Shown piece after piece: positions 1 through 60,853 of a DNA stretch of 60,853 nt. Source of the stretch: Chiloscyllium plagiosum (taxonomy: Eukaryota). The stretch lies in assembly GCF_004010195.1 (NCBI RefSeq), contig NC_057718.1, positions 99,869,760 through 99,930,612 of the forward strand, read 5' to 3'. A program made the translations under genes and the position numbers. The notes under the pieces were generated by a model, which worked only from the letters and a program-made list of their open reading frames with translations, searched no databases and had not been told where the DNA came from. Position 1 is the first letter of the stretch; every line of letters begins with the position of its first letter.

Positions 1-2880
1 GTGTACCCGGAGTGGGGATGGTCAGTGTGCCCAGAGTGGGGACAGTCAGTGTGTCCGGAGTGGGGACGATCAGTGTACCCGGAGTGGGGATGGTCAGTGT
101 CCAGAGTGGGGTTGGTCTGTGTACCCGGAGTGGGGATGGTCAGTGTGCCCAGAGTGGGGTTGGTCAGTGTACCTGGAGTGGGATGGTCAGTGTGTCCGGA
201 CCGGGGATGGTCAGTGCACCCAGAGTGGGGATGGTCAGTGTGTCCGGACTGGGGATGGTCAGTGTGCCCAGAGTGGGGACAGTCAGTGTGTCCGGTGAGT
301 GGATGGTCAGTGTACCTGGAGTGGGGATGGTCAGTGTGTCCGGACCGGGGATGGTCAGTGTGCCCTGAGTGGGGACAGTCAGTGTGTCCGGTGAGTGGAT
401 GGTCAGTGTACCTGAAGTGGGGATGGTCAGTGTGTCCGGAATGGGGATGGTCAGTGTACCTGGAGTGGGGATGGTCAGCGTGTCCGGAGCAGGGATGGTC
501 AGTTTGTCCAGAGCGGGGACTGTCAGTGTACCCCGTGTGGGGACGGTCAGTGTGCCGAGAATGGGGATTGTCAATGCACCCAGACTGGGGATGGTCAGTG
601 TGTCCGGAATGGGAATGTTCTGTGTACCCAGAGTGGAGAGGGTCAGTGTGCCCTGAGTTGGGATGGTCAGTGTGTCCAGAGCAGGGATGGTCAGTGTAGC
701 TGGTGTGGGGATGGTCAGTGAGTCCGGAGTGGGGTTGGTCAGTGTGTCCTGAGTTGGGATGGTCAGTGTACCCAGAGTGGGTATGGTCAGTGTGTCCGGA
801 GTGGGGACAGTCAATGTGTTCTGAGTGGAGATGGTCAGTGTGTCCGGAGTGGGGATGGTCATTGTGTCCGGAGTGGGGATGGTCAGTGTGCTTGGACTGG
901 GGATTGTCAGTGTACCCAGAGTGGGGATGGTCAGTGTTTCCGGAGTGGGGATAGTCAGTGTGTCCGGAGTGGGGATGGTCAGTGCGTCCGGAGTGGGGAT
1001 GGTCAGTGTGTCCGGAATGGGGATGGTCAGTGTGTCCGGAATGGGGATGGTCAGTGTACCCGGAGTGGGGAGGTTCAGTGTACCTGGAGTGGGGATGGTC
1101 AGTGTGTTCGGAATGGGGATGGTCAGTGTACCCGGAGTGGGGACGGTCAGTGTGTTTGGAGTGGGGATGGTCAGTGTGTCCAGAACGGGGATGGTCAGTG
1201 TACCCGGAGTGGGGATGGTCAGTGTACCCAGAGTGGGGAGGGTCAGTGTACCTGGAGTGGGAATGGTCAGTGTATCCGGAGTGGGGATGGTCAGTGTGCC
1301 TGGAATTGGAATGGTCAGTATGCCTGGAGTTGGGATGGTCAGTGTGTCCAGACTGAGGGTGGTCAGTATACCTAGAGCGGGAATGGTCAGTGTGTCTGGA
1401 ATGGAGATGGTCAGTATGTCCAGAGCAGGGATGGTCAGTGTGCCTGGAGTGAGGACGGTCAGTGTGTCCAGAGTGGGAATGGTCAATATGTCCAGAGCAG
1501 GGATGGTCAGTGTGTCTGGAGTGGGGATGGTCAGTGTGTCAAGACTGGGGGTTGTCAGTGTACCCAGAGCGGGAATGGTCAGTGTGTCTGGAATGGAGAT
1601 GGTCAGTGTACCTAGAGTGGAGACGGTCATTGTGCCCGGAGTGGGGATGGTCAGTGTACTTGGAGTGAGGACAGTCAGTGTGCATGGAGTGGGGATGGTC
1701 AGTGTTCCCGGAATGGGGATGGTCAGTGTGTCCAGAGCGGGGATAGTCAGTGTATCCAGAGCGGGAATGGTCAGTGTGTCTGGAATGGAAATGGCCAGTA
1801 TGTTCAGAGCAGGGACGGTCAGTGTGTCCAGAGTGGGGATGGTCAATATGTCCAGAGCAGGGATGGTCAGTGTGCCCAGTGCAGGGAAGCTCAGTGTGTC
1901 TGTAGCGGGGATGGTCAGTGTTCCGGAGCGGGGATAGTCAGTGTGTCCGGATCAGGGAAGCTCAGTGTGTCTGTAGCAGGGATGGTCAGGGTGTTTGTAG
2001 TGGGGACGATCAGTGTGTCCGGAATGGGGACGGTTAGTGTGTCTGGAATGGGGACGCTCAGTGTACCCGGAGTGGGGATGGTCAATGTACCCGGAGATGG
2101 GATGGTCAGTGTGTCTGGAACAGGGATAGTCAGTGTGTCCGGGGTGGGAATGGTCAGTGTGTCCAGAGTGCGGATGGTCAGTGTGTCCGGAGTGGGAATG
2201 GTCAGTGTGTCAGGAGTGGAGATGGTCAGTGTGTCCGGAGCGGGGATAGTCAGTGTGTCCGGAGTGGGGATGGTCAGTGTGTCCAGAGTGCGGACGGTCA
2301 GTGTGTCCGGAGTGGGAATGGTCAGTGTGTCCGGTGCAGGGATAGTCAGTGTGTCCGGAGTGGGAATGGTCAGTGTGTCCGGAGTGGGGATGGTCAGCGT
2401 GTCCGGAGTGGAGATGGTCAGTGTGTCCATAACGGGGAAGCTCAGTGTGTCCGGAGATGGGATGGTCAGTGTGTCTGGAGCGGGGATAGTCAGTGTGTCC
2501 GGGATGGGAATGGTCAGTGTGTCCAGAGTGGGGGCGGTCAGTGTGTCCGGAGTGGGAATGGTCAGTGCTTCCGGAGTGGAGATTGTCAGTGTGTCCAGAG
2601 CGGCGATGGTCAGTGTGTCCGGAGTGGGAATGGTCAGTGTGTCCAGAGTGGGGATGGTCAGTGTGTCCGGAGTGGCAATGGTCAGTGTGTCCAGCGCGGA
2701 GCAGGGATGGTTGTTGGTCTGGGGTCCGGAACAGGTGGTCAGTGGTTTGTGAGCCTGATCAGTGGGAATGGTCAGTGCGTCCGGAGTGGAGATTGTCAGT
2801 GTGTCCAGAGCGGTGATGGTCAGTGTGTCCGGAGTGGGAATGGTCAGTGTGTCCGGAGTGGGGATGGTCAGTGTGTCCAG
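1..2880. repeat. 24-bp G-rich minisatellite, consensus GGAGTGGGGATGGTCAGTGTGTCC, ~120 copies; runs off the window start
   Basis: Unit is directly visible; its 8-aa periodic translations (VSGVGMVS / CPEWGWSV / TLTIPTPD) explain all ORFs in 1-2955. Confidence 0.97.
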
Positions 2881-3059
2881 CGCGGAGCAGGGATGGTTGT
2901 TGGTCTGGGGTCCGGAACGGGTGGTCAGTGGTTTGTGAGCCTGATCAGACCACATGTGGAAGCCCCTTCATTGATCTACTGTCGGGCCTTTATAGAAAGA
3001 CTGTAACGTTTATCTTTTTAAGTGTAGTTCTAATTTCTCTAACGTGTATAATGAATAAC

Positions 3060-3243
3060 TGTCAGGTAATGTCAGTTTTTTTTCTTTATTTCTCTGTTAT
3101 GTATCTAAGATTTGTATCTAGGTTCTTTGTACCTAAGATGGGCGGTGACAAAGATGGGTACAGTGATGGGCGGCGACATTGTAACCTTTTCCGTGCACCT
3201 CTGTACTTGAGTACATGTGGCAATAAACCTATTTCTAAATCTC
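3060..3243 (+). mobile_element. LINE 3' end (Rex1/Babar-type tail)
   Basis: ...TTTGTACCTAAGATGG...GTACATGTGGCAATAAACCTATTTCTAAATCT; related tails occur in reverse near 16570, 29790 and 54110. Confidence 0.45.
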
Positions 3244-3295
3244 TGGAAGCTATGCAGAAACTCCCTATTGCGACCCTAGATTGGCTCGTGCCACA

Positions 3296-4186
3296 TGTTA
3301 TGATCCTAAGGAATGGTACTGCCAGAGAGGTTAAACCCCAGGATGGATTGTGGCCTAATAGATTTTATTTTTGTCTCTTTTAGTTCATGGGGTGTCCACT
3401 GACTAAAATATGGTCACATGATGCTGCAGAGCTCCTTTGAAAACAACAGAGAAGTTTATTACGCAAAAGTTGGGAACAAGAAAAAGACTATCTGGATGCA
3501 AAACATCGTTAGGAAAATTGGGAAACATTGAGTGAAACAGAATTTATCAATAGCACTACTTCACAATGACTCCAATACAGAGAAGTTACACCTCAACATC
3601 AAAACTTTAAGTTTGATTTAACTGATCATCCCCAATTTCAATCCTGTAAAATGTGAAGTCTTCTGAAATGAATACTCACAAAACTGAGAGCTTAGATTTT
3701 CTCAGCTTCTAATAACACAAGGATTTTTAATCAAACTCTCCTGGTCTGGAAGTTACAAAACTAAACTTTTCGACTGAAGTAACTTATTCCTTTTCACTAG
3801 TCTGAAGCATTGTTTCAAGGGGAGAGACTGTACTTGCATATTATCCCAGTCAGGTCTTCCTGAACTGCCCTAAACACTGTCTCTCTCTCAGCTTTCTAAA
3901 CCAAAAATCAATCTTTGATTATTTTAAACTGAAAATAGGAGTACAATGTCTACTCCACAGGCTGTAAACCACCACAGTATAAAGATTTTGCCATTAACAC
4001 TCCAGGGACCCCTCCCCTCTGACACGCATTAGATTTGATCACTGTCCTGGAAGGACTTTCTGACCTAGAGTTTTCCTACAAGTAATTACAGATATGTACC
4101 TAACAAGCATATTGCACTATTTTGAAATCAACACTCTCGAAATGATCTTAATATATAAACATAAATCACACACATTTCATCAAACA
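3296..4186 (-). mobile_element. Possible solo LTR
   Basis: Minus strand would read TG...GATCATAACA with AATAAA ~160 nt before the end (TTTATT at ~3455); no clear TSD. Confidence 0.3.
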
Positions 4187-4494
4187 CGCTGAGTCCAATT
4201 CAATAAATAATGTAGGAAGGAACTGCTGTTGTATTGGATAATGGAAATATCAGAAAACTACTTGAGAGAAAGGAATGGTTGGCAGCTTCAGTGAACACAA
4301 CCAGCCCTACTCAGCCTCTCCTCATAAGACAATCCCTCCATCCCTGGGATCAGCCGAGTGAACCTTCTCTGGACTGCTTCCAACGCCAGCATATCTTTCA
4401 CTAAATAAAGAACCCAAAACTGTTCACTGTATTCTAGTTGTGATTTCTTTTTGGTGGGTACTGGCTCAGTGTTAATGACTGTCTATGAAATCTC

Positions 4495-5285
4495 CTCATA
4501 CGCACACACACTATCACTCATACACACACTCTCTTACAGACTCTGTCTCTCATACACACACTCTTTCACATACACACACTCTCACTCACTCGCACACACT
4601 CTCATACACACTCTCTCACACACACACATTCTGTCTTTCACACACACACACACACTCTATTACATAATCTATTGCATATATCACACTATTACATAGTACA
4701 ACCATCTGATGAAGGAGCAGCGCTCCGAAAGCTAGTGCTGTTGTGTGATTTTTAACTCGATTACATGCACACACATACACACACACACACATATACACAC
4801 ACTCACACAGACACACATGCTCTCTCCCATACATACACACGGTCTCTCACACATTCACTCCCTCTCTCTGTCTCTCTCTCCTATTACATAGTACAACTAC
4901 CTGAAAGCTAGTGTTTCCAAATAAACCTGTTAGATTATAAACTGCTGTTGCGTGATTTTTAACTCTATTATATACACACACATACACACACTCTCTTTCT
5001 CATCCACACTCTCTCTCACACACTCTCTCTCACACACATATATATATGCATACTCACACACACGCACTCTGTCTCACACATAAACACACTCTCTCACACA
5101 CACACATTCTTTCCCTCTCTCTCCCACACACACAATCTCACATTCATTCACACACACAGTCTCTCTCTCATACACACACACATACACTGATTCACACACA
5201 CTCTCTCTCTCCCTCTCTCTCTCACACACACACTCTCTCTTCCACACTCTCTCTCTCTGTCTATCACATGCATACACACATTTTA
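4495..5285. repeat. Compound (CA)n/(CT)n microsatellite with embedded Penelope-terminal fragments
   Basis: Direct; explains the His/Thr and Cys/Val ORFs. Confidence 0.95.
4703..4737 (+). ncRNA. Minimal hammerhead ribozyme motif (PLE family B)
   Basis: CAT-CTGATGA-A-GGAGC-AGC-GCTCC-GAAA-GCTA-GTG: core boxes, 5-bp helix II, palindromic AGCT in place of helix III, 3-bp helix I. Confidence 0.6.
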
Positions 5286-6654
5286 CATGAAGGCCTGCAT
5301 ATCTTCCCATTGTATCAGTTCGAGGGCTGGATGGTAGCCCAGTCAGATGCCATTGTGTTCACCTCTGGGCACAGATGAAGCACAGATTCATTAAGCTGCT
5401 ACCAGGGTTAAACAAACGCACTGGACAAACTCGGCTTGTACCTTCTCGAGTGTAGACGATTAAGAGGTGATTTAACTGACAGGATGGATATAAGTGTGGA
5501 GTGGGTGTGGGATGGTTTTTCTCAGTCAATCTATCCTTCCTTAGATAAAGTGCCCAAAACTGATCATGGTATTTTAGCTGTGGTCTGACTAGTGCTCTGT
5601 ATAGATTTAGTAAACCCTCACCCCTTTGAACTGAAAGATAACATTGCACTTCCCTTCCCTATTGGCTGCTGAATTAGAATGCTAACGTTTTGTGATTTCT
5701 ACACCAGGAATCCCAAATCCCTCCATTCTATAGTTTGCTGCAGTCTTTTGGTTAAGAGTTTACCACATTGCTGTGGGTCTGGAGTCCAATTAGGCCAGAC
5801 CAGGTAGGGACAGCAGATTTCCTTCCCTGAGGGACATTAATGAATCTGATGGGTTTTTAAAACAATCAATAGTAGTGGTCAGGGTCACTCTTACTGAGAT
5901 TAACTTCATATTCCTTTTAAGATGAAGTTCACCTCTGAGAAACACACTATGCTGTTCCTCCACTGTCACTGGGTCAAACTCCTGGAGTTCCCTCCCGAAC
6001 AGCACTGTAGAGGTCCCTACATCATATGGACCACAGCCATTCAAGATGGTGGCTCACCACCCTCTTTCGAGGGCTATTAGGGATGGGCAATAAATGCTGG
6101 CCCAGCCCGTGATGTCTATGTCCAATAGACCATAAGGTACAGGAGCTGAATTAGGCCATTCGATCATGGCTGACATGTTTCTCAGCCCCACTGACCTGTC
6201 ACCTTGTGAATAAAAAACATACAAAGGTGAAGGTTTGATCCTCCCGCTCCGAAATACTGTTCCAGTGAAAGAGAAACGTTTGGCAAACTGAATTGTCCTT
6301 CACACTAATTACAAGAAGGAGTTAGATCCAGTTCTTTGTGCTAAAGGGATCAAAGGGTATGGTGAGAAAATGGGATGGGTTGGATGATCAGCTGTGATCG
6401 TACTGAATGCCAGAGCAGGCTCGATGGGTTGAATGGCCTACTCCTGCTCATAATTTCTAGGTTTCTATGAGATAAATAACCCCTGGAACTGTGCACCTAA
6501 ATATCATCCAGTCAGTGAGAAACAGCCACTGTCCTGTCTGTAATTTTATAACTAAGGGGGACCCAAGCATCCATGGAGTGATCAAGGCCCTTAAGCAGTC
6601 AATCACTATCCACAGGGCCACTCCTTACTCTGTCACTGCATAGAGTCCAGCATG

Positions 6655-6965
6655 GAGAGGCCAGGGACAGGGAGGGGTAGGATGGGGAGGGGAATGGGGA
6701 TGGGGAAGGGGTGGGGAAACACAATATGGGGAGGGAGAGAAGAACAGGCAGGAGATAAGGANNNNNNNNNNNNNNNNNNNNNNNNNNNNNNNNNNNNNNN
6801 NNNNNNNNNGGAAAGGATGGGGAGGAATACTGGAAAAGGCAAGATGGAGAGGGGGAAGACAGGGGAGGGGTGTATGAGGGAGGAGAGGGAAAGGAGTTTG
6901 GGAAAGGGCAGGGGAGAGGGGATGGGGGCGGCGGGGGAATGGGTGGGGAGGAAGGAGGATAGGAC
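6655..6965. repeat. Purine-rich (G/A) low-complexity tract containing an N gap
   Basis: Direct. Confidence 0.85.
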
Positions 6966-7544
6966 AGCCAGACAGTCAGTGGGGCTGAGCTTACTGGGGT
7001 GTTAGCCAGGGTGGGAGCTGGGCTGCTATCTCTCAGCAGACTTTCTCAATCAGGCCTTCATCCCAAAGCACATCCCTCCATTCCTCCATCCACCTCCTCT
7101 GCATTTCCTCCTACCCTGGCCTTTCCAGTATGTCACCCCCTCAACTGCGTCCGCCCCCACCTCCCCACATCCACCTCCGTGAGAATACCTTCGGGCGTGG
7201 TCCCGGCCTTTAGAAACTGGCATCTACCTGCAGTTCCAGCACAGGCCACCACTCCCAATAGCACTGTTGGTCAATCAGATTAGGTGAGTAAGGGGCACTA
7301 GTCATGTCTCAAGCCAGTTAATGCTCCATCTCTTTGATAGTGGTTAGGAAGCTGAGTCAACATAAAAATCCTGCCTTTGGTCACCATCGCAAAGACTTGG
7401 CCCTTCCCCCTGGTTACCAACTTCAACGGTTTACCAACTGGCATGTGAACAATGCCAACAGTGTTCAGAAATGAGTGCTGGAACCGATCCTAACACAATC
7501 TAGAGACAGTCCACCACCATTAAACAACTGCATACATGCATTCC

Positions 7545-7990
7545 CGAATATTACTGAAAAGAGAGACATTTTGCCAAAGTACTCATCAGGGCAAATACAA
7601 GAATGCAATATTACAAATAATAACAACTTATACTGAAGGGGAAAGGAGTGTTGGTTGATTGGGAGATCAATTCTGATTGGCTGGAATGTCACCTTGGGAA
7701 AATGACATGTTTCAGCTGAAACTAATAGTTAATTCAGGAAAGGGACTTGGCTGGACATATTCCTTTTGCTTGCAGAGTGCAGGTCCCTGTGAATGAAGCT
7801 AGTGTGCTACAGACGGCAAAACAAAAACTGCTAATAAACACAATTATTTTGCCTTAATCTGGTCGTTAACAAAGCTGGTAGTACACTTGGGATTGTTCAA
7901 CAAGTGCTGCCCAATATTCTATCCAACCTAGCAGAAGACATCTTATTTTGGCTTTTCCAAGTGTGGGCTGGTTAAGCTAGTTGTTTGACA
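7545..7990 (-). mobile_element. Decayed Penelope-like element 3' end (GIY-YIG C-terminus plus pseudo-LTR)
   Basis: Minus-strand peptides IGQHLLNNPKC (~7880-7915) and QGPALCKQKEYV (~7755-7790), typical of the PLE endonuclease end; CTGATGAG remnant at ~7585. Confidence 0.6.
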
Positions 7991-9423
7991 TTGTTACTAA
8001 GCAATGGCTACGTGAATGGTATTTTTCATGAACGGGATGTTACCCTAAGCCCAAAAGACTTTTAAAAAGCAAACAATAGGGAACTCATTGTGTTGGGAGT
8101 GTGGTAGCTAGTTTCTTGCAAAGTAAATATTTTCAACATGTAATATCTGGTCAAGCATCCTTATTGCCCCAACAAAATGGTTAATTTGAAAAAGGCACCC
8201 TCTAGGAACAGGCACAAATAGTAAACAGAGAGTCATGTAGTATGAAAACATGCCTTTCGGCCCTTCATGTCTATGCTCCATTAAACTGCATTCAGTCCAT
8301 AGTCTACAGTGTTTGGGCATTTTAGAATCCCTACAGTGGAGATTAGGATCTCCTCAGTTGAGGACTGACTTCAAGCTGGCTGGCCACAGATAAACCACCA
8401 GATGAAGGTGGCTCTGAAAGCTACGTGCTTCCAAATAAACCTGTTGGACTATAACCTGGTGTTGTGTGATTTTTAAACTAGTGACTATGGGTGACAGGAC
8501 ATCAAACCTCTGTACAGTTATTTCACAAGGTTGTAGTCATACGGGATTTCAATTTCGCTGACATTAGCTGTGATCCCATTACTGTGAAACGGTGCAATTT
8601 TTAAAAGTGTATCCAGGACAGCTTGTCACTTCAGTACGTAGATAGTCTGACTGGAGAATGGGGCAGTGCTAGAACTAAATCCAGGGAATGGAACTGGTCA
8701 AGTGATTCCGTGTCAAGTGGGGGAGCATTTTGGGGGATGGTGGTCACAACTCTTAAGTTTCAAAGTCATGATGGAAAGCGATAAGAATAGTGCAGAAGTT
8801 CAGTATCTAAACTGGGGGAAGGCTGATTTCAATGTCATCAGATAAGACAGAGAGAAAAATACCGACAGTGTTGAAGCAGGCCATTCAGCCCATTGAGCCC
8901 ATACTGACCCTCCGTAGAGCTTCTCAGCATCCCTTCTCCTATCACCTTGCATTTCCCATGGCCAGTTCACTCAGCTTGCACATTCCTGGACCCCGTGGGC
9001 AAATGATAAAACCTCATCCAGATGCTCACCCAGTATGATCAGTGGGAAAGATGTCACTCTGAGTGGGAGTTTGCCAGTTCTGTTGTGGCAAGATAAATTT
9101 GGCCAAAATGTTATTTTATCGCGGGCTCTCATGGTGCAGTGACAGTGCCCCTGTCTCAGAGGCAGGAGTCGTCAGTTCAAGTCCCACCTGCTCCAGAGGT
9201 GTGTCATACCACCTCTGAACAGGTTGGTTACAGAAACATGTACAAAGCCATGGAAAGGGAGGGGATAACTGACATCTGCAATTCAGCGTTTCTTGGCAGT
9301 AGCTACTCCAGAATGCAGATATTCCGACGAGAACATCATCCAGTTAGTCAACTTCATATGTTTTCTTTGTTTATTTTTAAAATGGTTTTGTTTTCAGCTC
9401 TCCCAGGGCAAACCAACACAAAG

Positions 9424-9692
9424 GGGCAGCATGGTGGCTCAGTGGTTAGCACTGCTGCCTCACAGCGTCAGGGACCCGGGTTCGATTCCAGCCTCGGGTG
9501 ACTCTGTGGAGTTTGCACGTTCTCTCCGTGTCTGCCCCCCACAATCCAAAGATGTGCGGGTTAGGTGAATTGGCCATGCTAAATTGCCCACAGTGATAGA
9601 TGCATGAGTAGGTGGGTGGGTTACTCTTCAGAGGGTCGGAGTGGACTTGTTGGGCTGAAGAGCCTGTTCCTGCACTGTAGGGAATCTAATCT
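9424..9692 (+). mobile_element. HE1-like tRNA-derived V-SINE
   Basis: GGTGGCTCAGTGGTTAGCAC A-box, GGTTCGATTCC B-box, V-domain, CR1-shared tail GGACTTGTTGGGCTGAAG. Confidence 0.85.
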
Positions 9693-11056
9693 AAAAAAAA
9701 AGCAGAGACAGAGAGAGGCACAGGCTGCAGAAAGTGCTGCATTGCTGAAGGATACAGTCAGTCTGTTTTTATTGTTGTAATTCCCTGTGCAGGTTTGAAT
9801 GGCTGGGGTTCAGTTCATCTGGACTGCAGTGAGCAATGTTCTGGAGGAGGACTAGGGGGCCAATGTTGAGGCTTGTGCAGACTGTACACACAATAGATGA
9901 AGGCAGCGTGTTCCCTTTACAGAAAGCAAGTTCCTGTCTTAAAAGCACAGCTGGGAGTTCTCTCTCCCTCTCTCTCTCTCCACCCTTTTCCTGTATGGTT
10001 CTTGACACTGCCCCCCCCCCCCCCCCCCCTCACTCTCACACAATACAGACACTGACTGCACACTGAAATCCCTCTTCTTCTTTCCTGCATGTGTTTTTTT
10101 TTAGTTTGTTTTTGGAGGGTGGGAAGGGGAGGAAGAGACAACACGACTTCCCCCAACAAACCGAGTCGACACCGGAACAGGTCAGTAATACCCTCTTTGA
10201 ATGGAGTGGGGGTGCTGAGTTAGACTGGGGCTATGTGTCTGTGTCTGTGTGTCGGTGTGTGTTGGAGGGAGGGAGGGAGGCGGGAGGCACCATTTACAGA
10301 CAATGCGTGGGGCAGGGGGCGGTGTGAAATGGGGTCCTCCAGCAATCAGCCCGCATTGTGTTCTTGTCTGAAGCCGATCCTTTGTTTTTAAGGGTGTAAG
10401 ATGCAGAGAAAGTTTTGTAAGAGGTGCTGCTGCTGGTGGTGGAGGAGAGAGGGTGGGGGTGCTGCTGTGTTTGCTCTCAGTTCGGTTTTTAGCTCATTTT
10501 CAGGGATAATAAAGTTTCATGTTTCTTCATTTCCCTTCCTTGTCTTGTCCCAAACTGGTATTATTTTATGTGTGTGTGTTGGGGTGGGGGGAGAGGAGGG
10601 AGAGCACAGCTCTGCATTCTCACTGTTTTCCCACCCTGTGGTGGGGAGTGTATGGTACTGGCTGTGAACAAACTCCATCCTCTCCCTCTCCCTCTCTCGC
10701 AGGGCAGCTGTTTGGAGGCACAGGAAAAGAGCATTTAGCACAGGCTGTAGGAACACAATGGGAACTTGTTTCGACACGATCCCATCCCCAATCTAATGGG
10801 AGTTGGGGATCAGAGAGTGATGAAAAGTTGGTTAGACTTGGGGGGGGGGTAAAAGTTAGGTCTTACTGAAGTTTTATTCTCTCCCCCCCCCCCCCCCCCC
10901 CAGTTTGCAGTGATCTGAGAAATTGCATCTGAATCTAATTTTATGTTACTTGCTTGAGAAAAAAACATTGTTTGAGGCCACTGTTATGTTGCGACCAATT
11001 ATGTTAAAAGATATTCCATGATGAGTTTTGCTGTAAAGAGGGAGGTGTTCCCTGAA

Positions 11057-12338
11057 GGGAATAAATACCAGCCCAGCCAGCAACACCCACATCCCACAAA
11101 AGAGTATTTTTAAAAATCGGTGGAGAGAGAAACAGAGGTAAAGCTTTGAGCCCAGTATAATACTCCCTCGGAACTGTTTGAACATTCTGAAGAAGTCATA
11201 CTGACCATGGAGCATTAACTCTGTTTCTCTCTCCATAGATGCTGCCAGACCTGCTGAGTTTCTCCAGCATTCTCTGTGTTTGTTTCAGATTTCCAGCATC
11301 TGTAAAATTTTGTTTCAATTAACTTTATACTGGAATGGAGATACATCATAAAAGCTCACTTTTACTCAATGAGCAAAGACTTATTGTTGAAAGTTATTGT
11401 AGAATGCCAGGTTTCACTGTAGACAGCATGAAAAAAGGCCCTTCAGCCCATCAAATCTGTGCCAGTCAAAAGCAACCACCTAACTATTCTAGTCCTGTTT
11501 TCCAGAACTTGGCCCATAGCCTTGTGTGCCATGGCATTGCTAGTGCACATGTACAGCATGGAAACAGACCCTTCGGTCCAACTCATCCATGCTGACCAGA
11601 TATCCTATCTAGTCCCGTTTGCCGGCACTTCTAAGCCCCTCCTATTCATGCATCCATTCAGATTCTTTTAAATGCTGCAAGGTACCAGCCTCCACCACAT
11701 CCTCTGGCAGCTCATTCTATACACGTACCACCCTCTGCGTGAAAAGGTTGCCCCTTAGGTCCCTTGTAAATCTTTCCCCTCTCACCCTAATCCTTTGCCC
11801 TCTAGTTTAGGACTCCCCCACCCCAGGGAAGTGACTTCTTAAATGAGGGTTTCTGCCTCTGCTACCTTTACCGTTGAATGATGATAGTAATTGGGAAAAC
11901 GGTGCTGATTGTTTGGCAAGTCTGTGAGTTTGATTTAATGTGGACTAATTAACACGGGGGCTTTCTAACACTCCTGATCGATCTGTGGCTGTAAACCTGC
12001 ACTTGTGATAAGAACTCTTTGCTCATTGAGTAAAAGTGAGCTTCTATGATGTATCTCCATTCCAGTATAAAGTTAATTGAAACAAAATTTCACAGATGCT
12101 GGAAATCTGAAACAAACACAGAGAATGCTGGAGAAACTCAGCAGGTCTGGCAGCATCTATAGAGAGAGAAACCGAGTTAATGCTCCATGGTCAGTATGAC
12201 TTCTTCAGAATGTTTAAACAGTTCCGAGGGAGTATTATACTGGGCTCAAAGCTTTACCTCTGTTTCTCTCTACACCGATTTTTAAAAATACTCTTTTATG
12301 GGATGTGGGTGTTGCTGGCTGGGCTGGTATTTATTCCC
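11057..12338. repeat. Inverted duplication: arms 11057-11379 and 12016-12338
   Basis: Manual reverse-complement alignment: 323-bp arms, about 7 substitutions. Confidence 0.93.
11548..11830 (-). mobile_element. CR1 (HER1-like) LINE 3' fragment
   Basis: Reverse strand encodes QRVVRV..NELPE.VVEAG plus the conserved CR1 tail. Confidence 0.85.
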
Positions 12339-12628
12339 CATCCCTAGTTGCCCCTTGAGAAGGTGGGGGTGAGCTGCCTTCTTGAACCGCTGCAGACCAT
12401 GTGCTGTAGGTTGACCCACAATGCCCTTAGGGAGGGAATTCCAGGATTTTGACCCAGCGACAGTGAAGGAACGGTGATATGTTTCCAAGCCAGGATGGTG
12501 ATTGGCTCGGAAGGGAATTTGCAGGGGGTGGTGTTCCTATGTATCTGCTGCCCTCGTCTTTCTGGATGGAATTGGTTGTAGGTTTGGAGGTTTCAGTTTG
12601 AAGTTAGACTTGGTAACCACTATGCTTG

Positions 12629-12828
12629 GAGAAAGTGAGGACACCTCTGGGACACCCGGACCAACCAACCCAACCACCCCGTGGCTCAACACTTCAACTC
12701 CTCCTCCCACTCCACCAAGGACATGTAAGTTCTTGGACTCCTCCATCGCCAGACCATAGCAACACGACGGTTGGAGGAAGAGCGCCTGCCTGACCTGCTG
12801 CGCTTTTCCAGCAACACATTTTCAGCTC
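12629..12828 (+). mobile_element. Rearranged short Penelope insertion containing GIY-YIG C-terminal coding sequence, with 15-bp TSD
   Basis: HLWDTRTNQPNHPVAQHFNS...GLLHRQTIATRRLEEERL (frameshifted); TSD TAACCACT(A/T)TGCTTG at 12614-12628 and 12829-12843. Confidence 0.75.
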
Positions 12829-14639
12829 TAACCACTTTGCTTGCATACAAAACAATAGTTTATTAACGCCACAGGTTAAGGGAGATGGATACGCTTTAAA
12901 AAAAAACCTGTGTTTGTGCTTTTCAGAGATAGAGATAAAAGCAAAATACTGCAGATGATGGCTATCTGAAATAAAAACATTAAATGCTGGAGTAACTCAA
13001 TTGATCTGACAGCACCTGTACAGAGATAGCAGAGTTAATAGTTCAAGTCCAATCAGACTTTTCAAGGACCTGCTGAGTTTCTCCACTATTTTGTTTTTAT
13101 TTCAGAGGTAAGTATTAATTAGTTAATGACAGTAGTCGGGTCAACTAAGAGACAAAAGCACGGGAAACACCCCTGCGGTGGTTCAGGAAGGTGGTTCACT
13201 ACTGCCTTCTACTGGGCAGCTAGGGATGGAGCAACAGAAGCTGAGTTTGTCAACGCATTCCAAAATTAACATGAATTGGATGTAGGAACGACATCTGCAG
13301 CATGAGTACAGCTTTGGTCTCCTTACTCAGGGAGGGAGGTTGGAGGCAGTTCACTTATGCTGAGAGGTAGGATCAGAGGGATTGTCTCCCCAGAAGCGGT
13401 GAGGAGGTTGAACCTACACGCATCTGGGTTTGAATCGATGAGGGTGATCTTATCAAAAGCTGAGATCCTGAGGCAGGTATTGATTATTTTAACTGACTTT
13501 AGGGACTCACCTCCAGGGCAGGTGGGACTTGAACCCAGGCCTCCACACCAAGAGGTAGGAACACTGCCACTGCACCACAAGTGCCCTTTTGATATAGTTT
13601 GTGTTGAGAGGATGTCTCTTTTGCGGAGGAATTTTGAATTAGGAATCTAAGGATGATAAGGATCAACGTCTTTTCTTAGAGGGTCATTTCACACTGGCTG
13701 TGCCATGGCAAGTGCCCTATTCACATGGAAAATGCCAACCTGGAGTATGCCCAGGGCACAGGGGTAAGTATGGTTTCCAACTTCACCTCAGACCAGGACC
13801 CAGCTTCAGAGCCGAGATCTGACTCTCACCTTGGAACATTAACCTTTATCAATTCAAATGTCAAACATCAATCTTCCTTCCTCCTCTCGGATCCTGCACA
13901 GCCTGTTTAGCATTTTTGAAGTTTATTTTGGGCATTCATTATTATTTTTGTCTCTGCCAGATGTCTCACAATTTGAACTATGTGGTTGGTGGCAATACCA
14001 AGAGAAATGAAGAGGTTATTAACTTGTTGTAACAACTCAAGTGCTTTTCAAGGTTTGGAACTGTAGCAAGGACACTCTTACGCAAGCAATGTTCATCTCT
14101 ACTTTAACCCAACGTCCATGTATGACTTTTGCTTTAGTAATTCAGGGGTATGGGCGCATCGCGCCAACATTTATTGCCCATTTCCAATTGCCCTTGAGAA
14201 GGTGGTGATGAGTTGTCTTCTTCAACCTCTGCAGTCCCCGTGTGTTCAGGATTTTGACCCAGTGACACTGAAGGAATGGCGATATGTTTCCAAATCGGTG
14301 TGTGCCTGGGTGGAGAGCTGGTGGTGTTGCCATGTATCGATTGTAGATGTTGTGGGTTTGGAAGGTGCTGTCGAAGGAGCTGCAGTGCGTCTTGTGGATG
14401 GTTCACACAGCTGCTACTGAGCATTGATGGTGGAGAGAGTGAAAGTTGGTGGTTGAGGCATTAATCAAGGGGCTGCTGCTTTGTCCTGGATGGTGTCAAG
14501 CTTCTTGAGTGATATTGGAGCTGCACCCGTCCAGGCAAGTGAGGAGTATCCCATCACACTCCTGACTTGTGCCTTGTATCTGGACAGACTTGGGCATGAG
14601 TTACATAGGGTGGCCCTCCCAGCCTCTGACTTAACAATT

Positions 14640-14972
14640 GTAGATAGAACATCTCTCTTTTCCCTGGGGTGGGAGAGTCCAGAACTAGAGGGCGTAGGTT
14701 TAGGGTGAGAGGGGAAAAATTTAAAAGAGACCTAAGGACAACTTTTCACGCAGAGGGTGGTACGTGTGTGGAATGAGCTGCCAGAGGAAGTGGTGGAGGC
14801 TGGTACAATTACAACATTTAAAAGGCATCTGGATGGGTATATGAATAGGAAAGGTTTAGAGGGATATGGGCAAATTGCTGGCAAATGGGACAAGATTAAT
14901 TCAGGATATCTGGTCAGCATGAACGAATTGGATGAAAGGGTCTATTTACGTGCTGTGCATCTCTATGACTAT
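14640..14972 (+). mobile_element. CR1 (HER1-like) LINE 3' fragment nested in an older minus-strand LINE (14140-15125)
   Basis: VRVWNELPEEVVEAGTITTFKRHLDGYMNRKG. Confidence 0.85.
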
Positions 14973-15962
14973 GGCTGTATTTATGTAGCTGGTCCAGTTA
15001 GTTTCTGGTCAATGGTAACTCTCAGGATATTGAGGTTGGGGGGAATTCAGTGGTGGCAATGGCACTGAACTTGAAGGGAGGATGTTTCGATGATCTCTTA
15101 TTGGAGATGGTCATTGCTTGGCAGTGGTGTACTATGAGTATAACTGGATCTCATACAGTCTGGCTTCCCATGAATAGAAAGACCTGTTTGATGTTTGTGT
15201 AAGATGGCAGGCAGGGGTCATGCCGCTTAAAAAAGCAAATGAGAGCCATTGCTTTATAAACACAAATCTTCTATATCCGTGCCACAGAGAGCTGTGAGAG
15301 CTTGTGTATATTTAAGCCTGAGATAGACAGATTCGTCATCAAAAGGGGGGAATCAAGGGTCACGGGAAAGGGCAGGAAAGTGGACATGAGGAGTGTTGGA
15401 TCACCCAGGATCCTATTGAATGGTACAACAGGTTTGATGGGACGAATGGCCTATTCCTGTTCCTGGTATTATAGTCTCATGCTCTTCGATCGGTGTCTTG
15501 TGAGTTGCCTGCTCACTCTTTGAAGGAAGGGGCACTGTTCCTCTGACCATCAGGCACTTCACAAGACACCTGTGGGCCTTCTGCTCGACTGAGGACCCCA
15601 GGATGTGACATCTCAAACATCCAGGACTATCTTCCAATTAGAGGTTGGCAACCCCAGCACTTGGCTGTGGCTCTTTCTGGTACGACAGTGTCCAAGGAGT
15701 GACCCAAGGACGAAGGGATGGCATTGGAGTCAGTTCAAAAGAGATTCACTAGGCCGATGTCCAGGGATGGAAGATTTGACTTAGTGAGGATGGCTAAACA
15801 AATTAGGCCTGGTTTCCTTAGTCATGGAGTCATACAGCAAGGAAACAGACTCTTCGGTCCAACCAGTCCATGCCGACCATAATCCCAAACTACACTAGTC
15901 CCATCTGCCTGCTCCTGGCCCATATCCGTCCAAACCTTTCCTATTTATGTCATTATCTAAGT

Positions 15963-16085
15963 AGGTAAAAATAAGGACTGCAGATGCTGGAAATCGACGT
16001 TTTGGGCAAAAGCCCTTCACCAGGATTTTCCTGCTCCTCGGATGCTGCCTGACCTGCTGTGCTTTTCCAGCACCACTCTAATCTA
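15963..16085. mobile_element. Short Penelope-derived insertion (family A) inside a CR1 tail
   Basis: TSD GTC(A/C)TTATCTAAGT at 15949-15962 and 16086-16099; partial inverted structure. Confidence 0.75.
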
Positions 16086-17220
16086 GTCCTTATCTAAGTG
16101 TCTGTTGAACATTGTAATTGTACCCACATCCACCAATTTCCTGCCTTCCCTCCAATACACTTTACACCCTTTCTATCCAATAACCATCCAATGTCCCTCT
16201 GGAATGCCTCAGTTCAACCAGCCTCCACACATTTCCTGGCAGGATTTTCCACACCCTGACCACTCGCTGGGTGAAAATGTTTTTTTTTTTCTCTCATTAC
16301 ACTTGCTTCTTTTGCACATCACTTTAACCCTATGCCCCTCTCATTCTCGATCCTGAACAGGAATTGCTTCCCCCGTCCCCTCAGTACAGCTTGCCTTTGG
16401 TTTTGAAAACCTCTATCAAACCCCTTCTCAATGGAGAACAGTACCACTCTCTTCCATTGGTCTTAGATACTGAAGTTTCTCATTCCTGGAACCATTCTCG
16501 TTAATCGTTTGCGTATTCTCTCTCTCCGATGCATTCCCAGCTTTCCTACAATGTGACACCCACAGCTGTTTGATTTGACTTTATTATTGTCATGTGTACC
16601 CAGGTACGGTGAAAAGTTTTGTTTGGATGCAGTGCAGGCAAATCATTACCTTACAAAATGCCTTAGGGCAATAGAACAAAATACAGGTGCACAAAGGGCA
16701 AGATTTGATTTGAAGGTTGAGAAATCCAGTCAGAATAACAGCGGGGAAGATTCCAAGTTCTTGAATCTATTGGTACGTGTGTTTAAGCTTTTCTATCTTC
16801 TGCCCAATGGAAGAGGTCTTTGATGGTGACTGCTTTCCTGAGGTAGTGTAGATGGAATCAGTAGATGGGAGATTGGTTTGTGTGATGGACTGGGCTGTGT
16901 TCCCAACTCTCTGTAGTTTCTAATGGTCCTGGGCAGAGCAGTTGCCGCTGTACGCAATACTGCAGCTGAGATCACCAGCTGCAGAGGGATGCGCAAGGCG
17001 ATACCTAAATGAAGTGCGCTCCAGGGGAAATGATACCACGGCGAGGAAACTAGCTCGGTTTTGCTCCTTGCTGAATGGTTGGGTTTTACCAAGAAACCCC
17101 AAACATTTCATTCAGGCATAAACCGAGAATAAACAAACAAAAAAAGAAAACCACACGCCACAACCTCAAAAGAGAACATTGGTCACAGCGTCTTGGCCGG
17201 TCCTGGTTTCCCTGAGCAGC

Positions 17221-17426
17221 TCTAGATCAGAGTGGTGCTGGAAAAGCACAGCAGTTCAGGCGGCATCTGAGGAGCAGGAAAATCTGCCTCTATTCCTGAT
17301 GAAGGGCTTTTGCCCGAAACGTCGATTTTCCTGCTCCTCGGATGCTGCCTGACCTGCTGTGCTTTTCCAGCACCACTCTAATCTAGACTCTGGTTTCCAG
17401 CATTTACAGTCCTTGTTTTTAACCTA
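17221..17426 (+). mobile_element. Palindromic Penelope-derived insertion (family A) with hammerhead motif at ~17292-17327
   Basis: CTGATGA-A-GGGC-TTTT-GCCC-GAAA-CGTC; inverted arms; imperfect TSD TTTCCCT(G/C)AGCAGC. Confidence 0.8.
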
Positions 17427-17844
17427 GTTTTCCCCTCAGCAGCTACAAATACTTTATGTTGTGAATGTAAACTGAAGGGCAAGGTCTTCTGATTAATTCA
17501 TAATGCGCCAATTAACAAATATAATTATCAGCGGACTCCAAAGCTGGGAAAGTGCGTTTATCGGATGTTTCAACCAAGTTACAGGGCCCCTTTAAGGTGT
17601 GTTTTCCTGTTTTTTTTTTGGGACTTCCTGTTTTCCGTTCCAGTGCAAGTAAGTCTCACATAATAATCCCACTGGGACACAAAGGATCAACTGGCAAATA
17701 CAGTTTTCATCCTGGGATCTGTGCAACCATTTGATCGTCAGACGCTGGGAGGGCGAGTTTGTGTACAGTTCCGAGATTTTACTTTAAATGCAGGCTCGAG
17801 TTAGAGAATTGTGACAGGGCTGGGGAGAAATTATATCGCTGCAG

Positions 17845-18197
17845 GGGTTGCTACGGTGGCTTAGTGGTTAGCATTGCTGCCTCCCAGTGCTAGGCACTGA
17901 GTTCAATTCCAGCCTCGGGCAACTGTCTGTGTGGAGTTTGCACATTCTCCCCGTGTCTGCGTGGGTTTCCTCCGAGTGCTCTGGTTTCCTCCCACAGTCC
18001 AAAGATGTGCAGGTTAGGTGCATGGATTGGCCAGGCCAAATTGTCCAGGGATGTGCAGGCTAGGTGGATTAGCCATGGGCGATGCAGGATTACAGGCATA
18101 GGGTAGGGAAGATGGGGCTGGGTGGGATACTCTTCGGAGGGTTGCTGTGGTCTCAATGGGCCAAATAGCCTGTGCCCACAGTGATGGGATTCTATGA
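17845..18197 (+). mobile_element. HE1-like V-SINE, full length
   Basis: tRNA head, V-domain, CR1-type tail. Confidence 0.85.
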
Positions 18198-18683
18198 TTC
18201 AGGGCATTGGGATCTGTACAGGGCTTGCTATTGGCAACACAGCTGGAGGGATAGGAGCCGTGAGAAGGTGTAATGGCTGACTTTGAATTGCCTCTGAAAT
18301 GGGAGATGGCACGGGGCAGGCTGACTCTAGGTACATGGACTCACAAGATGGCCGCTGAGCCATCAGTTGGCCACTTGACACACAAGATGGCTGCCAGACC
18401 ACAATATGGAGAGAGACAGCAGAGCGAATACAGACGCTGGCTGGGGCCACCAGAATGCCAGCACAATGCACTCACAACTTAGTTGATTAGTTTAAGGTGA
18501 GTGGGGGAGAGAATACACATGAGTCGCGTATACTGCCCACCAAAGCTAACACCTTTGATAGAAATGCTAACAGTCTGATACGGACTCAATATAAAGTGCT
18601 AATAGCCAGGGCTGTAGTAATAGTCCTTCTCAGGAAGAGCGATTAGCGCCCATTACTACAGCAATGGAACTTCCGCACAGGCA

Positions 18684-18785
18684 CTGAAACTGACAACGAC
18701 CGCGCTGAAACTGACAACGACCGCGCTGAAATTAACAAAGGCTGCGCTGGAACTGACAATGACTGCACCGAAACTATCAACGATT
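18684..18785. repeat. 21-bp tandem repeat, ~5 copies (CTGAAACTGACAACGACCGCG)
   Basis: Units start at 18684, 18705, 18726, 18747, 18768. Confidence 0.9.
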
Positions 18786-19437
18786 CTGCAATATTTACAA
18801 TAAACAAACCACGTTACAGAGACAATACCCTCATCACTGACCTATTATTACAAAATGTATAAAAGTATCTTGACCTGTGCTCCAGGCAGAGAGAAGACTC
18901 ACAGCTGCCCACTGTGCTGTTGGTGTCTTCCGCGCCCCAGAGCTCCGGTAAGTCCTTGTACAATAAACTCTGCCATTGAACCCCCGACTCTGACTCCGAG
19001 GCTGGTGATTTTCCCCACAACACCTCAAACTGACCTTTGTCCGAACATTGAGTCATGTTTCCCAGCAGCACTGGGAAATGGGATGAGAGTGGTCAGGTGC
19101 TTGTCTCTGACTGGGACAGCCTCGATGGGCCGAACTGCCTTTATCTGAGTTCCAGACCTCTACAACGCTACTGCCGCCATGAGAAATCTGATTGGAAATT
19201 TTTCTGATTGTCTGGCGTTATCTTAAAAATGGCAGACGAGAGAGAAACCCGAGTTACTTCAGCCTTGGTGAATGCCTCTGTGAGGGACGCTATCAGAATC
19301 TGACAACAGCAACTGGGCATTTGAGAATTTAGAATTTTGCAGTACAGAAGAGGCCCTTCAGCCTATCTAGTTTGTACCGTCAGGAGGTTGGGGTTTAACT
19401 GCCCTGGTTTATTTTGTTTTTGAGCAAGTGCCCAAGT

Positions 19438-19590
19438 GGGCGGCACGGTGGTACAGTGGTTAGCACTGCTGCCTCGCAGCGCCAGAGACCCGGGTTCAAT
19501 TCCCGCCTCAGGCGACTGACTGTGTGGAGTTTGCACGTTGTGTGGACTTGTTGGGCTGAAGGGCCTGTTTCCACACTGTAAGTAATCTAA
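19438..19590 (+). mobile_element. Internally deleted HE1-like SINE
   Basis: Head joined directly to tail at ...TTGCACGTTG|TGTGGACTTG. Confidence 0.8.
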
Positions 19591-20284
19591 AAAAAAAATC
19601 TAAATCATAAGAGAGTGCCTAAGAATCACAGAATTGTTTTGGTGCAGCTATTTGGCCCATCTACCTACACCGGTGTTATTATCCAGTTTGGTTCCATTAC
19701 TTAGTGCCAATCTCCTGCCTTATTCCCATAATCCTGTGCACTGTTACTATCCAAATAACCATCCAATAGCACGTTCGACTGATCCTGCCTCAACCACATT
19801 TCCCAGGAATGTGTTTCCTCCTCAAAACACTCAATGTATGAAGAAGATTTTTCTCGCATCAACCTTGCTTCTTTTGACCATCACTTTAAGTCCATGTCCC
19901 GAAATTCTTGTTTCCATTACAAAGGGGAATAACTTCTCCCTATCAACTTGACTGAAGCACTCCCCGTCCTAATGTAAAAAGATCTGGACAATATCCAGGC
20001 TTGCGCTGACAAACAGCGAGTAACATTCATGCCACAAAGATGTCAGGCAATGGCCTTCACCAGTAAGAGACAATCTAATCACTGCCCGTTGACATTAAAT
20101 GGTGATACCATCACTGAATGAGCCGCTATCAACATTCAGCGGTTTCCAATTTCCAGAAATTCAACTGGACTCACCGCGTAAACATAGTGACGACAAGAGC
20201 AGGTCAGAGATGAGGAATACTGCAGCAAGTAACTCCCCTCCTGACTCCCCAAAGCCTGTCCCACCATCTGCAAGGCACAAGTGA

Positions 20285-20885
20285 CTTGTATAGCCTTTAT
20301 ATGTCAGAGTATTGAGTACAGGGGTTGGGAGGTCATGTTATGGCTGCCCAAGATATTGGTTAGGCCAGTTTTGGAATACTGCGTGTAATTCTGGTCTCCC
20401 CATTATCAGAAGGATTTTGTTAAAAGGGTTCAGAAAAGATTTGCATGAATGTTGCCAGGGTTGGAGGGTTTGAGCTATAGGGAGAGGCTGAATAGGCAGG
20501 GGCTGTTTTCCCTGGGGTGTCGGAGGCTGAGGGGTGACCTCTTGAGGTTTATAAAATCATGATGAGCATGGATAGGATAAATAGACAAAGTCTCTTCCCT
20601 GGGGTGGGGGAGTCCAGAACTAGAGACCATAGGTTTAGGGTGAGAGGGGAAAGATATAAAAGAGACCTAAGGGGCAACGTTTTTACTCAGAGGGTGGAAT
20701 GAGCTGCCAGAGGAAGTGGTGGAGGCTGGTACAATTACAGCATTTAAAAGGTATCGATGGGTATATGAATAGGAAGAGATGAGAGGAATATTGGCTCAGT
20801 GCTGGCAAATGGATCTAGATTGGGTTGGGATATCTGGGCGGCATTGGACTGAAGGGTCTGTTTCCATGCTGTCCATCTCAATGGT
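20285..20885 (+). mobile_element. CR1 (HER1-like) LINE ORF2 3' part, disrupted
   Basis: LVRPVLEYCV.FWSP..., LRGDL.EVYKIM, WNELPEEVVEAG motifs. Confidence 0.85.
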
Positions 20886-21454
20886 TCTGTGAGTGGTGCA
20901 AATGGAACATAAAGGCTGATCGTAAACTCCTACGCTGAGCTGTAGATATTACTGGGAATGCTCAAAGGCAATCCTTGTGGGTTATCTGACTGAGTTACTG
21001 TCTCACTCTGTTTTAGTGGCTATCCCGGACTCTCCCCAATGTGTGCATTGATGTCAAAGATGAAAGTGTAATGCTTTTTGCCCATCCTTTCACATTCTGT
21101 GCCTGCTCCTCATTGAAGGAGTTGACAATGACATGATGGCAACATCACCAGGCTAATACTGCAAGGGAGCTGGGTTCAAATCTCACCTTTACAGCTGCTG
21201 TATATTTATTATCATTCAGAATCATTAATAAACCCGGGATTACACCCTCAGTGATAACGAGCATGAAAGTATCATTGTTGTAAAATTCCCACCTGGTTCA
21301 CCCTGGCAGGATAGGGAATCCGCGATGCGTACCCGGCCTGGCTTGTACATGATTCCGAACCCACAGCAATAGGGTTAACATTGAAGTGCCCAAGATTTGT
21401 AGCTCAGGCTGAGGTTCAGGTTGTAAGATTGCTCACTGAGCTGGAAGGTTTGTT

Positions 21455-21496
21455 CTCAGACGTTTCGTCACCACGCTAGGTGACATCATCAGTGAG
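21455..21496 (-). ncRNA. Minimal hammerhead ribozyme motif (PLE family C) in a Penelope pseudo-LTR fragment
   Basis: Minus strand CTCA-CTGATGA-T-GTCACC-TAGCGT-GGTGAC-GAAA-CGTC-TGAG: perfect 4-bp helix I, 6-bp helix II, ACGT palindrome, GUC triplet. Confidence 0.7.
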
Positions 21497-22744
21497 CCTC
21501 TGGTGAAGTGCTGGTGTTCTGTCCCACTTGTTATGTACGTGTTGTGGTCTGTTGTGTTTTGGTCCCATTGTTCTACCTACTGGATGCTGAGTCTACTTTT
21601 GAAACAGTTGATCTTATTCATGTGCAAAGTCTATGACGGTGGGTAATGATGTCATGTTACGGTTGCAGAATGGCTTTGTGGTGAGCTGTAATGTCTGCCT
21701 GATGGTACTGACCCCCTGTCCACATGTTGTGGGAGGGGAGAGATGTGCAGACAAACCTGTCTCATTCTTTACAGCTGCTCCGGTGCTTTGTGAGGGCAGT
21801 ATAATGAAATATCAAATCATCAAGCACATTGATTGATCAATTACAAAGGGGAACAGTTGGGACCTGGCCTGATGCATGGAAAGAGCTGGGAGACTGAGTC
21901 TTTAATAAACTCTGTTTGCAAAGAACGGTGTCTTGCTTTCTATCTCACTGGTCAGGATCTGAGCTGATTTCTATTGAAGGTGCAACAGGACTCACAGCTT
22001 ACAAACTATTTGCAGAGGGTGTGTGTCAAGTCATCCATTCACTGGAGCACACAAGGTGATCATTCAGCCCTTTGAGTCTCGCTGGTTATTTGTGAACAAA
22101 ACTCGAGAGTGAATCTGCAGCCTCATCTTCCAATGAGGTTTGGCTGATTTCTCCAGCAAATGCAGAGTAATCCAGGTTGTTCAGCTGTAATGTGCGTTTT
22201 GTCAGCGTGAATTGGCTATAACGTGATTGACAAAGTGTGGACATTGTTTGGATAATGCGGACTTTCTGTTGAACAGATGTAGCGATTTTCTATGAGCAAT
22301 AATCTACAGCATGATTTTCTACAGTGGTTTTCCATAGCGTGATTTTCTATAGCGTGGGGTTACAGAAGAACACAACTGTCACATTAGAACAGATCGCCCT
22401 ATAATGTAAAAGTCCTGGGAATAAGATCAATCTATATTGGCTTACATCAGCATGGTTCCTTGGTCTGACTGGCAGGGGGGAATACCCAAACATCTCTAGA
22501 AATTGCGGAGTTTCTCTGTGCAACCCTGAGCAATGTCACGTTGGTCTGTCGTTGACTGAGAGGAAGGTCAGAGTTTAGGCCTGTACACTCTGGAGTTTGG
22601 GAGAACGAGAGGAAATCTAATTGAGGTCCATTAGGAGCCAAAGGGGATTGACAAAGTGGATGTAGAAAGAATGTTTCCTCATGTGGAGAAGTCTAAAATG
22701 AGAGGTCATAGTTTCAGGGTAAGGGGCAGCAGATTTGAAACAGA

Positions 22745-24420
22745 GTCATAGAGATGTACAGCATGGAAACAGACCCTTCGGTCCAACCCGTCCATGCCAA
22801 CCAGGTATCCCAACCAAATCTAGTCCCACCTGCCAGCACCTGGCCCATATCCCTCCAAACTCTTCCTATTCATATACCCATCCAAATGCCTTCTAAATGT
22901 TGCAATTGTACCAGCCTCCACCACTTCCTCTGGCAGCTCATTCCATACACGTACCACCCTCTGTGTGAAAAAGTTGCCCCTTAGGTCTCTTTTATATCTT
23001 TCCCGTCTCACCCTAAACCTATGCCCTCTAGTTCTGGACTCTCCAACCCCAGGAAAAAGACTTTGTCTATTTATCCAGTCCATTGGCCCATCTGGTCCAG
23101 ATCCTGTTGTAATCTGAGGTAACCTTCTTCACTGTCCATTACACCTCCAATTTTGGTGTCATCTGCAAACTTACTAACTGTACCTCTTATGCTCGTATCC
23201 AAATCATTTATGTAAATGACAAAAAGTAGAGGACCCAGCACTGATCCTTGTGGCACTCCACTGGTCACAGGCCTCCAGTCTGAAAAACAACCCTCCACTA
23301 CCTTTCNNNNNNNNNNNNNNNNNNNNNNNNNNNNNNNNNNNNNNNNNNNNNNNNNNNNNNNNNNNNNNNNNNNNNNNNNNNNNNNNNNNNNNNNNNNNNN
23401 NNNNNNNNNNNNNNNNNNNNNNNNNNNNNNNNNNNNNNNNNNNNNNNNNNNNNNNNNNNNNNNNNNNNNNNNNNNNNNNNNNNNNNNNNNNNNNNNNNNN
23501 NNNNNNNNNNNNNNNNNNNNNNNNNNNNNNNNNNNNNNNNNNNNNNNNNNNNNNNNNNNNNNNNNNNNNNNNNNNNNNNNNNNNNNNNNNNNNNNNNNNN
23601 NNNNNNNNNNNNNNNNNNNNNNNNNNNNNNNNNNNNNNNNNNNNNNNNNNNNNNNNNNNNNNNNNNNNNNNNNNNNNNNNNNNNNNNNNNNNNNNNNNNN
23701 NNNNNNNNNNNNNNNNNNNNNNNNNNNNNNNNNNNNNNNNNNNNNNNNNNNNNNNNNNNNNNNNNNNNNNNNNNNNNNNNNNNNNNNNNNNNNNNNNNNN
23801 NNNNNNNNNNNNNNNNNNNNNNNNNNNNNNNNNNNNNNNNNNNNNNNNNNNNNNNNNNNNNNNNNNNNNNNNNNNNNNNNNNNNNNNNNNNNNNNNNNNN
23901 NNNNNNNNNNNNNNNNNNNNNNNNNNNNNNNNNNNNNNNNNNNNNNNNNNNNCTCCTGATTTCCCTCTTAAGTATACTCCTACTTCCTTTATACTCTTCT
24001 AAGGATTCACTCGATCTATCCTGTCTATACCTTACATATGCTTCCTTCTTTTTCTTAACCAAACCCTCAATTTCTTTAGTCATCCAGCATTCCCTATACC
24101 TACCAGCCTTTCCTTTCACCCTAACAGGAATATACTTTCTCTGGATTCTCGTTATCTCATTTCTGAAGGCTTCCCATTTTCTAGCCATCCCTTTACCTGC
24201 GAACATCTGTCCCCAATCAGCTTTTGAAAGTTCTTGCCTAATACCCTCAAAATTGACCTTTCTCTAATTCAGAACTTCAACTTTTAGATCTGATCTATCC
24301 TTTTCCATCACTACTTTAAATCTATGAGAATTATGGTCGCTGGCCCCAAAGTGCTCCCCCACTGACACCTCAGTTACCTGCCCTGCCTTATATCCCAACA
24401 GTAGGTCAAGTTTTGCACCT
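22745..24420 (-). mobile_element. CR1 (HER1-like) LINE with RT domain; internal deletion near 23077 and an N gap at 23307-23952
   Basis: [22 protein letters not shown]...[12 protein letters not shown] motifs; linker region WEAFRNEI...CWMTKEI; C-terminal QRVVRVWNELP. Confidence 0.92.
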
Positions 24421-25242
24421 TCTGAATTAGGTACAGAGATAAGGAGAAATTACTTCTCTCAAAGGGTATTGAATCTGTGGAATTTACTCCCCCAGAGTGC
24501 GGTGGATGCAGGGACATTGAGTAAATGTAAGGAGGAGGTCGTTTTTTAATTAGTAAAGGGTTAAAGGGTTTTGGAGAGTGTGCGGGAAAGTGGATTTGAG
24601 GCCGAGATGATCGTATTAAGTGGCGGAGCAGTCTCGAGGGGCTGAATAGCCTACGCCTGCTCCTGGCCCTAATGTAAATCTGACTTTTGTGCGGGAACAA
24701 TGTTTTTTGGAGTCTGTGGAAGACCTGTTAAAGTGTGGAGAGGCAGTTTGACCTTACAGAGGACTGTGTTCCGGTTCACCATGGGGCTAAAGCTTGTGCT
24801 GATTTTTTAAAAAACCCAGTCCACTCACTGTGATGTGACAGCCTTACACTTCCAGGAAATGGTTTTTGTTTCAGGCTTCCTCCAACCTGGTGGGGTAACA
24901 GATGGCTCAGGCTAAAATGCCACAACACAAACATGTCCTGTTGAGTTTGTGTTTGTCAAATGCATGAGTACATCTGGGCCCTTCACACTCGGGGGCCTAC
25001 ACATCAGCCTCTTGGGGACGTTCCACTCAAATCCATTAACGGAAAATAGGAGCACCATGGGCGAGACAACATTTGGGTTAAGTTCATAAGCTGCTGTGTT
25101 ACAAACTACCAGGCTCAGGCTTTTGATGTTATCAGTGTAACACCAACAATTCAGTTTCAGTTGTTAGTTGAGGGAAAAGCTGATTTACCCAAAAACATTT
25201 GTAGATCATTTACTGATTTTGGATCAGGAGAACCTGTACTTA

Positions 25243-25810
25243 GAATCCCTACAGTGTGGAATTCAGCCCTTCGGCCCAACAAGTCCACACTGACCCTCGG
25301 AAGTGTAACCCACCCAGAACCATTCCCCTACCCTATTATTCTACATTTACCCCTGACTAATGCACCTAATCTATAAATCCCTGAACAGAGCTGAAAATGT
25401 GTTGCTGGAAAAGCGCAGCAGGTCAGGCAGCATCCAGGGAACAGGAGAATCGACGTTTCGGGCATAAGCCCTTCTTCAGCATTCCTGAAGAAGGGCTTAT
25501 GCCCGAAACGTCAATTCTCCTGTTCCCTGGATGCTGCCTGACCTGCTGCGCTTTTCCAGCAACACATTTTCAGCTCTGATCTCCAGCATCTGTAGACCTC
25601 ACTTTCTCCTCAAAGATATCCCTGAACACTATGGTCAATTGAGCATGGCTAATTCACCCTAACCTGCGCATCTTTGGATTGTGGAAGGAAACCCAAGCAG
25701 ACACAGGGACAATGTGTTAACCCCACACAGTCAGTCGCCTGAGGCTGGAATTGAACCCGGGTCCCTGTCCCTGTGAGGCAGTAGTGCTAACCACTGAGCC
25801 ACCACGCCAC
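25243..25810 (-). mobile_element. HE1-like SINE interrupted by a Penelope-derived palindrome
   Basis: Reverse-complement tail at 25243, head at ~25810. Confidence 0.85.
25388..25617. mobile_element. Palindromic Penelope-derived insertion (family A) with back-to-back hammerhead cores
   Basis: Near-perfect ~90-bp arms centred at ~25480; TSD ATCCCTGAACA at 25377-25387 and 25618-25628. Confidence 0.85.
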
Positions 25811-25931
25811 TCCTGGGGCCCTGACATTACTAAAAAAGGTTAGAATAAGTCCCAAGTAGCAAACAGATTCCTTGGAAGTTTTACTCTCATTATGGAGGCA
25901 AGACTGTACAGCTTGCAGGCATTTTATAACT

Positions 25932-26166
25932 AGGAGAAAGTGAGGACTGCAGATGCTGGAGATCAGAGCTGAAAAATGTGTTGCTGGAAAAGCGCAGCAG
26001 GTCAGGCAGCATCCAAGGAGCAGGAGATTTGACGTTTCGGGCATAAGCCCTTCTTCAGGAATGAGCCCTTCCTCACTCCTGATGAAGGGCTTATGCCCGA
26101 AACGTTGATTCTCCTGCTCCTTGGATGCTGCCTGACGTGCTGCAGTTTTCCAGCCACACATTTTTC
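25932..26166. mobile_element. Palindromic Penelope-derived insertion (family A)
   Basis: TSD GGCATTTTATAACT at 25918-25931 and 26167-26180; inverted arms with CTGA(A/T)GA...GAAACGT on both strands. Confidence 0.85.
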
Positions 26167-26285
26167 GGCATTTTATAACTGTATGGTCCCTCTGGTCATA
26201 TTCCTGAACCATCGCCCCATGGATCAATATTTCATCCATGTGGCTGATGACACAGAATCATCGAGCTGAACAGCACTGAAACAGA

Positions 26286-27052
26286 TTCTGGATTAGTGGT
26301 GCTGGAAGAGCACAGCAGTTCAGGCAGCATCCAAGGAGCAGCGAAATCGACGTTTCGGGCAAAAGCCCTTCATCAGGAATAAAGGCAGTGAGCCTGAAGC
26401 GTGGAGAGATAAGCTAGAGGAGGGTGGGNNNNNNNNNNNNNNNNNNNNNNNNNNNNNNNNNNNNNNNNNNNNNNNNNNNNNNNNNNNNNNNNNNNNNNNN
26501 NNNNNNNNNNNNNNNNNNNNNNNNNNNNNNNNNNNNNNNNNNNNNNNNNNNNNNNNNNNNNNNNNNNNNNNNNNNNNNNNNNNNNNNNNNNNNNNNNNNN
26601 NNNNNNNNNNNNNNNNNNNNNNNNNNNNNNNNTGGTTGATTTGTGCGGGTGTCCCGGAGATGTTCCCTAAAGCTCTCTGCTAGGAGGCGTCCAGTCTCCC
26701 CAATGTAGAGGAGACCGCGTCGGGAGCAACGGATACAATAAATGATATTGGTGGATGTGCAGGTAAAACTTTGATGGATGTGGAAGGCTCCTTTAGGGTC
26801 TTGGATAGAGGTGAGGGAGGAGGTGTGGGCACAGGTTTTACAGTTCCTGCGGTGGCAGGGGAAGGTGCCAGGATGGGAGGGTGGGTTGTAGGAGGCATGG
26901 ATCTGACCAGGTAGTCACAGAGGGAGCGGTCTTTGTGGAAGGTGGAAAGGGGTGGGGAGGGAAATATATCCCTGGTGGTGGGGTCTGTTTGGAGGTGGCG
27001 GAAATGTCGGCGGATGATTTGGTTTATGCGAAGGTTGGTAGGGTGGGAGGTG
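26286..27052 (-). mobile_element. Penelope-like retroelement 3' portion: post-RT linker, GIY-YIG endonuclease and terminal repeat with hammerhead motif (26345-26380)
   Basis: Minus strand INQIIRRHFRHLQTDPTTRDIFPSPPL..., then (frameshifted) PCHRRNCKTC...FTCTSTNIIYCIRCSRRGLLYIGETGR; N gap 26429-26632. Confidence 0.88.
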
Positions 27053-27054
27053 AG

Positions 27055-27505
27055 CACCACGAGCCTTCAGTCCAACTCGTCCATGCCGACCAGATACCCT
27101 AACCTAATCTAGTCCCATTTGCTAGCACTTGGCTCATATCCCTCTAACCCCTTCCGACTCATATACCCATCCAAATGCCTTTTAAATGCTGTAATTGTTT
27201 CACCCTCCACCACCTCCTCTGGCATTTCATTCCATACACATACCACCCTCTGTGTGAAAAAGTTGCCCCTTAGGTCCCTTTTGTATCTTTTCCCTAGCAC
27301 CCTAAACCTATGCCCTCTAGTTCTGGACTCCTCCCCCCCCCCCCCCCACCCTAGGTAAAAGACCTTGTCTATTTACCCTATCCATGCCCCTCATGATTTT
27401 ATAAACCTCTATAAGATCACCCCTCAGCCTCTGACAGTCCAGGGAAAACAGCTCCAGCCTGTTCAGCCTCTCCTTATAGCTCAAACCATCCAACCCTGGC
27501 AACAT
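27055..27505 (-). mobile_element. CR1 (HER1-like) LINE 3' fragment
   Basis: MLPGLDGLSYKERLNRLELFSL...LRGDLIEVYKIMRG. Confidence 0.88.
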
Positions 27506-27509
27506 AGTC

Positions 27510-27838
27510 GTGGTCTGGTGGCTCAGTGGTTGGCACTGTTGCCTCACAGTGCCAGGGACCCGGGTTCAATTCCTGCCTCGGGTGACTGTCTGTGTGGAGT
27601 TTGCACGTTCTCCCTGTGTCTGTGTGGGTTTCCTCCCACAGTCCAAAGATGTGCAGGTTAGGGTGATTTGGCCATGTTAAATTGCCCATAATGTTCAGGG
27701 TTGTGTAGGTTAGGAGCGTTAGTCAGGGGTAAATGTCGAGTAAGAGGGTTGGGGAATGGGTCTGGGTGGGATACTTTTCAGAGGGTTGGTATGGACCTGT
27801 TGGGCCAAATGGCCTGTTTCCACACTGTAGGGATTCTT
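27510..27838 (+). mobile_element. HE1-like V-SINE
   Basis: A/B boxes, V-domain, tail. Confidence 0.85.
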
Positions 27839-28214
27839 AAAACACAACATCATTTTTGAACCCTTTCAAGTTTCACTAAATCCTTCCTGTAGCAGGGAGA
27901 CCAGGATTGCACACATAGCTCAAACCCCCAACTACCAAACACCTTCTTCACTATCCTATCTACCTGTGACTCCACTTTCAAGAAACCGTGAACCTGCACT
28001 CCAAAATGTCTTTGTTTGGCAACACTGACACCTTATTACTCTTGTAAAATATTGGATGTAGCCTGTTGAAAAGTCACTGGAGCTGAGGTGACTCTGATGA
28101 AGTCATATCTCCCAAATGGAGAAAGAACAATGAAGTAAACAATCTTCAATGCTCACCCAGAGAAACTTGCCAGAACTCACTCACTGTTTGGTGAATTTAG
28201 GATTTCTCAATGAT

Positions 28215-28640
28215 TCTTCATGCAATCTGAATAGCTGTGTCAAAAGCAAAATCTTCTTTGTACCTTGATAAGTCTGACAAAGGCTCATCAGTAATTCCAA
28301 TAACATTTTTGTTGCTTATGAATTCTGACTTTGTAGTCACAGTTTTCCACAAATCTGTACAGATCATTATCAGCTAATCGATGGATATCACTGGATGTTG
28401 TTGAATCTTGCTCTTTCAAGAATTATATTCGTCCTCCGGTTAAAAGAATTGGCAAAAACTTATAAAATTTCATTACAGTATCTGTGCCACTTTCTAGGCC
28501 TTGACAAACTATAATATCATCAACTGTTGGGGCTATTGAGCATAATAGCTTATTTATTTATTCACCTTCTGATATATTGTGTAGCTTGAAAATTATTTTG
28601 TATCTTAAGAACTGTTTTCTTCAAGATGTCCAATATTTGA
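28215..28640 (-). pseudogene. Decayed Ty3/Gypsy gag fragment
   Basis: Manual minus-strand translation across stops and frameshifts: RKQFLRYKI...INKLLCSIAPTVDDII...NIILERARFNN...NDLYRFVENCDY...SEFISNKNVIGITDEPLSDL...FAFDTAIQIA. Confidence 0.7.
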
Positions 28641-28769
28641 CACTTCCTTGTTATTAAGTCTGCCAGGCGTTATTGTTTTTCCTGCTATTTCTGCTTGATG
28701 GTTTTTTTTCTTCTAATTTTAAAGTTCTTTTAAAATTTCTACAGTATTTTGTTTTTTAGATTATTTTTT

Positions 28770-29062
28770 TAGATTATATTACAGTGTGGAAACAGGCCCT
28801 TCGGCCCAACAAGTCAACACCGACCCGCCGAAGCACAACACACCCATACCCCTAACCTAACACTACGGGCAATTTAGTATGGCCAATTCACCTGACCTGC
28901 ACATCTTCGTGACTGTGGGAGGAAACCGGAGCACCCGGAGGAAACCCACGCAGACACGGGGAGAATGTGCAAACTCCACACAGTCAGTCGCCTGAGTCGG
29001 GAATTGAACCCGGGCCTCTGGCACTGTGAGGCAGCAGTGCTAACCACTGTGCCACCGTGCCG
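28770..29062 (-). mobile_element. HE1-like V-SINE, young full-length copy
   Basis: CpG-retaining copy with (TTAGA) tail. Confidence 0.9.
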
Positions 29063-29789
29063 GCCGTTTTAGTCCCTTTATCATGTAGATTCGTACTTTT
29101 TAAAACATTCATTCATGGTGTGTGGCTACCAATGGCTGGGCCAGCATTTATTGCCTATGTGTAATTATAGAAGGTGGGGGTGAGCTGCCTTCTTGACTCA
29201 CTGCAGTCCATGTGCTGTAGGTAGAGCCACAATGACATTAGAGAAGAAGTTCTAGCGTTTTGACCCACTGACACTGTGTTCCGACATCAGGATGGGGAGT
29301 GTCTTGCAGGGAAACTTGTTGATTGGTAGTGTTACCATGCTGCTCACCCTCCGAGATGGGGCAGGTTGCAGGTTTGGAAGGTGTTGTTGAAGGAACCTTG
29401 ATGAATTTCGGCAGTGCATCTTGTAGTGATGCACACTGCTACTGCATGTTGGTGATGGAGGGAGTGAAGGTACGTGGGTGCATTGCCAATCAAGTGAGGT
29501 GCTTTATCCTGGATGGTAGGTGTAAGTGAAGACTGGAGATGCTGGAGAACAGAGTCAAGATTAGGGTGCACTCATATCCTAGAGGGTGTCAGGCTTCTTG
29601 AGTGTTGTTCGAGCTGCACCCATCCAGGCAAATGAGGAGTAGTCTGTCACACTCTTTGATCTGTGCCTTGCAAGATCATAATGCCATAAGATATAGGAGC
29701 AGAAGTGGTCATTCAGCCCATCAAGCCTGTCCTGGCACTCATTGAATCCTTGGCTGTTTTGCTAATCTTCAACTCAAATTTCCTGTTTG

Positions 29790-30280
29790 ATGTGATTGAT
29801 TGATTGTCACGCGTACCGAAGTGCAGTGAAAAACTTTATTTACAAGCAGTACAGGCAGATCATAGTAAGTAAGGATATATAGATCCAAAAGACTTAGACA
29901 GAGGTATACAGGTTACATTGCACAGGGCGTGCACTAGGAGAGATCAGTGTTGGCAAGATCAGCATTATTTGAGGCTAAAGAGTCCATTCATTAGTCTAGA
30001 AATGACAGGGAAGAAGTTGTTTCTGAACCTGTTGGTGTGTGTGTGTTCAGGCTTTTGTATCTTCTGCCTGATGGAAGAGGTTGTAAGAGAGCGTGACTGG
30101 GGTGCGATGGGTCTTTGATGATGTTGGCAGCTTTTCCATGGCAGCGGGCTATGTAAATGGAGTCCATGGATGGGAGGTTGGCTCCTGTGATGGTCTGGAC
30201 TGTGCACACCACCCTCTGTAGTTTCTTTTGGTCCTGAGTAGAACAGTCGTGATACCAGGCCATAATGCGCCCACACTGTA
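29790..30280 (-). mobile_element. Rex1/Babar-type LINE 3' end
   Basis: QDQKKLQRVV..VQTITGANLPSMDSIY..RCHGKAANIIKDPSHPSHALLQPLPSGRRYKSL C-terminal motif. Confidence 0.75.
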
Positions 30281-30284
30281 TGAC

Positions 30285-30632
30285 CATAAGAATATAAGAA
30301 GCAGGAGCAGAAATTAGGCCATTCAGCCCATCGAGTCTGCTCTGTCATTCAGTCATGGCTGATAAGTTTCTCAACCCCATTCTCCCACTTTCTCCCCATA
30401 GCCCTTGATCCCCTTGATACACAAGAGCCTATTTATCTCTGTCTTAAATATACTCAATGACCTAGTCTCCACAGCCTTCTGTGGCAATGAGTTCCATACA
30501 TTCCCCACTCTCTGGCTGAAGAAGTTTTTCCTTATCTCCGTTATAAAAGGTCTTCCCTTTACTCTGATGCTGTGCCCTCGGGTCCTGGTCTCTCCTACCG
30601 ATGGAAACATCTTTCCAACATCCACTCTGTCC
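30285..30632 (-). mobile_element. CR1 LINE 3' fragment (second subfamily)
   Basis: DRVDVGKMFP...KNFFSQRVGNVWNSLPQKAVE. Confidence 0.85.
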
Positions 30633-31219
30633 ATGTTTTTCCCTCAAACCCTTGATTTCCCTGCTGATTAAAAATCTGTCTATTTTGACCTTGAATATAT
30701 TTAACTTGTTGGCCTGCTGTTATAGCCGCTATATTTATTTGGCTCCATCCAGTGATGGGCAACTCAGTGTGAAACGTCTCGGACCCAATCACGGAAGAGG
30801 CTTTCACCCTCGAGACTTCACCAACCCTCAAGTTATCACGTGTGTCACCAGGGAGAGGGGTGGTGGGCACACTATCAGCAGTCTCAATCTCACCTTCCAT
30901 CGTAACCCAGGCCAAACTGCCTTGCTCAGATTGGGCCCTTTTTCAAAATTCTTTCACGGGACAGGGGTGTTGCTGCCAATGTCAACTTTTACTGACCATC
31001 CCTTTAACAGCCTTTAAGAGTCAGCCATGTTGCCGTGGACTTGGGGCCACATGTAGGCCAGACCTGGTGAGGACGGCTATTTCCTTCATGAGTGAAGCCA
31101 TTGAGGTTTTTAGTAATCAGTAATCGCCATGGTTACCCGCACTGAGACTTGTGGTCACCATTACTAGTGGCTACCTTTAATTACAGGTTTTGTTTTGGAT
31201 TAATTAATTGACTTTATTA

Positions 31220-31379
31220 CAGAGGAACCTCAACTTTCCAGCATTCGATTCACCGAATTTCGGATTATCTGGAGAAGTTCGCAAGGTCCCGATGCTTGGC
31301 TAAACTGTGTTATCCGGCATTCGATTATCCGAACAAAACACTCCCCACCTGTGTCATTCGGATCATCGAGGTTCCTCTG
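31220..31379. mobile_element. Tc1/mariner (Tigger/pogo-like) MITE, 160 bp
   Basis: TIRs CAGAGGAACCTC / GAGGTTCCTCTG flanked by a TA TSD on both sides. Confidence 0.85.
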
Positions 31380-32494
31380 TAATGGGATTCCGATTCCAGC
31401 AGTGTTGGGATTCGATATCAGGACTTTTGTCCAAGCTTCAGGCTTTGCCATCCCAATAACCTTCCTGCAGTATCGGTATTGCCCCCGGGGCTTCAGGAGA
31501 CAGATTGGAGCCACCTCCTGGAGGACTGATTGCAATAGTGAGCTCAGAGTCCACACTGGAGTCCCGAGACTCACTGAAGAAACAGACTCTCGTTTCCCTC
31601 TTCTCAGGTGCTACCTGACCTACTGAGAATCTCCAGCTTTCTCCGTTCTTTTTTTTGATAATTTCAATTTCCGGCATTCAGCTATGGCTTTGAAGCTACC
31701 GGCATCTCTACAAGGAGGCCATTCAGCCCGTCGAACCTGTTCTGGCACTCATGGTGCGATCGTGGTGGATTGTGGGCCAACTCCATTTACCCATCTCCCC
31801 CTCGTGCCCAATGTCCACCCTTTACCTAACTGAAACAAAAGAGCTACTCGACCATTCTCCCTCAAGTTACGACAAAAGAAATAACGGAAGTAAGCTTTTT
31901 TTTGGGTGCATTGTCTATTTGAAACAAAGCTGTCAGGACGTTTCTTCAACACTATCAGGTTGTGCAAAGAAACCTTGCCTTTAATTAGACGAAGACTACT
32001 TGAAGAGTTGATAGCTCACAGTTAAATGGCTGGCAGCCAATTCCTCTGATTACTTTTCACTCACAGTTGAATCCAAGTCTTTTCAGCTTGGTTTGTAATA
32101 GGATGTTATAAATGGAAATATGAAAAAAAAAACACTGAGCTCCCATGTACCGTGAACTGTCTTGGTGCACGACTCTGCAAAAACTGCCCCAACAACGCAG
32201 AAATGTGTTAGGTTATAAATATTACATGTGTCTGGGCCATCACATGCAACTTCACTAACCTCAAGGGGACTGAGTCCATCTGTGGAAGCTGAAACTACGT
32301 GACACTGAATAGATGGCACTCTCACCCAGACCATATGTTGCATCAGGGAATGAGAAGCAGGCCATTCAGCCCAGCTAGACTGTATTGGCATTCATGCTGC
32401 ACTTGAGTCTCCTCCGATTTCACCTATTCCAAAGCTGAAGTAACAATTCAACGGGCTCCGAAAATCCAAAATAAAACTGGAACTGCAGCTGGAG

Positions 32495-32880
32495 AGAGCA
32501 TGGAAACCGACCCTTCAGCCCAACCAGTCCATGCTGACCATAATCCCAAACTAAACTAGTGCTACCTGCTGGCTCCTGGCCCATATCCCTCCAAAGCTTC
32601 TCTATCCATGTACTTGTCCAAATGTCTTTTAAAAGTTGTAATTGAATCCACCACTTCCTCTGGAAGTTCATTCCACACACAAACCACTCTCTGTATAAAA
32701 ACGTTGCCCCTGACGTCTTTTTTAAATCTCTCTCATCTCACTTTAAAAATGTGCCCCCTACTCTTGAAACCCCCCACCCTAGGGAAAAGGTATCTGCCAT
32801 TCACCTTATCTAAACCCCTCATGATTTTGTAAACCTCTGTAAGGCCACCCCCGAACCTCCTACTCTCCAGTGAATAAAGG
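32495..32880 (-). mobile_element. CR1 LINE 3' fragment
   Basis: Conserved CR1 tail and WNELPEEVV-like motif on the minus strand. Confidence 0.8.
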
Positions 32881-33237
32881 TTCCAACATGAATCTGTAGT
32901 TTTGGTCTCCTTATCTGAGGAAGGATGGTCTGACTACAGAGAGTGTGCATCGTAGGTTTCACCAAATTGATTCCTGGGACAGCAGAACTGATATATGAGG
33001 AGTGATTGAGTTGGTTAGGATTGTATTCGCTGGAGTTTAGAAAAATGAGAGGGGTATTTCACAGAAACCCATAACATGCCGACAGGATTGGATCACTTTG
33101 ATTCAGAAAGGATGTTCCCAATGGTGAGGGAGCCCTGAACCAGAGGTCATAGTTTAAGGATAAAGGGGTAAACCATTTACGACTGAGATGGGGAGAAATT
33201 TCTTCACTCAGAGAGCGGGGAGTCTGTGGAATTCACT

Positions 33238-33363
33238 CGGAGAGAGTGAGGACTGCGGACGCTGGAGATCAGAGAGAAAAGGTGTGGTGCTGGAAAAGCA
33301 CAGCAGGTCAGGCAGCATCCGAGGAGCAGGAGAATCGATGTTTCGGGCACAAGCCCTTCGCCA
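33238..33363 (-). mobile_element. Penelope terminal fragment (family A) inserted in a CR1 fragment (32890-33560, +)
   Basis: TSD GGAATTCACT at 33228-33237 and 33364-33373. Confidence 0.78.
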
Positions 33364-34039
33364 GGAATTCACTACCAGAGAAAATGGTTGAGGCCAAAAC
33401 ATTGTGTTTTCAAGAGGGAGGTAGATATAGCTCTTGTGACTACAGGGTTCGCTGGGGGGGGGGAAGCAGTTAAGTTATTGAGCTTGGTAGTCAGCCATGA
33501 TTATACTGAATAGTGGAGCAGGTTGTAGTTAGGCTCCTGTTCCTCTATGTTTCAGAGCTGAACTGGAAACTCTACAGCTTTTATATTTTGTGTCATGTCT
33601 TATTACCATTATCACTCCCTTTGCCTTTCGTTAGGGGGTACTTGTGTAGCCTTCCTCCCCCTCTAACCTCCCCTTCTGCTGCTCTTGTCTCTCTCACCCT
33701 TCTTCATGAAGCCATTATATTTCCATCTCTCTCCATTTGGACTTGAGCCATTCCTCTCTCCCATGGTGTTGCTGAGATTCTGCAGCAACCTTTGGGTCTA
33801 CCTCAGCCCTTCACCATTCCCCCCTTCTCTCGCAGACTTGCCTAATTTCCTTCTGAAAGCTCTGACGTTACCGCAGTCACTTCCTGTAGTAGCAAGTTCC
33901 ACAGTCTAGTGAATGCCGTGTGGAGGAATTTCCTGATTAATTTTCGACGAATGTTTAGCAAGTAAGACGTTCCTCAAGTGCAAACCCTTTAATTGAAGTG
34001 GGTATCAGGAGGTGATGGGAAAGCGGACAGAGAATTCAT

Positions 34040-36825
34040 AGAATCTCTACAGTGTGAGAGCAGGCCTTTCGGTCCATCTGACCCTCCCACACTATCCCTA
34101 TAAAACGTACCTTTCCAGTGGCTGATCCACCAACCCTACACATCCGTGGACACTGGGGGGACAATTTAGCCTGGCCAATCCACCCTCAGCTGCACATCTT
34201 TGGACTGTGGGAGGGAACCAGAGCACCCACGGTAAACCCGCACAGACCCAGGGTGGAATCGAACCCAGGTCCCTGGCGCTGTGAGGCAGTAGTGCTAACC
34301 ACTGAGCCACCGCGCCGTCAGCCATTTCAAAGTGATAACACTGAGAAACTGAAGGCCTCCCAGAAGGGAAGCCAGTGACCCGGCCATGAAATTCAGAGAT
34401 GTTTCAGTCTTAATTTTAGCGAAGGCTTTGTTTTAGGAAAACAACACGGGATAAAGACTGAGAAGCTTTAACAGATGAGGAACATTTGAGAACTCTGGGT
34501 TTACACGCGATGGGGTTTCGAAGGATGACGGGGGATCTAATTGAAACTTACAGAATACTGAATGGTGTGGACAGAGTGGATGTTGGGAAGATGTTTCCAT
34601 TGGTAGGAGAGACTAGTACCCAAGGAAAAAGCATTAGAATAAAGGGAACACCTTTGAGAACGGAGATAAGGAGAAACTTCTTCAGCCAGAGAGTGGTGAA
34701 TCTGTGGAATTCACTGCCACAGGAGGCTGTGGAGGCCAGGTCATTGAGTATATTTAAGACAGAGATAGATAGATTCTTGAATATCAAGGGAATCAAGGTT
34801 TATGGGGACAAAGTGGGAGAGTGGGGTTGAGAAACGTATCAGCCATAATTGAATAGCAGAGCAGATTTGATGGGCTGAATGGCCTAATTTCAGCTCCTAT
34901 GTCTTATGGTAATCTTGCGCACCTCTATCAGGCTCCTCCCCCTTTGTATTTACCCAATCCATGCCCCTCATGATTTTATAAACCTCTATAAGGTCACCCC
35001 TCAGCCTCCAACACTGCAGGGAAACCAATTTATTCAGCCTGTCTCTATTGCTCAAACCCTCCAACCCTGGAGAGTAAGTTGTGAAGAGGGCATAGAGTCT
35101 GCAGAAGGATATAGGTCGGCCAAATGAATGGGCAAAATTGTGAACCATATAAGGGGACTTGGTAGGGTGAACGCTGAGAGGATGGTTCACCTTGGACTAG
35201 TGACTGGAACTAAATGATCCTGTTTCAAACTAAAGGGTCTCCTGTTTAAGATGGAGGGAGGAGGAATTCTGTCACTAGGCTGCATGGGTCTTTGTAACTC
35301 TGTCCTTCAGAGAGCAGTGGAGGCAGGCCAGTTGAATATATTTAATGCTGCGTTGACTAACAAGGGGATGAAAGGTTATAGGGTGAAAGGTTATAGGGTG
35401 TGAGTGGGAAAAGTTGACTAAACGTTCACCATTCAGGTCAGCCATGATCACTACAGAACGGTGGAGCTGACTTGAAGGGCTGAATGGCCTCTTCTTGCTT
35501 CCAATTCATACCTTCCTGTGTTGGTATGAAACAAATTGGATTCCAAGGGTCCCTCCTGACCTGCCTGCAACCATGCTATTCTGGTTCATGATGCCAGACG
35601 TTTCATTTATTCTTCCATGGGTTGTGTGCCTCGGATGACTGGGGCTAGCGTTTATTGCCTGTCCCAAGCTGCTCTTGAGAAGATGGTAATGAACCACCTT
35701 TTTCAGTCATGGCCATCCATGTTCTGTAGGTACATTCTGTCAGAATACTTGCTCAGCGACAGTGAAGGAATGGTGCAATATTTCCAAGTCAGGATGGTAA
35801 GTATCTCAGAGGGAAACTTGCAAGGGATGGTGTTCATATGGATCTGTAACTCTTGTCCTTCGAGATGAAAGTGGTTATGAGTTTCGAAGATGCTGTCTAA
35901 GGAGCCTCGGTAAGTTTTTGCAGTATGACATGGTGGCTCAGTGGTTAGCACCACTGCCTCACAGCGTGAACCTGGGTTCAATTCTAACCTCGGGCGACTG
36001 TCTGGGTGGAGTTTGCACATTCTCCCCGTGTCTGGGTGGGGATCCCCTTGATAATTCAGACCCTATCTATCTTTGTCTTAAATATGCTCAATGACTTGGC
36101 CTCCACAGCCTTATGTGGCAATGAATTCCATAGATTCCCCACTCTCTGGCTGAAGAAGCTTTTCCTTATCTCCATTCAAAAAGGTCTTCCCTTTACTCTA
36201 AGGCTGTGCTCTCAGGTCCCAATCTCTCCCACCAATGAAAACATCTTCCCAACATCCATTCTGTCCAGGCCATTCAGTATTCTGTAAGCTTCATTCTTCT
36301 GAACCCCATCAAGTATAAACCCAGAGTCCTCATACGTTAAGCTTCTCATTCTTTATCCCGTATTATTTTCATAAAACAAAACCTTCGCTAAAGTTAAGAC
36401 TGAAACATCTCTGAATTTCATGGCCGGGTCACTGGCTTCCCTGCCTGGGATCTATAGCTTCTCAGTGTTATTCACTTTGAAATGGCTGACAACACGGTGG
36501 CTCAGTAGTAGCACTGCTGCCTCATGGCGCCAGGGACCTGGGTTCGATTCCACCCTGGGTCTATGTCACGTTTGCACGTTCTCCCTGTGTCTGAGTCAGT
36601 TTGCTCCTGGTGCTCTGGTTTCCTGCCACAGTCCAAAGATGTGCAGTTTAGGTGGATTGGCCGTGCTAAATGGCCCGTAGCATCCAAGGTTGTGCAGGCT
36701 AGGCGGATCGTGTATGGAAATTACAGGGACAGGGTAGAGGTATGAGCCTGGGAGGGATGTTCTTCGGAGAGTCAGTGTGGACTTGTTGGGCCGAATGACC
36801 TGTTTCCACACTGTAAGGGTTCTAT
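34040..36825. repeat. Older inverted duplication: arms ~34040-34795 and ~36040-36825 (SINE + unique DNA + CR1 fragment)
   Basis: Unique segment 34317-34472 is the reverse complement of 36336-36491; identical SINE and LINE junctions in both arms. Confidence 0.88.
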
Positions 36826-38424
36826 CTTGTAGATGGTCCACACAGCTCCTACTAAGCATTGGTGGTGGATGTGGTGCTGATCATGCAGGCTGCTTTGTCC
36901 TGGCTGGTGTCAAGCTTCTTGTGTGTTGATAGCGCTGTACTCATCCAGACAAACGGGGAGTATTCCATCAGACTCCTGACCTGTGCCTTGTAGATGGTGG
37001 ACAGGCTTTGTAGAGACAGGAGGTGAGTTACTCACTGCAGAATCCAGTCTTTGACCTGCCCTTGTAGCTACACTCTCTGTCTCATTGTTCCAGTTCAGCT
37101 TCTGGTCAATTGAAACCTCCAAGATGTTGGTACTGGGGAAGGCAGTGATTGAACATTAAAGGGCAGTGGGTCTCTTATTTGAGATGGTCATTGCCTGATA
37201 CCTGGGGGTGGTGTAAATTTGACTTCCCACCGAGCAGCTGAGTCTGACCCATAACCCTTAGCAAATGGCATCATTTCGAAAGGAATCATGCGCCCAAAAA
37301 AAGAGACAAATTTTTATCGAGGTGAAATAGATTTTCTCACTGGGGGGGTGAAGAACAACAATGTGATTCTCATCCCGTGATGTTCTAATCCTGAATTTTC
37401 CAAATTCCCCAAGACCAGCCTTTCTCCTAATGAAACATCTGGGGCCAGACTTTGTTTTTAATTTCAGGGGCTTGTCAACACCCTTCTGACAGTGCAGCAG
37501 ATCTCAGGAGAGTCTCACACATCTGTGTGACTGAAAATGATGATCCTCCTGTACTTTGAATGTCAGCACCTTATCAGAGAGAGTGTGTGTGTGTGTTTAT
37601 GGATGTGCCTGTCTGTGTTCTCTCTTTTGGATGACTTCCCAGACGTATTTCTGGAGGAGAAATGGATTGCTGAAATTGACATTGTTCTGTCAGTTTCCAC
37701 AGGGTGGTAGAGGGTGAGGGGGCTGGCGGGCACTCGCCGACGTTCTCTGACACCGCAGCCTCTGTTCACTGTGCCAGGTTTCCACGTTGTCACAGATTGA
37801 GTTGGTCACATTCAATGTTTGGTAATGGCGGATTGGCACATGGCGGAGAGAGATTCTGAAAGGTGCTCCATCTCGAGCCATGAAGAAAATTCAAAAGCAA
37901 CGGTTTTACCAAGAAGAGCTGCCTCGACCGAGGTGCACCAAATTGTGAGGGGTAGAGATAGAGTAGGCAGGAGGAACATGTTTCCCTTGGCAGAGAGTTC
38001 AAAAGCCAAGGGGGCCATGGATTCAAACAAAGTAATGGAAGGATTAGAGGGGGACGTGAGGGAAAGCATTTTTACACGGGGGATGGTGGGTGTCTGGAAT
38101 TCACTGCCTGAGTTGATGGTGGGGTCAAACATCCCAAACTGTTTTTAAAAGTACCTGGATCTGCACCTTCAGTGCTGTAAGCTGCAGGGTTTTCGCCGTG
38201 GGATTAGAAAGGGCATCTAGACGTCTTTGATGTGTGAGATGGGCCGAATGGCTCCCTTTGTGCTGTATCATTTCTCTGGTTCTACGATTCCTTCTGAAGC
38301 CCAGGGCGGTTGAAGCTGAAAACACTTTTGAGAGAAGGGAAAGCCAGAGAGGAAGATAGCTGGGGAATGGGAGAAATGGTATTAAAATGAACAACAAAGG
38401 AATTGCATTCATTCAGGTTTTTAA

Positions 38425-38795
38425 AAATTCTTTCACGGGATGAGGGTGAAGCTGGCTATCCCAGCATTTATTTGCCCATCCCTAATTGCGCAGAGGGCAG
38501 TTAAGAGCCAACCACTTTGCTGTGGGTCTGGAGTCACATGTAGACCAGACCAGGTAAGGATAGCAGATTTCCTTCCCTAAAGGACATTAGAACCATAGAA
38601 CATTAGTGAACAGATAGGATTTTCCCAACAATTGACAATGACAATTTTCCCAACAAACACTTAATTCCAGATTTTTATTGAACTTAAATTCTACCATCTG
38701 CCGTGACAGGATTGGAACCTGCATTCCCAGAATATGACCTGGAGCCTCTGGGTTAGGAATCAGCAATAATACCACTAGTCCATTGCCTCTCCCCA
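38425..38795 (-). mobile_element. Second tRNA-derived SINE family sharing its tail with a LINE; other copies ~5760, 21140, 31020, 41310, 49770, 52760
   Basis: Core ...AATGTCCTTTAGGGAAGGAAATCTGC...GACTCCAGACCCACAGCA...GGGATGGGCAA(A)TAAATGCTGG recurs in both orientations. Confidence 0.7.
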
Positions 38796-39689
38796 TGCTA
38801 TCACCATTGAGGCTAGTAAATGATTACATTTCCTAATTGCTGTCTTGGGAGGTGGGTAATACTCTCTGTGCCCATCCCTAATTGCCCCTTGAGAAGGTTG
38901 TGGTAAATCTTGAACCATTGTAGTCCATGCGGTTTCGCTAGACCCACCGTGCTATTAGGGAGGAACGATATGTTTGTTTACTTTAAACAAACATATCTTT
39001 AAACAATCTTTCTTATTTGCATGCACACAGACAATAATTTCTTTAATGCATGAGTATTATTGAGATTGAGTGAACTGGAAGATTAGCACAGAGTAGGGTT
39101 CTAGCCTCTGGGGGCTGGTGAGGGGAATAAATTACAGATGATTCCCAGCAAGGGTAGAGGCCTTTCAGCCCACTGAATCTGTACTGGCCATCTGTCTGAG
39201 CAGTTTAGTTCATCCCACTCTCCTGGCCTTCCTCCTGGTTGTTTTCTCTACAGGAGTTTATCCAGTTCCCTCTTGAAAGCAAACATTGAACGTTCCTCCA
39301 CCACACACTCGGGCAGCACACTCTGGATCCTAAAACCCCTCGCTGTACGAAGAAAGTTGTTACTCACAGCGTTTTGACTTCCTTTGCCAATCACCTTCAA
39401 GCACCTTATGGTTCTTGGTACTTCCACCAATGGTCAAGGTCTCTCCCTCCTTGACTCCGCCCAGACCCCTCCTGGTCTGCGAGACATCGACCAAATCCCC
39501 CCTCTCGGCCTTCACAAATGGAACAACTCCTCCCCCCAGATGCTACTGCCTCGCCAGTATTGGTGAAGTCCCTCATCCGTGGATTGATTCTCGAGAATCT
39601 TCTCTGCCCTCTCGGTCCTTTTCATTAATTTGAGAAAGCCTGGTTACACTGCCTCCAATTAAAGTCCGTAATACCAGCAGTAGTAGGAG

Positions 39690-40142
39690 TAAGCCCCTTG
39701 AGCCTGCTCGACCATTCAATATGATTCCACATTCCCCTCGTGTGCAATTTCCTGCCTTTTCCCCGTAATCCTTGATGCCCTGAATGATTAAGAATTTATC
39801 TCAGCCATAAATATATACAAGGACTCTGCCCCCACAGCTCTCTCTGCGGCAAGTTGTTCAAAGACTCACAACCCTCTGAGAGAAGGGATTCCTCCCCATC
39901 TCAGTGTAAAATCAGTGCCGCTTTATTCTGAGGCAATACCCTCTGGTCCCAGACTCTCCCATGAGGGGAACCATCCTCTCAGCATTGACCCTGCCAAGCT
40001 CCTTAAGAATCTGATATGTCTCAATGAGATCACCTCTCATTCTTCCAAATCTACTCCAGGGAGTAGATCCCAACCTTTGTTCCTAAGACAATCCCTCCAT
40101 CCCAGGATCATCCTCGTGAACCTTTTCTGAACTGCCTCCAAT
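39690..40142 (-). mobile_element. CR1-type LINE 3' fragment (same subfamily as 50940-51435)
   Basis: Shared sequence between the two loci; CR1 C-terminal motifs on the minus strand. Confidence 0.75.
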
Positions 40143-42949
40143 GACATATAAATTCATCTGGGTCAAGGTATCCACATGGAAAGGGGTCCTTCGTTCCAAA
40201 TTAACCTGACCCTGGAACCCCCCCTGTAGCAGAGCTCCCCTAACCTGCAACAGAGGGGACAATGGGGAAACGGTCTGGGGAAGTGTTACTGCACTAGGGT
40301 AACAGAAAAGGAGCCTTTACAGTGGCCTTTCCCTCTTTAACACGGATTGCCTTGCCCAGCTGGGTTCTGGTATTCTTTGGGAGACTATGACTGGCCCTCA
40401 CACAATCGACACTGAGTCAGCACGCTGCGCTGAAGTGGGGGCTGAAGTGTGGGACACAGCAGAAAAATACTGGTTACTCCAAATGGTACTTTCATCGAAC
40501 CTCATTAAATCGGATGATTCATTACTGAACCTTGTGGGTCACTGCCTGTGCAGTTTCTCGTATGACTTGCGAATTTCTGGCCATTAAGAAATTGCAATTA
40601 GTCAGAGTGCTGCTGTGAATTCTCACCCTAGCTTCGGACTCCAAAACCTGAGTAAGTATCAGTACGATAACTGCTTGGGATTTCTCATTTTCAGTACACT
40701 GAAATAAATATTTATAGAAATGTAATAAAGCATTATTAGTGTGAATCAGTGTTTATCACAGATATTTGTTAATGGCTTTTATTTGGTGCTGAAATTACAG
40801 CATTTGATTTTTGGAATTATAAATGATATGAAAGGGTCTTTGCTTAGTACTTTGAAGCTTTCTGTATTTCCCATGTCATTACGGTGCTGTTACTGGATGG
40901 CATCAATTATCCTGGTGCCTCTTTTGTGTCATTAATCCCATTGTCTGTGCCACAGTAACTTTCTGCTTTGGTAGCCTCCTCCAGCCGACAACCAGCTTGC
41001 CCACTTCCCTCAGTTGCTCATCGAATAATTCAAGCTTATTCTCTCTCTTCGGCTGTAGCTGCCCTTTTCATCCTGTTGTCACACAATCGCAGATTGGCGT
41101 CGGTGCACAAGGAGACCATTCGGCCCGTCGTAGCTGCGCCAGGTCTCCAAATGAGCAAAGCGCAGAGTGCGAATCGCCCTGCCTCCTCCCATAGCCCTGC
41201 TCATCCTTTTCAGATAAAACGGCAGTTCCCTTTTGAAAACCTCAGTGGAACTGGTCTCCGTGATGTTTCCCAGCAGTGTATTGCAGACCATAATTTTGGG
41301 AGGCAGAAGTGTCCTGGTATTGTAGCTGGTGATCCTGAACCCCAGGGTTAATGTTCTGAGAATGTTGGGGGTTTGAATCCCACGAGAGCCAATGATGAAA
41401 CCTGAATAGAAATCTGGTTCAATGATGACCGTGGAACCACTGTCAATTGTTGTTAAAGATCCATCAGGTTACCAACATCCTTTAGGGAAGGAAATCTGCC
41501 GCTTTAAATGGTCTTTCCTACATGTGACTCCAGACCCACAGCAATGTGGTTTGCTCTTAACTGCCTTCTGGGCAATTAGAGATGGACAATGGGTTAGCCA
41601 GCAGTCTTCATATTCCTGTGAATAAATTTCAAAAGAAAGCATTCACTGAGTGAAAAAGCTTCCCCTGGTCTCGCTGTCCTTTCTGTTCCCAGTGATGTGA
41701 TATCTGTGCCCTTTTGTGTCACCCTTTCTGACTGGAAGTAGCAGAATTATTAACAATCAGAAACAGGCTTCGATGTTGCTCCCTTACTCTGTAAAATGGA
41801 ACAATGCCAGACACCTTTCAGCTTCTCTCCTTTTCTGTCCAAATTGAAACACCTCTTCAAAGGATAGACCACACCTGTCAATTTCAGTGCATCAGTCGAT
41901 TCCTCTGACTGCGATGTGCCAACTGCAGGAACTATTGGGGGGGTAGAACAAATGTGTAAGGGGCACAGCCTGCTCCTGCACTCATTGCTCTGGTAGGTTA
42001 CTCCTCTGAGGCGGGAAGGTAATTACAGCAGTTTGCAGTGGGCATGGTACAATGTACATTTAAATATCAGTAGCCCTGGTGTTTGCTCTGGCAAGCACAA
42101 TTCTGATTCAGCAACTAATTGCTTTAAATGTGTTTCGGTTCCTTTTCAGGTCACCTTTTTTTGTTTATTTACTCACTCGTGGCATCGCTGGCTAGATTGC
42201 ATTTCCAGTCCGTCTCTACTTGCCCCTTGCCTGGCACATCGATTATAGTGTGTCACATTGATCCCCTCTGCTGTGTGGAGAATCAACCCCTTTCTGTCTG
42301 TGGGTGACTTTGCACACAGAACCCTCTAATAGAAGCCCATCTTCACACTAGAGCTGGGCTGGAGTCCAGAGAACAAAACTGCTGAAGCATTTGCATAGTT
42401 GGGACAATCGGGGCAGTCAATTAGTGTGACATTTGAAATCTCCAGAGCTCAGATTCCGAAAGGACTTGACATGTAGAAAGCACAGAAATCACAAATTGTC
42501 AGAATTCAGGCCGCGGTCAATAGATAATGAAACTGGGATTGTAATAGAGTGTGAAATTTTCTGCTGCGATTGCTTGTTGGTTTTTTTAATAACGCTTGTT
42601 AAAGAAAATCTATTCCGAGAGCTTTAATGCTGGAGCCGTGTCCCATTAAAACCAAGCTTTATAGGTTGTGTTTGTGATATTGTAAAGTGCAAGGGGCACC
42701 CTGTGGGAAGGGAAGCTGAGGATGGTGAGCAGGTGGGTACATCTGTTTCATTCCATTTGAGAAACCCAGACTGAATTCTGAAAGACATGAATCATGAATG
42801 CAATAATATATTAGGCTATTCTGTTTCCATAATGGGTGAGATTTAATGTTTTAATATTTTAAAGGTGCACATGACTATACAACATGCTAGTTACACACTT
42901 CAGTGATCGGCGAGCTGTGGGTTCCGCATCTTGCAGATAGTAAATCATT

Positions 42950-43285
42950 AACTCATTCAGGATGTTAAACACACCTCTGGAGTAGGTGGGACTTGAGTCA
43001 TGCGCTCCTCATCCAAAGGTAGGGGCACTACCACTGCACCAAACAAGCTCTGCTGATATCAATCATTGTTATTTCCAAATCAAACCATCGAGGGGTGGTG
43101 TCACACACCGCTGGGGTAGGTGGGACTTGAACCCTTCATCCACAAGTAGGGACACTACCACCACATGACAAGAGTTCAATCATAGTTATTTTCCTGAACA
43201 AATTGACCAGGGATGGTATGACACACCTCTGGAGCAGGTGGGACACTGACCCGGGTCTCCTGGCTCGGAGGCTGAGACACTACTC
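42950..43285 (-). mobile_element. Three tandem copies of a short tRNA-derived SINE head
   Basis: ACACACCTCTGGAG(C/T)AGGTGGGACTTGA...CACTACCACTG repeated at ~115-130 bp spacing; single copies at ~9125, 13505, 48270, 50020. Confidence 0.7.
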
Positions 43286-44069
43286 ACTGTGTCACAAGAC
43301 CTCCCCTTAGTTTCCCAGCTCAGGGGCTTATAGGCTGTTCTATTGCTCTTTTAGACCAGACATACTTGCATGACCGGGTGTCCAACACAAAACCCAAATG
43401 CTGCCTCTGGAAATCTGCAGAAAGTGCGGAAAAGGTTGGGAGTACTCAGCAGTTCCGACTGTGTCCGTGGAGAGACTGACAGAACGTTGACGGTGAAGTT
43501 TTAACTCTTTTTTCCTCGGCAGTGGCTGCTGGTCTCTGTTTTGTTATTTGAAGGCTCGGGTGATGGGGCAGGGGGAGCTGGGTGCCGATGCTACTGCACG
43601 CAAACGTACCGACTGAAATCCTTCGGCTGTGGAAGAACGATCATTGTTTGAAGTGGACCATTTAGTTTCTCTGCCAAATCAGCTAGAAGGGATCTCACAT
43701 ATGTCAATGATGTCTTTATATCTCCTGCCTGCCTGCCGAGAATCTTTCATTGTTGCTGGATGATTGAAAACACACGTTTTATTAACACAAGTTTCATATG
43801 GAATACAGTTAGTGCAGGGTTTCCCAGGCTGTGGGTGATAGAACAGGAGAAGACCATTCAGCCCTCCTCCGCTACTCAATCCAGATCAGCCCCCCCCCCC
43901 ACCCCCCACCCCCCATACCTCTGATCCCAAGTGGCCATACCTAACTCCTTCTTGAAATCACACAATGATTTAGCCTTGACTGCTTTTTGTGGGAGTGAAT
44001 TACACCAGCTCAGCATTCTCTAGCTGTCGCTTCAGTCCTCGACAGCCTACCCCCATATCCTTAGAATTC

Positions 44070-44355
44070 CTTCATTGTGAAAGCAGGCTATTTGGCCCAT
44101 TGAGTCCACACTGGCCCAGTATTTCCCATAGCTAACCCACCTAGCCTGCACATCCCTGGGTACTATGGGTAATTTAGCATGGCCAATTCACCCTAACTTG
44201 CACGTCTTTGGATTGTGGGAGGAAACCGGAGCAAACCCACACTGACGTGGGGAGAACATGCAAACCCAACACAGACTGTTGCCTGAGGCTGGAATCGAAC
44301 CCAGATCCCTGATGCTGTGAGGCAGCAGTGCTAACCACCGAGCCACCATGCCACC
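44070..44355 (-). mobile_element. HE1-like V-SINE
   Basis: Reverse-complement head and V-domain. Confidence 0.82.
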
Positions 44356-45879
44356 CAGTCTGGCTGCAAACCCCTGGTTCTGGATTCACTAGTCTCCAGA
44401 AACATCCTTCCTGTGCTTACCCTACCTAGTTGTGTTAGAATTTTACAGGTTTCTACAAGATTCCATACCCAACCCCTCCCCCACTATTGTTTTAAACCAC
44501 AGCGAACACCCTAAACGACTCATTCTCTTCTCATATGTGAGTCCTGCCAGCCCAGGAACCAGTCTGAGAAACCCACGCTGCACTCCCTTGCCAGAACGTC
44601 CTTGCTCACTCAGATAAGGAGACCAATGTGTGGACAGTGTGCCAAGTATTCTGTCCCTCCCACCCTGGAGTTGTGAGCTCAGGGCCAGCAGTAGCTACCA
44701 TGGAGGTCACACTGATATTCAATAGTTGTAAGGCCGCTTTAAGTCCATTTGTTTTAAATTGGGTGGGTGGGTATGGATTGCTCTGAGGCCCAATTGCTGC
44801 TGCAAAAAAAACTCCATCAGAAAATAGACGTTGGATTTTTTTCTCTCATAGAAAGCCCACTTTTTTTTTCTGAACTCCTCCCACACTCAACAAGTCTCCC
44901 CCAACAAATAACGCTATCAAAAACCAAAGCCCATTCCTCTCCCCGATAACAGTGGATGCCACCCGCTCCCCCAATCTCTGCCCTCCCAACCTCATGTGCC
45001 CCATGGTTTTTACTCATGGTATATGGAGGCAAGTCACAGATCAGCCATGATCTCATTGAATGGTGGAACAGTCCCAAGGGGCTGAATGGCCTTTTCCTCT
45101 TCCTTTGAGGGCTGGCTGTTGAGGCACTAAGAAGCACTGGCTTAATAGTGAATGCTGCACAAAGGAGCTTTTGAAAAATTGTTATGAGTAGGAAATGGCT
45201 TTTTTTTCCTAAGTGGGTAGCAACTCACACAGCAGATTCATTGCTTAACCTTCCTCCTGTCAACTTGCATTGGATTTGAACAACGGGAGTTAAATTTATT
45301 CTAATCATTCTCGATGCAGCAGATAAACAGTACCTCACCTGCCTGAACCGGGACGTTTTGGAGGCAGGAGCTATTAACTAAACCAGATGTTTAATCCATA
45401 GCCGACGGGAGGTCTTTGAAATTCCTAATGGGAGTGAGGAGACTGGTGTAAAATTGTATTTCTGCTGACATTGAGTTTCTGCTGCTGGAAACACCTTGAA
45501 TTATCTTGTCTGAGAATTGGTAATGTTTTGAGTTTCTTTTTGAACATCGGGAAATATCCATCGGTAAACATGGGAGGCGAGTTTTTGTTTTGAAAGTTGA
45601 ATTGGAAACTAGATCCATCCATCAGCCATGATGTTATTGGAGGATAGAGTAGGCTTGAGGGGCTCAATGGCCCACTGCTATTACTTGGGTTCAGGCAAAA
45701 GAAACAGAAGCTACAAGGGCTGGTGGGGTGTTTAAATTCCTGATGAAGCGCTTATGCCTGAAACCTCAACTCTCCTGCTCCTCAGATGCTGCCTGACCTG
45801 CTGTGCTTTTCCAGCACCACACTCTTCAACTCTGACCTCCAGCATCTGCAGTCCTCACTTTCTCCAAGATTTATAGACT

Positions 45880-46535
45880 CATAGAATCATACAGCACGGA
45901 AACAGACCCTTCGGTCCATCCAGTCCGTGTCAACCATGTTCCCAAACTAAACTAGTCCCGCCTGCCTGCTCCTGGCCCATATTCCCTCCAAACCTTCCCT
46001 ATTCATGTATTTATCCAAAAGTGTTTTAAATGTTGTAACTGCACCCACACCCACCACTTTCTCTGGATGTTCATTCCAGACACAAAACACTCTTAAAATC
46101 GGCCCTCATATCTTTTTTTAAAATCTTTCTCCTTTCACCTTAAACATTTGCCCCCTGGTCTTGAAATCCCTCACCCTAGGGAAAAGACACCTACCATTCA
46201 CCTGATCTATACCTCTCATCATTTTATAAACCTCTATAAAGTCACCCCTCAACCTCCTACACTCCAGTGAAAGACGTCCCAGCCTATCTAGCGTCTCTTT
46301 ATTCCTGGCAAAAATCCGTGTAAATCTCTCCTGAGTCCTCTCTAGTTTAACAATATCATTTCTATAACATGGAGACCAGAACTGGACACAGTATTCCAGA
46401 AGAGATCTCACCAACGTCCTGTACAATCTCAACATGACATCCCAACCCCTATATTCACAGGTCTGAGCAATGAAAGCAAGCATGCTAAACATCTTCTCAA
46501 CCACACTGTCTATGTGAGATGCAAACTTCAAGTAA
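45880..46535 (-). mobile_element. CR1 LINE ORF2 3' part, preceded by a family A Penelope terminal fragment (45737-45866)
   Basis: LRLYRTLVRSLLEYCVQFWSPCYRNDIVKLERTQERFTR...LRGDFIEVYKMMRG. Confidence 0.88.
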
Positions 46536-47019
46536 TTATTTGTTGGAGTCTGGAAGGAATTGAATCATAGAATCCTTACAGTGCACAAAGAGGCCATTCA
46601 TCCCATCGAGTCTGCACTGACCTCCAAAGAGCATCATAAACAGATCTAGTCCCTAACCTATCCCTGTAACCCTGCATTTCCCATGGCTAACCCACCTCAC
46701 CTGGGGACTTTGGGCAATTTATCATGACCAACCCCACCCTAACCTGCACTTTAGACAAGTGAGCCTGTCCTGCAGAGAGCTTTGATGTGTAGGTGCGGGT
46801 GTTGGAGAAGTCACACGGGTTATAATCCAACAGGTTTATCTGGAATCACTAGCTTTCGTAGGGGCTGCCCCTTGGCCAGGTGAAGTGAGAGCTAGCACAG
46901 ACATACTGAGCGGAATGGCCTCTACCTGTGCTGAAATGATTCTGTGAAGGGATCACACACATCTCATCATGTCCAGCGACAACATTCCCCTCCCCACCAT
47001 CCCGGGTCAATATTTCAAG

Positions 47020-47798
47020 CCCTCAGCTGAGAGAGAAAAAAAAGTATTGAAGTTCAGAAAGTGAGTGTAAACTCCCTGTGGAATTGTTTGAGAGGCGGTG
47101 TTTCCGAGCAGCCCAAGCTGGGGATGGGTGGGGGGATGTCTGGGGAATTTGGGGGTGGAGGGGAAGGTGGAGCTTTCGAATTCGGGACGGGGTGTTGCTG
47201 AGGGAGGGTGATGTCCTTTTAACTGCTCCCTGTTTGTGGGTGCCTTTTACAGTAGGTGTCAGTGTTGTGTGATCCTCCCAGTACCCAGGCGCAGTCGGTG
47301 TACATTTGTGAGCCTGCCAGTCAGCCTCTGTCTCTCTGCAGGAGAAAAGCCTCGTTTTATTCCTTTTACAAGGAAAGGGGTGTGTGTGTGAGAGAGAGAG
47401 AGAGAGAGAAGCAGAAACTCTTGACGTCTTGAGAGAAGCTGGAGCGAGGGTGCAGCAGAGAGAGAGGGAGGGGAGGCAGGAGGCAGAAATTCGCTCTTTA
47501 TTTGCCCCCGTGCTCTCTCTCTCTCTCTCTCTCAATCGGAGAGAAGTCGATTCCCAGTCCTCGCACTGGGGAGGAGGGATTACCTGCAAAGGCACTTTGC
47601 TGGCTTTGTCAAACTGGGGAAAAGAATGGTGCAGTTAAAGCTCAGAACGCGGTTCCTGACCGGGGGTGAGGAGGAAGGACCTTGGGAGGAAATCTGTTTT
47701 GAGAATTGAAGCCCCTATCCATTCAGTGAGCCCCCCTCCCTCTCCTCCTCCTCCTGCCACTCTCTCCCTGCTCAGTTTCAGCTGAGGCTGATGCACCC
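47020..47798 (+). promoter_or_regulatory. Probable promoter/5'UTR region of the BTBD3-like gene
   Basis: TE-free, GC- and CpG-richer, GA/CT tracts, TGACGT half-CRE at ~47422, immediately upstream of the ATG; inference only. Confidence 0.5.
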
Positions 47799-48091
47799 AT
47801 GGTCGATGCCAAGGGCAGGAGCATGAAATGTTTGACTTTCTTCCTCATGCTCCCAGAGGCGGTGAAGAAATCTAAGAAGGCATCAAAAGCCAGCCGGCTG
47901 CCCGTCTGCTACGATATCCTCACCCTGAACCAGAGGATGCCAGGAGACACCTCCAGCAGCCACAGCACCAGCAGCAACAAGGGAGCCCCGGAGAACAGCT
48001 GCCCCGGCTCCAACTATCAGCAAAACCTCAACAATAACAACACCATCCAGGCTGGTAACTGGCAGGGGTTGTACCCCACTATCCGAGAAAG
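47799..48091 (+). CDS. BTBD3: BTB/POZ domain-containing protein 3-like, coding exon 1
   Basis: MVDAKGRSMKCLTFFLMLPEAVK...LPVCYDILTL...YQQNLNNNNT...NWQGLYPTIRER matches the BTBD3 N-terminus as I recall it; donor AG|GTAAGA, phase 2. Confidence 0.92.
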
Positions 48092-48477
48092 GTAAGACAG
48101 GAGGACTAGCTTCTCCACTTTACAGACAGCCCTTTCTGGATCAATTCTCTACCCAGTCCTTCATTCAGCATCTGAACACGGAGGCAGCTAACCCTCCAGT
48201 AACAGCAGCTTTTAGATATTTCCTAATTCTAACCCAGCCTGCTCAGTGATGTTACTGCACATCTCTCTAGTGCAGGTGGGACTTTGAACACAGGTTCTCC
48301 TGGCTCAGAGCTAAGGTCGCTACCACTGCAATACAACAGCCCCTTAGCAACAGCATTTAATCCAACTTTTATTATTTACAACCACAGTTCTCTTCTGATC
48401 TGCAGTTGGTTTTAAAACAGTTGACCATTTGTGAAACAGCAAGGGCTGAATTTCTTGCTCAGGTTGTGGCTTACTGT

Positions 48478-48632
48478 TCTGTGTACATGCGTCTGTGTGT
48501 GTGTGTGTGTCTGTGTCTGTCTGTGGGTGAGTGAGTCTGTGTGTGCCTGTGTCTGTGAGTGTGCCTGTGTGTGTATGTCTCTCTGTATGTGTACGTGTAA
48601 GCGTGTATGTCTTTCTTGTGTGTGTGTCTGTG
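48478..48632. repeat. Degenerate (TG)n microsatellite in intron 1
   Basis: Direct. Confidence 0.9.
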
Positions 48633-50759
48633 AATTTTTATTATGGCAGCTTTGTATCACACAGGATGCTGAAAGCAATTTGAGTCTGAGAAACCAGCAG
48701 CTAAAGTGTTTTCTGTTTGGTGTGTAATCAGGCATTCAGTCACAAATGGGTGTTTGTTTGTATTTTGTGTGTGCGTGTCTGATTTGCCTGAAGCCCTTTG
48801 CATGGGGGGGGGGGGGGGTGGGGGGAATGGGGTGGTGGAAGGAGGTAGTTCAGCAATTAGTGGTCCCCATGAATGCCCTGAGAGGGGGAGCTGTTAATTG
48901 AACAACAAATTATTTCAAGTTGTTGTTTGCATGCAATCTTTCCATCATAGCTTTCGATGGAGTCACTGAGGATTGAGATTGTGGAAATCCCCCAGGGTCA
49001 ACTCCCTGGCTTACCCCCAAAACAGAGGCAATTTTATGTCAAGGATAAATGTGCTGTGTTTTAAAATTAAAATCCATTTCAGCAAGAAATTAGGTTCAAA
49101 AATGAGATGGGGAGAAGCGGGCAAACGTTTGGAGAGAGAGAAAGTTTAAACGTTTTGTCCCAGTTCTCTGACAATTAGGTCAGTAACATAGAGGACATCA
49201 GTTTAAAAATTACTGGCTGAAAGATCTGGGGAGAGAAGGGATGAGTTTTTTTTAAACATCAAGGGTTGTTAAGGGACTGGAACGCTTTGGAAGCTCTGTA
49301 AATAATTTTTGAGAGGGGTTTGCATGTCCATGTGACAGTCAAAACGCAGGCATCTGGGTCTAAACATCAGGTGCAAAGGTCTAGCACGGGCTCAATGGGC
49401 CAAATGGTCACTTTCTGGTGGCTGGCAGGAGGGAGAGGGTGGTGGTCTGTGATTCGCACTGAAATAGACCCAGTCAGGAGGGGGATTCCTATTAATCGGG
49501 TTTATGGAGAGGGGTCCTGCGGTTAGGAGTAAAATGGAGCAGTGTGAAAGCTTTCCTTGGATTTCTTAAGATTGAATCCGATGAAATGTCGATGTGGGAT
49601 GTGCTTTTACCGTGAGTGGAGCTTTGAGGGAAGATCTGATTTGCTGGATGTTGTTCCCTTTCAACTGAGGAGGTTGAGGGGAGATTTGATTGAGGATTTT
49701 TTTCCCAACTCTGAGGGGCCTCAATAAAGTGGGACAGAAAGTACCTGGGAGGTGATGGCCATGGAGTTATTGTCACTGGGTCGGGAATCCCCAAACTCTA
49801 TGGTAAATGGTGTGAATCCCACTACAGTATTTGGTGAAATTTGAATCAAATTTGGAATTAAAGAAACAAATTTGCCAAAAGTTATTGCTTTTTAAAAATT
49901 TGCTGATACCCTTTAGGGAGGGGAATCTGTCATTGCTGCCTGGCTGATGTGTGACTCCAACCTGGTTGACTGGTAATGTACCCTCTGGACAGTTGTAAAT
50001 AAAGAGTTCTCTTTATTGGTGAAGTGGTAGTGGCCCAACCTCTGGGTCAGGAGTTCTGGGTTCAAGACCCAACTGCTCCAGAGGTGTGTCGGAACACATC
50101 TAAACAAAGGACAATGAACCTTACAGCACAGGAACAGGCCCTTCAGCCCTCCAAGCCTGCGCCAAACCAGATCCTCTATCTAAACCTGGCGCCTATTTTC
50201 CAAGGGTCTGTATTCCTCTGCTCCATGCTCATTCCTGTATCTGTCTAGATACATCTTAAATGACATTATCGTGCCCACCTACCACTGGCAACATGTTCCA
50301 GGCACTCACCACCCTCCGTAAAGAACTTTCCACACATATCTCCCTTAAACTATTCTCCTCTCACCTTGAACTCACGACCCCTATTAATTGAGTCCCCTAC
50401 TCTGAGGGAAAAAGCTTCTTGCTACACCTCTCATGATTTTGTAGACCACAATCAGGTTCCCCTGAACCTCCGTCTTTGTAATGAAAATAATCCTAATCTA
50501 CTCAACCTCTTTTCATAGCTAGCGCCCTCCATTCCAGGCAACATTCCTGGTGAAGTTGATTTGTTTTTAAATAAATGGCTTCGGGTTGGTGTTCCAAACC
50601 AACAAATGCTGTTCCAGCAAGCAATGCTCATGCCCGTTGAGTGAGTACAACAACTTGGCCTCCTTTGTGGAGCTGTCACTGACCAAGGATCACAGCAGTC
50701 AAGAGAAACTCTTTCACTCAAGGAAGTGGTGGGTATCCAGGACTCACTGCATGAAATGA

Positions 50760-50885
50760 AATGAAGGGCTTATGCCCGAAACGTCGATTCTCCTGCCCCT
50801 CGGATGCTGCTTGACCTGCTGTGCTTTTCCAGTACTACACTATTAACTCTAATCTCCAGCATCTGCAGTCCTCACTTTCACCTGG
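50760..50885 (+). mobile_element. Family A Penelope terminal fragment (5'-truncated within the hammerhead core)
   Basis: ATGAAGGGCTTATGCCCGAAACGTCG...GTCCTCACTTTC; GAAATGA flanks both sides. Confidence 0.75.
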
Positions 50886-51599
50886 GCGAAATGATTTTTG
50901 AAAGAGAGACCTCATCACATCTATAAGGTACAGGGTCGAATACCATAACAAATAGCAACTAGATTAGGCCATTCGGCCCTTCGAGCCTGCTTCACCATTC
51001 AGTAGGATTGTGGCTGATCCAACATTCCTCATGTCCACTTTCCTGCCCTTTCCCTGTAACCCTTGATTCCCTGACTGATCAAGAACCTATCTCAACCTTA
51101 AGTATGCACAAGGACTCTGCTCCCCAGAGCTCTCTCTGTGACAAGGACATTCAACCCTCTGAGAGAAGGAACTCCTCCCCATCTCAGTCTGAAATTGGTG
51201 TCCCTTTATTCTGAGACTGTACCTTCTGGTCCTAGACTCCCCCATGAGGGGGAGACATCCTCTCAACATTGACCCTGTCAACTCCCTTAAGAATCTGATA
51301 TGTTTCAAAGAGGTCACCTCCCATACTTCTAAAATCCAGGGAGTAGAGTTCCAACCTGTTTAACTTTTGCTCCTAAGACAATCCCTCCAAGCCAGGGATC
51401 GTCCTAGTGAACCTTTACTGAGCTCCCTCCAATGAAATGAACTGACCCTGAAGGCTACTGCTTTCAGCGCTGCTCTTGTTGCATCCAGAATATCCATGGT
51501 GGACTGAATGGCCTCTCTCTGAGCTGTAAAGCTTCTATAGTCATGTCGGGCATGACGTTTTCTGATCACACACAAGCGTGACACTCTCCTCTCCCCTAG

Positions 51600-51687
51600 A
51601 AATGCCGTGATGTTTAACAATGACCTGATGGCGGATGTTCACTTTGTTGTGGGACCACAAGGAGGATCCCAGGGTTGGGCAGAGGGG
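51600..51687 (+). CDS. BTBD3: BTBD3-like coding exon 2 (start of BTB domain; 3' boundary uncertain)
   Basis: Acceptor CTCCCCTAG|A; (R)NAVMFNNDLMADVHFVVGPQGGSQ; homology stops at 51672, nearest phase-0 GT is at 51688. Confidence 0.8.
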
Positions 51688-54142
51688 GTGGGGGTCGCCA
51701 TGCAGATTGAGACGGTTATTCAACGAAACATCAGCATGCCTCAATAACCTGCACTCTCTTTGGCCAACTTTCAAACCATTGTCCGTCGTGCTGTGGATGT
51801 GCTTTCCAAAATAAAAATTTATAACCCAGTCAGAAAGGCTGATAGAATGCTGGCCTTTAGATCTCATTTACTAAATTACAAGGGGCATTGCAGAATGGGC
51901 TGCAGGTACACCTGAAGCCCATAGACCTTACCTGGAGTCACTGTCAGTGATTCTGGCCACTCCAAAGAATATTGGGGGCTGTGGACGGAGTACAGTGTAG
52001 ATTGACAGGAATTATCCCAAGAACCAGTAACAATAAGTTACCAGGAAAGAGCAAACACAAACTAGGATTGTTCTTTGTGGAATATAAAAGGTTTAGGGGT
52101 TCATTGAGATATCAATGGAAACAGATTGGGTAGATGGAGCGATACTATTTTACCAGGCTGGGGAGTCTAGGACTGGGGGGTGGAGTCTAAAAGTGGGAAT
52201 GGGATTGCAGTGAAGAAACATTCTCATGCCCAAGGATTGGCAGATGTTTGGAGCTACCTTCCACAAATGGCTAATGATCCTACATCAGTTACTAATGTTA
52301 TAAGCCAGCGATCCTGTTTCTCTTGGTCACCTAAAGATTGTCAGGGATTTGGGGACAAGGCGGGTGGGATTTGGAGTCAGCTCCCAGATCATGCCAGGAT
52401 CTCATTGAATGGTGGAACGATGGGCTGAATGGCCTGCTCTTGTGTCAAAATGCTGCAAGTCTTCCATCAAAGATGTTAGGAACAGTATTTTGAAACAAAG
52501 TGAGGTTTGGTTGTGAAACAAATTCCTTTTCAACTGAACAAACTGTCCAGTGGAAAAACTGTTAAAACTTTGCACAAACTGTTTTCTTAACTGTTTTAAT
52601 GTTGATCATCCAATGATGTTGAAGACCAAAAGGCCAATGCTTGGAAATTATGAAGCTGGGTGAATTTGAATTCTGGCCTAGGATTTGCCCTTGTTGCTGA
52701 TGTTGCTTAGTGTCCCCATGCACCACTGTCCATCCTACCTGCTGACACTTAATTGAGAGTCTAATGATGACCATGAAATTGTTGGGGGCAAAAACCCATC
52801 CGGTTCACTAATACCCTTCAGGGAAGGAAGTCTGCTAACCTTACCTGGTCTGGCCTACACGTGACTCCAGACCCACAGCAATGAGACTGACTCTTACTCA
52901 CCCTCTGGGCAATTAGGGATGGGCAATAAATGTTGGCGATTATCCACAATCCATGGATGAATTAAAAAAAAAACTTCAAACAGAACTGGGCCCCGTACCC
53001 CGTACGGTAGACTTGCAGCATTTTATGTTACAAAACTCTCATGGGGACACGAGCAAGCCATTCAGCCCATCGTTCCCAGGCAAGAGAGATTGGCCCAGGA
53101 GGAAGTACAATGTAGGTTTACAAGAATGATAACTCCAGAAGGTCAGGTATGAGGAGAAGTTGTACAAATTTAGCCTGTTTCCTCCAGAATTTAATGTTTG
53201 ACGAGTGGTCTGATCAAGTCTTCAAAATATTAACAGGCAAGGACAGGATAGATATTTCTACAGGCTAGGGATTCTAGAGCTAGGGACATTGTCTGAGAAT
53301 CAGACCGTTCAGGAGAGATGTGAGGCAGCACTTCTACACACACAGGGTAGGCGAGGTTTGGAACTCTCTTCCACAAATGGCAGTGGATTCTGGATCAGTG
53401 GTTAATTTTAAATCTGAGGTGGATAATATTTGAAGCAAAGGTATTATAGTCTGTGGGCCAAAGGAAGGTTACATGGAATTAGGCTACAGATCAATCAGAA
53501 TTTCATTGGATGGCAGAACAGGCCAACTGAGTGGCCTACTCCTGTTCCTGCGTTCCAATGTTTACAGCAAGGATAGATTGTTCCTTCCATTAACTGAGAA
53601 TTTCAGAGGAGAATTAACTGGTCAGTCATTATGAAAGCAATAAATGCATTAACTCCAGTACTCTGCCCACTGACCCACGCAGGAAAATGTCATTAAGTTT
53701 GCACCCCTGCAGTGTTAGTAATCAGAATGAGATGTATTTCACTCCTGCAATTGGGTGATCATCAACATGGCTTGCCGGATAGGGTCAGTGTTCCTGGGGG
53801 TGTCTTTAGGCTAGTGACAGGGGCTGGAGGGGAAAAAAGGAATGAGCAAATAGGTGGAGACAGCACTCAGAAAGTCAGGCAGACCAAAGGATAGCTGATG
53901 GTAAGCCAGGGAGGACGATGAGCTGACAATGGAGACCTTGAGTAGGTGAAAATGGGCTAGCTGTGTTAAAAGCAGCCCATGTTATCACGGGCCCTGGGGT
54001 ATGGGGGTGGGTAAAGGATGTGGAAGGTGGTGTTCAGGCCCTAAAATTAAAACCGTTGAGTTAGTAAACGCTCCTACTCAAAAAGGCTACTCAAAAAAAA
54101 CTCTCTTCCAAAACTTTAATTTGCTTTATTGTCACAAGAACT

Positions 54143-54181
<39 letters not shown>

Positions 54182-54394
54182 CAGACACGTGTACAAAGTA
54201 CAGTGAAAAGCTTTGTTTATGAGCGGTGCAGGTAGGTCATAGCAGGGATGTAGAGATCAGAGAGACTGAGGCACAGACCTACAGGTTAAATTAGGCAAGA
54301 GCATTGGTGGCAAGGTCAGGATTGTTTGAGGTGAGAGAGGCCAGTCATCGGTCTAGTAATGACTGGGAAGAATCTGTGGAAGGTGTACAAGTTG

Positions 54395-54573
54395 AAAAAA
54401 TGTGTTGCTAGAAAAGCGCAGCAGGTCAGGCAGCATCCCGAAGATTCCCGAAGAAGAGCTTATGCCCGAAATGTCGATTCTCCTGCTCCTTGGATGCTGC
54501 CTGACCTGCTGCGCTTTTCCAGCAACACATTTTTCAGCTCTGATCTCCAGCATCTGCAGTCCTCTCTTTCTCC
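54395..54573. mobile_element. Palindromic Penelope-derived insertion (family A) within a Rex1/Babar-type tail that carries (GATT)n at 54144-54180
   Basis: Perfect 15-bp TSD AAGGTGTACAAGTTG at 54380-54394 and 54574-54588. Confidence 0.85.
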
Positions 54574-54660
54574 AAGGTGTACAAGTTGCCTTGTACACCT
54601 CTGTTAGGTACATAGGGACCTAGGTACAGTTTCTTCAGTTACAGTTCTTAGTAAAATCCA

Positions 54661-54883
54661 TGATTTGGAGGAGCCGGTGTTGGACTGGGGTGTACAAAGT
54701 TAAAAATCACACAACACCAGGTTAGAGTCCAACAGGTTTAATTGGAAGCACTAGATTTCGGAGCGCCGCTCCTTCATCAGGTGGTAGTGTCCACAAATAC
54801 CTGATGAAGGAGCGGCGCTCTGAAAACTAGTGCTTCCAATGAAACCTGTTGGACTATAACCTGGTGTTGTGTGTGATTTTTAA
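54661..54883. mobile_element. Palindromic Penelope-derived insertion (family B) with hammerhead-like cores on both strands
   Basis: ~85-bp inverted arms; CTGATGAAGGAGCGGCGCTC(C/T)GAAA; TSD CTTAG(T/A)AAAATCCA at 54647-54660 and 54884-54897. Confidence 0.85.
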
Positions 54884-55169
54884 CTTAGAAAAATCCAGCA
54901 TTGCAGGTTTTAGGAAGAAAGCAACACTTCAGAACAACAGTTTTCCAACATCAACTGGTGCTAGGTCAGTTGATAACTTGGAATTTGGGAACAATAGAAT
55001 ATTTCTATCTAAAGGGACATAGGACAAAGGCAACTCTCTGAAGGTAGGTCACAGAACAGCCATGAGAAGTTAATTGACCCCCTCCTGTTCCCATGTTGCC
55101 GTGAACCTGTTAGTGTTCGTTCCACTATCTTAGTAGTTGTAACTGGTCTTTCAATCTCCGTCCCTGCAG

Positions 55170-55288
55170 TATGTCCTGGCCGTGGGGAGCTCAGTATTTC
55201 ACGCAATGTTTTACGGGGAATTGGCGGAAGACAAGGATGAAATTCGAATTCCTGATGTCGAACCATGTGCTTTCCTCACCATGCTGAA
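55170..55288 (+). CDS. BTBD3: BTBD3-like coding exon 3 (BTB domain); gene continues beyond the window
   Basis: Acceptor CCCTGCAG|, YVLAVGSSVFHAMFYGELAEDKDEIRIPDVEPCAFLTML(K), donor AA|GTGAGT; 119 nt. Confidence 0.93.
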
Positions 55289-55419
55289 GTGAGTACCTCT
55301 GTCTCTTTCATTATGTATAGAAAAAGCATTTGATGTAGAGGTTTGGTTTGGGAAACAAATGGTGTTGTATATGTGTTGGAAATAATTAAAGCAAAGAATT
55401 TGTTGTGTTGGGCCGACAT

Positions 55420-55760
55420 TTAGAGTCATTGTGTCATACAGAGGGAGGTAGACCCTTCGGTCCAACCAGTCCATACCGACCATAATCCCAAACTAAACTA
55501 TTTCCACCTGCCCCGTTTGGCCCATATCCCTCCAAACTTTTCCTGTTCATGCACTTATCCAAGTGTCTTTTAAACATTGTAACTGTGCCTGCATCCACCA
55601 CTTCCTCAGGCAGTTGATTCCACACACATGAACCATCCTCTGTGTAAAAAGAATTTGCCCCGATGTCTTTTTTTTAAATCTCTCGCCTCTCACATTAAAA
55701 ATGTGTCCCCTAGTCTTGAAATCCCAGAGAAAAGATAACTACCATTAACTCAATCTATCC
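55420..55760 (-). mobile_element. CR1 LINE 3' fragment
   Basis: WNQLPEEVVDAGTVTMFKRHLDK. Confidence 0.85.
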
Positions 55761-56139
55761 CCCTCAATATCATATTATTGGTCACCCACCCTTAATTGCC
55801 TTTGAGAAGCTGTTGGTGAAGCACATTTGGAAGCTACTGCAGTCTATGTGCTGAAGGTAGACCCACAGTGCACTGAGGGAGAGAACTGCAGCATTCTGAC
55901 CCAATGACACTGAAGGAACGGTGATATATTTCCAAGTCAGGATGGATTGGAGGGGAACTTGCAAGGGTGTGGCATTCCCATGTATCTGCTGCCCTTGTCC
56001 TTCTCGATGATAGCGGGTGTGGGCTTGGAAGGTGCTGTCGAAGGAGCCTCAGTGAGTTGCTGTAGTGCATCTTGTAGCTGGCAAACACCGCAGTACAGAC
56101 TGAGCTTTTGTCATTTGTGAAGCAGGAGCTAGTGCCAAT

Positions 56140-56930
56140 ACAAATAACAGTGTAGGAGGTATGATCAGAGAGTTGCAGATGACATGAGTAATAGTGAGAT
56201 ACAGCGAGAGGATGAGCCTTAGACTGCAGGACAATATATGGACAGGATAGTCAGATGGCCTGAAAGTGTGAGGGGATGCATTTTGGGAGGATGAACACGG
56301 TAAGGGTATACCCATTGAATGGTAGGATGCTAGGAAGTACAGAGGATCAATAGGATCTTCCTGTGCATGTCCATAGATACTTGAAAGCAAAAGGACAGGT
56401 AGATAAAGGAGGTTTCCTTCAGTCAATGCATTGAATACAGCAGCTGGGAGGTTATGATGGATCTGTATATAATATTAGTTAGACCACAGCTGGAGTACTG
56501 TGTGCAGCTCCGGTCACCACACTATAGGAAGGATGTGATGGCACTCGTCAGGGTGCAGAGGAGATTCACCAAGATGTTACCCGTACTAGGGTGATTCAGC
56601 TATGAGGAGGGACTAGATAGGCTGGGGTTAATTTCCTAAGAGCAGCAAAGACTAAGGGGAGACCTGACTGAGTTGTACAAAGTTCTGAAGGGCATAGTCA
56701 GGGTCGATGGGGAGAAATGTTTCCCCTTAGTAGAGGGGTCAGTAACTGGGAGATACAAGTAACTTAAGGTTTAGAGGAGATTTGATGATAGTTATTTCCA
56801 CCCAGAGTGTGGTGGGCATCAGGAACTCACTGCCTATAAGGGTGGGAGAGGCAGGAACCCTCAACATTGAAGAGGTATTGATAACTAGTGCGGACATGAT
56901 GGATCGAAGGGCCTCTTTCTGTGCCGTAAA
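56140..56930 (+). mobile_element. Decayed CR1 LINE ORF2 3' half
   Basis: ADD-like remnant, LVRPQLEYCVQ, RVQRRFTKMLP motifs. Confidence 0.75.
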
Positions 56931-57341
56931 AATCCTATGCTTCCAGTATCCTAAGACAAGCAATTTTACAAGGATATACTGTAGGTTAGATTTCAAACAA
57001 AACGTCTTGCTGTATCTAAATTAGATTACATTACAGCGTGGAAACAGGCCCTTCGGCCCAACAAGTCCACACCGACCCGCCGAAGCGCAACCCACCCATG
57101 CCCTTACATTTACCCCTTACCTAACACTATGGAATGTCTTCTAATATTTTGGACTGTGAAGGGAAACACAGTCTTACCCTCTGTCCTAAGCATTCAGCTC
57201 CCCAACCCAGTATAAGGCACTTATTATAATTCACACTGTGGCACAGTGCCATTATTGTATCCTGCAATGTGATCATTCCACGAAGGAATCAAAATGGGAG
57301 CGATCATTTCCAACGCGAGCACTTCCTTTGTGTAAAATGAG

Positions 57342-57453
57342 GTTGAGTCTGAGGGTAGCTGTTTGGCTGACAGAGCTGGGTTGTCAGCGCAGTGTGTGTT
57401 GAGTCTGAGGGTAGCTGCTTGGCTGACAGAGCTGGGTTGTCAGCGCAGTGTGT
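57342..57453. repeat. 56-bp direct tandem duplication (2 copies, 1 mismatch)
   Basis: Units start at 57342 and 57398. Confidence 0.9.
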
Positions 57454-58127
57454 GTGTGCCTGTGAAGGTGTATTTTCTTCTGCCATCAGCGATAATAACA
57501 GCAACAGACTTAACATGTCACCACGTCAACTATACTGAATCCTCCAGGCCCGATACTGACCTTGACACAGTACGGTTTCTGCTCCAGGTTTGTTCTATTT
57601 CCAGGTTAATACAGTCGAGAAACCACATAGCTTTACCATTTCATGGGAGTGCAGTCTCCACAGTGGTCACACATTGATCACTCGTAATGCTAAAGATTTC
57701 TACCAGGAACCACTCTGCCTGACTTTTCTGAAATTCTCCACAAACTGGAAGACTGAAGTAACTGAGGAACACCAATGACTGTACAACACACTTGCATTAA
57801 CACTCACAATTCGATGGACTGTAAAAAATATAATCTTATTTCAGTAAATTGCAAGAAAGAAAGGCTTGCATCAGTCACAATTAGTCTCAATATGAATTTT
57901 AATCTGAATGCTAGATACATTTTCAGATAGTAATGGGGATTGACAGGAACCTGTCTGTAGCTCTGGCAGGAGATAGATCACAATCACATGTTTATTGCCC
58001 CAATAATCATAGAATCCGGTGATTATGGGGTCAGTACACATGTGATTGTGATTCCATAATGGCTACATTATTTCATTGACCATTGCTCACCACCCGACTA
58101 GAAGGTTGTGGATGAGGGGACAGAAAA

Positions 58128-58460
58128 GGTTTACCAGGATGTTGCCTGGAATGGGGGGATTTTAGCTGTGAAGAAAGATTGCACAGACTGGGTTTGTTTT
58201 CACTGGAATGCAGCAGGTTGAGGGGCGACCTGATAGAAGTTTATAAGATTGTGAATGGTGTGGATAGAGTGGAAAATATGAGGCTTTTTCCCAGGTTGAA
58301 GGGAGCAATTGCTACGGGACACAGAGTCAAGGTGCAGGGGTCGGGGAGGGGGATGTTTAAAAGAGATGTGCGAGGCAGGGTTTTCACACAAAGGGTGGTG
58401 AGTGCCTGGAACCTGCAGCATTCAAGAAGCACCTGGACGAATACATGAATAAGAAGGGAG
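58128..58460 (+). mobile_element. CR1 LINE 3' fragment followed by a partial minus-strand HE1 SINE (58461-58600)
   Basis: RLGLFSLECSRLRGDLIEVYKIVNG...FTQRVVSAWN. Confidence 0.85.
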
Positions 58461-59607
58461 TAGATTAGATTACCTACAGTGTGGAAACAGGCCCTTTGGC
58501 CCAACAAGTCCATACTGACCCTCCAAAGAGCAACCCACCCAGACCCATTCTCTTACACCTAACACTACAGGCAATTTAGCATGGTCAATTCACCTAACCT
58601 GGGATACAGATCCTGTAAGGGAAGACCGTTTTAGTATGGAAGGACAAAATGTGTCAGCGCTGTTCCTGTGCTGTATTGTACTTTGTATTGTTAAAATGAG
58701 ACAAGAAGTCAAAGCTGTTTGTCTTAGACTCACCGGGACTGGGATGCTGCAAGACCTGCTGAGCTTTCCAGCAATTTCTGATTTTGTTACCAATTTAGGA
58801 TTAATAGTCAGGTTCACAGCATGACTTTCTTTCTTTCACCGCTCTACTTAAGGGTTTTTTTCTGGGCTTTGGGGGCTACTTTTACATTCTCTCAAACTCC
58901 TTTAGGAGATGCATTTCCACAGTAATGTTACCTTCTGCATTTGTGTGGACAAGTGTGATATTTGGACTCTCCGCCTGAAGCAGAATTAATCAATATCCTC
59001 AATAATTAACAACCCTCCTTTAAAACGTGAAGCCACAGCACACAAGGAAAGCTTTGAATTCTCAGACATTCCAGTATTAAAATTGGATCAGGCAAAAGTC
59101 AAAGTTAGCAACAAAGTTTTTTTTTCAAAATAACTGACACACTTCTACAGACAAAAAGGCCATCACCCTAAACCCAACTTCTGGACTGGTGAGTTCACAG
59201 GTAATGCATTTCTATCACACGTATGCTAAATGGGAAGTTCTTAACTAGATAGTTATACTTTTTTTTAAACTGCATCTCAGATCTCATTTCCCAATTCAAA
59301 TTTCTTACCATTGGACACATTGCCCATTGCCGGTGTCCACTATGTCTTTCCCGTGTGGTAGCTCCTGAACATCTGCAGCCTTAAACTTGAGTTTCCACAT
59401 TAATTTGTGAGAAATGCATCACTTCAACAATTTGAAGATTTTTTAATTATTAGCCAGTGGAGTGTTGACTTTGTTGACAAATTTATAATTTTCCCTCTTT
59501 CTTTCCCTCTAACTGCCCCAATATTCTAGGTTTGGATTTTGTTTTTGTCCACCAGAGAGGGAAGGTGAGGTCTTGGTTTAATGCCCCATCAGAGAACTCT
59601 CCACCGT

Positions 59608-59935
59608 AGGGCAGCACGGTGGCCCAATGGTTAGCACCGCTGCCTCCACCAGGGACCTGAGTTTGATTCCAGCCTTGAGCGAATGTCTGTGTGGAGTTTG
59701 CACATTCTCCCCGTGTCTCTGTGGGTTTCCTCTAGGCGCTCCAGTTTTGCCCCACAAGCCAAAAACGTGCAGGTTAGGATGGATTGACCATGCTAAATTG
59801 TCCATAGTGTCCAGGGACGTGTAGGTTAGCCATGAGTAATGCAGGGTAACAGGGATGGGCTTGGGTCTGGGTGGGATGTTCTTCAGAGGGTTGGTGTGGA
59901 CTCAGTGGGACAAATGGCCTGCTTCTACAATAGTG
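59608..59935 (+). mobile_element. HE1-like V-SINE
   Basis: tRNA head, V-domain, tail. Confidence 0.82.
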
Positions 59936-60284
59936 ATGCACTCTCAGTCCTGCATCAGCTACAGTGACCTGGACAGAGATGATGCTCAAGTCTTTAGAAT
60001 GGGACTTGTACCCACAACCTCATGTCTCAAGGGATGCCACTGCCTGAGCAATGGTTGACAGTGTAATAATAACAACTGGCATTAAAATAGGATCTTTAAA
60101 GCAGAAAAGTCCTTCCGAAGTGTTTAACACTGACTCAATGGAAAAGCAAGATTCCTAAAGTGGGGCTTGAACCTCTGACTCTGAAACCAAGCTGCCAAGA
60201 AAATGTTTGTTTCCCGATTACCAAGATTGATATTAGGCTGTGGAAAAGGTGGACTTCCTCATTTGCTTCAGGTGTTATAGAGTC

Positions 60285-60592
60285 ATAGTACATAGAGTCA
60301 TACAGCATGGGAACAGACCCTTCGGTCCAACCAATCCGTGCCAAACATAGTCCCAAACTAAACTAGCCCCACCTGCCTGCTCCTGGCCTATATCCCTCCA
60401 AACATTTCTTATTCATCTACTTATCCAAATGTCTTTTAATCATTGTAATTGTACCCACATCCACCGCTTCCTCAGGAAGTTCATTCCATACAGGAACCAC
60501 TCTGTTTAAAAAAATTGCCCCTCATGTCTTTTTTAAACTCTCTCCTCTCGCCTTGAAAAGATGCCCCCTAGTTTTGAACCCCCCACCCTAGG
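60285..60592 (-). mobile_element. CR1 LINE 3' fragment
   Basis: Conserved CR1 tail with (CATAGAGT)n terminus. Confidence 0.85.
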
Positions 60593-60651
60593 GTTTGTGG
60601 AATTTGTGCCCTGACATTGCAGAGCAGGAAACGATACTTAAAATAGTGCGG

Positions 60652-60678
60652 GCACACACACACACACTCACACTCACA

Positions 60679-60722
<44 letters not shown>

Positions 60723-60853
60723 CTCACACTCACACACACACCTACACAAACACTCTCACTCACATTCACACACACTCTCATTCACATACACACAATCACA
60801 CACACTCTCACTCACACACACTCACTCACACTCACACACACACACACTCTCAC
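60652..60853. repeat. (CA)n/(CTCACT)n microsatellite
   Basis: Direct. Confidence 0.95.

Follow-up and report, generated by a model that had tools for sequence, protein, structure and literature searches.

Inverted truncated copies, tails and TSDs are standard in Penelope-like elements (PLEs). According to the parts of the reports considered here (Arkhipova 2013, PMC3846280; Craig et al. 2021, PMC8557442; Schostak 2008, PMC2377424), complex EN+ PLE insertions comprise a head-to-head inverted 5'-truncated copy, a 30-40-bp tail at one end, a TSD around the unit, and a pLTR located downstream of the C-terminal GIY-YIG domain, and all these features are shared by the Chiloscyllium plagiosum insertions analysed in this study. 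Unlike in those insertions, the main copy in C. plagiosum is also trimmed to the pLTR, giving a 150-235-bp palindrome without an ORF; the tails measured are 39-41 nt long, and the TSDs are 11-15 bp versus 8-10 bp in the rotifer passages considered. The CX2-5CxxC linker of the Neptune and Nematis clades was also defined by Craig et al. (2021). Minimal hammerhead ribozymes (min-HHRs) in the pLTRs of metazoan PLEs are for the most part dispersed single motifs, with opposite-strand pairs found in some cases (Cervera and De la Pena 2014, PMC4209133), have by definition a helix I of 4-5 bp and, according to a review, cleave as dimers. Compared with the min-HHRs of PMC4209133, helix II of the cores described here has only 4 bp, helix I of the family designated family 1 is reduced to 2 bp plus a mismatch, and the opposite-strand cores are 5-20 bp apart; sharks are not mentioned for metazoan min-HHRs in the part of that paper considered. 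Non-LTR retrozymes (Cervera and De la Pena 2020, PMC7229834; Li et al. 2026, 10.64898/2026.07.22.740005) are likewise short, non-coding, pLTR-derived and equipped with a type-I hammerhead, but they form head-to-tail tandem repeats, whereas the copies described here are dispersed, single or head-to-head, and flanked by TSDs. An identity as non-LTR retrozymes was rejected, as none of the 11 family-1 insertions is a head-to-tail array. The sample of Li et al. contained Neptune and Poseidon, with no Nematis listed in the part of the source considered. For the Poseidon element of Anolis carolinensis (Frangieh et al. 2024, PMC11167929), both target strands were nicked and extended in vitro, two reverse transcriptase (RT) start sites bounded the tail, the start sites lay near the hammerhead, and uncut RNA was the main template. 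That element belongs to the Penelope/Poseidon clade, whereas the C. plagiosum element has a Neptune/Nematis Zn-finger linker, and neither inverted copies nor 5'-end clustering is treated in the part of the report considered. The formation of inverted ends and the in vivo role of the hammerhead are still presented as open questions in the parts of the PLE literature considered. No description of this shark family or of its 5'-end clustering was found in the titles and opening parts of abstracts of the papers listed. Both the layout and the ribozyme have already been described for Penelope-like elements, and the element itself is ordinary.

The window, i.e., the whole stretch of 60,853 bp of C. 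plagiosum DNA that was analysed, had been described in an earlier note as carrying two neighbouring TSD-flanked insertions (25388-25617 and 25932-26166) with a minimal type-I hammerhead core on each strand. Both insertions were confirmed, with exact TSDs of 11 and 14 bp and inverted arms of 92-98 bp, and all four cores matched the minimal-hammerhead descriptor, which supports their predicted identity. In the following lists, arm positions are numbered from the predicted cut, some of them having been read by eye.

25377..25387, unstranded: insertion 1, left TSD copy of 11 bp (exact repeat; present once in the paralogous SINE)
25388..25479, minus strand: insertion 1, short pLTR arm without a tail, beginning at -28
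25452..25479, minus strand: insertion 1, minimal hammerhead core of the short arm (CUGAAGA, bulged A, 4-bp helix II, GAAA, ACGU palindrome, GUC)
25480..25617, plus strand: insertion 1, long pLTR arm, starting at -33
25485..25512, plus strand: insertion 1, minimal hammerhead core of the long arm (descriptor search)
25577..25617, plus strand: insertion 1, PLE tail of 41 nt, long arm only (tail as described in the considered parts of PMC3846280 and PMC8557442)
25618..25628, unstranded: insertion 1, right TSD copy (exact 11-bp repeat)
25918..25931, unstranded: insertion 2, left TSD copy of 14 bp (exact repeat)
25932..26065, minus strand: insertion 2, long pLTR arm, starting at -35 (tail 25932-25970, core 26031-26058)
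26066..26071, unstranded: insertion 2, 6-nt centre
26072..26166, plus strand: insertion 2, short arm lacking the tail (core 26079-26106, in which the triplet has decayed to GUU)
26167..26180, unstranded: insertion 2, right TSD copy (exact 14-bp repeat)
25240..25822, minus strand: abundant tRNA-headed SINE, interrupted by insertion 1

The inverted arms are complementary over 97 nt at 98% in insertion 1 and over 98 nt at 90% in insertion 2, a few TSD bases being included in these figures. Both insertions are lopsided, with an extra tail of 39-41 nt at the outer end of one arm. Their TSD scores were 11 and 14, respectively, versus a maximum of 10 in 59 random boundary pairs. The SINE, which we take to be HE1-like, is uninterrupted at the insertion-1 site in all four other copies aligned, and its closest paralogue (27.7 kb) has the TSD 11-mer once; the insertion-1 TSD is therefore real. 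Among the matches listed for DNA contigs of related organisms, where other copies dominate, no empty allele of either insertion was found, and the one contig of another organism that spans the left junction of insertion 2 includes no more than 20 element bases, which is not enough to be counted. A templated insertion was considered as the origin of the insertion-2 centre and was mostly dropped once the upstream sequence of the family became visible. The two palindromes are real, and they are pLTR stubs of a Penelope-like element rather than a new kind of mobile element.

The descriptor used for the hammerheads combined CUGANGA, a bulge, a helix II with G10.1-C11.1, GAAA, a palindromic tetramer and NUH. 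In the window it matched 10 cores, eight of which are complete (palindromic helix-III tetramer and NUH triplet) and include all four of insertions 1 and 2, compared with a mean of 0.26 cores (maximum 2) and 0.01 complete cores (maximum 1) in 200 dinucleotide shuffles. Back-to-back cores occur in three of the seven inverted insertions, namely the two above and a copy of a second family (54697-54886). Helix I consists of two pairs, a mismatch and one pair in family 1 (predicted pairing probability <=0.06), three pairs in family 2, and four in family 3. Across these three families, which represent three lineages only, helix II, the helix-III pair and helix I vary yet stay complementary; the family-1 helix-II changes at 45.7 and 54.4 kb disrupt pairs, as expected for decay. 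In the in silico fold, the pairing probability of helix II was 0.00 in the whole palindrome versus >=0.99 in the long arm alone, and the predicted fold of the palindrome reached -193 kcal/mol (z -28), in line with the earlier suggestion that a read-through hairpin would mask the ribozyme. Each insertion has one sense core per strand, so the back-to-back pair would not supply a dimer from a single transcript. No Rfam hammerhead family appeared among 22 matches obtained at E up to 5, all below the gathering score; sub-threshold miRNA matches fell on both insertions and were attributed to the hairpin shape. Such palindromes can be mistaken for MITEs or microRNA precursors. The core pattern gave no matches in metagenome contigs, and 48 metagenome-contig matches to a 19-mer, none longer than 26 bp, were dismissed as chance.

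The parent element is represented in the window by coding fragments, of which the one at 26633-27060 (minus strand) had been overlooked by the earlier note.

26279..26428, minus strand: pLTR belonging to a related subfamily, with its core at 26349-26376; it lies downstream of the endonuclease fragment, from which a 204-N gap separates it, and the scan gave no TSD
26633..27060, minus strand: PLE coding fragment with the RT-EN linker carrying CX4CxxC, then CxxC and the GIY-YIG start; one frameshift
12614..12843, unstranded: gap-free PLE copy with a 15-bp TSD, consisting of an inverted 15-nt tail arm, an EN C-terminal fragment (12642-12788) and a tail-less pLTR end

The coding fragment is located ~470 bp from the two palindromes, and the related-subfamily pLTR arm lies ~110 bp beyond insertion 2. 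The Pfam GIY-YIG match of the fragment (E 0.0011) is below the curated cut-off. The best of 53 proteins found, P0001 (486 aa, named from Chiloscyllium punctatum), is 91% identical to the fragment and has weak RT and GIY-YIG matches, and a 688-aa RT+GIY-YIG protein, in which RT precedes GIY-YIG, is 44% identical to it. The RT core is absent from the window, and the RT-then-GIY-YIG order rests on the relatives P0001 and P0018. The Neptune/Nematis Zn-finger-like linker CX2-5CxxC before GIY-YIG is present as CX4CxxC, and the CCHH motif is distributed over the fragments, with CxxC and the first H in 26633-26911 and the second H in the 12.6-kb fragment and P0001. In the 12.6-kb copy, the EN C-terminal part is joined gap-free to the 3' part of the pLTR (12642-12829), and an internal deletion precedes the tail-less pLTR end. 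The pLTR with its hammerhead thus follows the ORF across the N gap at 26279-26428 and gap-free at 12.6-12.8 kb. Since the arm is linked to PLE coding sequence twice, it is the pLTR of a canonical EN+ Penelope-like element; judged from the motifs, the arms are the ends of an element of Neptune/Nematis type. The coding sequence linked to arms at 26.3-27.1 and 12.6-12.8 kb also supports the proposed PLE origin and mobilisation by a PLE RT/GIY-YIG protein.

In total, 11 family-1 insertions with 17 arms (six inverted and five single) were found in the 59,955 non-N bases of the window, i.e., ~1 per 5.5 kb instead of the one per 7 kb estimated before. In addition to insertions 1 and 2 and the two copies associated with coding sequence, they include the following.

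15949..16099, unstranded: inverted copy flanked by a 14-bp TSD; the long arm begins at -30 and has an internal deletion, and the short arm begins at +1
17207..17444, unstranded: inverted copy flanked by a ~15-bp TSD; the long arm begins at -40 and the short arm at +1
54380..54588, unstranded: inverted copy flanked by a 15-bp TSD; the long arm begins at -32 and the short arm at +17
33228..33373, minus strand: single-arm copy beginning at -32; its 10-bp TSD overlaps the 5' end
45736..45865, plus strand: single-arm copy from -32, no TSD found
50758..50894, plus strand: single-arm copy from -25, weak 7-bp TSD
29505..29587, minus strand: short decayed single-arm copy without a core, weak TSD

Six of these loci had been listed as related copies. 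Three of them (15963, 17221 and 54395) are indeed inverted, with one core region each, and the other three (33238, 45737 and 50760) are single-arm copies; none of the six holds two cores, and only one (17296) passes the strict descriptor. In the TSD scan of 12 insertions, six scored above the maximum of the 59 random pairs and 10 above the 95th percentile, and no TSD was found at 26.3-27.1 and 45.7 kb. Between 193,000 and 250,000 contigs from the DNA runs of three organisms aligned to the window, almost all on its repeats (arms and SINE); the family is very abundant, and these contig totals are not a copy number. In about 6% of one raw RNA run no reads were obtained, which does not amount to a test of expression. 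At least three family-1 insertions lie within other repeats, SINE or LINE pieces (25240-25822, 26260-26290 with 27065-27100, and 33106-33420), and this nesting is probably just a matter of repeat density. Internal deletions bounded by short microhomologies were observed in two copies (15963-15995 and 12786-12790).

The structure of the arms bears on the suggestion that a palindromic MITE-like unit is copied whole. The two palindromes flagged at the outset are similar in size (230 and 235 bp) and layout, as such a unit would be. However, the tail is present on exactly one arm and the centres differ in all seven inverted insertions (six of family 1 and one of family 2), the outer ends of the short arms vary, the TSDs are 11-15 bp, and the short arms split by subfamily together with their long arms, each remaining within the subfamily found at its locus. 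Between the two arms of insertion 1 there is one difference in 92 sites, as against five between its short arm and the next long arm. The same comparison is marginal for insertion 2 (9 differences in 95 sites with its own long arm, 10 in 92 with the other) and tied at 54.4 and 17.2 kb, so that the test is clear for one of five short arms, the short arm at 16.0 kb having no own comparison. The one-arm tail and the all-different centres indicate that the mirror arm was made at insertion, and copying of the palindrome as a unit, contradicted by the centres and by short arms that track their own locus or subfamily, is extremely improbable.

The outer ends of the 17 family-1 arms form two groups, seven at +59 to +72 and ten at +98 to +106. 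The inner ends are clustered as well: ten lie between -40 and -25 and two at +1, the stretch from -24 to -1 being empty, with three located further 3' and two running into the ORF. Under the most favourable memoryless truncation model, this clustering has P ~3e-7 by arms and 7e-5 when each insertion is counted once (8 of 11), values to be read with the zone having been picked after the data were seen, with 17 arms and 11 events from one window, and with copies that may share a truncated master. Three single-arm copies also end in the -40 to -25 zone, and the clustering is therefore a property of 5' ends and not of inversion. In family 2, the six arms that include core sequence have only 3-8 nt in common on the 5' side of the core, as read by eye without a longer family-2 reference. 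Among the matches listed for the three related-organism DNA runs, one run shows 187 contigs, with mixed flanks, that terminate at -32; the consensus of this pile opens like the upstream sequence of the other subfamily, and part of it may represent longer copies. The clustering of arm 5' ends fits an RT running off mostly uncut RNA.

These positions also qualify the earlier claim that the inversion point repeatedly falls at the ribozyme. It holds insofar as 10 of the 17 arm 5' ends lie just 5' of the core; only two are at the predicted cut, and single copies behave alike. The related proposal, that ribozyme cleavage defines the RNA end and thereby the inversion point, agrees with the two arms (16.0 and 17.2 kb) that start at +1, the base after the predicted cut, and with the core and helices kept by covariation across the three families of the window. 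The +1 ends could, however, also reflect an RT stall at helix I or a fold-back there. All four arms of insertions 1 and 2 extend 28-35 nt past the cut, so a cut RNA end cannot have set the inversion in these two, unless RT crossed a circle junction or jumped; ten of the 17 arms end 5' of the core, and the 12.6-kb copy inverts far from the ribozyme. Moreover, in the considered part of PMC11167929, ribozyme mutants left insertion unchanged in vitro, and no RNA-seq reads ended at the cut. Cleavage as the determinant of inversion is accordingly considered quite unlikely.

The pile at -32 invites another explanation, in which a non-autonomous, SINE-like pLTR stub of ~135 nt with a fixed start at -32 serves as the template, is moved in trans by the PLE protein and gives rise to the palindromes by twin priming. 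The start is exactly at -32 in three arms and at -33 in one, contig ends pile up at -32 in the one other run, stubs far outnumber coding copies (9 of the 11 family-1 insertions lack an ORF), and in both of the subfamily upstream sequences observed, the A of an initiator-like YYANWYY motif falls at -32. Against this, the starts range from -40 to -25, the stubs fall in the same subfamilies as the ORF-linked copies, and the motif is low in information and is not found at that offset in family 2; such a stub template is regarded as unlikely. An intron that terminates at helix I, the arrangement described for Drosophila virilis, was rejected since no AG directly precedes -32 and the arms starting there share no upstream exon.

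Each palindrome contains two head-to-head pLTR ends of ~100-140 nt, one tailed and one not, between TSDs of 11-15 bp. In LINE-1 twin priming, both target nicks prime, which results in 5' inversion and junction microhomology, and the two arms come from non-overlapping parts of one RNA. Unlike there, five of the six family-1 inverted copies hold the same sequence copied twice. The palindromes are probably heavily 5'-truncated twin-primed insertions of an EN-bearing PLE of Neptune/Nematis type, in which two cDNAs were end-joined. The GIY-YIG domain would nick both target strands 11-15 nt apart, and each 3' end would prime reverse transcription, with the start at the tail end (+98 to +106) for one and at a tail-less site (+59 to +72) for the other, often aided by a few bases of microhomology. 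Both cDNAs would then stop and be end-joined. Most would stop 0-12 nt 5' of the hammerhead core, where, in the most likely case, the uncut template RNA starts or the enzyme lets go, and a few at the cut site. The back-to-back cores would arise because both cDNAs stop just past the cores, cleavage not being the cause of the inversion. After insertion, the copies would decay, and in a read-through RNA the ribozyme would be concealed within a long hairpin. The two groups of outer ends, with the tail on one arm only, match the two RT start sites and the nicking and extension of both strands demonstrated in vitro for the Anolis PLE in the considered part of PMC11167929.

Five of the six family-1 inverted copies are also compatible with cDNA fold-back, by which a single tail-primed cDNA would self-prime via the helix-I complement or a short stem, make the short arm and join the other target end; self-priming from junction palindromes was proposed by Arkhipova (2013) in the part of PMC3846280 considered. 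In the same number of copies, the tailed arm extends in the 5' direction at least as far as the short arm does. The 16.0-kb copy, with its long arm at -30, its short arm at +1 and a 2-nt overlap, contains exactly both helix-I strands, and private variants are common to both arms of insertion 1. However, fold-back leaves the single-arm ends in the same zone unexplained, helix I is weak (pairing probability <=0.06), and the centre of insertion 1 has no priming stem. It also cannot make the 12.6-kb copy, in which a 15-nt tailed arm faces a tail-less arm running into the ORF: these arms do not overlap, so two primings are needed and a self-copying cDNA cannot yield the structure. Fold-back is a possible source of the other inverted copies, though we believe it to be the less probable course; besides cut RNA or an RT stall at helix I, it could also account for the arms at +1.

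Under twin priming, each small insert of this very abundant family preserves the two priming sites together with the two points at which cDNA synthesis stopped, and the sharp 5'-end clustering makes a genome-wide test of the PLE mechanism easy. A broader reading, put forward tentatively and with considerable doubt, is that PLE 5' ends form a fossil record, in which the main peak before helix I would mark the start of uncut RNA, the +1 class would mark RNA cut in the germ line, and the palindromes would reflect a two-subunit RT priming from both nicks near the RNA 5' end. If this is true, the ratio of +1 to -32 ends at very large copy number would measure in vivo hammerhead cleavage during transposition.

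The window contains two further hammerhead families. One copy of the second was missing from the family list of the earlier note and belongs to a different family with the same layout.

54647..54897, unstranded: second-family copy with back-to-back cores whose helix II is different, ~36 additional nt at one side and a 14-bp TSD

The second family has a 5-bp helix II and an AGCU helix-III palindrome, and it is represented by this one back-to-back copy with a TSD and by single arms at 4698-4757, 4893-4964, 8394-8476 and 46818-46882, several of them with deleted or mutated cores; no coding sequence is linked to it in the window. The third minimal hammerhead, located in a single pLTR-like stretch (~21390-21540, minus strand), has a helix II of 6-7 bp and a perfect 4-bp helix I and is the best-formed core in the window. 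Among the other repeats, an inverted duplication of 329 bp (11057-11385 and 12010-12338, 97% identical, ~625 bp apart) holds a decayed copy of an older related repeat, a short piece of which is also found at 58742-58790. LINE-type RT fragments, presumably CR1/L2-like as assessed by eye, flank a 646-N gap at 23071-24263 (minus strand). A long G-rich tandem repeat (1-2948) with a strong GC skew yields spurious long open frames, and an imperfect palindrome of 76 bp (57977-58052), unrelated to the hammerhead families, has a sub-threshold Rfam miRNA match.
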